In this document: in pieces, positions 1-64,000 of the stretch
How the letters are laid out: every line of letters starts with the position of its first letter
Numbering within the stretch: the first letter of the stretch is position 1
From: Raillietiella orientalis
Lineage: Eukaryota
Assembly: GCA_036172245.1 (NCBI GenBank)
Contig: JAYWIR010000002.1
Coordinates: 5,270,001-5,334,000 of the forward strand
Direction of reading: 5' to 3'
Length of the DNA: 64,000 nucleotides
Position numbers and translations under genes: made by a program
Notes under the pieces: generated by a model
Told to the model about the DNA's origin: nothing
Database searches by the model: none
The model's input: only the letters and a program-made list of their open reading frames with translations

Positions 1-46
1 AAAGGAGGAGAGGGAGACGGAGATAGCAGATTCCCAAGGAGGTCTG

Positions 47-232
47 CTTTCCTCTTCTTCGTCCGCTTCTTTTCCTCAACTCTTCTCAATTACAATTATC
101 TTAATTTTTGACATTGAACTCGTCCTTTCTTCCTCATCCTATTCTTTTTTTCTTCCTTTCCTCCTCCCTTTCTCCTCCTCTTTTCCTCCTCTATTCCTTC
201 TCCTCTCCTCTCTTCCTCCTTTTCTCTTTTTC
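47..232. repeat. CT-rich low-complexity tract
   Basis: Mostly pyrimidine (TTCCTC/CTCTT) runs. Confidence 0.7.
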
Positions 233-2829
233 CATGACAGTAATACTTTAATCACCTGCCAACATTTGAGAGAAGCGTCCGGCCATCCTACCCCCTTCTG
301 TCGAGGCGTTTCGCCCGAAGGCGGAGTCTCCTGAAAACGGGACTCTCCATCCGCGTCATCATCGCCTCATCGGCCTCCGCACCGTCGCTGCCGCAGTCGG
401 TTCGCATCCTCGCCTATCACCCCCGTTCTGAGCACGTGATTGACGACGGGACTCAGCTGAGGTCGCACGGAAGCTCCACTCCGCAACGATCCGCGAGCAC
501 CGTCCTCGTTGACCATCGTTTCCCGGACGCCCCCGCTGGCCGCAGCTCCATGCCCGCGCTCCCGGATTGGGGCTCGCGCCTACCGCGGCGGCACCCTCCT
601 CACTCTTCCCCGACCTCGGGGAAGATAGCGGGAGCCTGAAGCTTCCTCTGGCGGCTGCGCTCAAGAGGAACGGCGGCCACGGGCTCGGCCACTTGCACCC
701 GCGGACGACGTGCCAGGAAGATCCGCGGAGAGCAGGAAAGGGAGCGTCCTTGCTTTCTTTCCCCTCTCTCCCTCCTAGATTCCTACGCCCCACCCTCCCT
801 GGAGGGACACTGAGAAGCCGCAGACGCTGCGGCGCTTTCCTCCGCGACAGTCTTGCTGTCTCCGTTGCACGTGAGGGTCGCGCTCCCGCCTTGCTCTGCC
901 AAGACCGCGGGAAGCCTCCGTTGGCGCTGCGTGCGGCTGTTCCTCACGCAAAGGAAGAAAGCCTCCCCGGCAACGGCAGTGGGCTCCCGACTGAGACGGG
1001 CTCTCTCTGCCGATCCTGCCGGACTGTCCTGCCTGCACCCGTAGTGTTGACCCCCCATGCCTTGCAGGCTAGGTGAAGCAAGGTCTGGGGTCTGGAGGCA
1101 GCTGCAGATGGCCGAAGGGTCTCCTCGGCCTTCGCCGCTATTTCGGGAGGCTCTTCCTCCGTAGGCCACCCCGCCGCAGTCTCTTCCATCAGCTTTAAAT
1201 CCCTTCCTTCTCCCCTTCTTCCCTTCTTCCCTTTTCTCCTTCTCCCTCTAATGCTCTTAATCCTTCATCTAATTCTTTTCTTAATCCTCCCTATAATTCC
1301 CTTCCTAATCCTGTTTCCGCAGCTTTGGGTATCCCGAGTCTCCTTGTCAGGAACACGAAGAGAAAAGGTAAGGAGTAGAGGGAGGTCCTCGGTGCTCCGG
1401 ATGGACACCTAGGTGTGGCGAGGTCGTCCCGTCCAATTCCTATAGCTCCCATTGTCCCTTTTCTCCTTCCATCCGTTTCCTAGAGATCGGTGCTGTTCGT
1501 CAAATCTGCTGGTGAGTGCTGCAGAGGGTTTTGCTCCTTCCCTTCGCACTCATTCTCGGAGCTTCCTGAGCTTCCTAGGAGGGAATTCCCGTCTTGGGGG
1601 AGTGGCAGGAAGGGAGACTGCTGGAAGCAGTTCAGAGGCCTCTTGCGGCTGCTGCCCCCGGGCTGCCGGGCATTGTGCACTCCGGATGGGGGCCTCCCGG
1701 CTCCGTCGTCGTCCTCTTTCGTCTTGGATCGCTGCCTCCTCCCGAAGGTGGCGCGGACTCCTTCGGCCTTTCCCCGCGGATCTTCCGCGGTCGTCCGCGT
1801 TTCCTTCCTCCTTCCCGTCCTCCGCGTGCGCAGCAAACAGCGACACAGGGGAACATCCGCGGAGACGCTTGCCGGCAACCTCCTCGTGCTGGTCCCGGGA
1901 AACTTAGGTCGTCCCAGCAGCCCCGCAGATACGGCGAGGGCGCCCGAGGTGGTGGCTCGTCCCGGGAATCCGCCGCAGCAACGGGAGCAAGAGGACGAGG
2001 GAAAGCAGTACTGGCGGGGTGCGCACAGAGACCCTGCTGTGCTGCCGAGGAATGCGGCCTGGGGACACGGGCCTCAAGCCTCTCATCCGGAGCGCTCAGG
2101 ACCAACCTTTCAGATGGATCAACCGATGGATCCACAGAATGGAGGCTCTGCCCTGAGCTGACTCGAGACCTCCCCTGCCTGAGCTTGTTCTGTCTCCCGC
2201 CAGGGACTCTTGCGCTGTCCGCTTCGCCCTGCGAGGCGGAGGCGAAAGCAGAGGGCTCGCGCTTCATCCAGGCACACAATCGGGAGATTAGGGGCCGGCA
2301 ATAAATTAAATGGGGGGTGCCATGAGCGAACCTCTCGAAGTGATGATGATGATTCCCACGGGCCTGCATCGGGAGGGGAGGGGAAAAGAAGAAGCGGCTT
2401 AGTTCTGGTCTTTCCGAGATTGCCCTGAGGCATTCCTCCTCCTCCTCCTCCTCCTCTCATTCTCCCTTTCTCCTTTTCCATGGCAGGAATACCCACGAGG
2501 GCTCCTCCCACGAGGGTGGAGGCCATCGCAAGATGTTCTCTTCGATGGCGCTCGCGCTTCTCTGGCTTGCCATGATGTGGCGCGGTGACGAAGCTGTCGC
2601 AGGTTGCCTCCTGTGCTGCAGAGGTAGCCAACCCTTCCTACTCCCGCTCACGAAGGACGGCATCTCAGAGGGTCTCTCCTTGGAAGTGGGCTCCTAGCAA
2701 CGAGGCTGCCGCCGGCCGAAGAGCTTCCCTAACCGTCTGATGGTGTTGCTCCTGGAGAGTGCTGATCTTTTCGGGAGCAACACCTACTTGTCCGGCTCTT
2801 TCTGCCCGAATCAGAGTTCCCGTCCGGCG

Positions 2830-3180
2830 CGCTCAAATGAGTCCGCTCGCGGCCCCGTGGCGCGCAGCAGCTGGGCGAAGCGGGGTGCGTCCTCTCCGTC
2901 TCCCAGAAGAGTTCAAACCAAGACGGGCGCTGCCGCGTGCCCGCTTCCTAAGAAAAGAGGCTCATGGAGTCGGTCTCCAGGCGGCTCTCATTCCTCCTTT
3001 CGTATTGCCCGTTGCGCGGCCCTGATCCCTCGCCGCGACGGGTGGTTCTTCCTCTTCTCCACGTGGGACGCTGGGCTGCCATCGCTGGAACGGCTCGGGT
3101 TCGGCGCGCCTCGGGATCGCGACTAGACGCGTCTGAAAGATAGTGCGACGACGGAGTTAGGCGCGCCCTCGCGCTCTTGC
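2830..3180 (+). mobile_element. Possible decayed Ty3/gypsy RT-RNase H junction fragment
   Basis: ..CAALIPRRDGWFFLFSTWDAGL.. resembles the gypsy L...D....F.L.TDAS motif; weak. Confidence 0.3.
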
Positions 3181-3687
3181 AAAGCCTGGGAGGATGTCGC
3201 CGCCCCTGTAGGTCCTCGGCAGGGATTCTCTCTCGCAGGAGAGAGGCGGAGGTGGGAGAGAGATGGATTAGTTCGATCGGACAGGTATTTGGGCAGGAGG
3301 GTGGCCTCTCTGTGTAGATGCAGAAGGTGGGGAGGGATTCGTCCTGGGAAATCCTACCCAGCTGGGAAGACCTCCTTCCGCCGCCTGGGCGAGCTCCTGC
3401 AGCTCGTGCGCAGCTGGCTCGCTGGCGCGCGGATTTCAACTTCCGGACAGCGAGGATGATGGGCGGCACATGGCTCGCGGGGGTCTTTGAAAAGTCCTAA
3501 GGTTATCCCAGATGACCCTTCTGGGGCCGATAGGCGAATGGCAGCTGTCATGGCGACCGACTACGTATGGGTCACTCTGAAGCTCCACGGCGCGGGGAAT
3601 CCTCAGAAGAGCGAACCAACCGACGACATCCCTTTCCCCTCTTTGATTCTGAAATCTAACGGAAAGATGCCAGCAGAGTGATCCCGA

Positions 3688-4230
3688 ACCCGCATCGGAG
3701 GGCGTGTGGCTGCTGGGGTCTCCGCGCATGGCACCAGGCGTCGAGGGCTCTGGTACTCGGAAAGAATCAACGGCGAGAGATGAAGGTTGCGTCGTTGGTT
3801 CGATTTCTTCCCGCGAGATGACGCCAATTAGCTTGTCTTCGAGTGCGGCACTGGTAGCGGTTAACATCAGATGCCCCCGATGAGTGGCCGGATTGGGAGT
3901 CAACTCTCCGGAATTCTTCCAGGAAACCGAACCAAGGAATCCGGTTACCTTCAGGGTTCCCCTCCGGTTTTGTGAAGGAGCGGACCTGTCCTTAGCGGAC
4001 CTGTCTTTAGGCTCTGTCTCGTACCATGGAGCCGGTGGATTGATGATGCCTCTCGAGGGTGTTAAGATGAAGTGCACTGCTCCCTTCGGGAAACGTCTTT
4101 TCATGGTTCTCTTCAGAGGAGGAAACAAGAGCAGATCCTTTCCGAATCCTCTTTGGAGGAGAAAAACTGGAGCTGTAACCTCCCAGGGTCCTTTCGGAGA
4201 GCATAAGGAAGAGGATCCCTTCGGAGAAAA
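3688..4230 (+). mobile_element. Long tRNA-headed SINE-like element, old diverged copy (3' part missing)
   Basis: Degenerate head (CCCGCATCGGAGGGCGTGTGGCTGC..TCCGCGCATGGCACCAGGCGTCGAGGG), then CCCGCGAGATGACGC, CCATGGAGC and GGTTCTCTTCAGAGGAGGAAACAAGAGC blocks shared with the other copies. Confidence 0.7.
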
Positions 4231-5149
4231 CCAGGCATTCATCTCGAATGGACTGACGCGCCCTGCAGGGTGACTGAACCGTGTTCGCCTGCTGGTGCCG
4301 CAAAGAATGCCTTGTCGACGTAGAGGGGAGGTCTCCAGGGTGGAAAGGGAGGATACCGGTCCAGAGGAGGTGGTGTCTGCTCGCAAATCCGTCGCATGCT
4401 GCCCCTGAGAGAGCTCGCTGGCAGCGTCGGTCGACGGAGGCAGCTACCGAAGCTCACCAAGATGCCATCCAGCGGCCGCGCGCGCGGGATCTCCCTTCGA
4501 AAGCATCCTTGGATCTGAGGGATCCAACGAGAGGTACGAACCCCTCCGGGTGATTCGCGAACAAAGCTCGCCCGGATCCCGAATGGACCAGAACCCTCCT
4601 TGCATCCCCTTCTCGCAATAGGTTCAGCCCTCAGAGATCAGCTCCTGCTCTCCTTTCTCGACTCTGTCGAGTCCACTCGCTTGCCCTACTTGTGAAGCTC
4701 CTGCACCACCACCTCCCATCTCCTCTTCGAGCGACCTCTCCTTCCCTCTTTTCCTGTCTCTCCGAAAAAAAGGTCTTGGCTCAGACAGCAGCGCGCATTG
4801 CGTGCTCGGTTGCCGGGACACGGGCTCCCTGATGCAGGGCTAGAGGGGAACCCAAGTGGCGCGCCGTGAGGACCCGCCTCCCTCCTCGTGAGACGCTGTG
4901 TCTTCGTCTCATCGACCCAACACGCCCCCTCGATGGTCTTTCAGGCATCCGGAGAGCAGAGCAGGGGAAGGGCTCCCTTGGCCTGCTCCCGGGAAGCAAG
5001 CGCCGCGAACGTCTCGAGATGCTAATTGGGCACGTCAGCCCCCGAGGGGACTGCAAAGCGCCTGAGGGCTTTCATCCGCTCTTCGAAGCATCCGCTGTGC
5101 AATCACGGGGCTGAGATGACACCCCCCCTCATCCCACACGCGGCCGATC

Positions 5150-5620
5150 AGGCGGCAGCATCTGCCCCTCGAGGATCGGTGCGTGCCCCTGAGAAAGGAG
5201 CCGCGGCAGCGGGAGCGCGGCATCCAGGCCGGAATCCGTCTCTTTCAGCCACGGGAAACAGCGACGCGACTTTTCCCGAGCGGCCAGCCTCCGCGTCTCC
5301 CGGAAACTGCGAGCAATCCTCTGTCCAGAGGAGGTCTGGAACTCCGAGAAAAGGCACGCGCGGGCACGCACACTCATCCACCACGCCGCCGCCGCTACCA
5401 CTCGCCAGGGCGCGCTCCACCAGCGAGACTGAGAACCTTCCCGCTCCACGCGCAAGCCTGCTGCTCACACGTGGATCGGTATGGTCGGTGCTGATCGCTG
5501 ACCTCTCGGCTAGCGCGTTAGCAGGAAGCGCTCCACTGGCGCGGTGTTTTCCTCGAGCAGCAGCAGATGCTCTGCGACCTTTGTGCACCGCCTGGAAGGG
5601 AGGCGGAAGGGGGAGGAAGA
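5150..5620 (+). mobile_element. Decayed Ty3/gypsy integrase fragment (H2C2 zinc finger to core start)
   Basis: ARHPGRNP..FPE..NCEQ resembles H.GHPG..WP..C..C; downstream SHVDRYGR resembles VVD.YSK. Confidence 0.4.
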
Positions 5621-6039
5621 GTGCACAGAACCTTCTATTCCGGAGCCTGAGAATTCGCCTCCCCTCCGCGTGGAGCGCGGTTGCTGGTCCGCAGCTGCAT
5701 TTTTTCCCGGGGGAGGAAGGACGTTTCGACCCACAAGGGCAGGTCCCTAAGAAGTCCGCGACCTTCCTCGATCTAATGGAGAAAAGCGAGAAAGGAGGCT
5801 GCGCTCCTCTTCATCCTCCTCATCCGCTTCGTCAACCTTCCGCCGAGGGCGCTGGAACCAACGGACCGGCGTCCCGGGACTGCCCGCACTTCTTTCTCCA
5901 TCTTGAGACAGTTCCGAGCTACAGTTACCCTCCTCCTCCGCCCCAATCTCTCTTACTACCTCTCTCCTTGTTCAGCTGCTCTCAGCGGGCCGCCTCCTGG
6001 AAGATCAAGCCGCTGCTCCCTTTGGGGAGCAGATCCTAT

Positions 6040-6130
6040 AGAGAAACTGGGAAACGTCCCTTCGGTGGTTCTCTTCGAAGGAGTAACAAGGGGCAGTTCC
6101 CTCTGAAGAGGAAATCCCAGGTGCAGATCG
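6040..6130 (+). mobile_element. Internal fragment of the long SINE-like element
   Basis: GAGAAACTGGGAAACGTCCCTTCGGTGGTTCTCTTCGAAGGAG..GTTCCCTCTGAAGAGGAAAT matches the body at about 11725-11815. Confidence 0.55.
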
Positions 6131-6149
6131 TCAGGAGAGGATTCCAGAA

Positions 6150-6410
6150 CCCAGAGACCCTCTTCGACGACCAGGCTGCCCTCGACCGGGCCCTCTATCG
6201 GAAGTCCTCGCGCTTCCGCGAGCCACAGACGCAGGAATGAAGCCGGGGCTCCAGGAGACGTTCCAAGGAATAAGGACGGCAGGCAGCCTGCCTCCCGGAG
6301 GAGATGGGAGTACCCGGAAGCGCAAGGAGTCTCTCCAGGAGGATGCGCGATTACCCTCAGGAGCGTCTGTCCGCTTCCAGTCCTCCAGGAAGGTTATGGA
6401 GAACTCTCGA
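6150..6410 (+). repeat. Dispersed repeat of a second family, copy 1 (homologous to 8780-9010)
   Basis: Shared blocks GACCGGG..CCGCGAGCCACAGAC..GGAATGAAG..GTTCCAAGGAA..GAGGAGAT..CCCGGAAG..GGAGTCTC..CAGGAGCGTC. Confidence 0.7.
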
Positions 6411-7379
6411 CCTTTTCTTCAATTTTTCAGGACGGTTCGGGGAAACAGACCACCATTCACAGGGAGGTGCCCCCCCCTGCTCGCGAAGATGGTTAATAGA
6501 ACCCCCCTTTCCTCCTAGGGAAGCTCCTTCTGTTCTCCGGTTGCCCCCAATCATTCGTATTGATCTCTGTGGGAGGTACGACGCCCACGGAGCGCGCTCA
6601 CGAACGCCTACCGGGGCGCGGCCACCAGGAGAGGGTGTGTTGCTCCGCTCCCTTCATCCTATCTCCCACTTCTGTGCTCTTCTCGTGCATCGTCGGCTAG
6701 AGAGGAATCCCTAGGCACGTTCCCTCTCGCATCGATTCCCCACCTCTCCCTGGAGAACCCAACCCTCTGAAGCTGCTGCTTCCGGCAAGGAGGGAGTAGC
6801 CGAGAGACCTCGCCAGCAGGGGGAGTTTCTGACTCCTCGATCCGGGAGATCCACGAGGGCTTGCCCGAGGCTGCGGATTCGAGTAGAGGAGGAAGATCAG
6901 GGACTCCTTCAGGGCTGCAGCGGCGACGTACCTCCTCCCCCTTCGGCCGTTCGCACCTCTACGACCGTCCTTCAGGGCGGTGGAATGTCTCCCATCCCTT
7001 GATCCAGGACTAAGAGGCGCGCCATCCCTTCCTGTCGTCAGAGCTTGGCAGCCGGTCGTGTCTCCTCCGGGACCGATCCTCAGCCGTCCATAGGAACAAC
7101 CCTTTCCATCCTTCGTTCCACTCCCGAGGAAAAGTTCCCTAGAGGTCTGACTCAATATCCCTTCCGAGCTCTCCCTCGCCAGGATTTCGGAAGTTTTCTC
7201 CGCCTCTTCCAGGAGGGTCGGGATCCCGGATCCATGCCAAAGTCAAGGTGCCCGCCGAATAGAACACTGAGGTGCGAGCCGAGGAGGGACGGTGTTGGGG
7301 TTCCTCCGGTGGAGGCGCCATCCTCATTCTCGGATGGCGTTTTCTCTCCGGCGATCCCCCATCCGGTTCCCGTCGCGCC

Positions 7380-8340
7380 TCCCTGTGGCGTGTGACCACC
7401 GCCGGCCTGATCGTGTAGAGGTCTCCTCCACCACCGCCACAGACACGTCGCCGTGTCGAATATCCGTCGCTCTGAAGCGCGGACTTGGAAGGTGCCACTT
7501 CCTTGCGAGGCCTCCCCCTCGCTCGTCTACGGGACGTCCAGGAACCTTTGCGAGACGCGGCGGGAGCCATTTCTTCCTTCCTTCCCTCTCTCTCTCCCTA
7601 AGGAAGGAAAGGGAAGAGGGAGGAAGATCCATGGATTTTCTATCTCAAAGAAAACCCTTCCGGCGGAAGAAAGTGGACGTTGATTGATCGATGGGGGTTG
7701 TCGTCAAGGTAGCAGACACGGCGACGCGGCGAGGAAATCGATGTGCACGCATCCAGAACACGAATGCTCAACGGCGTGCACGGGGCGCCGGGCGCTCGGA
7801 AGAGGTTCGACGGCGCCAACACCTTGGCTGCTTTCGGTGACTGGCATTGGTAGATGCAGCCGCGCACCGCCTCGGGGGAGGTGGCTGTGACCACCCGCGC
7901 GACACCGACTGCGGACTGGATGCTTCGAACGCGCGCACGCCGGATCGACCTCCTCCTCTTCGTGTCCACCTCACGAACTGACAAGGTACACTCCCCGTGA
8001 CGCACTTCCATCCCCAACTCTTCGTCGTTGCGCACCCTCTATCTCCCCAGAATGCGCGGAAGGTTCCTCTGGACTCCCGGATACGCTCCCCCTTTCTCTT
8101 CAGAGGCCGGTTCCGAGGAGCTCCAGGTGGGAACGTGTTCTCGCATCTTTTTCGCCCTCTGCCGACCAATTTCCCCCGGGAATCGCATCCCCCGAAGCGG
8201 GGGAATTCGGAACGGAGGCTGCAAAAGCTGCTCAGCTCCTCCTTCCCTGTCCTGGGGCGGCGCTCGCCGCACGTCGTCTATCGGCGCCCGTCCGAGAAAC
8301 CCCTGGAGCCAAATGCCTCGTTGGAAGGCACTTCGCATTC
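7380..8340 (-). mobile_element. Decayed Ty3/gypsy reverse transcriptase
   Basis: Ordered motifs: QPPFRIP (pre-RT), GCIYQC..APSNLFR (resembles GLYQF..AP.IFQR), VCYLDD at 7700-7717, then RLAKVPGRPVDERGGGLARK (resembles RL..VL.RL...GL.L..K). Frameshifted. Confidence 0.7.
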
Positions 8341-8779
8341 GCTCATCGAGAAGAGCAGCGGTGTCGCCTGGCTTCCCTCTCCCCCCCGTCCTGTGGGCAG
8401 CTCCCCCCCCTCCTTCCTGCCATTGGGAAACGCCGCGCTCAGCAAATCGTCAGCGGAGGGGCGGACGACCCAGGAGAACGCGTCGCACTGCCTGGTCCCT
8501 AAGGAAACGGAATTATGTCCTTGAGATCTCGGGGATCGTGGGCCAGGGAAAGATAATGCGCCGCAACACGGGACAAAAAAACGGCAGTGAGTCCTTCCAG
8601 AGTCGGAAGGAATGAACCTCCAGCTGGGTGACACGGGAGTTCCCTGGAGCTTCCATTGGGAAATTGCTGAAAGGGTCAAAGATGATGCCCCTCCCCCTTC
8701 CCCCCCCCCAAAAAAAAAAAAACAACAACAGTGCCCGTAGTGCTCGTTTTCGGAGCGGGTCCTTGCCGGAGCGGATCCG

Positions 8780-9010
8780 GGAACCCAACGACCACCCTGG
8801 ATATGGGTGACCGGGACCTTGATCAGGAAGTCATCCTGCTCCCGCGAGCCACAGACTCGGGAATGAAGAGGCATGGGCTCCGGAAAATGTTCCAAGGAAA
8901 CAAAGACGACAGACCGTCTGCCTTTCAGAGGAGATAGAGTCCCCGGAAGTGAAGGGAGTCTCGCCAAGAGGACGCGCTATGACCCCCAGGAGCGTCGTTT
9001 CTGGAAACGT
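8780..9010 (+). repeat. Dispersed repeat of a second family, copy 2
   Basis: Colinear match to 6150-6410. Confidence 0.7.
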
Positions 9011-9239
9011 CTCCATAATCAGATAATCAGATGTCAACTTCTATGACCGTGGATCGTCCGTGGGAATTCCAGACTGACGATCCAGGGAGCAAGGGGTGCG
9101 TCTTCAGTCAGCACCTCCTCCTCCGAGGGAACCCGGACGGAAGGAACTCAGCGGAGAGCGACTTAAGCACTCCGCTCGCCGGCTCCCGGACGGGATACCT
9201 GCTGTGCTCGAAAATTGGGTGCACCCGGAGTTCCCCAGG

Positions 9240-9992
9240 GAACTGACTGCCATCGCCACAAGCCTGTTGCAGGCAGATGAAGCGGAGGAAGCGACCTCCA
9301 AGCAAAGTGGCGCCTGGGAATGACCTTGCAGTTCTGTGCTTACAGGCTTCACCGCTCTTGGCGGTGCTGCTGATTCTTTGTGCTCTGACCTGTTCTTTGC
9401 AGTGGGTCTCCGTTCCTCCAGACCGATCAGGTGCTGCACCCGAACATCAGTGCACATTGTCTATACACGTGCACGCATCGGGCTGAAAAGTGATGCAGCT
9501 AGCTGGAAGGTCTCGTCTAACTCTTGGAAGCGTCCCCTGAACTCGTGCAAAACAACCGTTTGGGACCTTTTTGGAACCAGGGAGTGCGGCTTTCAGCAGG
9601 TGAGGAAGAACAGAGGAACTGGATTCCTGTTGCTTAGCAGCCACCAGGTTCAGCTTGGCTCGTTGACGTGAGATTTCCTTCCCGTTCGTGCCAGGAAGCG
9701 GAAATCCCTGCACGGTTACACATCAGTTCGGGTGAGACGCTCGTGTGCAAGAGCTGAGGAGACCCGCGGTACCGTGCCCGTGGCGTTAAGGACGAGCACC
9801 GTCTCTTGCTCCCGGAAGAACGGTGGCAGCAGAGCTGACTTCCGATGGAGTTACTGCAGAGAAGTGAACTTGGCAACGCCGTGTGGCGCGCTGCTGCCCT
9901 GCCTATTGAAACCCGTCATTAATTTCGAGCGATTACGCATAGCCTCGTTTCTCCGAGATAGGAAACGTAGCAACGGCGTTTCAAGGGGAGGA
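9240..9992 (+). mobile_element. Ty3/gypsy integrase C-terminal relic ending in a polypurine tract
   Basis: CSDLFFAVGLR (resembles SP.ELFFG..LR), RNWIPV..PGSAWLVDV..RLH (resembles KWIPG..GP.SY.V..RRH), then AAGGGGAGGA at 9983-9992 directly followed by TGT (PPT plus LTR start). Confidence 0.55.
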
Positions 9993-10049
9993 TGTGACTT
10001 TCAGTGGGTCGAGGGAAATCGTTCAGAATAACGAGAAGGGGATTGGGAG

Positions 10050-10750
10050 ATCGCTCTTTCTCTACGCGATCATGAATCACCAGGAAACGGTGAGTGAGAA
10101 CGAGATGGGTGGATGCTGGAGTTCCTCTGAAGCCAAACAAGCCTGGCACAGAGATGTCCAGATCTGCAAGGTGAAGGAGGGAGGGTAGAAGTTAACCCTC
10201 ACCAGGAGACCCATCGAGGCGACGCAGGCTTTGCCTCTCGGCTCGTCCCGGCTTCCTTCCCGAAATGGGATGGCAGCCGCATACTCACAAGGGAGGACAG
10301 CGCTGCGGCAAGAGGGACGGCGGTAGCCAGGATTCTCACCTTTTGCGGGTCCTGCAGCACCTCTCCCGAAGGATGGTTGAGAAAGAGACGTGAGGGACGA
10401 GGTTTCCACCGGGAGCGCTCCCTGATCCCCTGGAACGCAGCCCAGAACCGAAGAAGAGATCGGCCCATTGCTAGAACCGTGGATGGCCCTTTCGAGCACT
10501 CTCCAAAAGCCGTTCGGGCAGCGAGGAAAGGGAGAAGGAGGAAAAATGTGTCGCGAGACACTCTTCAGACTTCCTCCAAAGGCATCGGGACGTCAGTTCG
10601 CGTTGTCTTCGAGGGATCCGACCTGCGATCGAACCGTTCGATATACTGTCAAATGCCTCCGCTCTGAGCAAACTGCATGCGGGAACCACCAGTGCCCTCG
10701 GTCATCGGATGCAGCAAGAACACCAACCGCTGGTTGTATCGTGCGAAACG
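10050..10750 (-). mobile_element. Decayed Ty3/gypsy integrase core
   Basis: GSSNGPISSS..VETSSL..QPSFG (resembles SDNGPQF.S..TSSPY.PQSNG) followed by LFGFRGTPAST (resembles LL.YR.TP.ST). Confidence 0.55.
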
Positions 10751-10758
10751 CCCTCGAT

Positions 10759-11409
10759 GCCTGCGTTGGCGGCCGCCCAGCCCCCGCGAGGCGCGGCGCC
10801 ATGCGTCGCGGGTTCGAATGCAGCTTGGGGAAGGGTTGAGTCCCGCCAGAGAAACCGAGAATGCGTCGTGGGTTTCCAGTCCTCCCTCCCCTTAGGATAA
10901 CTCTGGTTGGCCCACGAGTTTCGGATGCAACGCTAGTGGAAGCTGAAAAACCAGATTTCGGGATTGGGACTTGACCCTGCGGAGTCCTTCGCGGTTCTCT
11001 CACTCCGGTTGTGAAAATTGAGCCTTCTTCCCCCTCAGGGATGACCTACATCTCGTACAATGGGGCTGGTTGATACTCCCCTCGTGGGGTTGCCTCCACA
11101 GAATGTTAAGAAGCGCACTGCTCCCTTCAAGGAGGTCCCCTTCAGATAAATGGAGCGTCCCTTTGGGGTTCTCTTCAGAGGAGGCGGGAACAAGGAATGG
11201 ATTCTTTCCGGGTTCCCTTTGGAGAAGAAAATGAGAGGAGACCCCAACAAACCGGGGTTTTCCTCCGGAGAGAATATGGAAGAGGTTCCCTTTCCCATTC
11301 TCTTACGAAGCGCGAGAGAAACGGATTCCCTCCCTCCGGAGCACTTTCTGGATTCCATAGGGTGGTCCCTCTGGGGCAGCCCCTTTAATTTGAAGAGTCA
11401 GCACGCACC
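10759..11409 (+). mobile_element. Long tRNA-headed SINE-like element, first copy of tandem cluster 1
   Basis: Head GCCTGCGTTGGCGGCCG..CCATGCGTCGCGGGTTCGAATG (B-box), shared body, 3' block CTGGATTCCATAGGGTG..TTGAAGAGTCAGCACGCACC. Confidence 0.8.
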
Positions 11410-11436
11410 GCCCGAGGGTGCGTGTTGACTCTTCAA

Positions 11437-12043
11437 GTGGGTTCCGAGTTCCTCCTGCGAGATGACGCTGGTTGGCCTACATTCATTCGGGGTGGCCCTG
11501 GTTGCGGTTCAAACCGGATGCTTCCGATGAGGGCAGTGGGGAATCGACCTCCAGGTCCTTTCAGGAATCAAGAAGTGGGAGTTCTTTCCCTTTGGTTGTG
11601 CAAAGGAGAGCGAACCCCTCAGTGTGGGGGACCTCTCCGGTTCGTTCTGATGGAGTAAGTGTGTGGTCATCTCTCCAGGGAGTGCAGAGAAGCGAGCCGA
11701 TCCCTTCGGGGAACCCCGACTCTCTGAGAAGATTCGGGAGCGTCCCTTCGGGGTTCTCTTCAGAGGAGGAGGAAACAGGAGCGGAGTTCCCTCTGGAGAA
11801 GAAATTCCTACTAGCGGATCCTTTCCGGTTCCCTTTGGGAAAGAAAAATGAAGCGAACTTCCCCGGAGGGTTCCTCCGGAGAGAATAAGGGAGGAGATTC
11901 CCTTCTGGGTTCCTTTCCTTCGGAGACAACCTCGTGATCTCCATTCCGGGGATTCCTCCCCAGGTGTGAGAGGAACAGACTCCGAGCCCTTCCTGGATTC
12001 ATAGGACGGACGTCTCCCGGAGTACCTCCCTATCTTGAAGAAT
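11437..12043 (+). mobile_element. Long SINE-like element, young 5'-truncated copy
   Basis: Nearly identical to 55554-56159 (about 20 differences in about 607 nt, counted by eye). Confidence 0.9.
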
Positions 12044-12050
12044 CATCCTT

Positions 12051-12420
12051 TGTGGTTACGGCTCAGGGCCTCCCTGCTGACTGGGGTAGCCATTACTCCC
12101 GGAGCGATAGTAATCTGGCCGGCTTCGCGTCGAGTCTCTTGGGGTCTCCGGGAGGACAGGGGCGAGGTCACGGAGAAATGAGAAGTATCCTCCCACGAAC
12201 CGGGGGCCCTCCAAAGAGAATAAGAAAGAGGTAGTTCCCTTAGGGGTTCCCTCCGGAGTTAACCAGGGCGAGGGCTCCTTTTGGGGTTCCCCCCAAGCGC
12301 GAGAGGAACGGACTTCTTCCTCCGGAGCCCTTCCTGGATTCATAGAGTGATCCATCCAAGGTTATCCCTCCAACCTGAACAGTCACTCGGGTGAGTAGAA
12401 CAGTGCTGAGGAGCTGTGTG
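12051..12420 (+). mobile_element. Long SINE-like element, internally rearranged third copy of cluster 1
   Basis: Starts TGTGGTTACGG (head motif) and ends with the shared GAGAGGAACGGAC..GAGCCCTTCCTGGATTCATAG..CACTCGGGTGAGTAGAACAGTG block. Confidence 0.65.
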
Positions 12421-12429
12421 ATCCGCCAG

Positions 12430-14550
12430 ACGAACGACGGTTCTTCATTACTTAGCAAGCCAAAAACCTCCCGATGACCCAAAGTCACCTCTCGCTTCCA
12501 TTCACAGGAGGGAGGGGGAAGGTCCCGAGCGAGGCTCCATCACGGAAGGGGCTGCAACGGACAATGGCGCGGAGGCGCAACAGATGGCTGCGATCACGGC
12601 GTCCACCGCTGCCCGCTCCCTCTTCGTGTGAAGAAGCGCTGCAGCAAGTCCGAAGCGGCGTCCCCAGGTGGACGAAACGAATCTCCGCTAAATGCCCTCC
12701 AGTGCACTGCAGTCCAACAGGAGGTGCAGGAACTAGTCCATTGCTCCATGCACCTGGAACAATTCAGGAAGGCAGTTCTCCCTGAAACCAGGAGACTGTG
12801 CAGGTTGCACCGGCAATCCCCATGTCAGAAACCTCAGGACATTCCGTTTCCAACGGTGCGGGAACACGTATGTGTCCGCGCACCGGGAAGGGGTCACAGG
12901 TTCTTCGGGGGCACATCGATCAGGTCGCACTGCCGAAGGCGTTCCTTCTCCGGACCGAGGAGTGGCGCACTGTCCACCCGCTCGCTCGTCTTGCAGCCGT
13001 CAAGGAGTTTCTCGATTCCTGAAGTGTTGAAGGACCACTTCCAGCCCGCCGGCTGGCTGCTGTCATCGTTAACCCTAAGGGCAGGCAGTGCTGCGGCAAG
13101 GAGTGAGATGGCTATCCGAAAACACTGCGTTCAGTCCTGCAGTATATCTCCTTGAAGTTTACTTAAGAGTTTTCGCGGGGAATGAAGTTCCTTTGGGCTC
13201 ACTTCCAGAGTGGTCGGCGGGTGAAACTCGCATTGAGGGTGAAACTCGAACGCACGACCTACTGCATCGACTCAGTTCGGGGTATTCGAACCCGCGACGC
13301 ATGGTACCACCCGCAGAGACCGTAACCACACGGCCTCCAACGCAGGCATTCCAGAGTGGACTCCCAGGACTCCAGAGCCTCCTGCGGCCGGATATCCCAG
13401 TTTTCGGGCAGCAAGAGCCCAAAGGTGGGACTCCAACAATGAGGTGACAGTTGCCTCAGGGGAACTGTCACCCTTGTCATCCCTCCATCCTGTGTCGGCA
13501 GAGCGGAAGCAACAAGGAAAGTTTTTCGCTTCCAGTGCTGCAGGATGTGCAGTTCCTGATGTTACACATTGGGGAGAGGTCCAAACAAATCGTCAGGAAG
13601 CGCGAAAAGTCGGAAGTGTACCTGTACTTCGATCTCCTGGGTAGTAAGGACGCCGAAGGCGGAATCCTGGAGCAGCGCCACCAAGCCTTTCAGCCAGATC
13701 CGGGACCTTGCAACGCCCCAACTGCGCCCGGATCTTGTCTGAATGAAGAGTCAGAGAGAGGAGAGAGAGGAGGGATTTCCTGCTGCTTGCTCGTAGCAGC
13801 GTTGGAATAGGCAGGATGAATAAATAAATAGTCAGAGGGCAGGGATAGGAGACGCTGGAATTGCTTCTCCGCCCCTGCAGCCTCCCACAAGACGTCAGCG
13901 ATCTCCTTGCTGACTTCCCTGTTCAAACGGGAGCACCTGTGAGTCTTCCTCGTGAAAGGGACAGCGGTACTCCCCTCCGGCGGCGTGACAGCTGCAGCTT
14001 CGGGGAGTAGTGAGTCCTCGTTCTGCTGCGGGATGCAGCATGACGTCGCGATCAAGGCGGAAGACGAGAGGCCCTCTGGCGAGGAGGAGCGGCGCAGCAG
14101 TTCAACCGGCGTATCTCGAGTGATGCGGGAGCGCGGAAGCCAGCCGGCGGAGGGTGCCGCGGTTCACCCAACTGGCGGCGGCAGCCATGCAATCGCCCAC
14201 GCGCCTGCCTCACTCCGAAGAGTGAGGCAGGAGATCACAGCGCAAGAGGAGCACCACGTCGTACTGCCTCCCGAGGGGGAGCACGAGTGTGTCCAGACAG
14301 GGGAGAGGGACGAACAGCTCTTTCGGGAAGAGCACCCCCCAAGTTTCAGCCTGCTGGAGCAGTTTCACCTGAATGCAGGGCGTAGCCGCGTTGACCAGCT
14401 CTTTGGAAAGGCATGCACCCCCTCTCAAGAGTTTCCCCACCCCTCTTCTCCGGCTGGCAACTGCCGTTGCTTTCGCATAGAGAAGACAGCGCTGCGACCC
14501 GAAGGTTTGGCAGATATGCAGGTCCACTCCACTTCCCCGTTATCTTGACG
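12430..14550 (-). mobile_element. L1/Tx1-like LINE relic: APE endonuclease plus C-terminal CCHC region, no RT seen
   Basis: LLQQAET, ADVLWEAA..DYLFIHP, PLSD..GPG..LLQDSAF (endonuclease end). Lower part NCSRC..HLLLDCSALEGI..DAASDLLQRFFT..AVIAAICC is homologous to the ORF2 end at 62947-63300. Confidence 0.7.
13214..13348 (-). mobile_element. Head-only (3'-truncated) SINE copy with 11-bp target-site duplication, inserted in a LINE relic
   Basis: Reverse complement GCCTGCGTTGGAGGCCGTGTGGTTACGGTCTCTGCGGGTGGTACCATGCGTCGCGGGTTCGAATACCCC..; flanked by direct repeat TTCCAGAGTGG at 13203-13213 and 13349-13359. Confidence 0.85.
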
Positions 14551-14586
14551 ACGATCCTCTGCATTTTCATCCGGCTTTGACGGGGC

Positions 14587-14612
14587 ATATATCATATATA
14601 TATATATATATA
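14587..14612. repeat. (TA)n microsatellite
   Basis: ATATATCATATATATATATATATATA. Confidence 0.85.
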
Positions 14613-14635
14613 AATAAAATAAGGGAAATTCGTTG

Positions 14636-14695
14636 CAGCTTTCACGTGATTTCTTTTAGTATGTGGCCGAACTAAAAGAAATCATGTGGAAGCTG
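14636..14695. repeat. 25-bp inverted repeat with 10-nt loop (hairpin)
   Basis: CAGCTTTCACGTGATTTCTTTTAGT / ACTAAAAGAAATCATGTGGAAGCTG; two mismatches. Confidence 0.9.
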
Positions 14696-14869
14696 TCTAT
14701 TACCGGTACACAGCCCAGCGATGTCCGCTTCCGCAGCGGGGGAGAGGGGTTAAGCGAAAGCGAAAGTAAACAAACAAAGGAAAAAAGGCAGGAAAGCTTT
14801 ACTTAGGGTGGGGGGGGGGGATATTCAGGAAGGTATCACTGCTCGCTGCCAGGAGTCCTCCGCATCCTG

Positions 14870-17330
14870 TCCAGGATGCAGGATGCTGGTCAAAATTGTT
14901 CCGGATGTTGCTCGGGCGGGGCCATGTCGTGGAGGCCCTTAAGAAGATTCTCATCCAAAGGATGGCGTCCCTTCCATTTTGGCGTCTTCTTCCTGCGTCC
15001 AGACCTTCATCATTGCGCGAGGACAGCAGAGAACTGCAAGAGACGCGGCTTTAAGCAGTGCGTCAAGTGCGCAAAGAGGCGTTTCAAAATGTTCCTGGGG
15101 CCGCCACCGGGATTCCAAGGGCCTTCGCTAGGCGATCCCAAAGGGGTCTGATGGCAGAATAGTCTGGAAGCAGGTGCAAGAAGGTCTCCTTCTTCCCTCA
15201 TTTGTACCACTCAGCACCCACTCTACCTCGTGTATAGTGATGAAGGCACACTTGGCACGGGATTGCGAGACCAGCAACGTTGACTCCTGTCACTTGACGA
15301 AGAGAGCGCCATCGTTCCAGCTATCTGGAGACCGCTCCACTTCCTCGGAAGGGATCGCGAGCAGCCCTCCTCAGCGTAAAAGTCCTTTGGACAGGATACT
15401 CGGGGTCGCAGCATCCACTAGCTGCCGAGGTGCCCTTTTTGCTGCAATGCATCACGTCACTTCCCACCTTGCTGTCCCTTGCAACCTTTAGGGAGGGCAA
15501 TAGAGTGGTAGTAGGACAGTTGGCCCCACCATGTCCATACCATGAAAACTTGCCGAGAAGTCGGTGAGCAGAGGCAAGGGCACCCTCAGCAGCGGAGGGG
15601 AGGGGAGGAAACAAAATAAAAATGAAAATATAGTTAGAATGACCTTGGGGCAAGGAGGGAAACACGGGGAGGGGTCGTAGCCTGCGGGGGGCTGTCCTGC
15701 GCATCCTCTCGAGGATGCTGGCACTCGAAAGACAGGATGGCCATCCACTGCAGCAGGATATCCCACGGCACATGTGCCATAGCGATGTTCTGGCACTCAA
15801 AAGTCAACCAATGGTAAACACCCTTCGGGCATGTGAAGCACTGCTGCGTACGACACGCAGATGGACATATCTGAAAAGGAAGGATCGCAAGGAGCTTGAA
15901 GGATACACAGACTACTATCCGGTGCCAAAATCCTAGTCGCATCAAGGTCCCATCACCTTTTTCCCTTTCCCTTCCTCTCTTCCCTCAGCCCTTTTCTTCT
16001 CCCACAGGCTTCCCTGAACGGTTTGGCTAACTTTCCCTCCCGCCAGAATGAGAAAATTGTATGCTTATTTATAGATTTTTAAGTATAAAGAGACGTTCCG
16101 GTGCATCCGGGAATACGAAGAGGATGCCGACAATTCCTGCTGCACATTCCTCAGGTTGTGCCATCTCGTCGCCCTCTGCAGACAAAAAAAAAAGATTAGC
16201 TTGAAGTGGATGGCTCCCCTAGAGCAGCCTCCTCCTCTGGCATCGCTTCAGATCGCCACAATCCGCGTAGGCAGCAAAGAGCTGCCAGGGATGAGGTTGG
16301 CAGTAATGAGCTGCGCGCGAAGACGGGATTTCCGTGCGTCCCTGGGGTTGCCGCGTGGAGTCCGAAGACTCGTAGCTGCGGAACATTCCTGCATAGGTCT
16401 CAGGGCAACGCATTTCGAGAGTAGGTGCAGGAGGGATTCGTATGCCCCGCAATCTCTGCAGTTTTGGGGTCCATCTCCTCTTCCCCATCCCCCCCACTCT
16501 CCGGGTTCTAGTGATGTCGGCGGGAGTTTCGTGGTAATAGAGGAAGCGCCAACTCCTGCTGCTTGAGAGGGAGGGTGCAGTTGTTCGGGGACGCTGGAGG
16601 TCTGCCACTCGAGGTCTCCACGGTCGTCCGCTGGGACGTCCTGCAGAAAGATCGAACCGGAACATCCAGATTTAGGCACATCCACATTCAGGAATCCCCC
16701 CCCGGGGGGGGGGGAGATCTTGCGTATTCTGCTCAGGCCGTGAAGGATGCAGAGCCGTGGAACCTATTCTCTTATCCTATTCCCTCTTCTGATTGTTTGC
16801 TGACGCAGCATTCCGGTTGTTGCGGTGGACGATCTTATGCAACGCGCGAGTCCATCACTGGACGAGGGAATGCAGCCCCAGACTGTGCCAGGTACGGGGA
16901 AACGGGAAGCCTTCTTGCAACTGCTGTTGGATCGCGTTGCCCTGAGTGTCCGGGAACGCTCCGTTCAGACCTTGCCACTCCCGACGGGAGATGACAGAGA
17001 GTTCTTGCAGCGCCTCTTCGCGTCCGACTGGATATCGCTTGCAGCTTCCCTTGTGGCCCTGTGCTGCCTCCGTGAGATTGGGCGGCAAGAAGCCGCGCCG
17101 AAGGGGGCCAACCGAAGGGTGAGGTTGTCCCAATCGTCGCCTGCTTCTTCATGAGGAAGGCAACAAGATGGCTACATCTCTGCCAGCAATAAGAGGAAGA
17201 TGGTCAACGTCCTCCAGATGATGCTGAGGACTCCAGGAAAAAATCTGTGGTCCTTTCCCTTCCTGTGATTCCTTCCCCCCAACATTAATTTAAAGTGAAC
17301 TTTTGTTTTTTTTGTGTTTTTATTTACCCC
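14870..17330 (+). mobile_element. L1/Tx1-like LINE relic: ORF1-like part, ORF2 start and ORF2 C-terminus
   Basis: CIVMKAHLARDC (degenerate zinc knuckle, about 15230), SLQIATIRVG (ORF2 start, about 16240), PDCARYGE..QLLLDRVAL..FLQRLF..ISLAASLVALCCLREI (homologous to the 63-kb copy). Confidence 0.65.
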
Positions 17331-17599
17331 TTCCCCCACTCTTCCTGTGCGGACCACATTGGGGAGCTGCCCACGAGAAGCAGCGCCCCCGAGGCATTTC
17401 CCTTCGTACTGGTGCTGTGAAACCACTACGAAGGTTTGTAGGACATTCATTATGAAAATACTAAAAGCACATTGAAATTAGTCACTTGGTTCACCACGAT
17501 GGTCCAGCTTGCCATTGTCCGGTACGGAGACCGGCGGGATTCGCTCCCGCAGAGAAGGGAGAAGGAAAATCACAAAAAAGAAAAAAAGGGGGAGAGGGG

Positions 17600-19458
17600 G
17601 GATGTTTTTTGGGGAGGGGAGTGGAGTGGAGAAGGGATCACAATACACCGGGAGACGTCGTCTGCTACCTGTCCAGGACGCAGACAAGTGGTGTTCATGT
17701 GCTGTCCAGGTGGGACCATCTTGATACACGGTCTTGAAAAAGATCCGCGCGCCCAGCGAATGGCGTCCCTGCCATTCTGTCCTCTTGTCGCATTCCAGGC
17801 TACCACGGTTCCGCGGACGCAGCGGAGAACTGCGAGGGACGCGACTGGCGGCAGAGCGGCAGCACGCATGAAGAGGCGCCGAAAAAAATGTCCTTGCGGA
17901 CGAATACCGGGATTTCTAGAATCAACGACAGACGATCCCAAAGGGTTTGGGACCACTACGAAGGAAGACATTTTTTTACATCATTTTTAGACATTTTTTT
18001 CTTGTAGATTTTTTTTTTTTCACAAGAAACATTCCTGCGTGACCGGATGAAAAATCTCCAAATGCCCGTAGGTGATAGGAGTTGCTGGGAGCAATCCCGC
18101 CCGATGATTAGCTGCGCGGAGGGCACCCTCTCCTCGCAGCGAATCATCGAGAGGCCGGTCACACGCCCTCAGTTAAGTGAGGACCACTCGTTTTCGATCC
18201 ACCTAAGCGGCCCTCGTCCCGCAAGCAACGAACCTCCCGGGTCCAGCTGGGAACGAAGGGGAATTGAGCCGTCATCCGCGGAGCTTTGGGAGAAGCTGAA
18301 CCCCATCGAATGGTCGGAGTACACCCACAGCCTGCCCACAGTGGCATGCGGAAAAGAAACCTCCGCCCCGAAGACCAATCACACAAATACCAGCCTGCAT
18401 TTCGCGGAGGGGGAGGGGGGTTAGGGGTGAGACTCGAATTGTGTGGGCCACCGTGGCCGGAAGGGTTCCCCACATGCGAGAGTCCCGGGCTCACGAAAGT
18501 AGCGCTCTCGAGCTACGTCACCGACGGATCTCTTCTCGGGGAGCTTCCCTCTCCTGTCGAGGTCGAGGAGGCTGGGGACGGCCCCTCTTGCACCCCGGCC
18601 AATCCTGAGGAACGCTCTGCTTGCACCCTCGAGGCTCTTCTCATCCTCACTGGTCTAAAAAATATTGCATTCAACTTGCAGCACCGTGGCTACACATCTA
18701 AGAGGACTCCACGAAGAAACCGCTGCTTTTGGCAGCTGTGACGGCTGGTGGACCCAGCAAACAGCCCCATCTCAAGAAGAAGGACGTCACTCGCACTGCA
18801 GGAACAAACCCGGAAGTCGAAGGGGTTGGACTCTCAGAGTTCATCTTCCCCCCTCCCTCCCTCCGGAATTCTCTAGGAACCATACCTTGAGGGGGAAAAA
18901 TAAATAAATAAACAACATCTGTTGTCCCTTTTCCTTTGCACAACCAGCCAGCCGCCCTCTCTGAGCAGAGCTGCGCGTGCAGGTGCCCCTGCCCATTCCT
19001 TCCTTAGGGAGGACCTTGGTTCTTTCCTTGTCGTGTGTTCATTGTCTTTGTCTTCGATAAACGTTTCGGAGAAGCCGCGGTTGCGAGTTATTGGCAGAGC
19101 TCCATCTGTAGCCACAGTGTGCAGGGTCCCCACGTGGCAAGTTCAATTTTCGCAACACTCTGTCCACCACCCTCCTTAAGTGATCTTTCTACAGCGGTAG
19201 CACCTTGAACCGGGATGCGTTGGGGGAGAGACTCGAAGATCCTGGACTGCCCGTACGACCCCTGCGAATGGACCACCGAGCTGCGTTCGCGGGACATCGG
19301 CCGTTTCGTCGCGCGCCGAAGAGGAGAAACCGAGCCTCTAGCACGCAGAGTGAATCAGACCAGGAGCCATCTTATCAAGTCTTTTTGGATGGAGCTTCGC
19401 GGTACGAATTCGCATTTTCGCAAAAAATTGACCTGGACCACGCTTAAGGGTCCAGTTG
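17600..19458 (+). mobile_element. Decayed Ty3/gypsy pol (RNase H end through integrase C-terminus)
   Basis: In order: IHRETSSA (resembles IEKE.LA), PRAQRMA..TARDA (resembles PRIQRWA..ADAL), CWEQSRPMISCAEG..RII..RPQL..H, PWPEG..SPVEV, and TRSHLI..LRGTNSHFRK (resembles RSY.V..RRN..HLR). Confidence 0.65.
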
Positions 19459-20290
19459 GCCCGCGTTTGTGACCGTGTGGCTGCGATCTCCTCGTGTGGC
19501 ACCAAGCGTTGCGGGTTCGAATCCATACGTGGAGGATCGACGCCGAGAAATAGGTGCGTGCGTCGTGGACTTCAAATTCTACCCGCAGGATGACGCTAGT
19601 CGGCCCATGGGCATTGCGGCACTGGTGGAAATCGGAAACCCCCGGATGCCCCGTTGAGTGGCTGAGATTGGAAGTAGACCTCTATGGTCCTTCCAGGACA
19701 TCAAGGAGCCAGCTCCCTTCGGGATTCCCCTCTGATTGTCCGTTACCATGGAGCTGGTTGATAACCTCTCGAGGGATCGTCTCTCCAGAGTGTCAAGAAG
19801 TGCGCTGCTTCCTTGGGGGAGCGATCCTTCTGAGAAAATGAAGAGAGTCCCTCCCGGGTTCTCTTCCGAGGAGGAAACAAGGAGCGGTTCTCTTGTGGGT
19901 GCCCTCTGGAGAGGAAAATTCCAAGAGCGGATCCTTTCCGGGTTCCTTCCGAAGAACAAACGATCCTTTCCTCTTAATCCCTCCGGAGAGAATCAGGAAG
20001 AGGTTCCCTACAGGGTTGCTTACTGGGTTCCCTCCTAAGAATAAGGGAAGAACGGACTCCTTCTTCCTCAGCCCTTCCTGGATCCATAGGGTGATTCCTA
20101 TGGGGTCAACCCCTAACTAAAAGAATGGCACATACCCTCGGGTAGTGTGGGCAATGTTTGAAAATCTTTGTAAGTTCTCCCTTACTCCTTGAGGAGGTGG
20201 TGAGTTCTTTAGCTCTCCTTGAGAACCAAAAAAAAAATTAAAGAGCCGGAAGGAAAACGGCGAGAACCGAGGAACCCAAAAGGATTCTCA
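19459..20290 (+). mobile_element. Long tRNA-headed SINE-like element, apparently full length (about 830 nt)
   Basis: Head GCCCGCGTTTGTGACCGTGTGGCTGC..GTGGCACCAAGCGTTGCGGGTTCGAATCC, full body, A-rich tract at about 20228-20242, then conserved tail GAAGGAAAACGGCGA..GAACCCAAAAGGATT. Confidence 0.85.
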
Positions 20291-20299
20291 CTACCCGGG

Positions 20300-21250
20300 T
20301 CGAATGTTAAGATCGTAACGGTCTTTACAAGGCATTCTCGAACGAGCACTCCCTGAGGGTGTGGTTGAACAGACTTCGCAGTTGGAGCGCGAATTGCTCG
20401 GCCTGAGCACGCTGTCTCTTTCTTTCTTTCTCTCTCTCTCTCTCTTTTTTGTTGTTTTTGTTTTGGGAAGGGGGGGGAGGGGAGGGATTTCCGATGCAGG
20501 ATTCTGTCATCAGCCGCAGTACCAGAGTTTTGCTTCGAACCACACCCTTTCGTGTTTCGAGCTTCACCAGCGACGGTTTTGAAATCCTCGCTTCTCTCAC
20601 GCCTCCCCGAGTTTACGCGTTTCTGCGGCTGCAGCAGATGCATGGCAAATGAAGCCCAACGCAGCTGTCTCGTTCACTTCTATGAAGAGAAATTCGAGGG
20701 CTGAAGCAGAATAGTGCTGCTGCTCCCGCGAACTTCCGTTTGTCCCTTTGCCGACATCAGGCATTCGGGGAGGTTGCTATGTGCACAAGATTGAAAACGT
20801 TGCACTTGATGTCTGGAAAGCGAAAGAAATAGCGAAACGCGTGCAAGGGTTGAAGCACGCTCCCTGCACGCGCTTTTGAGATCCGCAGCTCTGTCCCGAG
20901 CTGCACGTCCCGTGCAGCGACGGCAGACGCTCTCCTGCAACCGGAAGTCGAGATGATGCGCGATGAATTTCCCGCTGATTGAGCTTCTGAACGCGAGGAG
21001 AGGCAGCACGTTTTTGAGCACGTGGGTCTCGTCGCGAAGAGGTCGATTCAGATTTCAAAGGGACTCTCGCAGGCCACGCCGGGGACTCCGTGTTGTTGTT
21101 CCAGTTTCCCTGAGCGCGCTCCAGGAGGACGGAAGAGTGGAGCAGGAGATATCCCTCAGGCTCCATGAGAGAAATCTGTTATCAGCAGCGAAAGAGAACG
21201 TGCACGAGCCATCACATTAGACAGATGGTTTCGTGGTGAAATCACGAGCC
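20300..21250 (-). mobile_element. Decayed Ty3/gypsy reverse transcriptase
   Basis: PEGYLLL (resembles P.G.Y.F), RDRAADLKSACRERASTL..LF (resembles RL..VL..CRE.G..L..C.F), MSAKG..STIL..P, ISKPSLVKLETRKGV. Confidence 0.5.
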
Positions 21251-24063
21251 CTGATAAGCAGCTTCCTCGTTTTTCCCTCTCGGTCTCGTGGAATGAAAAG
21301 GAAGAAAAAACATTCTGGTTGCAAACACTACGTAACACAAAGCACACAAAGTGTAAACAACCGGGACGCCGCAGTGCATTATTTTATTATTTTTGGCACA
21401 AAATATTTCTTTTGAGGCGATAATGGCAGTAATAGCGACGTGCTGGGAAAAAGCACTCACCTAAGATGAATTCCGACTGCAGAATAACTGCAGCCGAAAA
21501 ACGCGAAGAAGCCCAGGGAAAGGAAAGTCTTCACGGGAATTCCGATGAATTAATAGGCGATGCTGGCTACTCAAAGGATGAAGCTTTTAGAGCTTTTGCG
21601 TGTAGAGCTGCCTAATTTACAAAATGGTGAGGTTCAAACGATCGGGACACAAGAATCGCACAGGGTCTCCTGGAGCTGGAGCAAGAATTCAAGAGATTTG
21701 GAATAAACCGAGATCACTTTTTTTTTTCTTCTTCTCCAGATGTTCCATTTTCTCGGAAGAATCCGTTTGCTAATTCAGCATCTACATTCGCAGGATGCGC
21801 GCGCTTGAAGAACAGCTTGTAAGACTTGGGGTCATCCCGAAATCCAAGAAAACTTGACTCTCCACAGCATGTCATAAAGTAGCAGAAGAGTAATGAAGTT
21901 GGCGATGAATTCAAAGATTTGACGAATAATGGTAGGCACTGCTTGACAGGAATGTTTGATGTAAGGCGGAACAGCCAAAGAGCCATAAAAGCATGGCAGA
22001 AGATTCAGGAAACGCCAACATTTGGGCCTTAAACGTAAGCGCAAGCAAGAAGAGCATTTTGTATTTGACGAGACTACCTATTATTTTGCAAACCTTTCAT
22101 AAATAAGAGAGCTCGGGGTTTTTCTGCAAGAAAGCTTTCAATGGACGACTCCCATGCAACAGAAGAGATTCATTAAAGCCCACAAGAAGTGAAACTTCTC
22201 AGTGCAAAGGGAAGTAATAGAGAAACTGGAATGGCGAGAAAATTCTAAATGGGATGCAACACGGGAACGATGCTGCTACGATTTGTCGTGTGAGGCAAAG
22301 AGGTATTGAGAACGGTCCTCAGCCACATTTTAAGATATTGGAAGATCTGATAATGAGAATGACACGGAGCTAGATCGGAAGCAACGATCAGCAGCCTAAA
22401 TATTCTTCTGAAGACAAAGACTGGTGAATAAATTCATGAACTTTCTATTTCTAATCATCCATTCCAACTTTGATTTATTTTATGTCTCACTATTAAGAAC
22501 GCCCTCTGTAAATCGTTTGAATTTGGGCCGGGAACTCGAAGGGCCAAATGCTGGTCAAACGAGAACGACTCAAAACACACACATACAAAAAAAACCTGTC
22601 CTCAGATTCGCGTTGATGACGATAAGCACCATGTACTCGTGGACATCATGCAATGGTGTTCCTCCCACCTTATTCCTATTCTTGAGTACCTCAGTTGTCA
22701 GAAATACCGGAAATCAAATCTGAGGGATTTATGGAATCTTTAGGATGCATTTCTGAGACCATAATCGCTGCACATTGGCACCAATTAGGGAACACGTCAC
22801 ATACTCAGATACGTAAATAGGGCCGCAGGAGAATTAGGAATACAGAGACTACCAAACGAATGCAGGAAAATGGACGTAGGGGGACCAATGCATCGAATCC
22901 GTCTGTCGGTTTAGGGCCATTTCTTTTCCTTCGATGCGACTTCCTTCTCAACACCAATTCTCATTCCTTCGCATCTATGCCATACTTCAGTCCCTTTATA
23001 TGTCCTACGTCCTTTTCCCTAAACAAAAAAAAAAGAACTGTGGAAGGGCAACGGTGTGAAATTCGAAGAGAAAATCCGACTTATGCTCTTCCAGAGATTC
23101 CAGCTGCTGTGCATGGAAGGTGTTTCCTCAAAAGGTGCCCAGTTTGGAAGATGTGTGTTCCTTACTTCGAAAGGATCGCGATGAGTCATCAGAATCCGAA
23201 ATCCCTCCTAAAAGTGTCGTTTCTTACAAAGTCATGTTGGATGCCGACAGGATGACTGTGAGTAGACTGCAGGATCGGTTGAAAAGTCCTGTCCAGAACC
23301 ACAGGAAGGAGCACCCATGCAGAAAATTTCGATTCGATCTCTGTGCCCAAAATAAGAATAAAGTGATGGGGCACAATCGATTCCATGTGCAGAGTAAGCA
23401 TGAAGCAATCGATCCGAACGCTGGCTTTGCGAGACTTTAAGTATAGGGGGAAAAGTGAAAGCATGAAAGATCGACCTTTGTTTCCTGTTGAATGGGAGGT
23501 CCCCCTCACCAGATGAATCTATATCGAATCTACTCGTATCCAGAATCATGGAATTCACTGACAGCCAGCTCGGGTGAATGGCGTGAAAGCAACCGCAGGC
23601 GGAAATAAGCACTGTCGGATGGACTGTGGAGAGAACTCAACCACTTAACACACTTGAACTTTTGAGCCACTCGCCTATTCATGGGAAAGGCTTGTTGGTA
23701 ACATTGGAACTGTTTTCTAAAGACCATGGATGAGAGTCACCTGGCGCATTCGCGTCGATTCTGAATCCCACAAATACGATAGAGTCCACCTTCAGCGCAG
23801 GTGAACTCTATTCAGAGCAGTAGACCCAGAACCGCCTTGCGTTTCTTGTAAACGCTTCCCTTTCATCCAGAAAACACGGGTTGAGGAAAACGACAGCCAC
23901 TGCACCTTACCATTGATCAGCAGACAAATTTTCTCACGTGCCCAGCTTCAAGCAATCTCCAGACCCTTTTTTCTTTCTTCTATAAAGATCGCGTCAACGG
24001 TGCAAACCGAATTTTTGAAGGCTCAAAACAAACATGCCTCAAGTTCATCACGAATCGGAATTG

Positions 24064-24098
<35 letters not shown>

Positions 24099-25325
24099 GC
24101 ACAAACGATATTGAAATATTACCGTTTCTGCCATTTTTTTTTTCCTATTTTAGAAGCATAATCAAGGCCCGTATTCTGCAAAACGAGGAAATTTGTAAGG
24201 TGGATCCTTTGGAGGGAAATAACCCACGATGCTACTAATTTACTAAAAAAAAAAAAACAATAACATCTTGAAGTTGAGTTCATTCTGTTTAAACTAATAT
24301 CCAACACACTAGCCATGCTTTGCAAAGTACAGGAAGGAAGGCTTCGAGTCGACATTCCCGTGTCCCCTGGAAGGCGCAAGAGAATGCGACCCAAGGAAAA
24401 GAGAAGCTAATGTCCACCCAACGTGCAGAGAACGAAACCCGAGGCACAATTCTGGGGTCGTCGTAACCCTTTCTGCGATGGAAGCGCGAAGAATTCTCTT
24501 CGCGTCGCACCCGGCCCTTGGGAGGATATACTCCCCAAACATCCGTTCCGTGGAGAAGCTTCCACGAAACACTTTTGTGTACCTCGCAGACTCGTATTTG
24601 AAAGTTAATGCGATTATCCGGCTACAGCTTACACACTTTTTTCGACCAACCTCCTTCCCAACAGAACTGGATAAAGGCTTCTCTACCATCCCGATGAAAA
24701 CGGCAAATTAAACGCAAGTTGAGCGGGTTACAAGTTTGTGAGGGCTTCTCTCATCCGTCAGATGATCAAAAAGGGCCTTCTGGTGTATCAAACCCTTTCT
24801 AATTCTGAACTGCATTGATTGGGAACACGAAAATTCCCAACTCAAAAACGAAAGCTGGGCATGAAATCACTGCTGAGGAGAATGCACTACGAATGAACGC
24901 TGGAAACACCCTTGTCGTAGTTTTGAGTTTTCGAAAATCATAACACAATTAAAATCGAAACCAGCCACGGTCAAGGCAGCAAAAGAAACGGGTGGTTAAC
25001 GTGACTTCTTGGACAAAAAAATCTTTTGAGAGGTTGATCGTTAATGATCCGTCGAGGTCGATGAAGTTAGTTTTATGAGGTACCCCATTGGAATTTTTTT
25101 TTTGTTTTTTTTTGTGGAATTTTTCAACCCCTAATTTTTCTGTTTTATGTCTTTTTCACCAATCCGAATAAATAACAGATAAAACTTTGTGGTTCCCTGA
25201 TTTGAAACTTTTTTTTTCACTAACAGCAATTCCATTTCTTATCGCCATCTCTTCCTTAAAATTAAATGAATTCTACATTGGCTAAACACAGACTAGATAA
25301 CCAAAATGTGACAAGCATACAAACA

Positions 25326-28300
25326 TCAATGCATCTCGGCTTTGCTCAAGGCTAAGGCCAGCTCATAGTCTTCTTTTTCCTGTTTGAGTCTTTGCTTGTA
25401 TTTTTCTTCTGACAAAATGGATTCCTTCTCAAACCATGACCACCGATCTTCAGAAAAGGAAGATTGGGAAGGTAAACTAGGATTGTTCTGAGAAACAACA
25501 ATGGGAGAGAATGGATCAGAACCCGCAGACTCTTTGTCGTAACCAAGTTTGGTTTCTCCCCAAACTGATGGGCTTGATATGATTTGTTCAGCAAATGGAT
25601 CACCTTTGTCAAAGACATCTTCACACAAATTGTTGTTCAGGGACCATGGATTGCTGCTGCTCATCGTATCACTGAAGAACTATAGAAGAAGAATCAGTGC
25701 TGGAAAGTTGTGAAAGAAAAACAAGGTGGTTAGTAGGCAACAGCAGCAGCAAGTGAAGAACTAGTCCATCCATGGCACCCAAAATGCGGAAGCACCTCCA
25801 CCAAGGGAGCCAGGAGGGCAGAATACATCCCTACCTTATCAAAGTTAGCGAAATCTGCAAAGTTGGTATTAGCATGCTCCTTGGTTGCTTCAGAGCAATG
25901 CAACACTGGAGGAATAGGTACGGGAGGCTTGGAAGCGGTCTTGGAACTTCCAACTTTAGGAGGTGCTGGGCGTGGTGGAGGCTGTTTGGTCTTTTTCGGC
26001 GGTAATGATGGAGTCAAATTACTTTCCACGGTAGGCGCAAAAGGATCAGCCCCAAACAAATCACCCATCTGATTTGATAAGAATCACATTTTTGTGAACA
26101 TAACTGACCTGATCTGTGTTACTACTTGGCGTAGCTTTTGTACCACTAGAAGGCAAGAATGGATCTGGCTGATCTACATTAAAGGTGAATTCGATGCAGC
26201 ACTTGATTTAAAAACTTACCAGTTTGTGATACACTGCCAGAAAACGGTTCTCGATTCCTACTTTCCTAAAAACAGAATATTATCTGAATGCTCAAGAAAG
26301 AAAAAAAAAAAAATTACCACATGGTTTGCAGCATCTCTTTCAAATGCATTTGTCAGAGATTCATTATCTGCTTTCCTGAATTCCAAGTCATTCTAATTTC
26401 TCATATTTAGCTAAATACATGACAGCAGTAAACTACCTCAGCTGCTGGCGTTTCAGATGAATTGATTTGTGATTCAAAATCCTCCCACACTGGGTGGATA
26501 TCGCGAAGTGCTGTCTCTCCTAACGAAGATGCATCACCACTTGAAATAGCTGCATCATAAAGCTGTATAGTTTCTTCCAATTGCTGATAGCAATCCTGAA
26601 GCTCCATGATGCGAGATTTAGTCTAATGAAATGGACAAACTCGAGACCTTTTGGTTAAATTAAAGTCGTACCTGAGAGCTTTCTAACTGAGTTTGAGCAC
26701 ATTTCTGTGTTAGATTCTCAAGGAAGGTCTTGGCAGAAACTACTTGTGTTTCCAAACGAGATTCCTCTTCTTTAAGCTCATCCAACTCTGCTTGTTTACG
26801 GTGCAATTCTTCTTGCTGTTCCTGTACGCATTTTTCTTGTTCCGTTACTTGCTGTTGCAATGAATCCACCTGATTGAAGAATTTCTGGGTCAAAATTTTC
26901 TTACAAAAACAACCAAGCAAACGGCAAACAAAGTAAAACACAACAAAGCTTTCTTTCAAAGGCATTTGAATGTTAGCATTACCTTTTGCTGCAAATCATG
27001 CACCTGGAGACTTAGCTCATTCAGTTGACTTTTCAAGGCAGTGCACTAGCAAAGGAAAAAAAACAAAAGCATACATGCAGGAAATAAAGCTGCAACTGGA
27101 AGGAACCTAGTGCTAATACTGCTACATACCTGAGTATCTAGTTCATCCAGATACTTTTGTGCCTCGCCCTTTTGTGCCTGCAGTTGCTTCACTGTGAGCA
27201 TTAATGTATCTACCTCTCCCTGAACACTCAAAATTAATTTCTTATTCTAAGGTTCTCTTTTTCTGACTTGCAAATTTTTCAGTTCCAAAGCTTTAAGACG
27301 CAACTCGGCTTCTGCTTTGATCACACTTTGCTCCAATTGGGTTTTCTCCAGTGTAATCTCCTCTACTTCCTTAGCCAATGTCTGAAGCTCGGGATTGGAA
27401 AACTTGGCAGTGCTAAGTTCCTGGGCAAAAGATAGGTAGCGAATTTAGCGAAAATGCAGCTAAAAACTTCTCGAAGTGAATTCAAAGAAATGCGCAGTCA
27501 ATTCTGAAGATGCATTTATATAATACTATATTCCAAATTAAAGTATCACACATGTACCACTGAACACACATTAATACAAATTATACAAAGAAAATGTGAA
27601 ACAAAAATACGAATCCTTATCATTTTTAAAGTCCATTAACATTTGATCCGTAAATACCAATCATTATGCAAAATTATTGAATTGTGAGTAATTGCTGAAA
27701 CCATGGAGGCAAAAATAACATAAGAAATTAAAACACTCACTAATAAATCGAAGAGAAATTTTTTTTTCAAATCCAGTTCAAGAAATACTATCTCATTTTT
27801 GTGTTTTATACATTTACAAAACCATCAAATTTAACTAGATCTTTTGAATACATTTTGAATACATTTCTCTGAAGGAACTGCTGATAAATTAACTTTTTTC
27901 ATATAACAAAACATGATTATATCAATGAGTCAATGTCTCATCACACAATCATTAGTCAGCTATGGTTTGCATGAATTTTAAAATAAAACTGCACAAGATT
28001 CTTTCATAGCAATTCTGACTATGATTAAATACTGGTAAAATATTGATGAAAAATTCTTCACGTACTTATTAAGAATAAAAGCAAATTTAATCCAAGATCA
28101 GCAACTTTTCTAAAGTCAATAGTCAACTGCAAAGAACTTTACAAAGAAACAATCACAAAATGTGACGAAAAATTTCGCAAACACATTCCTTGAGCAGATT
28201 CATTTTAAAGTTTGCAATGCATACATGTAAGGAATGTATTCATAGTTCCTTCAGAACTCGGGGCTTTTTAGAAAGCAATTGTGAGATGTGGAAACAAATA

Positions 28301-30948
28301 CATGATGTGTCATTTAAGTAAGTTTCTTTAATAGCTTCTTTATCAGTATACTATGTCTGAGTGCAAAATACAACCTGAAACGTACATATTTATATGCCTA
28401 CTTACTGGAGTTGGAAACATTCTGGAGCGAAATGAGGGAGGAATCATTTCAGGAAGAAGAGAAGTTGGAGGATCATTTCCTTTTTTTTTTTGATTTATCA
28501 GCCATAATGCTAAGGCAAATTGCTCCTGATTCAATTTGCCTGTCTGTGGAATATCACATAGGTTCCTATATTTAATTAGAGAATGCTCAGTGAAAAATAC
28601 TCACCAGATATGTGCTAGTACTGATTGTGAGAGACCAGATTGGATGAACAAATCCCTAATTTCAGTTCCATTCACAAAACCATCTTGGTCAGTGTCTGTT
28701 TGCATGAACAGTATATCATAATTAATCTTTTCATCACTGCTGACTACCCAAGGAAGGGAAAACTATAATCAGGCTGCACTCAATAGAAAACAGTAGTCAT
28801 AATGAGCTCACCTCTGGCTGAGTTTTGGAATGTGAATCAGGAGAAACATGAACTCCATTCACAATTAAACTGGAAGAGCTTACAGTTAAAGGAAGTGGAG
28901 GAATAGGTGGTGGTACTGCAGGATGAGAGACTGATGGCAAAGATGATGAGACTGATGTGATTGCAGTTGACAAAGCAGGCATGGAAGAAGGCATTACGTT
29001 TCGTTTACTGAGTGGCACCATTTCAAGTGGAAGAACATCAGGAAGGGGTATGCTATCCAGTGCTTTGTACACTAAATGCATTCCCTAAAATCAAACACGA
29101 AAAAAGTCACTTTGATGTTAACTGAATTCATCTAACCAGAATAAACTCCTCTCGATCCAAGGATCCATCTTTATCGATGTCAGCAAGGTCCCATATTTTA
29201 CTAAGAGTTTCTAAACTTAAATGTGAGTTTAGCATAACAGGTCGCACCTTTTTAAAACCAAGATTAAATGTGCAGTATGATTCCTTACCTTGGAACCATG
29301 GAGTTTTCCTTGCTCTGGGAGCAAAGATTCAAAGAGCTGCTCATATTTTATCCTTTCATTTGGTGCAATGGGCCATAGAGATTTAGTTGGTGTATTTACA
29401 TAAGAACCATCTTGCACTGGAATCACTTCACCCTGTCCAAAAACACATGAAAAAATATTGCTATCCGACATAATTGAAACAAGGTTCCAAAATGCAAATT
29501 AAATGTGAACAATAATCAAAAACTTTATGTACGAAAATAAAGTTTTAGTTTTAAGGTATCATTGGAAAACAGTTTCACAGCTTTTTGCTTGCATTCTTAT
29601 AAGCTATAAATTGCTCAATAATGCAGATTGCATTTAATTATATGATGGCAGTAAAATTTTATGTACCAAAGTATAATTATTAATCATACATCTTCTTCCA
29701 CAACTGAAAATAACTTAGCAATACTTGTGGAGAATAAACAACGGAGGTAATGAATTAATCTGATGCACATTAAAAATGTTAGCTACAATGATATGCTCAC
29801 ACATAGCTTTTAATTCAAAATGATGCCTAAAGGTGTTGCAAAATGCAAAGCAGAAATCTGACAACAAAAGCTATCTTACAAGTGGAATCAAAGGACTGAA
29901 TTAAGCTTAAGGTGAATGTTTCATTGTTGTATCCATTATAGCTTCCAAAACAGGTATTCTGATTTTCACTACTTTACTAAAAGATGCACATTTTTAATCT
30001 GGAAGTCCATAGAGCAAAGATGGTCTTTTAAGCAAAAATGAACCAGCATAATTTTTTAACGCTTTCATTAATTTCCATTTTTTTAAAATCCAATTTGTTA
30101 ACAAATGACTCCTATTGCTGATGTAAGTTTTCAGGATAATCCAATGAAACACAATTACCAGGAATGCAGGACCTATATCCTCCCTTATGTTTTGGAGACT
30201 GATTGGTTTTCCATTTTGGTAAAATGCTATCAGTTTCAAAGCAATAAAAAGTCCTTTTCTATCTAACCATCCTTTTTGGTCAGAATCTGCCAAATCCCAT
30301 ATCTTGAAAACAGAGGGGATCATTAACATTCAAAGTAACAAACGAAAATTGTACGAACAGCCATGCAACTGAACACAACAAATAAAGAATCATAAAAACA
30401 CGACAATTGGAATTATTTTGTGATTTATTCGTCACAAATGAAGAATTAGCAAAAAAAGGTACCTACTTTACTTAGGACTGCATCATTAAGTCCTGATTTT
30501 TTAAGGAATACTGCTGCATCACGAGCGGATATTTTTCCTGTGCCAGAACTTAGCTGCAAACAAATTGTTCAACGTCTTATACTTTGATTTGCCTAAGAGC
30601 CATACCTGTTTGTAATACGCCTCATACTGCCTTAGATTAATTCCCGCAATCTGAAACCGAAATAACGAAGATAAATTCCAAAGTTAAATTCTGACTACAC
30701 AGTTTTTATGAAACCACACTGAAAACTTCGAAACAACATCGGAACACAGGCAATTGATTATTAATGAGCAACTTTGGCATTTTTTGTTTCAATAAACATG
30801 TAGGTGGATACTAGGTATTTTTAAACATTTAGAACTGCGTACATATTGTAAACATACATTAATGAAATAGATCTTGCATTTTTTTTTTTTCATCACATAC
30901 AAATAAGAATAAAAACAACACCTGAGCATCCGAAAGTAGAGAAGCCAT
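25326..30948 (-). CDS. Eps15: Epidermal growth factor receptor substrate 15 (Eps15/EPS15L1-like) endocytic adaptor, 19 coding exons, about 870 aa
   Basis: Phase-consistent GT-AG exon chain built by hand (5'->3' on minus): 30948-30922, 30650-30606, 30553-30467, 30302-30159, 29432-29289, 29247-29137, 29084-28812, 28762-28605, 28565-28406, 27420-27268, 27219-27130, 27045-26983, 26869-26672, 26622-26437, 26392-26318, 26265-26220, 26173-26109, 26068-25835, 25679-25326. It encodes three EH domains ([56 protein letters not shown]), a long coiled coil, DPF motifs, a Pro-rich [15 protein letters not shown] and a terminal UIM ([17 protein letters not shown]). Confidence 0.95.
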
Positions 30949-33676
30949 TGCTATTACAGGCAGATAACGAATGCAACGAAGACTGTGTCCAATGAGAGCC
31001 CACTTTCAAGTCCTAATATCCTGAAACAATTCGCTAGAAAAAACACTGGTTTGGCTTTTCCTTTTTTTTGTGTGTGTATCCTGATTGTGACAATTTATGA
31101 GAAAACTTCAAATGAATCTCGGCACGGGTCAACACCATTACTTCGCATCACATTACTATAAACGGACAATCATGAGATTAGCTAGCAAAGCAACGGACAG
31201 ACACTGTGTTATTCGCCTGCACTTGAATTGGTGCATTCACCAAAAAGTTCCCTCAGTTGCCGAAGAAGTGAGACTTCTTGGCTTTCCAGAACTCAGACCA
31301 CCACCACCCCCGTCTCTTTCACACATTTTCACACTTCACGCACCGAAAACACCGTAAACGCACACAAGTCGAATTCCTCAAAATTAATTAAAACGCGAAT
31401 TCGGGAACCCACGGTTTCGTCCTTGAGGAATGGACCTGCAGGGTAAACCAACATGCATGTTTGCAGGATATTGCCAAGTAATTAATTTTCCTCTTAAGTA
31501 ATTTGGAACGGGTAAAAATTGAAACCCATGTAAGACGGATTTCTACTGCCGGCGCTAACTGCATGGACACTCGCCTTCTTCTTTTTTCTTTTTTTTCCTT
31601 TTTTTTTTTTTTTTTTTTACGTCGCTATGCCAGTATTCTTCTGTACATGAGGTATTTGAATATGCAGCTACGCAAATGCAAATGTTAAATATTTGTACTG
31701 CTTTGTACTAACAGAACATCAATAACGTCAACTGGCAAATCATGAAAACACAGTAGATATTGAAAAGCACTGATAAAAGGAAATTCCTACTCCTCTTGGT
31801 AAAATCGCAACAGAAGCCAGCGACAACTGTACATGCACATGATAATATATAAATTGAAAACAAAAAATTGAATCCGTAGCCGAGGCAGTAGGAATGAGGA
31901 ATTTTGATGGAAGACAGGAACCACCCTTCATGTATTCATACCATGAATTCTCCGCAGTTGACATCCTTGATTTCTATGAGAGCACAGGTAAACTGGGAGT
32001 GATTTCACATTATGGAACCGTTATATAGTCCATACCTTTGTGTTCCTGATATCTATGGAATCATTCCCTGCCTTCAGATACATTTTGAAAGCGTCTTTTG
32101 TGTGTGTGTGTGACAAAATATTTCGCACGTTGCAGCTCAATCATGAGGTGTAGATGGAAGGCAAGGTCCCTGCACCAAGACAGAAGCAGTGATTTCGAGT
32201 CATGTATGCAATACCTGGTTTGGATTAGGAATCCCGAATTCGAATAGTCAGTCTTGCTAAAAACAGTAGCACTAAACTTGCTTGAAAGTGAAACATGAAC
32301 ATCTTATTTGAAGGTGGATTTCTATTTTTTTTCAAATAGTACATCCACTGGTATCAGATTAAGATCCTTCAAAGAATTTTGCATTTCTGGTTACTGTGAC
32401 AAACATGAATCTCTGAAAGCATTTGGTGCTCGAGATTGAGTGCGGTTCTTAAACCCTTAAGACTCCAACTCTCATGTAAACATGTCGGCAAGCGTATGGA
32501 TTTGACCCCTAATCAAAAGCTTAAATACAATCTTTGATTGGAAACTAGATTTCCTTTCATTAGCTTTCTAATTGTTATTCTGAAAAATGAGAAATAAACC
32601 TATCCAGAAGGTTCAACATTCCAGTCAGATGCGGAATTCCGTGATGTGGCCACAAATTGATGACATCATGATTATTCGGTACCTAATAAGCCAGAATGGT
32701 TAACCTCTTTAATATCTTAGTGTCTTTTGCTTAGCTCATATTGCCTTTTCAAATGAGCGTAAGGAAATTTTTGATATAAATTAAATTTTATTTATATTTA
32801 TAATTAGAGTAAGCTGTTTTAATTGAGATCTTATATGACTACTAAACCAAAACAAAAACAAGAAGAATTTGAATGAACATGTTTAGTAGTGTTCAGGAGA
32901 CAAGAAGTGAATACAGATTATAAGACTGGAATGCGGAAATTGAAAGTGTTGGTAGAAGTGGAAAACCTTCGAATTTTGTTCTTAGATTTAAAAGCGTGTT
33001 GGATGCGTTTAGAAGTCAAAGGGAAAACCTAAAGTTCTATAATACTATAGCCAATCAAAACCAATAAATGAACTCCATGCTAGAGGAATCCGTGTAGCAC
33101 TCAAGGCAGCACCTTTTTGTAGCACTGAAAAGTGAGGGTCTGAACGCCGGTCGGCTTTCACTTAAACCAAGCCGTTGAAATTATCAACGTTATCAACAGA
33201 GTTTCAAAATTCCAAGTCACATACAGAGATATCTTTCATCCACCTGGATAGACACACTTTTTCCCATAAGGAAACGACATACCGGTGTTCACATGCCCAG
33301 GACGAAATCGCAGCGTTCATTTCCCATCGATGAATAATGGTTCATAAACAACACACGTTCGATTTACGGTTCTTCCCCAACTTTTCAATAATGACGTGGA
33401 ACTCTGTACTCACGTGAATGAGGCATCAATGAAACAGTTCCCGACGGCGAATTTCATTTTTTCTTTCTTTAATGAAACCAGAACAAATCGAGAATGCGTT
33501 CATTGGTGGAAACACCCCCATTGTTGCAAACGGATCGATCGGCGGAACTGGCCAGCCCCTCGAAACAAGTCGTAGGCCCAAGAGAAAAGTTTTCTAATGC
33601 GTGCAGTGATAATTTTTAACGCAATTTTTAAATTCTGGCCTCCTTAAAGTTCGAGTCTCTTCGAATAAAGGATCGA

Positions 33677-36600
33677 ATGGACTGGAAATCGACCATGGAT
33701 CGTGGTACGCTGCTGGCACCCACCATCCAGAGATTCCCTTTTCGAAATGTTCAAGTAAGTGGAGATGGAGATGGATTCATCTGGTCTGAAGCAGATTTCT
33801 CTAAAGCTGCTGTGAAAAACCTTCATCATCTTGAAAACTTTCGTTGCCTGACAAAGTTGAATTTGTCTGACAACAACATACAAGGTCAGTAAAGCGTCCT
33901 TGACGCACAATCGCAACATAATGAAACCACAGAGCTGTCTGTTCTTGGACGCATGCCATACCTGAAAGAATTAGATGTTTCTCATAATCAGATCTCCTGC
34001 CTTCTAAATTTTGCTCCACCTATTGCGTTACGGCTCGCCAACTTTTCTCACAACAAAATCAGTATCATTCAGGACATTTCTCACTTCCGGACTCTTGTCA
34101 TTCTAAATCTGAGTTGTATCCTTTTGAAAAGCATGGAGACTTTGGCATACTCGGGTTTTCCGGAAAATCTATCATTCGGAATTTAATTCGAGTATTTCAG
34201 AAATATCTTTGGCGTGATTTCGTCTCTATACCAAAACCATTCTATGAGCTGTGTGTGCGTGTTTTTTTTTTTAGTTCTTTTGGACAATTGAGTTCTTTAA
34301 ACAGCGGGATAGATTTTTCATTGCAGCAGATGCAATGAAAGTTGATGAGCATTTGTTTCATATGCGAACCATGGGATCTTTTTTTTTCTTTATGGAGGCA
34401 TGTGTCTAAGGCATTCGCTTACCAAAACTAACCGGAATGTTAAGAGCAAATTAGCACTTGCAAGAAGATTGAACTTGCAGATCTACGATTCTTAACTGCT
34501 GCTTCGAATGGCTCGCTCTGTTTTTTGTGTACAACTTTGCAGCAGACACGGTGCCGTTTCCTCACTGTTTGTGTATATGAGAGATTTGGCCAGAACCATT
34601 CCTGTTGCCATTCCTCTACCTTCGATAACTGCCGTGAAAGTAAGTTTCTGGTGAAGTCCGCCCTAACTGGCATGAAAAGGTGCAAAGTGATTCACAGGAT
34701 AATGCAGATGAATCTGAAGTTCCTCTTTGGGCCGGATTTTCAAAAAAATCAGGGAAGCATCGGTTTATGTCGGCCCATCTGTTGCTCGACCCATTGTACA
34801 CCCAAACCTCGCACACAAAAAAAAGGAGCTGTGCTTAGTAACTCGGGTTTGGAATGTGATTCGTTCGTTGTGTTTTCCTTTGCATTTTTTTTTTGGGTCC
34901 TTCGAAACAAATGAGATCGTTTTCACCTTCCACAAAGTGTCAAAACGACCGATGCTGAATCATGTCAGAATTGTCCAATCGGGAGTGCCACTTTTTGTGA
35001 AGGGAAGAGAGCGTTTCGCACCGAAATGAAAATTTTGCGACTATTCCACCGCATCTACTTCTCCACTGAGGCCCATGAAATAGAAAAATGATTGGAGATG
35101 AGGGCGGATCGAGATCAAAGTCTCCACGATTCCATAAGCCATGTCTTCAATTGCTTTTCGAATAAAAAGATACAAATGAAATGGGTTGGTTTTACAAAAT
35201 CAATCAGCACCATAGGGTTCAACCAAGTAACTAGAGGAAAACAAACTGATTTTATCTCTCGTGAATGTCTCCTCGTTTTTCTCCATGTTTTTGTTTTTGT
35301 TTTTTTTCATTATTATTAATAAATGCTTAATGCAAGTGAATGGTAGCTTGATGCCATAACTGGCATTCCTAGTTCAGTTAACAGTAATCTTCTGTGCATC
35401 CCGGGTGACATCAAACACGAACAGGTTCGATGTTTTTACGTAAGCTGTGTACGTACGGTTTACATGTGCTCTCATAGAAACCAAGGATGCCAACACCTGT
35501 TTACGTACGTTAAAAACGCTGAAAGTGGCAGTCGTCGATTTTTGCCATCTCCCTATTCTAGGAAGACTTGCTTCTGCCATCTCTCAAGCTTCGGCTTGTC
35601 ATGCTTTAATGATAAGTAAATGAAATGAATTCGTTTTGATTGCAATAACACCAAGCAGATCATAGTTTTTCAGTGTGCCGCTTCTTTTCTTTTCTCCTAG
35701 TGAAAAGAATTGAAACTTTGAAATATTCTCAGTTTGGAACTTATTCCATATGCTTGTGAACCAGGCGAATTCGGAGAAGGACTGTGTTTGTTCAAAGAAT
35801 GGAAAATTATCATACAGAGCTTTTCTAAAATACTTTCGGTTTTCGATTTAGAGTTACCTTCTGATTGCTTCTTTCTGGTCCAAAAAATTTTTTTGTTATT
35901 TGAGAATCTTTGTTAAAAAAAAAAAAAAAAAAAATGGATGCTTCAGATTGTCAAGTGGGTCTTCAGGTGCTGTTTAGGAACTCATTTTAATCAAGACACG
36001 GAGGAAGCTTTGCAATTTACTATGCGGCCGCGCCTGTTACTATCTCAAAGGACTGACAAAAGTTTTAACAAATATTCTGACCATCATTCGTTGTCACGAA
36101 ATGACTGTACATTTTCACAGTAGATTTTGTGTTTAGAACTACTATTAGAAGTTCCCTGCTAACTGTATGAATGCTATGAGCTAGATAATTGATAATTATA
36201 AAGCAATCATTCCTCATTTTGAGTTGATGAACGAGCAATCCCAAAGTGTGAAGAAATAATGGTTGGTCTTCCGCGAAAAAAAAAAAAGCATCAACTGTTT
36301 CCATTATATCAGCTATTCGTCCAGCTATTAGGTATTTCGATCTACGGGTGTCCATGAAATTCACCTCATTTCTGTGTTAAGATTATAAGCGTGGAAGTGT
36401 TCATTTGCTAGCAGTGAGTTGATTTCTGCTCAAATGTAGTTACTTGTCTACATATCCAGAAGTCTAAATGCTTTCCGCAAGGTCCTGTAGCAATCCGTGA
36501 CACGGTCATTTTGTGACACCCTACCAAAGGAAAACGAATGGTTGATCGCGAAAATTTATTTTTCCGACGCTACTTGCAATGGAATTTATAAATCCTCAAT

Positions 36601-39600
36601 GCTTCCGTACTTCATTGCTCATGAAACTCTCCTTTTATCTTTTCCTGGATATCAAAAATGGAGAAAATTGAGCGAAAACAAAAGTTAATACGAAAGCATG
36701 ACTCCTCAGCGTCGAGAGTGATACTGTAAATATACTGTTATCAAAGAGTGGATACATTTAGTGAACAAGGAAGTGAGTAAACATGTTTAAGGAGTCGAGA
36801 TTTAGATTTGAAAGCTGACGAAAGCTTTAATTCCTAGTTTCTTGTATCTTAGGAGACTGATCACGAGGTATTGGATACGAAGATAGATTGCGTTCATGTG
36901 TCGTTGTTACAATTCCGAAGGATCGTCTTTGCTTCGAATGTAATGTTTGCATTTCAGGGGGAAAAGATGAAAAGCTTGACCGCTGACCTGCTCCAGGAAT
37001 AATTTACGTTTAGACTCTTCGAGACTGATCTCCTAACGATACACTTCAGAACCAGCATTTGTCTCTAGGTAACTAAAATAAATCCTGGAAATCGACAATC
37101 TTAGATCAGAATCTTGAATCTAATTTTGAACACATCATCCAAGTGTTGCTTCAGAGAAGTCAACACTTGGAGTCATAATATCATGAATGCGCGGTTGCTA
37201 AGCGCCGAAGGTCTGCTGGATTAAATGGTAACCCTTAGAGCTAGGTGACTTGTCGAGTTCAGACGGATGAATAACAGGAACTTATCATCCAGAAGATCTA
37301 AAGGAAATGCACTTTACAAAAATGCTCAGTTTGCAATGAGAATCAGGAATTCATATAATGACGTTCACGCCATCTTCCTGCAGCACACGCATTTGCACGT
37401 GTACATAGGCAAAATGCGAGATTTTCTGTATGATTTGAGAATAGATGATCAGACACGGAATATTTATTGAGACAGCAGGCTGCATGAGATGTAGCCGTAT
37501 GTTTCATGAAAACTTTTATTTATTTATTTTTTTTTCCAGCATGAACAGACAAGCATTCGTGTCATGGTTGTGATCATTTGTAGAGAAGGATATTAATTAT
37601 ACAAGAAAAAGCTGCACTTCAACATGAATGTCCTGATTTGATGCAAACGTTTTTGGAAAGTAATGCAGCATTCAGGCCTTTCGAAATCGTGTGGAAATAT
37701 CTAAGCGTGCAATATGATGAGGTAGTGGTGGTCCATCAATTTAATAGTACCTCATGCCGACGATTCTCAAGATGGCTCCCTCAGTTGTTTTTAACATGAT
37801 CAATTTTTTTTTTTTAAAAAAAAAAAAACTTCTCCTCTAGTATTTTCGATGAATGATTATTGCTCCATTCTCATTGAACGATTTAGTTAAGTTTTAATGA
37901 CACGATCGAGCGAGGTGAAAAAGAAGGCAAATTAACGCATGCGTTTATTTGGGAGAACGATGAAGCGTGAAAAAAAATTTCATTCTTTTAATTTTCCTCA
38001 CTTGTTTTCACTAATTTCATGTGTATCCTTGACATTTCTACGAAAACCTGGATTTAAAGAGTGTGAAGCTGCCTTTGTACGGTGTACCTTACCCACAATT
38101 TCACCACGAGTCCATATCAGTTTTCACGTACATGCAAGCTATCTGGGCTATCGAAGGACGATTCCCCCTAAATTCGGTTCTTCTCGAAAGAAGTCGAGCT
38201 GAATAAACCAAAAAAAAAAAGCTCATTCGATTTGATTCGCTTTTTGATTTGACCGAGTTTCAAAGTTGGATTGTGGCCTGGCTTCGTTTTGTGAATAAAC
38301 ACAACTGCAGAATGGAAGATTGCATTTTACAATGGAAGCATCTTCTGACCCTCGAAAGACTTCCACTATATAATGTAGAAGAATGTATCTTCAAGTGGAA
38401 GCCCTTAAAAGCGTTTGTTTCATTCCATTTTATTTTATCTTTACCATCAACCACATATTGAAACTCATGCTCGTTTTTTCATCATGATTATGGAATGAAA
38501 TTTTTAAAAAATTTATGCAGTTGCATGATAACGTTTTTAACAAGTCATCAGTGGTTTCTTTCTGAACTGTTTTCAAGTCGATTGCATTTCAAAATGCCTG
38601 AGATAATGATGACGATGATGATAGCGATACTAAAAAGAAGGATAAAATAAACACGAATGATACTGTACTGCTATTTCTCACGAAAGATTAGAGATTGAGC
38701 TCAAGAAAATGCTGTCTTACTCGAAACAGCTCCCTCCCTCTTTGCTCGCCACGTTCAGACCCGGCACTGCACACAAAGCACCTCAGCGTGAGCCGTCGTC
38801 AAGTAAGACTGTTGACACGGTTGCATCATCACTTTGGAAAACATTGCGGAATTTCAAAGCACGATAAGGGGCTTGCATCGGAAATTCAACACAGCTGGTC
38901 AAGCTATGCCCATGCACGACAAGGGTGACACACGTCCGTTAATGGCGCTGTGACTTCACGATCACGACGAAGGATCAGTGTACTGGATGAAAGGAGAAAC
39001 GCGCACACTGCGAAGATCCTGAGGCTTCCCCCTTTGAGAAATGCAGCTACAGTCCTTCGGCATGCACCTTATGTCAATTTGATTAGCATCTGCTGACGCT
39101 CGCATAAATGTCTCCGGCGCTATCGGGGCACGGTGCCTGCTACGTTCTTCTGGATGCTTCAAGTAATGTTAAAGCATCTTGCATGAATCAACGTCCTGGA
39201 AATATTTATTGCATAGGTATAGGCAGTCGTTCCGATTGTTCTGCAGAATGGTTCGCAATGAAACTTTGAAATCCACAGCTTCATATTTTTTTTTTTTTTT
39301 TTCCCAAGCAGAATACACGTTTCACCTCCGTATTCTGAAATTCTGTCACTCTTTGTCTGAAGTGATAGACACATGCATTCCACGCCACTGCCTATGGACT
39401 TGCCAATACGATTCAGATTTGCTAATGTGAATACAATACATTAAGAGTCTCGTATGAATAAACGAGAAAACACAATTTCATCACTACTCTTGTCATCACA
39501 TCATATTCATTCATTCCGTTTTTCACTTGTCAATGCCTTTCTTTTCTTTAATGAATGTTTGACAACATCATACATAGCGTGGATGGGTTAAAAGGCCTGA

Positions 39601-42439
39601 AGTACTTAAAGGAACTGGACCTATCTCACAACCTTTTGGAAAAAGTTGATTGCATTGATGGAGAATCCTTGGCCATCTTAAATCTGGTAAAACCAAACTG
39701 CAAAATTCGAAAATCAATATTTTCGTTGATCCTTTTCTGAAATCAAACTGAGCCCTTTCAGAAAACGTTCCATCTTGGAAAGCTGATATGTTTCGGTGAA
39801 GCGGATGCATCCTTTACTGAAACGTATTTTCGTAATGGGAGCATTTCCAGTTTCGAAATCTTCGGCAGCGTTTTCATGAGACGAAAACGAAATATGCGTA
39901 GTTTCGATTTTTCGTTATTTTTGGTCCAACCGTCATCTTAATCATGAAATTGTGATTTGATCTTAACACGCATAGTTCACGCTGTATTTCAGTTCGATGA
40001 CGCTAAATCGGCGCAGCAAAGACCGACAAATTTCTGTTGGTAATCTGCTGCTAAGTTTTGCCTCTTGGTGATGCGAACTGAAGGAGTTTCTGACTTAATA
40101 AACACGAAGGAGAAAGCGGGTGGCGTAAGAAATGTTCGTGGGAATTGCTTTATTGCATACGAACATCTCACGGATAGAAGGGTCGCTTTGTTATCTCTTT
40201 CTCAATTTTTAAAATCTTGATCGTTTTCTTTCCTATGGCATGTCGAACGAGTCGACCACCAGCATCGACGTTTGTCATCCGTAATTTCACCTTTTTGAAT
40301 TTTTATCTAAATTCTTCCATCTTCTGATTTATGCCTGTCACTTCCATTTCTATAGCGGCAGTTGCTTTCATTTATTCGCTGAGTACACACTCTGTTTGTT
40401 AAATTCAATATCCTACTTTAAGCAGTTTGGCATCGTTTTCTGTTGAGATGACTGCTTTTGACATTCCCGTCGAAGCAGTTCTGCGTTTCTGTTTCCACTT
40501 TGCTTGGAAAGCAGCTGCATGATTACAGAATGAATTGAGCTATCGTGACGGTACTGCCACTCCCTGGGATTTCCAGGAAAAACACGATGCCTTGATGCTC
40601 GTATTTGTGTTTTGCTTCAAAGTAATGAAAACCTCGGTTCTCTACTGAAAATGGAACGTTCTTACGAAAATCCACATCCCTCTAAGAAAGCTCGGTACAG
40701 AGGAGTAAAGACGCTCAGCAAAAAACAGTATGCTTCCACCAATCTCTGAAGCCATTCAGCGAGACCGCATTGGGAATCACAAGCAGCACCTCGAAATTCA
40801 AAGTGCCTATTATGCCAAGTCTTGCACCTTCATTTTCCCCACGTTCGACATGAAGTAGGAAATCGTATCGTAACACAGTGATTCTTTCAATGGGATCCAA
40901 ATAAATCGAAAAGCACGGGAAACGAAAATTTCAGATGATGCAAGCGATGATTCGGTAAAATCGCATTGCAAAATAACAAAAGCTTGTTTGAATCTTATTC
41001 GTTCATCTATTTTTTCCATTTACGCAAAACATTCATACGACATCAGGAAAGTTACCATTTCATGAGGGAATCAACCTGAAACTCATAAAAGAGTTGATGC
41101 GACGCATGTAGAATAAATTGGTAAAAATGTCATTAAAAAAGTTTGCTAATAGATGTCGATACCTTGAATCAGCAGTGAGGATTTTCTTTGTGTTTTTAGT
41201 AGATTTTTTTTTTTCTTTTCATATTTTAAGTTGAATAGTATCTACGATGCCAGCAAAAGTACGCAACCGCCTAACCCCTTGAAAGGTTGATCTTCGAATC
41301 TGCTTTCATCGACTCGTACAGTCCGATCAGAACCAGAGTGCCTACCTCTTTCAAGATGAAGGGCATTCCCGAACTCAAAGATGCAAGCGTCCTTGCAGTT
41401 TGCTCCAAAACGAAGCATTAGTTTGCTAAGTCATTTTGAAGGCTCTTTAATTTTCCGTCCCAAGAAATGCAGCTTTATGTTTTGTTGAGTATGACTGCCA
41501 TGTATGTTTATATGTACATTTGGTTAGCACTTTAATCCCTGGTAAATGTTAGCGTGTTGATGGGTACTTTGAACACAGATTACGAGCGTGTGGATTTACT
41601 CCATGCCCAGCCTTGAAAAGGTGTTTCAGCATTTTTTTTTCTTCTTCTTCTCAATTATCAGAGCAACAACAGCCTACAATCTATTGAAGGGATACAAGCA
41701 ATTTCTTTACTGGAGCACCTGGACCTCAGCTACAACAAATTACAGAAATGCATCTGCTCCATTTTAGCCAACAAGCTGTACTTGAAGGAACTGGATTTGT
41801 CTTGTAAGTGGGAACAAAGCTTTTTCTTTTTGTTTTCCTGATTGAAATTCTGTTACTGCTGTCACAGGCATCAGGCGCAAGCAAAAGATCGAAACCTTTC
41901 ATTTTTCATAACAGGAAGGAAAAAGCAAATCATGAAAAATATGCTTAACTGCTCGGTGCAGCACGCTATCAAAAGATGATGCACACTTTCGATTAAACAC
42001 AAGCTTGCAAACTTCTTGATAATAAGAATTCACAAAACGGACGAAATTCAGTTTTTGTTTTGTAAAAAAGCGTAGTATAATTTTTAATTGTTTTCTACTT
42101 TGACAAATATCCTCCAGCAGGATGCCATTTTTTAAATGGAGAATCGATATTTTTCGGATGGTCGAATTCTGCTTAATAAAAGTCCAAAGTTGCGCAAACT
42201 TCAAAATCCTCGAAAACAAGAAGCGTTTTTATGAAATGCTGTGATCTATTGCAGATAATTTGTTCCCGGGGCTGGACATGCTTTGCTGCTTGAAAACCTC
42301 TCAGCCGGTCCAGAGGATCAACTTGGCAGGAAACGAAATCTGCACGGTTTCTCATCATCGATCCCTGGTTTTGTTCCACATGCCCCAGCTGGAGACGTTG
42401 GACGACGTGCAAACAACACTGAGTGAAAAGGCACGTTGA
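33677..42439 (+). CDS. LRGUK: LRGUK-like leucine-rich repeat protein (LRR and LRRcap portion; 3' end uncertain)
   Basis: Exons 33677-33884, 33933-34115, 39562-39686, 41662-41803, 42255-42430 join in frame into tandem SDS22-type LRRs (LTKLNLSDNNI; MPYLKELDVSHNQI; NFAPPIALRLANFSHNKI; LVILNLSYNII; LKELDLSHNLL; LNLSNNSL; LEHLDLSYNKL; LKELDLSYNL) plus an LRRcap (INLAGNEIC..HRSLVLFHMPQLETLDD). The MPYLxELxxSxN..F.PP..L..A.FSHN.I segment is what I recall from LRGUK. The last recognised exon ends either at a GC donor (AAG|GCACGT, 42431) or at TGA 42437-42439. Confidence 0.75.
34116..39561 (+). other. Putative U12-type (minor spliceosome) intron 2 of the LRGUK-like gene
   Basis: 5' splice site GTATCCTTTT at 34116 matches the U12 consensus RTATCCTTT. 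A branch-point-like TTCTTTAAT lies at 39544-39552, about 10 nt before the only junction (39561/39562) that restores the LRR LNLS-Y-NII. Confidence 0.75.
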
Positions 42440-45400
42440 AGCGTTTTCTCGATTGCAACCGAACCATCGGAGTTTATGAATGAATCTCCCTCGAACTTCT
42501 GCACCGCATTCCGATTTGAGTCAGGTCTCCGCTGCCGGTGATCTACGATCCGATCGCGCATCTTTCGATAGATTCACCAATATCATTGGCTTGCACCTCT
42601 CTTGACCTTTTTGAAATGACCTGCACCAACATGAACACAGCAGGCCGAAAAAGACGCTTCCAAGTTCCAAACAGGTTACGAGAAACCTTCCTTTTCGTTA
42701 CCCTTTCCCTCGTGCCAGACGTCATATCCGCTTAAGAAATGTACTGTGGCCCGCTAGCATACGTGTACACGGCGAACGCCAATCTTTTATATTCCTACTC
42801 CTATATCTGTTTGTTATCTTGCTCGTGTCATAGGTGCTGGTGATGGGCTCAAAAAGGAAAGGGAATGGAGAGAGGGGCAAGTCTTTTGGGGAGGGAGGGG
42901 GGGGGGGCGACGCTTGCATTCACGAAAAAAAGAAAGAAATGAAATGGAACGTGCATAGAGAGGAAGCACAAAGGGATGACAAATCCAAATGCTAATACCT
43001 TGGCAACCATCGATTTCTCAGTTGGGCGAAATTTCCAAAAGGGATTCCAAAAACTGCAGAGAAATTCAGAAAAGTCCAGAGGGCCACATGGAAACGCGCT
43101 GTGGGCAGCGGGAAACCCAGGCCCCGCAAACTTATGGGCTGTTCTAAATCGATTGCCTAGCACGGAAGAATACACTCATTTTCTTCTTTTGATATGCATC
43201 GAAATGCATCATATACGTATGAAAGAAACTTACACCGTTAGATTTTAGGAAATCAGGTTCGTGTTTAGTGGAAAAAAAAAATGACCAAAGTTTTAGAGGG
43301 CACCGGCAGTCACTTATCCCAAACATTCGCTTTTCTTCATTTCCATTCAGGGGAGCGGTTTCACCAGGAACGCAAGGGGAAAAAAGAGTCTGACAGACAG
43401 CACACTACGAAAATAGAGTAAGCTGGTTTTAGAACCTGAACTTTTGAATGCATCATTCCCGAATGAAATTTCTTTAATACCTGCAGCGAAACCGCACGAC
43501 GTCTTGGCAATGGACAACTCGGTGCATTTGCTCCTGTACGTGCCTGCGGAATCTCGTAAACCCGGGATCACCTCCTGGGAAAATCTCAGGAAACAAAAAA
43601 AAAAAAAAAAATCATGGTAGAGCATCCGACTAAGACACCTCGATCCCGACACCTCGATCCCGAAGAAGTACGTTAAAAATGCGTTCCAAACGGGAGTCAC
43701 TGGATCTGCTGGTACCCATGTCACGATAGCGTGCCATATAACAGTACTGAATACGGCGTACCAGTGTTTCGAGCATTTTGAACTCTTCTGAAAAATCAGG
43801 GGCAGTTTCCTTGCTGTTGCATTTGTTGCTTGCAGCTGGAAGGTTGCCGATACTTTCGTGTGGATTTCGTGGATACACGGCAACGCATCCACGGAACGCA
43901 AGTATCAGTGAAAGGGTAGGCATCCGAGCCTCAGATCTGCCACAGAACTGAAGGTGTCCCTGCTCTGGTGAGAGACGCACTTTCCCCCAGTCTTTTCGCT
44001 TCCGAGGAGCTTCGTCCTCCCGACCCTGCTCATCTGCAGGAGTCGGAAGCAGGCAAACGATATAGAAACTTGGCGATCTTAACCATCTTTTCACGGACGA
44101 ACGTACCCATGTCAAACCCCCGGAATTACCTGAACTGTGAAAAAGAAAAAAAAAAACTCTATCTTACGTGTAAATGCAAGAGAATAGTTTGTCTTCCGAG
44201 AGAAGAAGAAGCAAAAATTACTCGAAAAGGGAAATGGGTTCCGAAAGTCAAGCCTTCGTGCTCCGAAACTGGTTAAAATCGAGTTTGAAAAGATGGGGAT
44301 CCCGCCCATTTCAAGAACTGGGATTCAGCAAACAGCAAGAGGCGAGATGATTGTGTCCTGCTGTATCTGCATCGAAGAAGCACGAAAAAGCAAGATGATC
44401 CGGGATCATTTCCAAGGTTAGTTGGCGGATTCGGACTCGAGTATGAAAGATCCTCTGCAAGAAATAAACTGTTGAAGGAGCGGAAACGGAAGTGGAATAA
44501 TTAATGACAATACTGACAATCACTTTGAAATGCATCAAAGGTGATGATATTTTTCTTAAAGGAAAAAGTTAATTTTTTCTCAGGGGGGGAAAGAAAAAGG
44601 GAAGAAACGTGCGTTCGAGAAAGAAAGGAAGAAAGAAGAAGCGAGAAAGTCTTGTAGAGAAGAGGGTGGTGAGAAGAAGGTAAAGTGTCAAGACAGACTC
44701 CTTGAACAGCATGACCTGATTCCCAACGTATCCCTTGTCCTTCCCAGATTGTGAAGAATCCTATAGAAACGGATGCAATAATTGTAGGCACTCGCTCAAT
44801 GATAGAAGGCTGGATATTGATAACACCTCGAAACTGAGAGAACATCAATGGCGTATTCCTCACTTCTGAACAGCATCCTTGGGATTCTTCGAGAGGTTGG
44901 GAGTTGAAATTTCTTCTGTATTCCACAACCTGGTCACAGAAATATTCAAGGAATCCTCGCTTAAACTCGTCTGTGAGGTGAAAAGTCACGCCCCTCGAAA
45001 TTTTTCGCAAGACGCAATGTTTGGCTGAAAGCTGAACTAAACTCACGCACTTACCCTTTAGAGGGGAACTGGCTTTCTAAATTCAGCCATGAAAGTGTTT
45101 GGGATATATTCTGCACCTGCTACCTTTGCTAATTCTGTGTGAACCACCACATTGTGAAGCAGCTATTGCAGCACTGGACTCGGACAACCACAATTTCGAT
45201 AATGATTGAGGCTTGCTGCTGCGTTCAGTGGATGCAGAACCTGGAGTGTTCTTGTTTCACCTTAGGTTGAAGCGGTCCTGTACTTCGATAGGCCTCTTCT
45301 CTTGAGAGCGGTCGACCTCTACAGAACTTTGATGCAAAACTCTGCTGGACGTTATGGAATCCCCGATTACAAAGGCTACCCTCTGTATCCAGTGTTCGTT

Positions 45401-48400
45401 CTCGTCATTCTTCCACCCTTTCATTTCGACTTCCTGCTCACGCATCTCGTGGAATCCGATCCGAGGTTCCATCTCGGGTAAGAACCCTCTTCTTTCGTGG
45501 ACGCTGGTCATCCGGAATGGAAAAATGTAGCGAACGGAGAGTGAATCAGTTCTGTTCCTTGAATTCGAATTTTAGAAGGACCGTCGCATTTTCGAAACGC
45601 ACCTCTTCCAATTGCAGAGCAGTTGCTTTATTCCTTCAGCTTTGGATAGCAACCTAAAGGATTCTAGTTGAAGAGGTGCCCAAACAACGTTCGTATCCTT
45701 ATCGTGGAATCCATCCAAAATCCGTTGCTACGAACCTTTCTCAGCCGAGTCCTTTCAGCCTCCCAAACTGTTACTACAATACTCCAGTCTCTGTACTGTG
45801 TCGAACTCATTGCAACGTACACGGAAATGTAAGATAATGCTGAGCTTGACCTGGAGGGTTCTCTTCCTCTTGAAGTTCCCCTTGATCGTAGTGATAATCT
45901 TCCGACGTCTTGAGGAAGTGAAGCCAAAAAAATTGACCCTTTCCACCCTTCACCAAACTTCCTTGTCCACTTTGAGGACCACCTGCTTCTCAGTTTCGTT
46001 TGTTTGCTTGCTTTCCGTGTTTGTTTGTGATAAAATTGAAATATCCCTAAACTGCATGTATGAAATTGTATTTTTTTTTTTTTTTTTTTTTGGCTTTGAA
46101 AAGGAATGCAAGTTCCTGAACCCATCTTTCGAACATCCACTCTAAAGCATAGTTGTACAAGTAAGCACATTCATCGATTGCCGTTAATTTAAAGATCCCC
46201 CCTCCAAAAAACAAATAGCCATCCTGGAAAATCAAAGCAGGATTTATTTACTCACTTTTTCAAAGGGTTTTCATTGATGGTCCTTGTTTTTTCTGATTTT
46301 CTGATTTCTCATTTCGAAACACTCCGAGGTAAGACACTTGTAAGAGACCCGCGCTCTAAGAGTCGGAAAGAAGGAAAACTGGAAAACTGCCAGATCACGA
46401 ATTAGTGACCATCCCAAACGATACGACTCGACTACAAGTTCATGAAATATCTTTGCATACAATGAATATCTTCATGTAGAATCTCCTTAGACATTATTCA
46501 AGTACCTACGAACCTACCGTTGCCTTTGAAGCTTTTGGATGATTATCATGACCTCACACTAGCCGGTAATCTTCTACAGTGCGTTCCTCATTCTAGTGAA
46601 GCACGTCTGGAAACACAAGGTTGAAACAAGCTGAGGTGATACATGGGGTAAAGATGAAATCAGCGGTGGCGACAGCAGGGACAGGCGAAAGTAACGGGAA
46701 TGAAAGTGCCGTTGAGGCTCAGGAAAGAGGATGAATAAAAAAAATCTTTTCCCATCATTACTTGGGGAGTTGTTCTATCGATGCAGATCCTACAAGAGCA
46801 AATTCCTACTTAATACACGCGTTTCTCATCTTTCCTGCGCGGAATAGCCTTTTGCTTTACCCTGACAAATCGAATTCTGGTAATGGTGTGCTTATCTTCT
46901 AGTCTGCACGGCTCTTGTGTATGTTATCTCGATCTGCTCTCCCTTCGAAATTTGAACGAAAAGCCAGATGAATCTTTTCAGTAGCTTTTTAGGAGTCCTG
47001 TATCCCATGTTCAAACGTTGCAAAAACTGGATGAATGAAGGAATACGACAGAAACGGGCTTGGATGAGTTTTCAAGATCCTTTCAGGAATGGTGCCAACT
47101 GCTCTAAATGAGGCTAAGCTTCCATAATGCAGATTCCCACTTGAGAAAATGAATTGTTCACCAAATAGGCGAGGAAGGCTGCGTGATTCAGTACAAGGGA
47201 AATGGACTGCCAAGGATGTGATATTGATGCCAAAACAAGAGAAATGGCCAGTGTCCCTTGCATGGCCAGACTTCTTGCAAGCAAAGATGCCAGATGGATC
47301 CGTGGATTCGAATCCAGATCTCAATGAGACATCCAGCTGATACGAGAAAGGGAGACATCAAAAAGTGATAGTGAACGTCTTTGCCACTCTTTCCGGTAAT
47401 TTCACTCCGATTTCGTTGGGCCGTCCAAAGGAACTGCTCCTCCCACTGGGATGACATCCTCGCGAACGTTTCCTCACACGGAACTCATGGCTTTTCACTT
47501 CAATGGCTTCTATTTGCGATCATCACTGACGATTGGCCTGCGGCTCCGTTGATCCTCACAAAAATCTGGAGATGAGGGCATCAAGAGGCTTGTGATCTAG
47601 GTGGTTGTTTTCAGAATCCTTTCGCGTCGGAGTTCCAACAACAACAAAAAAAAAAGAGAACCGCACCGGTGACTGGTGACTGGCGATCCAGGAACATCAG
47701 TACTGAGCAGATATGAAATGCCTTTTCGTTGACTCCATGTAGCGTTCGATGGCAATTCTTAATGCAGTTCCACTGGATTAATTTTCTCATTACTCGCAAG
47801 AATCCCTTAATGATGAATGCTTTCAAATCATTCCATCAGGGATTACTCTGAGGCGATCTTCGTATCCCAAACGATCTGTAAAAATTAAAACAGGATGAAG
47901 TAGAGTTCAGTCTCATGTAGGGCTAGAGAAAACCCTGACCCTGTTCGTTTGTGAATCACCGTCCATCGGAAACCCTGGATCTCAGAGTTCCTTAGTGTGG
48001 TTACCCAGAAGCTGAGCAAAAATTCGTGAAAATTGTTGCAGAACGAATCGCGGTAGAAAGAATGTATGAACAAGAATCTCGCCTTCCCAAGGTTCGAAGA
48101 AGTTTTGCTAATTCAGGATCTCGGTTGCAAACTAACCATCGTCTTGCATTCACTCCTTGCTGATTTTTCTATGTATTCAGCGATGATTATCTCGAAAATC
48201 TTCTTTTGTAACTTTTCGATTTGGGCAATTATGTTGGTCTGTGTTAATTTGGCTTTCTTCCTTTATTGCTATCCATAAAGAATTTATTTATATTTTTTTT
48301 TTCTCATCACACTTTGCTATTACTTCGACCGGTGGATCATCACAGACCACTAAAAAAAAAGAACCTTTTTTTACTACAGTTTCGCAAAAATTTGGGCAAT

Positions 48401-51400
48401 GGGATTGTCGTCTGGACATTCTTTGAGTTGTTGTTTGCCCTCTCTAAGCAGTGAAGGCCACTTGCTACTGACGCTTCCCGAGGCATAGCTCATGGAATTT
48501 GCTCTGCCTCCTTACATAAAGTTGTTTAAATTCTTGCACGGAACTGAAGGGTCTCACGGTAGCATGAACAGCGCTGCGGACTATGGAAAACCAAAGGAAA
48601 ACAACACTGGTATATAAACAAGAGCTTCTCCGTTGATTCTTAGGAGAAATACCGCTTTTGCATAGTTTGGTGGCAACTTCGTTGCAAGACGGTCTTTTAC
48701 TTGGCTGAAAACAATTAATCGCAAACAGGAGCTCAAAATGAACTTTAAAAGTTCGAGGTCGCCATACTGTATTGAAATCAAAATGAGAAAACGCAAGAAT
48801 TGTAGGAAAGAGAGGGTTGTATTCAGTAAGATGTCATTCCTCAGTCTTTCACAACTTACGACAGTCCCACAGAACCATTTCCGTGCAGAGAGGAACGGAG
48901 TGACATAATATACGACACACTGTAGGTAAAGGAACAAGACAAGTCCAGTTGAAGAGTCACCGATATTTCACGTCAGAAGGAGAACATTGCTTCCAGAATT
49001 CTCGATCTAACGACGCACGTGAAATTTCTTAGTGGTCATTATCAGTGAGCTTTTCGTTCGTGGACAATTGAACTCAAACAGCATGAACGATGTGTTCGGG
49101 GATTCACAAAGATTATGCTGGAACTTTCCCTCTGGAACGCTACAGAACCAACACAGGAGCGGAAGGAAGGAAGGTACAACTAATGCTTCTCATCCTTATA
49201 TTCAGAATTTGGATTTTTCTTTTTTTCCCTCTCAGACGTAAATTCGGATGATCCGAATGGATTTTACAGAAGAAACAGTCTTCATCGTATCCTCAAGTGA
49301 AGAAGAATAAATGACGGGTGCTCTAATGCTTTCAAAAAGTAGGGAATTCGTTCCGCATTCCATTTTGAGCTCACGCATGCGGCTTGGAACTCTATGGAAC
49401 AAATGCAAGAGGTCTCTACAACACACACTGCAAACGCGTTCCATTAAATCGTCAACGCGTATGGCTTCACTTTGATCTTAGCCAAAAGGCCGAGAAGCGA
49501 TTCCAAGCGTACGGCTTCTAAGGTGAACGCGTTCTTGTCCTTTCCACGGTATTTGCTTCCTATAGGAAGGGTTTCCTTGTTGTTCTTCTGTTCTTAGTTT
49601 TGATGGGTGGGGAAAAAAGTCTTGTTCATAAATGCTTAGTGGTTTCACCGGGAGTTCTGTCTTTTTTTTTTTTTTTTTTTTAAAAAACAAGAGAACTACC
49701 GGTGCTGACGCACCCTGGTTACGCTTGTGCTCAGACCTAGCGTCTCGATAGACGCCTAACGACCATGCTCAAAGTGTAAAGAGAGAGAGAGAATTGATAG
49801 AAGAGGACAAATTGAAATCTGCGGTGAGATATTCGGTCACCTCTCAACAGAACAAGTGGAACCGGAAAGAAAAAAAAAGAAAGAAAGAAAAAGAAAAAAA
49901 AACAGCGGGAGGAGGGGAGAGGGAAACGTCCCAACCGAGACGTATTCCTCCAAGAAGCAACTTGAGTCTTGCTGTTTCGAAACACCACCTCGAGCCGCAA
50001 GGGTCAACACAAAAAAAGTACTCAACAGCGCAGCCGTACAGCACGCGCGCGCACTGCTGTGTTGAGATCGCTGTCGCGAGCGAGCGCCTCCACTTCTGTT
50101 GGGCAAGCGGTGCTCAGAACGCTCTTCCGAACGCAACAGATATAAAAAGTATCGGCATCAATAGGCATTCTGGGGACTTGCCGAGTGGGAATTGGCCGGG
50201 GCTCCTTCGCGCGGGGGGAGGAGGAAGAGAGCCGTTTTCGGGATTTTCGACGGAAAGTCGAGTTGCCAGACGCTCGATGTTAGTCCGCCAGCCAGATGGC
50301 GACATCCCGAGACGCCGGCAGATTGGAAAGTCTGGACAAGAAGTTTGCACGAAGGGTCGTCCGCCCGTAGGATTACGGGGAAGGGGGAGGGAGGGACGCC
50401 TAGCGCATCGTCGCTGCCTTCTCCAAGGCCACGCTCGTTTCGGATACGACGAGCAACCGCAAGCAAAAACCCTCCCAGGAGAAATTGAACGGCAGCGACG
50501 GTGCCTCAGGAGACTGGGATCTCGCGTTCAGGTACCTGGATGGATTTTCTCTGGAGAGAGAGACCACTTCACTCCCGGCAGAGACTCCCGAGATCGGAAC
50601 GAGAACGGGGACGGAGGAGCGTGGAAGAGGAAGCGAACAGTCCGCGAAGACGACCGTGAACAGGATCAGCAGGCTGCCTGGCAACGGAGATGGCATGCAA
50701 ACCCTCGCTGCCTCTTGCACGGCTTGATGACTCGGAAAAAACACATCCAGCGTGATGCTGAGAACCCCTCGGGCTGGGATGGGATGGCCTGCGACGAAGG
50801 AAAGAACCGATTGGAGGGAAACCGGCGTGCGTGCGCGGCCCCACGTGGAGGGAGTCAGCCGTGCACCGCGAAGCGCGCATTCGGAAGACCCTCGGGATGT
50901 GTTTTCGCGAGCGCACGAACCAGCACTCTGGAGCGGGAACCATCGGTCACGGAGAGGAAGAGGGGGGGAACCAAGGAGTGATCCAATCGTGTCGGCGTTG
51001 TGTCACGGACACGGTTCCTAGAGAGGCTGCTGGAGCGGGAACCCTCTTGACCTGGTGCTGCTTTCCTTCTGGCAGCGAACCCCGCGCCTTCGCGCCAGGA
51101 TCCTTTTGACGACCGGCAACCGAATCAGCCTGCTGGGGTCACCTCCAGTCTCCTAGGTCGCTGTTCACGACGAAGAGGCCAATCCCTCCGTCGGAGGCCA
51201 AAGTGCACGTCAGCATCACCGAAGAAGCGTTCCGGGAGATGATGGACGAGGGCGAAATGGTCGTGGCTTGCACGTTGCTCGGCGACCACTACGGACTCGC
51301 GAAGAGCGTCCTGCGCGAAGCTGCGAGGAAGAGGAAGCTGGTGGCCACCTGCCTCCCCGTCGAGGCAGCCCTGCAGCTCAACCTCTGCAGCTTCGAGGCG

Positions 51401-54400
51401 CGGTTTGTGCTGGTCGAGATGGCAGCGACTCCCGCAACACGCGGCGGCGGCCACGATCCGAGAGATCCAGCGCCGCCGCCCCCCGAGGACCCGGAGAAGC
51501 GCTGCCGCCCCTGCTGCCCCCAGCAATGTTCCCAGATCCCTTCTCCGCTCCCTTCCTGGAGCAGCCGCGCCCAGTACCTGGCGTTCGGCACGCTCGAGCA
51601 AGCTTCTCTCCCTGGGGGAACGACGGAGGTGAGTGGTGAGAAGCGCAGCTGCGAGCAACAGCCGCATCAGATCGAGGGAAAGGGAGGGGGAACAAGAAGA
51701 GAGGGAAAATGGGAACAGTCTATGCTAAAAGAGAGAACAGAAGAAGAGGAGAAAGAGAAGGAGGAGGAGAAGGAAGGTTTTTCTAAGCGCCCCCTTCTGC
51801 GGGGGAGCTGCGAAGCGACCGGAAGAAAAGTCCAGGTCGCGTACCCGCCGGTCCGTTTGCGTGGGGGAGGAAGGGGGGGGAGCGCCCAGGATCCGCCACT
51901 TCTTCATTCCCTTGGTAGGGACGAGAGGACATGTCAGCCCCCCCGAAGGGACGGCCTGCTCCACTCCAGGGCGAAAGGAGGTCCCGCAGATGTTTGGAGA
52001 AAACTCTTCTTCCTCTCTGGGCAAGCAGTGCCAGCACGACAGTAGTCGGCCAGGAGCGGCCGTTCCCCGAGCCTCGTTGCCAGGAGCGGGCAACGACGAG
52101 CGATGTTTTCCGGTTGGGCGGAGCGGCGACGCGAACCTCCTGGACTTCGACTGGACCGGCGCGCCGACTTGCTGGGACCATCCCCCGCTTGACCTGGCCA
52201 GGCGTTTGCGTGCGCTCCTTCCTTCCCTTCCTCCCACCTCACCTATGGGGGGAGCGATCGATGAAGAGGGAGCGAGAGGAAGGGGAGGGCGAGACGGAAG
52301 CGCGGCGACGACGACACGCCTCAGGCCTCTGTCCGCTTTCTCTCCTCCTCATCCCCTCCTCCGCCTCTCCATCGACCCCCTCTCTGCTGGCAGCAAATCA
52401 GCGAAGCCGCCCTCTCCCTTTGAGTCTCGAAATCTATCCACGTGAGGTTCGCTCCTGCCGGGAAGAGGAAGAATCCGAAACCACCCTACAACCTCCAATC
52501 TGTGGCCCAAGTGCAGCCACACACAGCAACAACCAGAATCTTCCGTCCATCCCGAACCGTCGCTGGGGGCGAGGGGGAGGTCATTTGACAGCCTCTGCGG
52601 CATGAAGATGGAGCGAGTTCGGCGACACCACCTCGGAGGCGGGTCGTCCTGGCGTTCCCGGAACAGTGCCCGAGCGCGCGCGGTTCGCCGGAACCCCCTT
52701 TTTTTCCCGTCTGGCCGTCGCGCGCTGCCGACTGGGTGTGGGACGAAGTGTAGGCAGGAGGCGGCGAAAATTGGAGGCTGGACAGGAAATCCAGGGCGGA
52801 CGCTTGCCAACTTGCATCAAACGCTTGCAGCTGCTCACTGCGGAGCGGGTAGAAGGGGTGGGAGTGGGGTGGGATGTGGGTGGGGTTCCACGCCTCCGCG
52901 GACGCGAAGCGCATGGCGACGCAAAATGGAATTCGCCGACGCAGGGACGGAGCCGTTCCACTGGCTTCGAGCCCGTGAGCGCGCGCGCGCCGTTGGCGTA
53001 GGGAAGAACCAGATGGAAAGGGGGATGGAAGCGGGGAGATAAGGAGGAGGAGGGGACGGTGACGACGACGGCGACGGCGACGATTGCGAAGAAGCTTCCG
53101 GGTTCTGGGGGGAGCTCTCAAAGGCAGAGAAAGGGGGGTCGGTGGCCACCCGCAGAGTCTTCCTTCCCCCAACCCGGGAGGGTGTCCGGCTGCTGCACCT
53201 CGCCAAGCAGATTCGGGACCGAGTGCGCAAAACGCCCTACCTCTTCCCCGTTAAGGCCTTACTGACCTCGCACCGGTTTCCTACCAGACTGGGCTCCGCG
53301 GAAGCGTGGAGGCTCCCTGTGGCTGCCCGCCAGTTCTGGACCTCGGAAGCGCGCCTTTCGGCCCAGCGGTCCCCGGGTGTGCTACCGACGGGCAGCGTCC
53401 GCCAGACAAAGCGACAGGTAAGAGAAGACAGAGGCAGCGGAAGGGGGAGGGGAGAGAACTCACGCTCCTTGGAAATGAAGTCGCTACCGGTCGCTCCGAA
53501 GTGCGCTAAGGACCGCGTCACAGCCCGCATCTTCACGCGGAACTTCTTCCTCCGTCGGTGGGTAGGCAATGCGTGACGCGATGAGACGCCAAAAAAAAAA
53601 AACGCTCAACTGTCCGAACGTTCTTGACATGTCTTTCCTTTTCTCTCTCTCTCTCTCTCTTTCTAAATGGACCGGATTCATTTTGAGAACGCTCGTTGCG
53701 TCGCCATGGCCGCTTCCGGAACATACTCTCGGGAAACACGCGGGAGAGGAAAGGAACTCTTTCTCGGAATCGCACGCGCATCCATCCACAGTTGGATCCT
53801 CCACGGCGCGGCCACCACCATGAAATGGATGCAGTTTTGCGCCTTCCTCCGAGGAGCCGTCTGTTTCTGAATGGCAAAGAAAAAAAGGAAAAAAAAACGA
53901 TTTTTCGTGGCACCTTCAAAACGAGGAAGGGAGCCGAGTCCATCGGCGTTTCTGCGCATGCCTGAGGGGTGGGAGGGAAGAAGACTTCGAAATTTCATGT
54001 GCTCGAGAGAGATCGTCCCTCTTGAGAAAATTTGCTTTCGAATGGGAAAGGTTGCTGGGGACATTTCAGGGTCTCGTAGGCAGGGCTGGGAGGTACGAAA
54101 TTCGGCTCCGGGCGAAGGACGTCTCCTCCCGAAGTCGAATTCGTACCTCCCCCTCCTCCCTTCTGCAACTTTCCACCTTGCATTGTCGCGCGATCGCTAC
54201 CCGTTGAGGACAGTCAGATTGGATTGCTGCCTGCCCGCCGCAAGGTATTCGGGGAAAGAAGGACCGGTTCTTTGCCGAGGATGCTTCTGAAAGCTTCAGC
54301 CCCACGGTTCCGTCTTCGCGGTGCCGAGTTCAGGGGAGGCCGACGCGCCCAGACAAGGCGAAGCGAAAGTCCTGCACCTTGCGGGAAGACTCTACGTTTG

Positions 54401-54651
54401 TTTTTTTCCTCTCTGCGGAGCACCGGGCGCTCCTCCCATGGACGACCCGTGAGAAGCAACTCACTAATCAGTAAGGAAATCTTCGGTCTGGGACGCCGCC
54501 CTGCTCTTCGAGAAGCGTTCGAGGAGGGACCGTGACGGATTCGCTAGTGCAGGAGATAAGGAGAAAGGAATGTAATGGATCCACGGGGATCTCGCGACGA
54601 GCTGAGAAGCGTCAGCGGGAAAGCTGGATTCCGATCAAGGTCTCGCGCTGC

Positions 54652-55330
54652 GCCCGCCTCGGCGGCCTCGTGGCTGCGGCTTCGTGCGAGGCGCCTCATC
54701 AGCCGTCGCGGGTTCGAATCCCTCCCGGGGAGGGTCGACGCCGAGAAGTCGTGGGTTGAGTCCTGGGTTTCCGAGTCCCCTCCCCCCGCAGGATAAGCCG
54801 GTTGGCTCACGAGCTCCAGGCTAGGCGGCGAATCCGAAAACTACCGGGTTTCCCCGTCGACTTGTCTTCGGTCTAGGAAGATGACCCAGGAATCAAGGAG
54901 TCCTTCGGGTTTCCCCTCCGTTTTGGAAATGGGACCGTGCCATGGAGCTGCTCGATACTCCCCCTCGGACAGTCGCCTCTTCAGAGTGTCCGAAACGCGC
55001 CACTCCCTTAGGGGGGCGGCCCTTCAGAGAAAATGGGGAGCGTCCGTTCGGAGCTCTCTTCCGAGGGAGAGGGAACAGGGAGAGGATCCTTTATGCGTTC
55101 CCTTCGAAGAAGAAAATGAGGAGCGACCACCTCCAGGGGGTCCCTCCAGAAAGAGAGAGGAAAAAGAGATTCCCTTCGGGGTTCCCTCTCAAGCGTAAGG
55201 GGAAAGGACTCCAGCCTCCTGAGCCTTCCTGGATTCATAGGGTGATCCCTCCAGGCTATCCCCTATAACTTGAAGAAGAGTAGACACGCACCCTAGGGTG
55301 GAGCGGACAGTGTCGAAGAGCTTCGTGATG
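54652..55330 (+). mobile_element. Long tRNA-headed SINE-like element, first copy of tandem cluster 2
   Basis: Head GCCCGCCTCGGCGGCCTCGTGGCTGCGG..GTCGCGGGTTCGAATCCC, shared body and 3' block CCTTCCTGGATTCATAGGGTG..CACGCACCCTAGGGTG. Confidence 0.85.
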
Positions 55331-55454
55331 GCTTCGTGAGCTTTCGTGGATGCAGCGTGGTTCCAGGCTGCATCCACGGAAGAAGAAATCCACGATGGCA
55401 GAGCAAAAGTGGGGGAGGGATCGCAATGCCAGACCGGCCCGCTGACACCTCCTC

Positions 55455-56336
55455 GACCTCGTCGGAGGCTTTGTAGTTACGGTGGTCTCTGCGCGTGGCA
55501 CCACCAAGTGTCGCGGGGTTCGAATACTCCGACAGAAATCGACTCAGTACGTCGTGGGTTCCGAATCCCTCCTGCGAGATGACGCTGGTTGGCCTACATT
55601 CATTCGGGGTGGCCCTGGTTGCGGTTCAAACCGGATGCTTCCGATGAGGGCAGTGGGGAATCGACCTCCAGGTCCCTTCAGGAATCAAGAAGTGGGAGTT
55701 CTTTCCCTTTGGTTGTGCAAAGGAGAGCGAACCCCTCAGTGTGGGGGACCTCTCCGGTTCGTTCTGATGGAGTAAGTGTGTGGTCATCTCTCCAGGGAGT
55801 GCAGAGAAGCGAGCCGATCACTTCGGGGAACCCCGACTCTCTGAGAAGATTCGGGAGCGTCCCTTCGGGGTTCTCTTCAGAGGAGGAGGAAACAGGAGCG
55901 GAGTTCCCTCTGGAGAAGAAATTCCTACTAGCGGATCCTTTCCGGTTTCCTTTGGCGAAGAAAAATGAAGCGAACTTCCCCGGAGGGTTCCTCCGGAGAG
56001 AATAAGGAAGGAGATTCCCTTCTGGGTTCCTTTCCTTCGGAGACAACCTCGTGATCTCCATTCCGGGAATTCCTCCCTAGGCGTGAGAGGAACAAACTCC
56101 GAGCCCTTTCTGGATTCATAGGACGGAGCCCTCCCGAGGTACCCCCTATCTTGAAGAATTACACGCACCCTCGGGTGGCTTGGAACGTGTGAAAGAGCTG
56201 CGTGAGCCGGCTCCAGGGGCGAGGCGGCTCTTGAGACATTGAGCGAATTAAAAACAAAGAAAGCACGAAAAAAAAAATAAAAAAGCTGGAAGGAAAACGG
56301 CGAAGACAGAAAAAGAAGAACCCATAGGATTGGCAC
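55455..56336 (+). mobile_element. Long tRNA-headed SINE-like element, young full-length copy (about 880 nt)
   Basis: Head with GGGGTTCGAATAC B-box, second B-box-like GTGGGTTCCGAATCCC, body about 97% identical to 11437-12043, A-rich tract, conserved tail, immediately followed by T6 (56337-56342). Confidence 0.88.
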
Positions 56337-56349
56337 TTTTTTCACAAAC

Positions 56350-56700
56350 CTCTCCTTCATTCTCTCCCTCCGGAGAGAATGAAGGAGAGGAGGTTCCCTT
56401 CGGGGTTCCTTTCCTCCTAAGCGTAAGAGGAACGGACTCCTTCCTCCGAACCCCTCCCCGCACTCATGGGGTGGTCCCATTTCGGGATGACTCCCTATAA
56501 CTGGAGGGGTGACATGCATCCTCGTGTGGCATGGACAGTTAAGAGACTTTGTGATTCCCCTCCTCCCCCAAGGAGAGGAACAGTTCGTCAGCACTTAGCG
56601 AGACAATAAAGAAAAAAAACAAAAAAGCTGAAAGGGAAGCAGCGAAAACTGGAGGAGAACCCCAAAGGATTGGCCTAGGATGATTTCCATCATCTTAGGC
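56350..56700 (+). mobile_element. 3' part of a long SINE-like element, third unit of cluster 2
   Basis: CCTCCGGAGAGAATGAAGG..GTTCCCTTCGGGGTTCC..AAGCGTAAGAGGAACGGACTCC, A-rich tract, tail GAACCCCAAAGGATTGGC. Confidence 0.75.
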
Positions 56701-57329
56701 CAACAGTGCCAACCCCCTCCCCTACTTGAGATCGCTACTGGCCTTTTAATGGATCTCGCGCTTCCCTAAATCTCTGCATTCCGAGCGCACGCGATGCGTT
56801 TGGAGAACGGTCCACACGCTGCCGCTCTCCATACCAGAGCGGATCCTGCAGAGCAGCTCCCGATGATGCAGCCGCGCATTGATGCTTATTACCGTGTCGA
56901 GGAAGCAGACACGGGAGGCGACAGCGTTTGCGAATTTTCCATAAGATGGGACGGAAGACCAGATGAGAAAGGTCCCAAGTGGGTTAGGTTGAGGATTCCC
57001 GGAAACGAAGTTGGGAGATCCCAAAGATGGGCGTGCGTGCCTTGCAGGAGGGAACGTTTCGCGTCCCGGCGCCCATCTTCCAGTAACAAAGGATGGCGTG
57101 CGCCTCAGTGAACACGGGGAAGCGAACCACCGCTCGCTCGTCAGCGCGGAAGTCGGAACGAAAGGATCCTCTAGGAGTCACGGACCCGCCTTCTCAAGGC
57201 GTGGGTCTGTCTCGTATTGGCCCACGTCTACAGACGCGGTCCCACAGATGCGAGGGAAGCTTCAAGCAGTTGTGAGGTGGAGGTTTCCTTCCTCCACCCC
57301 ATCCCTCTTTCCCTTAGAGTGACAGCACT

Positions 57330-59600
57330 GTGTGCATCCACGCGAACACCTGTTTCCCCTAGAATCCTCTGAAATCTCACCACCGAGCAAGATGGGGGAC
57401 ACTCGGAGATGCATGCGTTCGCCGCCATCCCTTTTCCCTCTTTTCCCGTCCGACGCTTGGGAACACCGTTCTTGCGAAGCCATGGGGTCTCCTTGGGCGT
57501 CTGCCGAGCGTCTGCTAAGCACCTCTTGCGCGCGGCACCACGGTGGTGGAGCGCGACAACACAATGCGCAGCATCTCTCCTCTCCTGACTTCAAAGAGGA
57601 AGATTCCCGAACTTTAAAGGCGCTCGTACTTCTTTTTGGTTACTACGCACCGTGCCGCACACGCAACCCGTCCGAGGAACGGGAAGAAAGCCGAGCTTCA
57701 TTCCGAACACGGAACCGGAGGCTCTCTTGGCCACCAGCCCCTCTGAGCCAGAAGGGGATGCTTCCGTCATTGCTGACACAGCAGACTCCTCCACAACTTT
57801 GACATCCTCGCAATTGGAAGCTGCGCTGTTCCTGCTTGCGCCCTTCCTTTCTTCATTACCTTTTCTTCCTGTGTGTTTGCTCTCCTCGTTGTTCTGCCAG
57901 GTACGGCCTCTTCAGGAAGTCGGGGAGCCAGAAGCGAATGCCCGCGTTCGAACTTCCTGCTGACACTTGCGGAGGGACAAGCGCTCGCCTTTCGCATCAG
58001 CCCACACTCTCAAGTCAAACTTGCGAGTGGGGGAAGATGGGAAGAAGGTGGAACGCATCCTCAGCGAGTGGACGGATGTGGCCGGCGATTCCAGCAAGAA
58101 TTCGCGGTTTGTGGGGGGCAAGCGGTTAGTTTGCGTTGATTGCACAAGCGTCTCTGCTTGATAATGCAAGAAGCTTCAGTTTCCCACCCGCCCCCCGTTA
58201 TCGAACGCCCGAAGTCCAGTGTGGGCAAACCTTCAGGCGCCAAGTGAAACCTTTGGGAGATCCATCAGATGAACGAAGACCCGTCCGCAGATTCCGATCG
58301 ATGTTGTTCCGTGTACACCGGGCACCCGCAGCTCTTGCTGCGACGCGTCTCCATTCGGACGGGGAGGAGCCGAAATTCCTCCAGATACGCGATCCTCAGG
58401 GAGTTCCGACTCGCCCCACCAGGATTCGTGGTCCTCTCCTCCTTTTGCTCGTCTTCCACGAAGGGCATCCGTCGGGAGCCGAGGCCGTAGCAGAGCGCGC
58501 GCCTTCGCGTTTCCCGCTGCGGGAGGAGGACAAAACACGCACGCGCCGCGAAGTTCTCCACTCTCGGGAGAGCTTGCGACCACTCCCTTCGGGTTCGTCC
58601 CTTTCGCTTTCAGCTGGGGAGTTTCCCTCCTCCCGCGAAACCAGAGCCTCCCTTTGGCTTCGCGGATCGTCCCGGACCCAGAGAATTCGCTTCCTCCGTT
58701 CCACTGCCGTGCACGCCGTTTGCCGCACACACTCCGGCCCTCTCGATTGCTGCTGCCCTGCGGCGCGTTTGGTCCTTCCAATTCGCCTCCGTGTGGACAG
58801 TGGGCCTCGATCCTTCGTTGCGACAGTGGATGCCTTTTGGGGTTTCCCCTCTCCGTGCACGGAGGGGAAGGCATATTCATCATCCAAAACCCGGGCCTCT
58901 CGTTTTTCCCCTCTCTGCTCGCTCCTTCTAACTCTCCTGCGGCAGCGCAAGCTCGCGATCTTTGAACTCATACCTGTTTTTTTTCTCTCTCTCTCTCGTT
59001 CCTCTCTCCACCCATCTGATGATGCAGAAAATGGAGAGAAAGGAATGCACTCCGCGAACCAGAAAGACGAAGTGGAAGATGACCTCTGGAGATTGAGAAA
59101 TAGCGACCCGGAATTCTTCCACCACGAAATCCACGACGCGGGGATCGCCGACGCGAAGGAGAAAATCAGGATTTGGGCGGACAGGTTCTACGAGGAGGTG
59201 CAGAAGAAAGCGAGGATGGAGGTCCCGCTCGCCGACCCGCAGGTCGTCTCCGAACTACAACGCCTCCTGAGGCGGAGCACCCACCTGGATCTCCGGTCCC
59301 AACCTGTGCACGTCCCGATCAACGTATGAGAGCCCCAAGGGCGCGCATCCCATTCAAACGGAGCAGGGGAATGCGCGCTCCGAGGTCCGAGGTCTGCGGA
59401 GTTTCTGCCGAATGTGAGGGAACTCCAGCCCAACCCTGCTGTGTCCCGCCTCCTCCCGGAGCTGAGAGCGACGGTGCAGGCGAAATTGCAAGCGGAAATA
59501 AAAGCAAATAGCAACGGGTGCCACTTCCCTACTCGCCTGAATAGAGGGTTGCATCAGAGAGGTGGCATCTCCTGTCATAGGAACGGAGGAGTCCTCCGAT
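57330..59600 (+). mobile_element. Second decayed Ty3/gypsy gag-pol relic(s)
   Basis: gag TLKALVLLFGYYAP..NP.EER..SFRTRN; RT-like FHEGHPSG..APSRF; RNase H-like FVATVDAF; RT thumb-like PQVVSELQRLL. Confidence 0.55.
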
Positions 59601-62600
59601 GGGATCAAGGAGTTTCAGCATATTCAACGTGGTTGGTTTGCACCGTAAAAAAACGATGCCACCCCACGATTCGTTAAGCTTTGATGTGTGAAAGATCTGT
59701 TCAGCGTGATTGAAAGCATCAGTTATCTAAATGCAGAATTCACCGTCGTTTGTCCTTTCATTGGCATTCCATTGGCGTTTTGCCATCTTCAGCCTCCCTT
59801 TCCATTCATTCGGCATGCGTGAAAGCAGCACTGGTTCTCTTATGTTCGCTGAATTGCAAAGCACTCCGAATGCTCCATCATCGCTCTATTTCCGTTCTCT
59901 TGCTCCCTCATTTACATTTCTTCTTCTTCCCCGTTCCTCGTCCGTCAGATCGATGACATGTTGGGAACCCTTCAAACACTGGTAGTCGCCCGGCAACGCT
60001 CCGAATGCTTTCATTGGTTGCCTTCCGAGTCGAGAAACTTGCTTGCGACATGGATTTCACGCGGAGGCGGATACCCAAGCATTCCGATGGTTTGGTGAAG
60101 CGGTTGGTGTCCCGATAGGATGGCTCGCGGGTCCACCCTCCCAACATCGACCCTTTGACATTCAAAGCAGCACGGTCTTTACAGGCACAGCAACTACCAC
60201 GAGATCCTCTTGGAGCAAGATCTAAGCGTTTCCAAAGATCATCCATCCATCTTAACAGTTAATTATCTTTAATCCATTCCTCGAGGACGAAGCGGGGAGA
60301 GGAACGGATGAGAAAGCAGTGGTTTACGCACGTCAGAATAAAATCTAACCGCAAACGGTCTGCACTCAGCACGCGCAAAAACCAATCTCTGCGTTTCCAG
60401 TACGGGCGTTCAAAGCACCTCTCGGCTTCCAGAAGTCGGACAATTGAAACCTCGAAATGGAAGCATCAAGGTCCTTAGTTGATTGATGTGGCGCCTGTTC
60501 TCTCCACCCATCTTCACCCAGGGATGATCCTCCCATGGGAAGATCAGGTTTCGCAAACGAGGGAAAGAAGCTCGCAAGCAGTGCACGACGCAAACTCTAA
60601 CCCAATTGAGGCAGAGAGCGCATCGTAACCAACAGCGACGTCTTCCACCTGCAATGAGTTGGATGATGGCAGTAGCAGGCAGCCGAAAAACGCTAGACGT
60701 CTACCTTATCCAAAGGCAACATCCAAGAGCACGTGGATTGGTTTCGCCTCATCGAGGTGATTGCGGCATGGAAGAAAACCTGAGAGCACAGATCGTTTGA
60801 ACGCGGGTTTGAACGCGGCAACGCCTTTAACAAGGATTCAAGACGCTCACCTGAAAAACTGCGTGCAAAGGATAGCTGATGGGAAAATTTGCAAGCAGGA
60901 AACCTTCACACTTCGAGCATGCGCAACAGGTGTTGGCAAGTCTCATTCGTAGCAGCAAAGCCCATCTCAGTTCCATACGTGTAGCTTCATACTGCATCTT
61001 AGTATGGAGAGTGTTCCCGGGTTCTCCCCTTGGATAGGAAGAAAAAAGACAGCAGAACGAGAAGTTGTTCTGGATAAATCTTACTCCATCCACCAAACGG
61101 ATGGAAGCTGGGTCACAGCTGGACCGAACCTTTCAAGGAGGTGCAGTTGCATGAGGCGCGCTTCCCGTGCAAGGAGAGCAAAATTTAAGATGCCGAAGGA
61201 CCGGTCGACCATCTTCTCCGCTGTGCCTCTTTTTGCCTCTTCTTTCCATGAGTCCCAAATAATTGATTTCGCAGTGTGGTGGAAAAAAACGCCCGTTTGT
61301 CCCACTTGAGCTCTTGACTGCGCTACCATACACATGCGGTCCGCGTAATCAATCCTCTGTGAAGTATTGCTCGCGTCTCCTAAATGCACGATCTCTCTCC
61401 TCCCCACGAGGGGATTGCGGGAAGATCCACTCAAATCTTCTCAACTGATTTGGGAATCAGGTGGGAAGAGGTTCCGTACGCCTACTTTGTGTTTGGGGAT
61501 TTTGATTCCCGTGAACCAGGCTGGGAATGTTCTGGGGTACAAACCTGAGAATCCTGCTGGCGCAGTCCTGTAGCCTCTCTGCGATGCCGAAATGCTCTCC
61601 GGCCCGTGTTCGTGTACGAAATCCGCGTCCCCGAAGTAATCAGGGAGGAGCAGCGGCTTAAGTGAGGAAGTGAAACAGCGCATCTCCTGCATTCATTACG
61701 CAGTCTGAGGAACGAAGCAACAACCTGCAGCTCTCCTCTAGCCGAAGAACAAGTCTTTCACTTTCATCACTAAGGAAACCGCATTGAATAGTTTCGTTTA
61801 GGTAGATGGGGATGGGGATCGAATGCCGGTTGTTCTTCATCCAGTTCTTCAACAACCATTCGAATAGAGCGCGATAGACCTTCTTGCGACGTAATGAAGG
61901 GTCCTTTGATTAATCTGCCAAGCGCAGAGGTTTCCTCCCCTCAGCAAAGAGCTGTTTCAGAGCCTGATCTTCCAGCCTTCAGTTTCCTTGGAACACGAAA
62001 ATCCTAAAGGAGGAATCCACTACACGTTGCTTAATGAATTCATAACCATGGGAACCGGAAGCAGGAAAAGTTCAGAGAGCTTTCTCTCCCTCGTCCGGCA
62101 CGCAGCAAGTGGAGTTTTTTTTTTGGTTTTGATAAAGAGCTCACAGCAGGATAAACAAACTAGACAAGGAATGCTTGCACCTAAGCTGGTACTCTTCCCG
62201 TGGACTCTTCCCCCCCCACTGTTTCACCTTGCACTTCACTGGCTCTCCCACTTCCCGTTTCCCTCTCTGAGCCGCGCCCCAATGCTTGGGACCGCTTTCT
62301 CTGTACTTTATGTTTGCGCGCGCTGTCTGGCCCCATGCTGGTCGTTTCCGTGTTTGATACCTCCATGTCTACTGTTTTCTTACCTTGTGTGTGTGTGTGT
62401 GTTTTTTTTTTCTCTTTAACTTGATGATGCCCTACTTTTTCGACCGCTGTTTCGTTGTGTTCCTGCTGCTTCCGCCTCCAACGCGGGTACTCCGCCATGC
62501 AGGAACCCGGAATGCCGTCGGCTCTCCTAAAGAGGGCTGCTCAGCTGTCGGCAAAAGTTGGAAACCCAGAAGATTGGGGTTTCCGGTTCCAGTAGTGAGT

Positions 62601-62697
62601 TCATCGTTTGCTCTTAAACACTTGGATTTTCCTAAAGCCTGCTAACGGAAAAGCTCATTCATTGGCATAATTCGATGCCATCATAAGAAACAACGAC

Positions 62698-64000
62698 TTT
62701 TTCGTTCTTTTTTTTTGTTGTTTATCACCCGGGTGCGCCGGGGCGTTTATTAAAAACTATCCGGGAACAGAGTTCCTGGACAAAGGAAAAACAAGAGACG
62801 AAGGGGTGGGATCCCCGACACGCAGGTCGGTATGCCGAAAGTCCGGAACGGGAGGGAGGGGACCACAAATACACTACTATAAAAAAATAAAAATAAAAAT
62901 ATGGAGGGCAGGGGACAGGGGTCTTTGGTTCGGCCGTTCCTTCCTTTCAAAACCGGCGATGGATGCCGGCGATCTCTCTCCTCACGTCCTCTGGCAGATG
63001 GGCCCACTCGGCAGCCGACGACATGTTCGCGCTGGCTGATCCGGTGGGCTGACGAAGGATGGCCAGCTTCTCCAACTCTCGGTGGGCCTTGTCGATGGCG
63101 CGGGTGCAACACACGGTTGCAACGACAGCACCCAAAGACAGGCCGCCTGGCGTGAAAAAGCGGCGCATCAAGTCCCTCGCGGTGTCCCTCTGGTGCAGGA
63201 GAGCTGAGGCCAGCCTCCGCCAAAGTCCTAGGAGGGCACCGCAGTCCAGGAGCAGGTGCGGGAGCGTTTCCACTTCCCCGCACCGCTTACAGTTTGGGGA
63301 GACAACTCCCCCGGAAACACGGTTCGTTCACTGGTCGGAGTGAAAACCCCAATGCACCAGCATGATGACGTCCTGCTTCCACGAAAAAGGGAACACAGAA
63401 GTGTTCAAACAGGAGGGAAGGACCACAAGTTCTTCGGGGGACACACTCAAGTGTTCACTCCACCGAAGGAGTCCCTTCGGGATGTGGCGAGGCGTGGCGG
63501 CGTCTGCCAGCTCGCAAGTCCTCCAGCCGCCAATGGGTCGTGTTGTTCCTGCGATGGTGCAGGCAACCTCCCATCTCGCCGGTTCGCAGCTGTCATCTCT
63601 TGCCCTGAGGGCTGACAGCGCGTCGGCGAGGGGCGTGATGGCCAGGCGAGTCCACTTCTCCTGGCTGTTGCACACCTCATCCACCGTGCAGTACGGGGAG
63701 AGGTGAGCGCAACGGAGTTCCAGGAGTGAAACATCCTGGTGCTTTGCCCAGCCATGCAACGGTTCCTGCCGCCAGGATTCAAAGTTCGTTGGGCGGCAGG
63801 AGATCCATGCGTGGGCTACCAGGAGCCGGTAGAGGGGTTTCAACGGGAAACCGAAGCTTCTCGTGGCGCGCTCCGTGTGCGGCCGCAGCGACAGAAGTCC
63901 ATCGCTGCCGGTGCAGCGCCGCAGAAGCAGGCGCGCGGGAGCGCACCACGGAGTGGACCAAAGGTTGGCGCACAGGGCCAACATCCGAAGCTGCACCTGC
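62698..64000 (-). mobile_element. 3' end of an L1/Tx1-like LINE (ORF2 C-terminus with CCHC zinc finger, 3' UTR, poly(A) signal, A-rich tail); runs off the window
   Basis: PNCKRCGEVETLPHLLLDC (zf-RVT-type CCHC), stop at 62947, AATAAA on minus at 62746-62751, A-rich tail at about 62698-62722; at least one in-frame stop or frameshift near 63330. Confidence 0.85.

Follow-up and report, generated by a model that had tools for sequence, protein, structure and literature searches.

Surveys of minor (U12-type) introns indicate that non-canonical terminal pairs make up about 4-5% of the class (published surveys, including Sheth 2006), and GT-TG is one of the pairs already on record. One GT-TG minor intron has been reported in mouse (Sheth 2006), and the G-type minor introns recorded for human include the pair as well (de Wolf 2021). 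A more recent compilation of conserved minor introns counted 29 GT-TG cases in animals, against 54,669 GT-AG, and 15 in plants (Larue and Roy 2023). Non-canonical termini can be spliced, 3' site choice in minor introns is error-prone, and the optimal distance from the branch point to the 3' end is 11-13 nt (Turunen 2013). In minor introns of the GT-AG kind, U is in excess at position -1 and phase 0 is disfavoured (Moyer 2020). TG also forms the last two bases of some U2-type introns (Szafranski 2007), among them introns of GNAS and TSPYL2 (Parada 2014); these have U2-type donors, and their TG is mostly an alternative beside a nearby AG.

The closest described counterpart of the intron considered here is found in mammalian LRGUK. 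This gene appears in the catalogue of minor-intron genes for mouse, where ACA precedes the donor GTATCCTTT, and for human, where ATG precedes the same donor (Olthof 2019, MIDB). No literature pairing LRGUK with U12 was found beyond this listing, and the gene is absent from the accessible parts of the supplements of Moyer 2020, Olthof 2024 and Larue and Roy 2023.

The window analysed is a stretch of 64,000 nucleotides from Raillietiella orientalis, and it contains a gene of leucine-rich repeats (LRR), interrupted by four introns, with the following features (positions of the window; all on the forward strand; a slash marks a junction).

33632 to 33884, forward strand: open frame with exon a, holding the end of the N-terminal region and LRR1 (..LTKLNLSDNNIQ) and ending in phase 1; the joined translation is open
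33885 to 33932, forward strand: intron 1, 48 nt, GTCAGT..CACAG, ordinary U2-type
33933 to 34115, forward strand: exon b, with LRR2, LRR3 and the start of LRR4, ending CTG AGT T in phase 1; it carries an LRGUK-specific stretch (MPYL, NFxPP, FSxNxIS)
34116 to 39561, forward strand: proposed minor-class intron, GT..TG, phase 1, 5446 nt, from motifs, reading frame and LRR register
34116 to 34125, forward strand: U12-type 5' splice site GTATCCTTTT, with T at -1, from the sequence and a motif scan
39544 to 39552, forward strand: branch-point-like motif TTCTTTAAT, with two C-to-T changes against the consensus TTCCTTAAC, from the sequence
39560 to 39561, forward strand: terminal TG, a non-canonical intron 3' end, from the sequence and the junction trial
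39562 to 39686, forward strand: exon c, with the rest of LRR4, LRR5 and the start of LRR6, starting AC AAC ATC and ending in phase 0
39687 to 41661, forward strand: intron 3, 1975 nt, GTAAAA..ATCAG, U2-type with a strong pyrimidine tract
41662 to 41803, forward strand: exon d, with LRR6 and LRR7, ending in phase 1 within a Tyr codon (T/AT)
41804 to 42254, forward strand: intron 4, 451 nt, GTAAGT..TGCAG, U2-type
42255 to 42436, forward strand: exon e, with the last LRR and the LRR cap (..INLAGNEICTVSHHRSLVLFHMPQLETLDD..), followed by an in-frame TGA at 42437-39

The donor of the long second intron matches RTATCCTTT exactly, and all 10 nt fit the U12 consensus. The last exon base before it is 34115, with the exon ending in phase 1, and after the TG the exon restarts at 39562. 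The terminal pair is GT-TG, neither of the usual, though not defining, pairs GT-AG and AT-AC. The last intron base is 11 nt away from adenosine 39550 of the branch-like motif and 10 nt away from adenosine 39551. The preliminary description, which had read the intron as U12-type with a TG end, was accurate in all these statements of sequence. Its class assignment also holds up: the 5' site match is perfect, the base at -1 is T, the phase is 1, a branch-like motif lies 10-11 nt from the junction and no AG is usable. Two features fit less neatly. The branch motif departs twice from the consensus, and a spacing of 10 nt lies at the lower limit of the optimum that has been reported. Moreover, the final 40 nt are 70% pyrimidine, where the other three introns, all U2-type, have 78%, 45% and 45%; this composition may be closer to a U2-type tract than to the end of a textbook minor intron, which has no distinct polypyrimidine tract. 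On this evidence, the segment from 34116 to 39561 is very probably a genuine U12-type intron.

The requirement for TG follows from the reading frame and from the repeat. The open frame of exon c begins only at 39555, and the codon at 39552-39554 is therefore an in-frame TGA beyond which the exon cannot reach upstream. The closest AG dinucleotides end at 39466 on the upstream side and lie at 39576-77 on the downstream side, and the 109 nt between them contain none. With this stretch and the TGA, a canonical AG acceptor is excluded. The downstream AG had been described as being in the wrong phase, and indeed the donor at 34115 and an exon starting at 39578 differ in phase; such an exon would be in frame only with the unrelated AT dinucleotides at 34147, 34171 and 34174. 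A junction trial was performed in which the GT donor was fixed and each 3' end from 6 to 16 nt after A39551 was translated. Four ends kept the frame, at 39558, 39561, 39564 and 39567. The GT at 39558 adds one residue and the CA at 39564 loses the LRR asparagine, whereas the TG at 39561 gives LVILNLS-Y-NIIHSVDGLKGLKY, a repeat of 22 aa. An AC end at 39563 with the GT donor runs into a stop at once. Near the branch motif, TG alone preserves the frame, the 22-residue register and the LRR asparagine, which bears out the earlier claim that the repeat demands it.

The motifs are not rare by themselves. RTATCCTT occurs five times in the window (three on the forward strand) against 2.86 expected, and at least five matches were obtained in 15 of 100 shuffles; it is not enriched. 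Further copies of GTATCCTT are found at 38023, inside the intron, and at 45693, neither with any exon context, and TTYYTTAAY has five occurrences in 30 kb of the forward strand. What is unlikely by chance is the coincidence of both motifs with the junctions demanded by frame and register, for which arithmetic from the window counts gives about 5e-5 x 1e-3.

The assignment of the gene to LRGUK, a sperm-tail gene, had been proposed in the preliminary description and is supported by exon b. Compared with PDB, this exon has mouse LRGUK as its best match (9ijj_4P, E 2.2e-13; next chain 2.6e-9), with 25 of 58 aligned residues identical by our own count. The repeat lengths also run parallel to those of mouse LRGUK, including a fourth repeat of 21 aa and a seventh of 25 aa. 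In the same comparison exons a, c, d and e did not single out LRGUK, and the sequence of exon b alone points to a gene of the LRGUK type. Other searches with this exon were less specific: a word-indexed homologue search returned chaoptin-like LRR matches only (E 1e-4), and the ESM Atlas gave only generic LRR and PPP1R7 clusters. Forward-strand ORFs of at least 22 aa in the interval 42.4-49.7 kb gave no match to Guanylate_kin, with E values of up to 1 admitted, and a motif search for the domain was also empty; the guanylate-kinase part, which in LRGUK follows the LRR cap, may be encoded outside the window or by exons too short to be scored.

LRRC9 was considered as another identity. Exon e had no match in the word-indexed homologue search, and a full HMMER search with it returned 47 matches, of which ten were looked up by name: three LRRC9, one LRR-cap protein of the U2A' family and six unnamed. 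The best match was LRRC9 (E 2.8e-11), with LRRC9 identities of 32-35%. LRRC9 comprises several LRR blocks over about 1,450 aa, and a true match should reach past the generic cap; the alignment was confined to it, and tblastn back to the window was weak. An EH-domain exon at 30.0-30.3 kb of the opposite strand also leaves little space for 1,300 residues upstream. LRRC9 was rejected because only the generic cap aligns and because none of the 12 exon e matches scanned has a guanylate kinase domain. No literature pairing LRRC9 with a minor intron was found.

The likeness to the mammalian LRGUK minor intron goes beyond the gene family, which is judged from exon b. The donor GTATCCTTT is identical, and the branch region, TTTTCCTTAAAC in mouse and human and TTTTCTTTAATG in R. 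orientalis, agrees at 9 of 12 bases. All three introns span several kb, with lengths of 7,130 nt (mouse), 9,715 nt (human) and 5,446 nt (R. orientalis). The mouse flank ACA fits a phase-1 position GAC A/AY across D223-N224, residues that align with the S-Y of R. orientalis, and the mouse flank ACA and human flank ATG together fit GAY A or G.. at D223/N224, a comparison of three flanking bases only. The fit is compatible with a conserved intron, and the proposed intron probably occupies the same codon position as the mammalian one. The mammalian introns are listed, by score, as standard minor introns (Olthof 2019); the proposed R. orientalis intron ends in TG.

Compared with the catalogued GT-TG, GT-GG and GT-AT minor introns (Sheth 2006; de Wolf 2021; Larue and Roy 2023), the intron shares a U12-type donor, a branch motif and a non-AG end, and as in GT-AG and GT-GG minor introns its first and last bases are both G. 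There is no difference in kind from these, and the R. orientalis intron, as predicted from genomic sequence, would extend the list by one. From the U2-type TG introns it differs in having a U12-type donor with a poor U1 match, and in lacking any AG over about 95 nt upstream and 14 nt downstream of its end. The novelty implied for a GT-TG U12 intron in the preliminary description was accordingly overstated.

The best explanation, and on balance a probable one, is that 34116-39561 is a U12-type intron, G subtype, of an LRGUK orthologue, spliced GT-TG. Taken by itself, the use of TG as the 3' end of this intron is likely, splicing itself being presumed. If, as we assume, the organism has a minor spliceosome, with the snRNAs U11, U12, U4atac and U6atac that remove such introns, U11 and later U6atac would pair with GTATCCTTT, and U12 with TTCTTTAAT. 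The second catalytic step would then take the G at 39561, 10-11 nt past the branch adenosine, the 3' site being picked mainly by distance with no AG at hand. The join T/AC would form a Tyr codon and restore the repeat LVILNLSYNIIHSVDGLKGLKY. If it shares its position with the mammalian intron, it would be an old conserved minor intron whose penultimate base went from A to T.

Because GT-TG is very rare, an explanation by one erroneous or private base competes seriously with this reading. The intron would then be an ordinary GT-AG minor intron, with the true or ancestral end ..GAATGTTAG/AC, and the T at 39560 would stem from an error in sequencing or assembly or from an allele that is private to the sequenced individual and may be null. 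Only one A-to-T difference separates the locus from the canonical end, conserved animal minor introns number 54,669 GT-AG to 29 GT-TG (Larue and Roy 2023), and the score of the mammalian LRGUK intron places it among standard minor introns (Olthof 2019). However, base errors in a finished assembly are by our own estimate usually rarer than about 5e-4, which is the GT-TG to GT-AG frequency, and the rest of the gene is intact; a private allele still spliced at TG would be the favoured explanation itself and no rival to it. An erroneous or null T is considered rather unlikely. Less probable still, and very unlikely, is an AT-AC intron moved by two bases to 34118-39563, with the exon ending ..AGT TGT and the repeat reading LS-C-N. 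This placement is in frame and keeps the 22-aa repeat (pair 34117/39564), and it offers a canonical pair with AC 12 nt after the branch adenosine, within the reported optimum (Turunen 2013), but its 5' site ATCCTTTT is displaced by two bases against the consensus ATATCCTT, the GT reading fits at 10 of 10 bases, and Tyr recurs at that LRR position elsewhere in the protein (LDLSYNKL, LDLS-Y-N).

Exons b and c might also be joined in some other way: through an exon missed in the 5.4 kb, through a distant AG that damages the repeat, in a decaying copy, or not at all if a transcript starts at the ATG at 39555. The pyrimidine-rich 3' region, the copy of GTATCCTT at 38023 and the in-frame ATG, which opens MFDNIIHS, can be cited for such readings. 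Against a missed exon, an LRR-motif scan of 34116-39561 found no convincing LRR-coding exon; its lone forward-strand match, at 36913, is not LRR-like. An in-frame exon c would still need a non-AG acceptor between 39555 and 39564, and the in-frame AG acceptors for the donor at 34115 cost at least 11 residues. All five exons are open across their joins and LRR-like, and the other three introns are ordinary GT-AG, for which reasons the gene does not look decayed. Taken together, these alternatives are improbable.

For annotation, the GT-TG reading implies that gene predictors insisting on AG would break or mis-frame the LRGUK gene, and it illustrates how a minor intron can be recovered from reading frame and repeat register. 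If the position of the intron equals that of the mammalian one, it would add a distant case in which one particular minor intron of a cilia and sperm gene has been kept over long periods, and a further case of drift at the 3' end (AG to TG) with donor and branch motifs fixed. The case leaves knowledge of minor splicing unchanged; it is probably a further example of a catalogued rare GT-TG subtype, of value mainly for annotation. It is very improbable that the minor spliceosome of this lineage is more broadly relaxed at the 3' end, with many non-AG minor introns set purely by branch distance. Were it so, the LRGUK intron, its position kept since the ancestor shared with mammals, would be the first visible sign.

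The end of exon d falls at the same repeat position (LS-x-N) as the proposed minor intron. Across the window, Rfam returned 0 matches and a tRNA search found none. The EH-domain exon on the other strand gave the sole Pfam match among ORFs of at least 100 aa on both strands, and no match in the word-indexed homologue search. Comparison of the window with itself revealed one repeat of 607 bp.

The gene carries SDS22-type leucine-rich repeats (LRRs) in series on the plus strand, split across at least five exons, and the intron under study (34116–39561, 5446 nt) was proposed to be a minor-class (U12-type) intron with GT and TG ends. The features at its junction are:

33933–34115, plus strand, exon b, the upstream exon, with last bases CTG AGT T
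39544–39552, plus strand, branch-like motif TTCTTTAAT
39560–39561, plus strand, terminal TG of the proposed intron

The ten bases directly after exon b, on the donor side, are GTATCCTTTT. Codon 39552–39554 is an in-frame TGA, the open reading frame (ORF) of the downstream exon opens at 39555, and AG is absent throughout 39467–39575; the stop codon and the AG-free stretch together confine the start of that exon to near 39562. With 34115 joined to 39562, the split codon reads T|AC (Tyr) and the repeat becomes LVILNLSYNIIHSVDGLKGLKY, of 22 residues, in the register shared with the neighbouring repeats. Coordinates and joined translation confirm the donor and branch-motif sequences, the TG dinucleotide and the frame read in the preliminary description, and its remark that the nearest AG is in the wrong phase also holds.

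Word-indexed protein searches with exon b and with the cap exon (42255–42436, last LRR and LRR cap) returned no close match and left the LRGUK label unconfirmed. LRRC9, weakly indicated when the cap exon was used in a full HMMER search, was rejected, the likeness being confined to a generic cap motif. As judged from sequence similarity, the LRR part of the gene identity was settled by a PDB sequence search with exon b, which retrieved chain 9ijj_4P (820 aa, E = 2.2e-13), followed by TLR9 (E = 2.6e-9). In this alignment we count 25 identities among 58 aligned residues, including the unusual stretches MPYL, NFxPP and FSxNxIS, and repeat lengths run parallel between the gene and the chain, including a 21-residue fourth and a 25-residue seventh repeat. 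The chain is taken to be mouse LRGUK because a study of the mouse sperm central apparatus (PMC12297659) cites entry 9IJJ. No guanylate-kinase exon was found at 42.4–49.7 kb, and it may lie beyond the window. The cap exon is followed by a stop codon:

42437–42439, plus strand, in-frame TGA immediately 3' of ..LSEKAR, the end of the cap exon

This implies either a weak donor just upstream (CTGA|GTGAAA or AAG|GCACGT) or a protein ending without the kinase-like domain. On the 5' side lies:

29997–30329, minus strand, EH-domain ORF (Pfam PF12763, E = 2.1e-7)

This is an exon of a neighbouring opposite-strand gene and looks Eps15-like. A word-indexed homologue search with it gave no close match. Its position suggests a start of the LRR gene beyond about 30.4 kb, in agreement with the short N-terminus of LRGUK.

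LRGUK is listed as a minor-intron gene in mouse and human (Olthof et al. 2019, PMC6717393), with introns of 7,130 and 9,715 nt, 5' sites ACA|GTATCCTTT and ATG|GTATCCTTT, respectively, and the branch region TTTTCCTTAAAC. In the 9ijj_4P alignment, mouse L-I-L-D-N-N (220–225) aligns with L-N-L-S-Y-N across the studied junction. If a phase-1 intron split the mouse N224 codon behind its first base, the exon flank would be GAC A, in agreement with ACA, and the human flank ATG agrees with the same position if the human residue there starts with G. The flanks are consistent with one ancient intron position shared with mammalian LRGUK, three bases being no proof.

The donor 8-mer RTATCCTT is by itself not rare, occurring five times in 64 kb against 2.86 expected (at least five in 15 of 100 shuffles); no exon context was found for its further copies at 38023, within the intron, and 45693, downstream. 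The loose branch motif TTYYTTAAY occurs five times in 30 kb of the plus strand. Since the motifs are individually common, the case for a minor intron depends on their position: both are placed exactly where frame and repeat register demand junctions, the chance of which is about 5e-8 by our own arithmetic from motif counts, assuming independence.

Donor/acceptor pairs were enumerated, and then 3' ends 6–16 nt past A39551, an adenosine of the branch motif, with the GT donor fixed. The in-frame 3' ends are 39558 (GT, adding one residue), 39561 (TG), 39564 (CA, losing the conserved Asn) and 39567. AC at 39563, whose 12-nt spacing falls within the optimum of 11–13 nt (Turunen et al. 2013), meets a stop codon at once with the GT donor, and in-frame AG acceptors (exon start at 39595 or later) delete at least 11 residues. 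Register is also kept by one other pair, AT at 34118 with AC at 39563 (LS-C-N), but its 5' site ATCCTTTT lies two bases out of register against the consensus. An LRR-motif scan of the plus strand inside the intron gave one match, at 36913, not LRR-like on reading.

The main rival is a canonical GT-AG intron in which base 39560 is wrong or private. Non-canonical pairs make up about 5% of minor introns, including GT-GG (8), GT-AT (7) and GT-TG (1, in mouse), and subtype switching between human and mouse is frequent, always via a single base (Sheth et al. 2006, PMC1557818). Human G-type minor introns with GT-TG ends have also been listed (de Wolf et al. 2021), and conserved animal minor introns comprise 54,669 GT-AG, 16,044 AT-AC, 319 GT-AT, 159 GT-GG and 29 GT-TG, with 15 GT-TG in plants (Larue and Roy 2023, PMC10639083). 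The subtype, at about 0.04% of conserved animal minor introns, is therefore rare, but it has been described before, so that the value of the present case is chiefly for annotation. Non-canonical minor-intron termini are spliceable, with error-prone 3' site choice (Turunen et al. 2013), and the intron, with T at −1 and phase 1, fits the reported excess of U at −1 and disfavour of phase 0 (Moyer et al. 2020). We regard the rival as rather unlikely and favour, with reasonable though not high confidence, the reading that an LRGUK orthologue here has a genuine minor intron with a TG 3' end, probably at the mammalian LRGUK minor-intron position.

The 12-mer TTCTTTAATGAA, which contains the branch motif, has one more copy, within 33465–33481, 8 nt ahead of the CAG at 33479–33481, and ATATCTTT, which is close to the consensus, is found upstream at 33229; at least two such 12-mer matches occur in 16 of 100 shuffles. 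They may mark a second 3' end of minor type, in the gene's 5' portion, or may have arisen by chance inside a pyrimidine tract. The same gene, with introns of 0.45, 2.0 and 5.4 kb, also has:

33885–33932, very short GT-AG intron of 48 nt

Its donor, GTCAGT, is U2-type, and it holds TCCTTGAC, a match to the branch consensus, 28 nt from its 3' end.

Pfam searches of 213 ORFs of at least 100 aa in the whole window gave no match apart from the EH exon. The gene region (35–45% G+C) is flanked by blocks of about 55–61% G+C (1–20000 and 50000–64000), where CpG is not depleted and long ORFs are numerous on both strands. The two blocks share a 607-bp direct repeat of 96.9% identity (11437–12043 and 55554–56159), probably a dispersed repeat. 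CpG observed/expected is 0.25–0.45 at 26000–30000, against 0.75–1.0 elsewhere in the window.

Follow-up and report, generated by a model that had tools for sequence, protein, structure and literature searches.

The locus analysed here raises the question of whether two leucine-rich repeat (LRR) exons in the genome of Raillietiella orientalis are joined by removal of a U12-type (minor) intron that ends in TG. The analysis covered a stretch of 64,000 nucleotides of contig JAYWIR010000002.1, hereafter called the window, for which a sequence-only reading had claimed such an intron in a gene resembling LRGUK.

An LRGUK-like gene in the window

On an LRGUK profile made from 22 LRGUK-like proteins (760 nodes), LRR exon A (Table 1) matched nodes 148-213 (E 1.9e-25) and exon B nodes 215-256 (E 1.3e-9), which leaves room for just one residue, that of the codon split between them. 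The spliced LRR model has 231 amino acids, of which residues 2-225 can be aligned, at identities of 29-39 %, to proteins some 800 amino acids long, several of them carrying the name 'leucine-rich repeat and guanylate kinase domain-containing' or LRGUK, and its array of 22-residue LRRs is collinear with the N-terminal part of LRGUK. The ten residues on either side of the junction aligned without gaps in 115 of the 144 matches overall and in all 13 hand-picked top matches. The first exon in Table 1 has an uncertain 5' boundary (AG at 33805-33806) and ends in phase 1 (CAA G/gt), and exon D has an uncertain 3' end, with candidate donors after 42422 or 42434. The U2-type intron between exons C and D lies at the same LRR position and in the same phase as the proposed U12-type intron.

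Table 1 Features of the LRGUK-like gene and of the proposed intron, with positions in the window
Feature	Position	Strand	Description and basis
LRR exon (..AVKNLHHLENFRCLTKLNLSDNNIQ)	33807..33884	+	LRGUK profile match, E 4.2e-5
GT-AG U2-type intron	33885..33932	+	48 nt; sequence, frame restored
LRR exon A (E-LSVLGRMPYLKELDVSHNQ...LVILNLS + T of split codon)	33933..34115	+	Pfam LRR_4, E 1.5e-8
Proposed U12-type intron	34116..39561	+	5446 nt, phase 1, termini GT...TG
U12-type 5' splice site GTATCCTTTT	34116-34125	+	directly after phase-1 exon end
AG-free zone	39465..39576	+	111 nt, spans 3' splice region
Branch-point-like TTCTTTAAT	39544-39552	+	candidate branch A is A39550 or A39551
Putative non-canonical 3' terminus TG	39560..39561	+	frame logic, homology
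LRR exon B (AC completing TAC = Tyr, then NIIHSVDGLKGLKYLKELDLSHNLLEKVDCIDGESLAILNL)	39562..39686	+	Pfam LRR_4/LRR_8
GT-AG intron	39687..41661	+	phase 0
LRR exon C (SNNSLQSIEG...LKELDLS + T)	41662..41803	+	Pfam, LRGUK profile
U2-type GTAAGT...CAG intron	41804..42254	+	LDLS-T/AT = Y-NLF
LRR C-terminal exon D	42255..42422	+	LRGUK profile nodes 308-361, E 8.2e-7
Guanylate-kinase-like exon	about 51157..51415 (boundaries approximate)	+	LRGUK profile nodes 439-524, E 1.4e-11

The guanylate kinase domain downstream of the LRRs was matched only in part. The profile match in the kinase-like exon covers 51161-51415; the exon is also matched in tblastn by LRGUK-like proteins, and the Atlas lead for it, at 0.89, points to guanylate kinase clusters. 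The P-loop part and the remainder of the domain were not located by the profile in the window. For nodes 1-147 (one upstream LRR exon excepted), 361-438 and 525-760 no convincing match was found in the window. Pfam detected only LRRs in the 148 plus-strand ORFs between 30 and 53.5 kb, with no match for the kinase-like exon at E up to 0.01, and word-based protein searches gave no match for the kinase-like ORF and only two weak LRR matches for exon A. A close orthologue was absent from the databases searched, the best match being 38.8 % identical. Elsewhere in the window, an EH domain was the sole Pfam match among 143 long ORFs, and the EH exon gave no match in the word-based searches.

The integrity of the gene is established only in part. 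The unmatched stretches of the profile, the kinase domain unseen by Pfam and the lack of a close orthologue favour the view that this is a decaying copy, or a gene whose transcript is spliced unproductively: an ancestral AG would have become TG, and the intron would be retained or spliced to the AG at 39576-39577. Against this, the reading frame is open in all five LRR exons as well as in the kinase-like exon, the repeat consensus is kept, and the three other introns checked are canonical GT-AG introns.

Donor and branch-point motifs

Inspection of the sequence placed the end of exon A at ..CTG AGT T (position 34115, phase 1), directly followed, as the sequence-only reading had claimed, by a U12-like donor, GTATCCTTTT, which agrees with /RTATCCTTT. 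Phase 1 is in keeping with the tendency of minor introns to avoid phase 0. The candidate branch point sequence (BPS) which had been claimed 10 nt before the 3' end is likewise present: TTCTTTAAT resembles TCCTTRAY with one mismatch (C to T), and A39550 and A39551 precede G39561 by 11 and 10 nt, respectively, a distance at the edge of the optimum of 11-13 nt between BPS and 3' splice site that is given for U12 introns in the Turunen review.

Both motifs can be regarded as acceptable variants, since both occur among listed human or mouse minor introns. In the supplement to Olthof 2019, the 12-mer GTT/GTATCCTTT is listed in file 1 as the 5'SS of MTBP, and TTTTCTTTAAT is also given as the BPS of minor introns in ICE1, GBP5, MSH3 and Fbxo38; 'TCTTTAAT' is a minority form of the BPS there, with 10 occurrences in the mouse and human columns against 243 for 'TCCTTAAC'.

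Each motif by itself is unremarkable in the window. RTATCCTT was seen five times against 2.86 expected, a count of at least five being reached in 15 of 100 shuffles, and TTCCTTRAY, with one mismatch allowed, 84 times against 67.4 expected. It is the placement that goes beyond chance: the donor lies exactly at the end of the LRGUK homology (node 213), and the BPS-like motif lies 10-11 nt before the only junction that restores the frame, after which the homology resumes at node 215. The other RTATCCTT sites, at 38023 and 45693 on the gene strand and at 15899 and 37586 on the minus strand, were rejected as being without exon context and at chance level.

The chance frequency of the single motifs would also fit an explanation with no minor intron, in which the motifs are fortuitous and either the major spliceosome excises the intron or exon joining takes another route. 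The U2-type donor consensus is GTRAGT, and GTATCC was judged a poor U2-type donor; no AG is found within 111 nt to serve as a U2-type 3' site, and the position is that of a U12 intron catalogued in mammalian LRGUK, with GTATC read through in six homologues (see below). In C. elegans, 'vestigial' U12-like 5' splice sites are probably spliced by the major spliceosome (Sheth 2006), but for the present intron we regard a non-minor origin as highly improbable.

The 3' terminus and the reading frame

The termini GT...TG are neither GT-AG nor AT-AC, and terminal dinucleotides do not strictly define the U12 class. The downstream frame reads ATG TTT GAC AAC ATC.. and has a stop, TGA, upstream at 39552-39554. 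Within the U12 register the frame is open only with the join 34115/39562, and thus with an intron end at TG, as the sequence-only reading had argued; G39561 is the sole G between 39558 and 39576. Joins of donor 34116 to G39553, G39557, AC39563, AC39566 or AG39577 were also tried and all reach stops. The last of these uses the nearest AG (39576-39577), which had been described as being in the wrong phase, and it does run from T/CG TGG ATG GGT into the stop TAA. The AG-free zone in which the 3' splice region lies ranks second among 868 AG-to-AG gaps at 26-42 kb, a region of which gaps of at least 110 nt make up 1.5 %, and suggests that selection may be ongoing around the 3' site.

These findings bear in both directions on the possibility of decay. 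One substitution, A to T at 39560, would be sufficient to turn GT-AG into GT-TG, in which case TG would be a scar instead of a splice site in use, and the join to AG 39577, which frameshifts into TGG ATG GGT TAA, is absent from the 66 frame-preserving canonical pairs. The 5' splice site, on the other hand, matches the consensus perfectly, the variant seen in the BPS is an accepted one, the AG-free zone suggests that selection near the site continues, and the distance from the branch A's to AG 39577 is 26-27 nt, far beyond the optimum of 11-13 nt. Decay or unproductive splicing is, on this evidence, unlikely.

One substitution would also be enough if the intron were an ordinary GT-AG U12 intron and the T at 39560 represented a minor allele or a mistake in assembly or base calling. 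The frequencies of the two types speak for this, GT-AG making up 74 % and GT-TG 0.039 % of conserved animal minor introns (Larue & Roy 2023), whereas the window gives no sign of poor sequence, and neither an N nor an indel-prone long homopolymer is present at the site. We consider an error or a minor allele improbable.

A different register, overlooked in the sequence-only reading, is obtained when both ends are slid by 2 nt: exon A would end with ..AGT TGT at 34117, the intron would extend from AT at 34118 to AC at 39563 (34118-39563), and the product would be LNLS-C-NII. This AT...AC intron also restores an LRR of 102 amino acids with a period of 22 residues, and is alone among the 66 open-frame canonical pairs in keeping both that length and that period; furthermore, AC 39562-39563 is 12-13 nt from the branch A's, within the optimum. 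Its 5' end, however, would be ATCCTTTT, which is shifted relative to the consensus ATATCCTT that pairs with U11 and U6atac, and N/GTATC, that is, the G register, is kept in all six of the read-through homologues described below. The residue at the junction is Tyr in 20 and Cys in one of the 144 aligned homologues, and the LRGUK profile emission at this node is 0.043 for Tyr and 0.0054 for Cys (eight-fold lower), so that Tyr is the better fit to the family. Taken together, use of the AT...AC register is very improbable.

Inside the intron no tandem repeats were found, nor was there any Pfam match among the plus-strand ORFs of at least 45 amino acids that were scanned or in 28 minus-strand ORFs of at least 50 amino acids.

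The LRGUK minor intron in other species

Human LRGUK and mouse Lrguk are catalogued as minor-intron genes in the LRGUK rows of supplementary files 1 and 8 of Olthof et al. (2019, BMC Genomics 20:686); in the literature found, LRGUK and U12 are linked only in this supplement, and together in no main text. As 5'SS these rows list ACA/GTATCCTTT for mouse and ATG/GTATCCTTT for human, and as BPS TTTTCCTTAAAC for both. The family (LRR plus guanylate-kinase-like) and the 5' splice site core GTATCCTTT are common to the mammalian genes and the present one, the BPS is nearly alike (TTTTCCTTAAAC, with the consensus CC, vs TTTTCTTTAATG here) and the introns are all of kilobase scale (7130 and 9715 nt for LRGUK/Lrguk vs 5446 nt here), whereas the 3' end is TG here and is assumed to be AG in the mammalian introns.

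The sequence-only reading had called for a comparison of intron position and class in LRGUK orthologues, and the outcome agrees with its claim that the LRGUK-like gene has a U12-type intron. A rodent LRGUK has, where it aligns with the junction, LILD-N-NEI, in agreement with GAC A/GT in the same position and phase; the positional identity with the mammalian intron is based on one rodent protein and the 12-mer strings. In addition, six of 178 homologues have x-I-[L/F] exactly at the junction position and phase, five of them as S-I-L/F and one, a quail entry, as C-I-L. Since x-I-[L/F] is the translation of N/GT ATC CTT, these entries appear to read through a U12 donor that is kept at the junction in other species. 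A metagenome scan for orthologous DNA yielded four loci, none of which has the U12 intron, and the collected homologues contained no usable 3'-side read-through ORFs from which the penultimate intron base could be read.

That the intron at 34116-39561 is U12-type and belongs to an LRGUK-like gene is, on these comparisons, well supported, and the shared position and phase, together with the read-throughs, mark it as probably orthologous to a U12 intron that is old and already known.

Discussion

GT-TG minor introns are a documented but very rare subtype. Table 2 of Sheth 2006 contains one (mouse), along with eight GT-GG introns, de Wolf 2021 counts GT-TG among the G-type minor introns, and Table S1 of Larue & Roy 2023 gives 159 GT-GG, 46 GT-CG and 29 GT-TG introns for animals and 15 GT-TG introns for plants. 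Like the intron described here, the rare GT-TG, GT-GG and GT-CG U12 introns have G at both ends, a penultimate base other than A, and a strong U12 5' splice site and BPS; the published ones have transcripts or conserved annotation behind them, whereas the present one has frame logic and homology. The U2-type GT-TG introns of GNAS, TSPYL2 and ARS2 (cited in Parada 2014 and Sheth 2006) also have a TG 3' terminus, but they have U2-type 5' splice sites and polypyrimidine tracts, unlike the U12-type 5' splice site and BPS found here with no AG within 111 nt. Of non-canonical sites, 76 % are tied to alternative splicing (Parada 2014).

We lean slightly towards the explanation that 34116-39561 is the orthologue of the ancient LRGUK U12-type intron, splitting a phase-1 codon after the LRR motif 'LxL[D/S]' and ending in TG. 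What is observed directly is the set of motifs, the logic of the reading frame, the single residue missing from the homology match and, at this site in other species, a conserved U12 donor; from these we infer the splicing itself, between 34116 and 39561, the use of TG and the presence of a minor spliceosome. U11 and then U6atac would pair with GTATCCTTT, leading to 5' cleavage before G34116, and U12 would pair with TTCTTTAAT with A39550 or A39551 bulged. The second step would use G39561, which lies 10-11 nt downstream and is the one G placed at a suitable distance, so that the combination of first G and last G would be kept despite a penultimate T instead of A. The resulting mRNA would read ..AGT T/AC AAC.. 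(LNLS-Y-NII), with the 22-residue repeat restored. Mutants of the next-to-last position, studied by Dietrich et al. in 2005, were reportedly mostly defective in a reporter, which counts against the use of TG. Whether the ancient LRGUK minor intron is constitutively spliced at a TG terminus in this lineage seems to us evenly balanced. The intact 5' splice site and BPS suggest that the lineage retains a minor spliceosome; an Rfam scan of the window gave no matches, and so none for U11, U12, U4atac or U6atac.

No new kind of mechanism is involved, as the minor intron of LRGUK and the GT-TG subtype have each been published before. The case is the counterpart of the catalogued LRGUK minor intron, apparently ending in TG in place of the usual AG, and is a probable further member of the very small group that GT-TG minor introns form. 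It also places the origin of the LRGUK minor intron before the split of the lineage of the present organism from that of mammals. For annotation, predictors limited to GT-AG, GC-AG and AT-AC introns would break or mis-join the LRGUK-like gene, and such mis-annotation does occur, as quail entry P0064 translates straight into the same intron. If the TG terminus is confirmed, the intron would be a clean natural substrate for 3' site choice by the minor spliceosome without a penultimate A, in which the 3' site would be picked by the distance from the branch point and a terminal G with no AG competitor within 111 nt, and a working minor spliceosome would have been kept in this lineage.

Identification of the LRGUK-like gene

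Three ORFs on the + strand of the window contained LRR_4/LRR_8 domains (Pfam), and a query with exon A retrieved 707 proteins at E <= 1e-3 (phmmer). Five exons joined by coordinates (33809-33884, exons A, B and C, and 42255-42421) gave an LRR model of 231 amino acids, residues 2-225 of which aligned with 29-39 % identity to proteins of approximately 800 amino acids, the named matches being 'leucine-rich repeat and guanylate kinase domain-containing protein' from weevil, crinoid, turtle, birds, rattlesnake and rodents. Residues ~430-520 of these LRGUK-like proteins matched 51161-51415 of the window, and a profile of 760 nodes built from 22 of them matched exons A, B and D and the kinase-like exon collinearly on the + strand. 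The LRR model and the collinear matches thus bear out the identification as LRGUK-like made from the sequence alone, with limits in the kinase domain and the profile coverage: the ORFs of the gene gave no Pfam match for a kinase domain, the kinase-like exon had only an Atlas lead (0.89), and no convincing match within the window came up for profile nodes 361-438 and 525-760 or, a single upstream LRR exon excepted, for nodes 1-147.

Features of the LRGUK-like gene, its surroundings and metagenomic LRGUK-like loci (window positions unless a locus is named)
Feature	Position	Strand	Remarks
Exon A (LRR)	33933-34115	+	ends ..CTG AGT T, phase 1; profile nodes 148-213, E 1.9e-25
U12-type 5' splice site GTATCCTTTT	34116-34125	+	adjoins exon A end
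BPS-like motif TTCTTTAAT	39544-39552	+	read in window
Exon B	39562-39686	+	profile nodes 215-256, E 1.3e-9
Exon C	41662-41803	+	
Exon D	42255-~42422	+	profile nodes 308-361, E 8.2e-7
Kinase-like exon	51157-51415 (approximate)	+	profile nodes 439-524, E 1.4e-11
GT-AG intron, 48 nt	33885-33932		
GTAAGT...CAG intron	41804-42254		
EH domain exon, partial	~30159-30302	-	AG and GT flanks; PF12763, E 2.1e-7
Direct repeat, 607 nt	11437-12043 and 55554-56159		
Metagenomic locus	L001:404-889		without U12 intron; continues ..LDNNQISxV
Metagenomic locus	L002:5179-5685		without U12 intron; continues ..LDNNQISxV
Metagenomic locus	L003:1848-3722		intronless at junction

The 48-nt intron is separated by 183 nt from the putative 5.4-kb U12 intron downstream of it, so that intron size in the gene ranges ~100-fold. 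The ordinary GTAAGT...CAG intron cuts a later repeat at the LRR position and phase of the U12 intron (LDLS-T|AT-NLF). This coincidence suggests that exons were duplicated, or that introns took up parallel positions, within the array of repeats.

The gene spans a GC boundary. The GC content was 54-61 % at 1-20 kb and 50-62 % at 50-64 kb, compared with 35-40 % at 26-42 kb, and rose from 41.5 to 61.5 % at ~50 kb; the gene has AT-rich LRR exons and a GC-rich kinase-like exon. Many long ORFs were present in the GC-rich parts, and no Pfam domains were found there. Each GC-rich flank carries one copy of the 607-nt direct repeat (96.9 % identity, spacing 44.1 kb), which is probably a dispersed repetitive element and has weaker relatives near 19.7-20.0 kb and 54.9-55.3 kb. 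The EH domain exon (Pfam), for which a word-based protein search gave no close homologue, lies on the minus strand and therefore belongs to a second gene, located upstream of the LRGUK-like gene and oriented opposite to it.

Conservation of the intron in LRGUK

Exon A stops at profile node 213 and exon B begins at node 215; the one residue unaccounted for is what a split codon supplies, and therefore no hidden exon is needed. The junction was gapless in all 13 hand-picked top matches and in 115 of the 144 matches covering it.

LRGUK and U12 were not found together in the main text of any paper searched, but Olthof et al. (2019) have Lrguk/LRGUK in their supplement as a minor-intron gene in mouse and human. 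The supplement gives the 5' splice site (5'SS) as ACA|GTATCCTTT in mouse and ATG|GTATCCTTT in human, the branch-point sequence (BPS) as TTTTCCTTAAAC in both, and the intron length as 7130 nt (mouse) and 9715 nt (human). Rodent LRGUK (P0085) has LILD-N-NEI at the site aligned with the window junction, an exact fit to GAC A|GT...

Six of 178 homologues lose their LRGUK likeness exactly at the junction and then run x-I-[L/F]: four with S-I-L and one with S-I-F, all five on contigs of ENA, JGI and Logan and 54-63 % identical to P0072, the first among them, and a bobwhite quail entry with C-I-L. Translation of A|GT ATC CTT gives S-I-L, and that of T|GT ATC CTT gives C-I-L, as also in the window itself. 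Taken with the rodent junction, these read-throughs therefore indicate that in several species the U12 donor has kept its position and phase. The catalogued mouse and human intron, the rodent codon context and the six read-throughs all agree with the position and class put forward in the sequence-only reading, and the intron at 34116-39561 is well placed and very probably orthologous to the LRGUK minor intron already catalogued.

In the six database proteins (P0063, P0064, P0066, P0072, P0084 and P0100) the LRGUK exon is translated directly into the minor intron (..LLLD-CILYGN.., ..LD-SIL..). Among them at least the quail entry P0064, which its source marks as unverified or contaminated, is a deposited gene model mis-called at the LRGUK U12 intron.

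The U12 intron is not universal, being absent from all four of the metagenomic loci that share the exon. L002 instead has an apparent in-frame intron of 120 nt some six codons downstream of the junction, and L003 and L004 are GC-rich, intronless at the junction and EF-hand-like in their N-terminal part. These loci suggest that some lineages have lost or replaced the minor intron.

Splice signals and reading frame

Direct reading of the window matched the earlier description of the sequence at both intron ends. The U12 motifs are unremarkable on their own (RTATCCTT, 5 seen and 2.86 expected, consistent with chance for the four extra matches; branch motif with one mismatch, 84 seen and 67.4 expected), and the signal is their placement. 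The other RTATCCTT matches are at 38023-38030 (+), 45693-45700 (+), 15899-15906 (-) and 37586-37593 (-); no exon or open frame was found to end at 38023, 45693 or 37586.

The 12-mer GTT|GTATCCTTT of the window is the listed 5'SS of the MTBP minor intron, and TTTTCTTTAAT is the listed BPS for ICE1, GBP5, MSH3 and Fbxo38, a minority form among listed minor introns ('TCTTTAAT', 10 occurrences, versus 'TCCTTAAC', 243). Phase 1 agrees with the tendency of minor introns to avoid phase 0.

The LRR frame of exon B reads ATG TTT GAC AAC ATC ... and is closed upstream by a TGA at 39552-39554, and therefore productive phase-1 joins are possible at 39556, 39559 and 39562 only. Position 39562 (intron end ..TTTG) is the sole join yielding LVILNLS-Y-NIIHSVDGLKGLKY, with 22 residues as in the adjacent repeats. 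According to the Turunen review, the branch point may be either A of the consensus and is best placed 11-13 nt from the 3' site; the two candidate A's in the window are 11 nt and 10 nt away from G39561. From the BPS to 39577, G occurs at 39553, 39557, 39561 and 39577 only, so that no G other than G39561 is at a usable distance. No AG is present in the 111 nt spanning the 3' end; of the 868 such AG-free gaps in 26-42 kb, which is AT-rich, only one is longer, and gaps of this size account for 1.5 % of that region. This is modest evidence that competing AGs have been selected against. The stretch 34116-39561 is very probably a U12-type intron.

Two further 3' ends were tried and rejected: joining to the next AG (39576-39577) gives T|CG TGG ATG GGT TAA, and joining to the AC at 39563 gives T|AA, both with a stop.

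An AT(34118)...AC(39563) register, which the sequence-only reading had not considered and which yields Cys, is alone among 66 frame-preserving canonical pairs in also retaining the repeat length. However, its intron would begin with ATCCTTTT, out of step with the consensus, the G register is kept in all six read-through homologues, and Cys occupies the position in 1 of 144 matches, compared with 20 of 144 for Tyr, with an 8-fold lower profile emission; its probability is for these reasons low.

Possible use of the GT...TG termini

Minor introns with GT...TG termini are not new, being already in print. Sheth et al. (2006, Table 2) give 1 GT-TG U12 intron (mouse) and 8 GT-GG, and GT-TG is included in the human G-type minor introns of de Wolf et al. 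(2021). Among conserved minor introns (Larue & Roy 2023, Table S1), animals have 54,669 GT-AG, 159 GT-GG, 46 GT-CG and 29 GT-TG (0.039 %), and plants 115 GT-GG, 5 GT-CG and 15 GT-TG. Non-canonical termini are described as functional, often at lower efficiency, in the Turunen review.

A base error or allele at 39560 may conceal a true GT-AG intron, from which the intron end in the window is separated by a single A/T difference, or the gene may be decaying, with its 3' splice site lost. A 5' G is reportedly spliced to a 3' G or U, and mutants of the next-to-last position are said to be mostly defective, which cuts both ways for use of TG. Of the GT...TG U12 intron proposed in the sequence-only reading, the U12 type and, by homology, the LRGUK position and phase stand; productive splicing at the predicted TG terminus, plausible and with precedent, would have slightly better than even chances. 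The U12-type LRGUK intron is of use to gene annotation, and its interest for the biology of splicing is modest.

Follow-up and report, generated by a model that had tools for sequence, protein, structure and literature searches.

The window analysed here, 64,000 nt of Raillietiella orientalis DNA (assembly GCA_036172245.1, contig JAYWIR010000002.1, positions 5,270,001-5,334,000 of the forward strand), contains an AT-rich stretch of 29 kb (36-45% GC) flanked by two GC-rich repeat islands (55-61% GC). The AT-rich part harbours exons of an Eps15-like endocytosis gene at 25326-30329 on the minus strand. The exon at 30162-30314 encodes an EH domain that matches EH1 of mouse Eps15 (PDB 1qjt, E=3.6e-9) and was confirmed with both a protein atlas and the PDB, and by reading we could assign further exons with a coiled coil (26660-26995), a DPF-rich segment (25730-26083) and a UIM-like C-terminal part (25326-25679). 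Many long T or A runs are found in the intronic stretch (e.g. at 39286, 46074 and 49662), and at 24064-24098 a T17 adjoins an A18. ARAGORN found no tRNA gene in the window. The left GC-rich island contains two unclassified repeat pairs, 6184-6367 / 8809-8996 (78% identity) and 14691-15145 / 17506-17945 (63%), in a region with no Pfam match. In addition the islands hold all ten pieces of the SINE-like family described in the following, and no piece of it was found in the AT-rich genic part.

When the stretch 55455-56342 was compared with the window by blastn, 11 matches besides the self-match were obtained, and three rounds of nhmmer gave 21 matches, which correspond to ten sense-strand pieces and 11 weaker reverse-strand matches inside those same pieces. 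The reverse-strand matches arise because the hairpin-prone modules of the body make it resemble its own reverse complement. Together the family covers 5,276 nt (about 8% of the window), and nine of its ten pieces lie on the plus strand:

3690-4237, plus strand: old copy with a decayed head, 3'-truncated (blastn, nhmmer)
5977-6165, plus strand: old internal fragment, headless (nhmmer)
10761-11436, plus strand: old copy with the head present, 3'-truncated (nhmmer)
11437-12045, plus strand: second young piece, headless, 96.9% identical to the full-length young copy, missing 99 nt at the 5' end and ~180 nt at the 3' end
12171-12471, plus strand: old 5'-truncated piece, headless (blastn, nhmmer)
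13233-13345, minus strand: head-only piece (model positions 1-127); a decayed LINE fragment comes after it in the same orientation
19459-20292, plus strand: old solitary full-length copy (834 nt) in which all parts from head and body to A-rich tract and tail are present, and T4 is absent
54654-55448, plus strand: old copy that immediately precedes the young one, probably full-length, with head and body clear
55455-56336, plus strand: youngest full-length copy, 882 nt (blastn, nhmmer)
56347-56675, plus strand: old 5'-truncated copy with a complete tail, starting 10 nt behind the young copy

The original prediction spoke of about ten copies or fragments sharing a head. The ten pieces do form one family, but the head is present in only six of them, the 5' part being missing from the other four. 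All six heads start at one nucleotide (GCCYGCGT...), the 80-100 nt upstream of them are mutually unrelated, and the exact 12-mer GCGGGTTCGAAT occurs four times in the window, every time within a head. At the other end, the three copies with an A-rich tract and tail stop at one position (...GGATTGGCAC at 56336, ...GGATTCTCAC at 20291 and ...GGATTGGC at 56675), and the DNA downstream is again unrelated. The base after the young copy, T 56337, is common to the other two 3' ends and may be the element's own. A search of the window with a tail HMM gave no tails beyond these three; it missed the copy at 54654-55448, whose final ~70 nt are of doubtful homology to the family tail. Self-comparison of the window revealed no homology beyond the units themselves. 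With fixed ends and unrelated flanks the SINE-like unit is therefore discrete and 795-882 nt in length, with neither poly(A) nor a simple repeat at its 3' terminus.

The copies are of very unequal divergence. Between 55554-56159 and 11437-12043 we counted 19 differences in 607 aligned columns (~3%), and the remaining copy pairs are about 60-66% identical (differences of 35-40%). Length varies among the copies by gain or loss of whole ~40-nt modules and of an 18-nt block in the head, and the module-sized indels are not multiples of three. A DNA sequencing run (X1) that contains a small share of the family's words yielded 75 contig pieces of the family, mostly diverged, and the family is therefore abundant outside the window. 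One contig of 244 nt from this run is identical to the window over 55399-55642 and spans the 5' junction of the young copy; an empty insertion site for that copy was not found in the run. A degenerate 19-nt family motif hit 10 loci in metagenomes and no viral contigs, and the family HMM matched none of the 10. Collectively, the family is a real, discrete and interspersed non-coding repeat with a fixed first and a fixed last nucleotide and one recent copy pair.

The young full-length copy, and the DNA immediately behind it, can be divided as follows:

55466-55476, plus strand: A-box-like motif AGGCTTTGTAG, element nt 12-22
55517-55527, plus strand: B box GGTTCGAATAC, agreeing with the consensus GGTTCGANNCC at 10 of 11 positions
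55557-55568, plus strand: second, degenerate B-box-like motif GGTTCCGAATCC, part of a T-arm segment that is duplicated internally over ~24 nt
55569-56246, plus strand: GC-rich non-coding body of short hairpin-prone modules (CCCTTCGGGG-type), by whole ~40-nt units of which the copies differ
56247-56284, plus strand: A-rich tract with the hexamers ATTAAA and AATAAA, such a hexamer being present in all three tails
56285-56336, plus strand: specific 3' tail ending in GGATTGGCAC, with a small hairpin at 56285-56301 (GCTG-N9-CGGC), from the tail comparison
56337-56342, plus strand: T6 directly behind the copy, a possible Pol III terminator, located in the flank and not common to the other copies

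The boxes of a Pol III promoter have the consensus sequences TRGCNNAGTGG (A box) and GGTTCGANNCC (B box). Compared with the former, the A-box-like motif agrees at 8 of 11 positions in the young copy, where it is most degenerate, and at 9 of 11 in older copies, where it reads AGGCCGTGTGG (e.g. in 13345-13233 on the minus strand). The sequence GGTTCGAAT has been retained in five of the six heads despite the 35-40% divergence among copies. The best-kept head, 13345-13233 (minus strand), carries AGGCCGTGTGG from nt 12 and GGTTCGAAT from nt 56, which gives a spacing of 44 nt and a B box that agrees at 10 of 11 positions. The spacing from A box to B box in tRNA genes is 44 nt as well, and an arrangement of this kind would place the first base of the repeat at the expected Pol III start. 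In the young copy the two motifs are 51 nt apart, and across the heads the B box starts between nt 56 and nt 63. A D-arm-like stem of 4 bp (GCCG/CGGT around TGTGGTTA) can be read in old heads. The second B-box-like motif, placed about 45 nt behind the first in the original prediction, does exist, but it follows at 40 nt in the young copy (55517 and 55557) and at ~60 nt in older copies, which by reading have an extra ~18 nt between the two motifs.

Whether measured with Rfam or with ARAGORN, the likeness of the head to tRNA is slight. No Rfam family, the tRNA clan CL00001 included, was matched at the gathering score. When short stretches were searched with E values up to 10, four of five heads (the 3690 head being left out) gave no match to the tRNA clan, and the fifth (54655-54732) matched tRNA-Sec with 15.3 bits (E=0.99), the gathering score being 47. 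ARAGORN at its default settings recognised none of the six heads as a tRNA, and relaxed settings led to inconsistent isotypes. Assignment to tRNA genes or pseudogenes was rejected on these values. Lack of significant tRNA similarity in the head had been named beforehand as an outcome that would count against the prediction, and formally this is the outcome obtained; the likeness of the head to tRNA-His is putative. Nor is the head conserved any better than the body, with block identities of 0.74-0.80 in the head vs 0.65-0.90 elsewhere. Judged by its boxes, the head appears promoter-like and seems to resemble part of a tRNA gene, and its tRNA origin is putative.

Behind the long body, the A-rich tract and the further conserved tail stood up well to comparison: the tract and a tail of ~55 nt are found in three copies with one common end. 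The tail hairpin has 4 bp (GCYG-N9-CRGC), one pair of which is UG, CG or UA across the three copies, with no double-sided change. The hexamers AATAAA/ATTAAA in the A-rich tract also fit Pol II processing. No regular tandem array was detected in the element by TRF. The epithet "structured" could not be upheld for the putative RNA as a whole, which folds no better than dinucleotide shuffles (global z-scores, from 20 shuffles per strand, of -0.79 in sense and -0.16 in antisense orientation). Open reading frames overlapping the copies matched no Pfam family, and a scan of 12 ORFs gave nothing. In two larger Pfam scans, 150 ORFs of 116-409 aa, the longest in the window, gave weak sub-threshold matches only, including one to zf-RVT with E=0.019, and 150 of 273 ORFs from the islands (60-115 aa, the 123 shortest of 60-76 aa being excluded) gave nothing at E<=0.01. 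The SINE-like family is without recognisable coding capacity.

As predicted, neither full-length copy contains TTTT and the young one runs at once into a T6: no T4 is present in 55455-56337 or in 19459-20292, and the T6 occupies 56337-56342. For quantification of the T-run deficit, the numbers of T4+ runs were compared with those in dinucleotide shuffles. The young copy has 0 vs 3.1 expected (1% of shuffles are this low), the copy at 19459-20292 has 0 vs 2.4 expected (7% of shuffles this low), and all ten pieces together have 5 vs 17.5 expected, the copies being related and not independent. Other island DNA contains about 3 such runs per kb. In the bodies alone (4,577 nt) we counted 15 A4+ runs and 5 T4+ runs, and the young body has one A4+ run and no T4+ run, so that a strand-specific avoidance of TTTT is not evident in this copy. 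The deficit of TTTT across copies is accordingly real, as had been anticipated, but it is modest and only partly strand-specific. Of the whole family, the young full-length copy, which has no T4 and is followed by a T6, lends itself best to testing. Typical SINE RNAs are 100-500 nt in length according to PMC8210359, and the putative 880-nt RNA of the young copy would be well above that range.

Target-site duplications were expected from the original prediction and were sought in the window around the copies with both ends preserved. None of the three has one, the best shared words being 4-5 nt long (p 0.45-0.98). A LINE sharing the SINE-like tail was not found in the window either. The only pointer to a LINE among the 300 ORFs of the two large Pfam scans is the sub-threshold zf-RVT match at 62950-63327 on the minus strand. 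It belongs to an L1-like LINE 3' end at 62715-63999 (minus strand), which runs off the window and shows a CCHC motif of zf-RVT type (E=0.019, sub-threshold), a stop codon at 62950, a ~240-nt UTR that contains AATAAA, and, close to 62715, an A-rich end. Fragments related to this LINE are located at 12564-13126 and at about 14240-14401. Its 3' UTR, with AATAAA and poly(A), is unlike the SINE-like body.

Both young pieces are found next to older members of the family. The young full-length copy lies 6 nt past the probable end of one old copy and 10 nt before a 5'-truncated old copy, and the young fragment 11437-12045 lies directly behind the 3'-truncated old copy 10761-11436. This is suggestive of a target preference, although two cases prove nothing. 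Downstream of the young fragment, the 125 nt at 12046-12170 have no significant likeness to the copies, the best being 13 of 14 nt shared with the head (p ~0.23).

We consider it probable that the family consists of oversized SINE-like, non-autonomous non-LTR retroposons. On this reading Pol III would pass through the T4-poor body and halt at the first T run of the flank, which for 55455-56336 would be the T6. A LINE reverse transcriptase would then recognise the specific 3' tail (the A-rich tract plus ~55 nt, with its small hairpin) and not a terminal poly(A), and cDNA synthesis would start from a fixed base and frequently stop short of the 5' end. The extra length of the unit may have come from ~40-nt hairpin modules added to the body. 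As it stands, the family is a well-delimited repeat of an ordinary kind with an unusual length, and it is relevant to the annotation of the GC-rich repeat islands of this genome.

The length of the unit, which had been called unusual, is so by the figures of SINEBase: according to the description of that database, its consensus sequences measure 75-662 nt without the tail, with a mean of 253 nt (PMC3531059), and 795-882 nt exceeds every one of them. Compared with a typical SINE, its length is three- to fourfold. In the same text a SINE is defined as generally <700 bp and operationally <1 kb in length, interspersed and non-tandem (PMC3531059). With its 795-882 nt, its unrelated flanks and no array in TRF, the family falls within the operational definition and outside the general wording (PMC3531059). 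SINEBase further asks for at least 100 copies and for a head that shares, across 60 nt or more, no less than 60% identity with a tRNA, 5S or 7SL RNA, and it takes A and B boxes as an indication and not as proof (PMC3531059). Families in SINEBase follow the same modular scheme of head, body and tail as the one described here (PMC3531059). A search of the literature, the entries of Dfam, Repbase and SINEBase themselves lying outside it, returned no SINE family of at least 800 nt.

Two known systems invite closer comparison. UnaSINE1 and UnaL2 of eel, a SINE/LINE pair of the "stringent type" with a common 3' tail (Ohshima 2013, PMC3747384), likewise combine head, body and tail with a head of A/B-box type, and they resemble our family in the conserved 3' tail with a small stem-loop, the fixed 3' end and the 5'-truncated copies. 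Unlike that pair as described there (PMC3747384), the family here has neither short tandem repeats nor poly(A) at its 3' terminus, its tail-sharing partner LINE was not found in the window, and its tRNA origin is putative. The T+ SINEs of mammals (B2, Dip and Ves) have AATAAA, a Pol III terminator and an A-rich tail (PMC8466645). All three tails here likewise have AATAAA or ATTAAA within an A-rich 3' tract, but the hexamers of our family are followed by a specific tail of ~55 nt, the element contains no terminator of its own, and a terminal A-tail is missing. Assignment to the T+ class of B2/Dip/Ves type was rejected on this ground, since the hexamers are not closely followed by a terminator and a terminal A-tail.

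The alternative that deserves most attention is that the units are derived from a LINE 3' end and carry an idle head, i.e. that a long 3' UTR of an L1/Tx1-like LINE once acquired a tRNA-like piece at its 5' side and that the RNA is made by Pol II or by read-through rather than by Pol III. Hexamers of polyadenylation-signal type in all three A-rich tracts, a unit longer than typical Pol III products, a head with no tRNA score that is conserved no better than the body, and the presence of four headless pieces all agree with such a derivation. Yet the head is found on six of the ten pieces, each time starting from one nucleotide, no headless piece in the window extends upstream into recognisable LINE coding sequence, and the only LINE 3' end of the window (62715-63999, minus strand) has a ~240-nt UTR of its own that is unlike the body. 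The element also ends 55 nt past the AATAAA and has no terminal poly(A). Taken together these observations leave the LINE derivation somewhat unlikely. If the body were indeed a complete LINE 3' UTR, the family would be a clear case of a SINE made from a Pol III head and a LINE tail.

Far less probable are three further readings, and a fourth was rejected. Copies generated by segmental or tandem duplication and gene conversion in the repeat islands, with no mobility involved, would agree with the nine of ten pieces on the plus strand, with the two similar arrays of old, young and old units, and with the 97% fragment 11437-12045, which is truncated on both sides and lacks a surrounding duplication. 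We regard this as very unlikely, given the unrelated flanks at six heads and three tails and the lack of homology outside the units in the self-comparison. It is still harder to see the copies as genes for a functional structured non-coding RNA: the hairpin-rich body with loops of CUUCGG type and the one tail hairpin with three pair types point in that direction, but the folding z-scores (-0.79 and -0.16 for the sense and antisense strands vs dinucleotide shuffles), the lack of any Rfam family at the gathering score, and the decay of the copies to 60-65% identity with module-sized indels speak against it. Helitrons start with 5' TC, end in CTRR after a hairpin, and insert between A and T; the element opens with GCC and closes with GGCAC(T), and a Helitron was rejected on these ends. 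An equally small chance as for RNA genes is left for solo LTRs or a non-autonomous LTR element bearing tRNA-like sequence, of the Helenus/Ajax type. The unit has an LTR-like length and a purine-rich tract near its 3' end, units stand head to tail at 54654-56675 and 10761-12471, and tRNA-bearing LTR elements have a published precedent (PMC10886601). The ends are GCC...CAC and not TG...CA, however, with no 4-6-bp target duplication, and the 5'-truncated copies are typical of LINE-type insertion. Moreover, the ages of adjacent units differ by an order of magnitude (3% vs 35-40%), and they are therefore not LTR pairs. Without TG...CA, a duplication or paired LTRs of equal age, the assignment to LTR elements or solo LTRs was rejected.

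Returning to the SINE-like retroposon, a bolder version of it would make the copy 55455-56336 a live source gene. Pol III would transcribe this unit of ~0.88 kb from its own first base to the T6 of the flank, and a target-specific LINE lineage would mobilise it by way of its specific non-poly(A) tail. On the sequence as it stands we think this unlikely. If it were true, this would be the longest SINE known and a natural Pol III transcript of nearly a kilobase, and the occurrence of young pieces next to older family copies could be explained as well. Should the Pol III reading be right in general, SINEs would extend beyond the sizes accepted so far (75-662 nt in SINEBase), and the family would offer a natural test of how long a Pol III RNA can become when T runs are avoided.

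The borders of the copies show some further peculiarities. The two arrays in which an old unit, a young unit and an old 5'-truncated unit follow each other, 10761-12471 and 54654-56675, are 44 kb apart, and between them the old members are 63-66% and the young members 97% alike. Three short, near-perfect palindromes are located exactly at copy borders. The one at 11392-11436, with arms of 20 nt and one mismatch (by reading), lies at the 3'-truncated end of the old copy beside the young fragment; the one at 56349-56390, with arms of 19 nt that are 100% complementary, lies where the old copy that follows the young one is truncated on its 5' side; and the one at 56670-56703, with arms of 15 nt and one mismatch, straddles the 3' end of a copy. 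The second of these is the best non-homopolymer hairpin of the window and accounts for weak Rfam microRNA matches at 56327-56402. The border palindromes have small native palindromes at their centres and resemble fold-back (snap-back) junctions, and their degree of perfection seems at odds with how old the old copies appear to be. Another repeated word is found at the breakpoint of the head-only copy, where the 12-nt sequence CGAGTTTCACCC occurs twice, 6 nt apart, at 13219-13248 on the minus strand (0.03 expected by chance). This breakpoint coincides with the second B-box-like motif, and the decayed LINE fragment (12564-13126) follows ~100 nt later in the same orientation.
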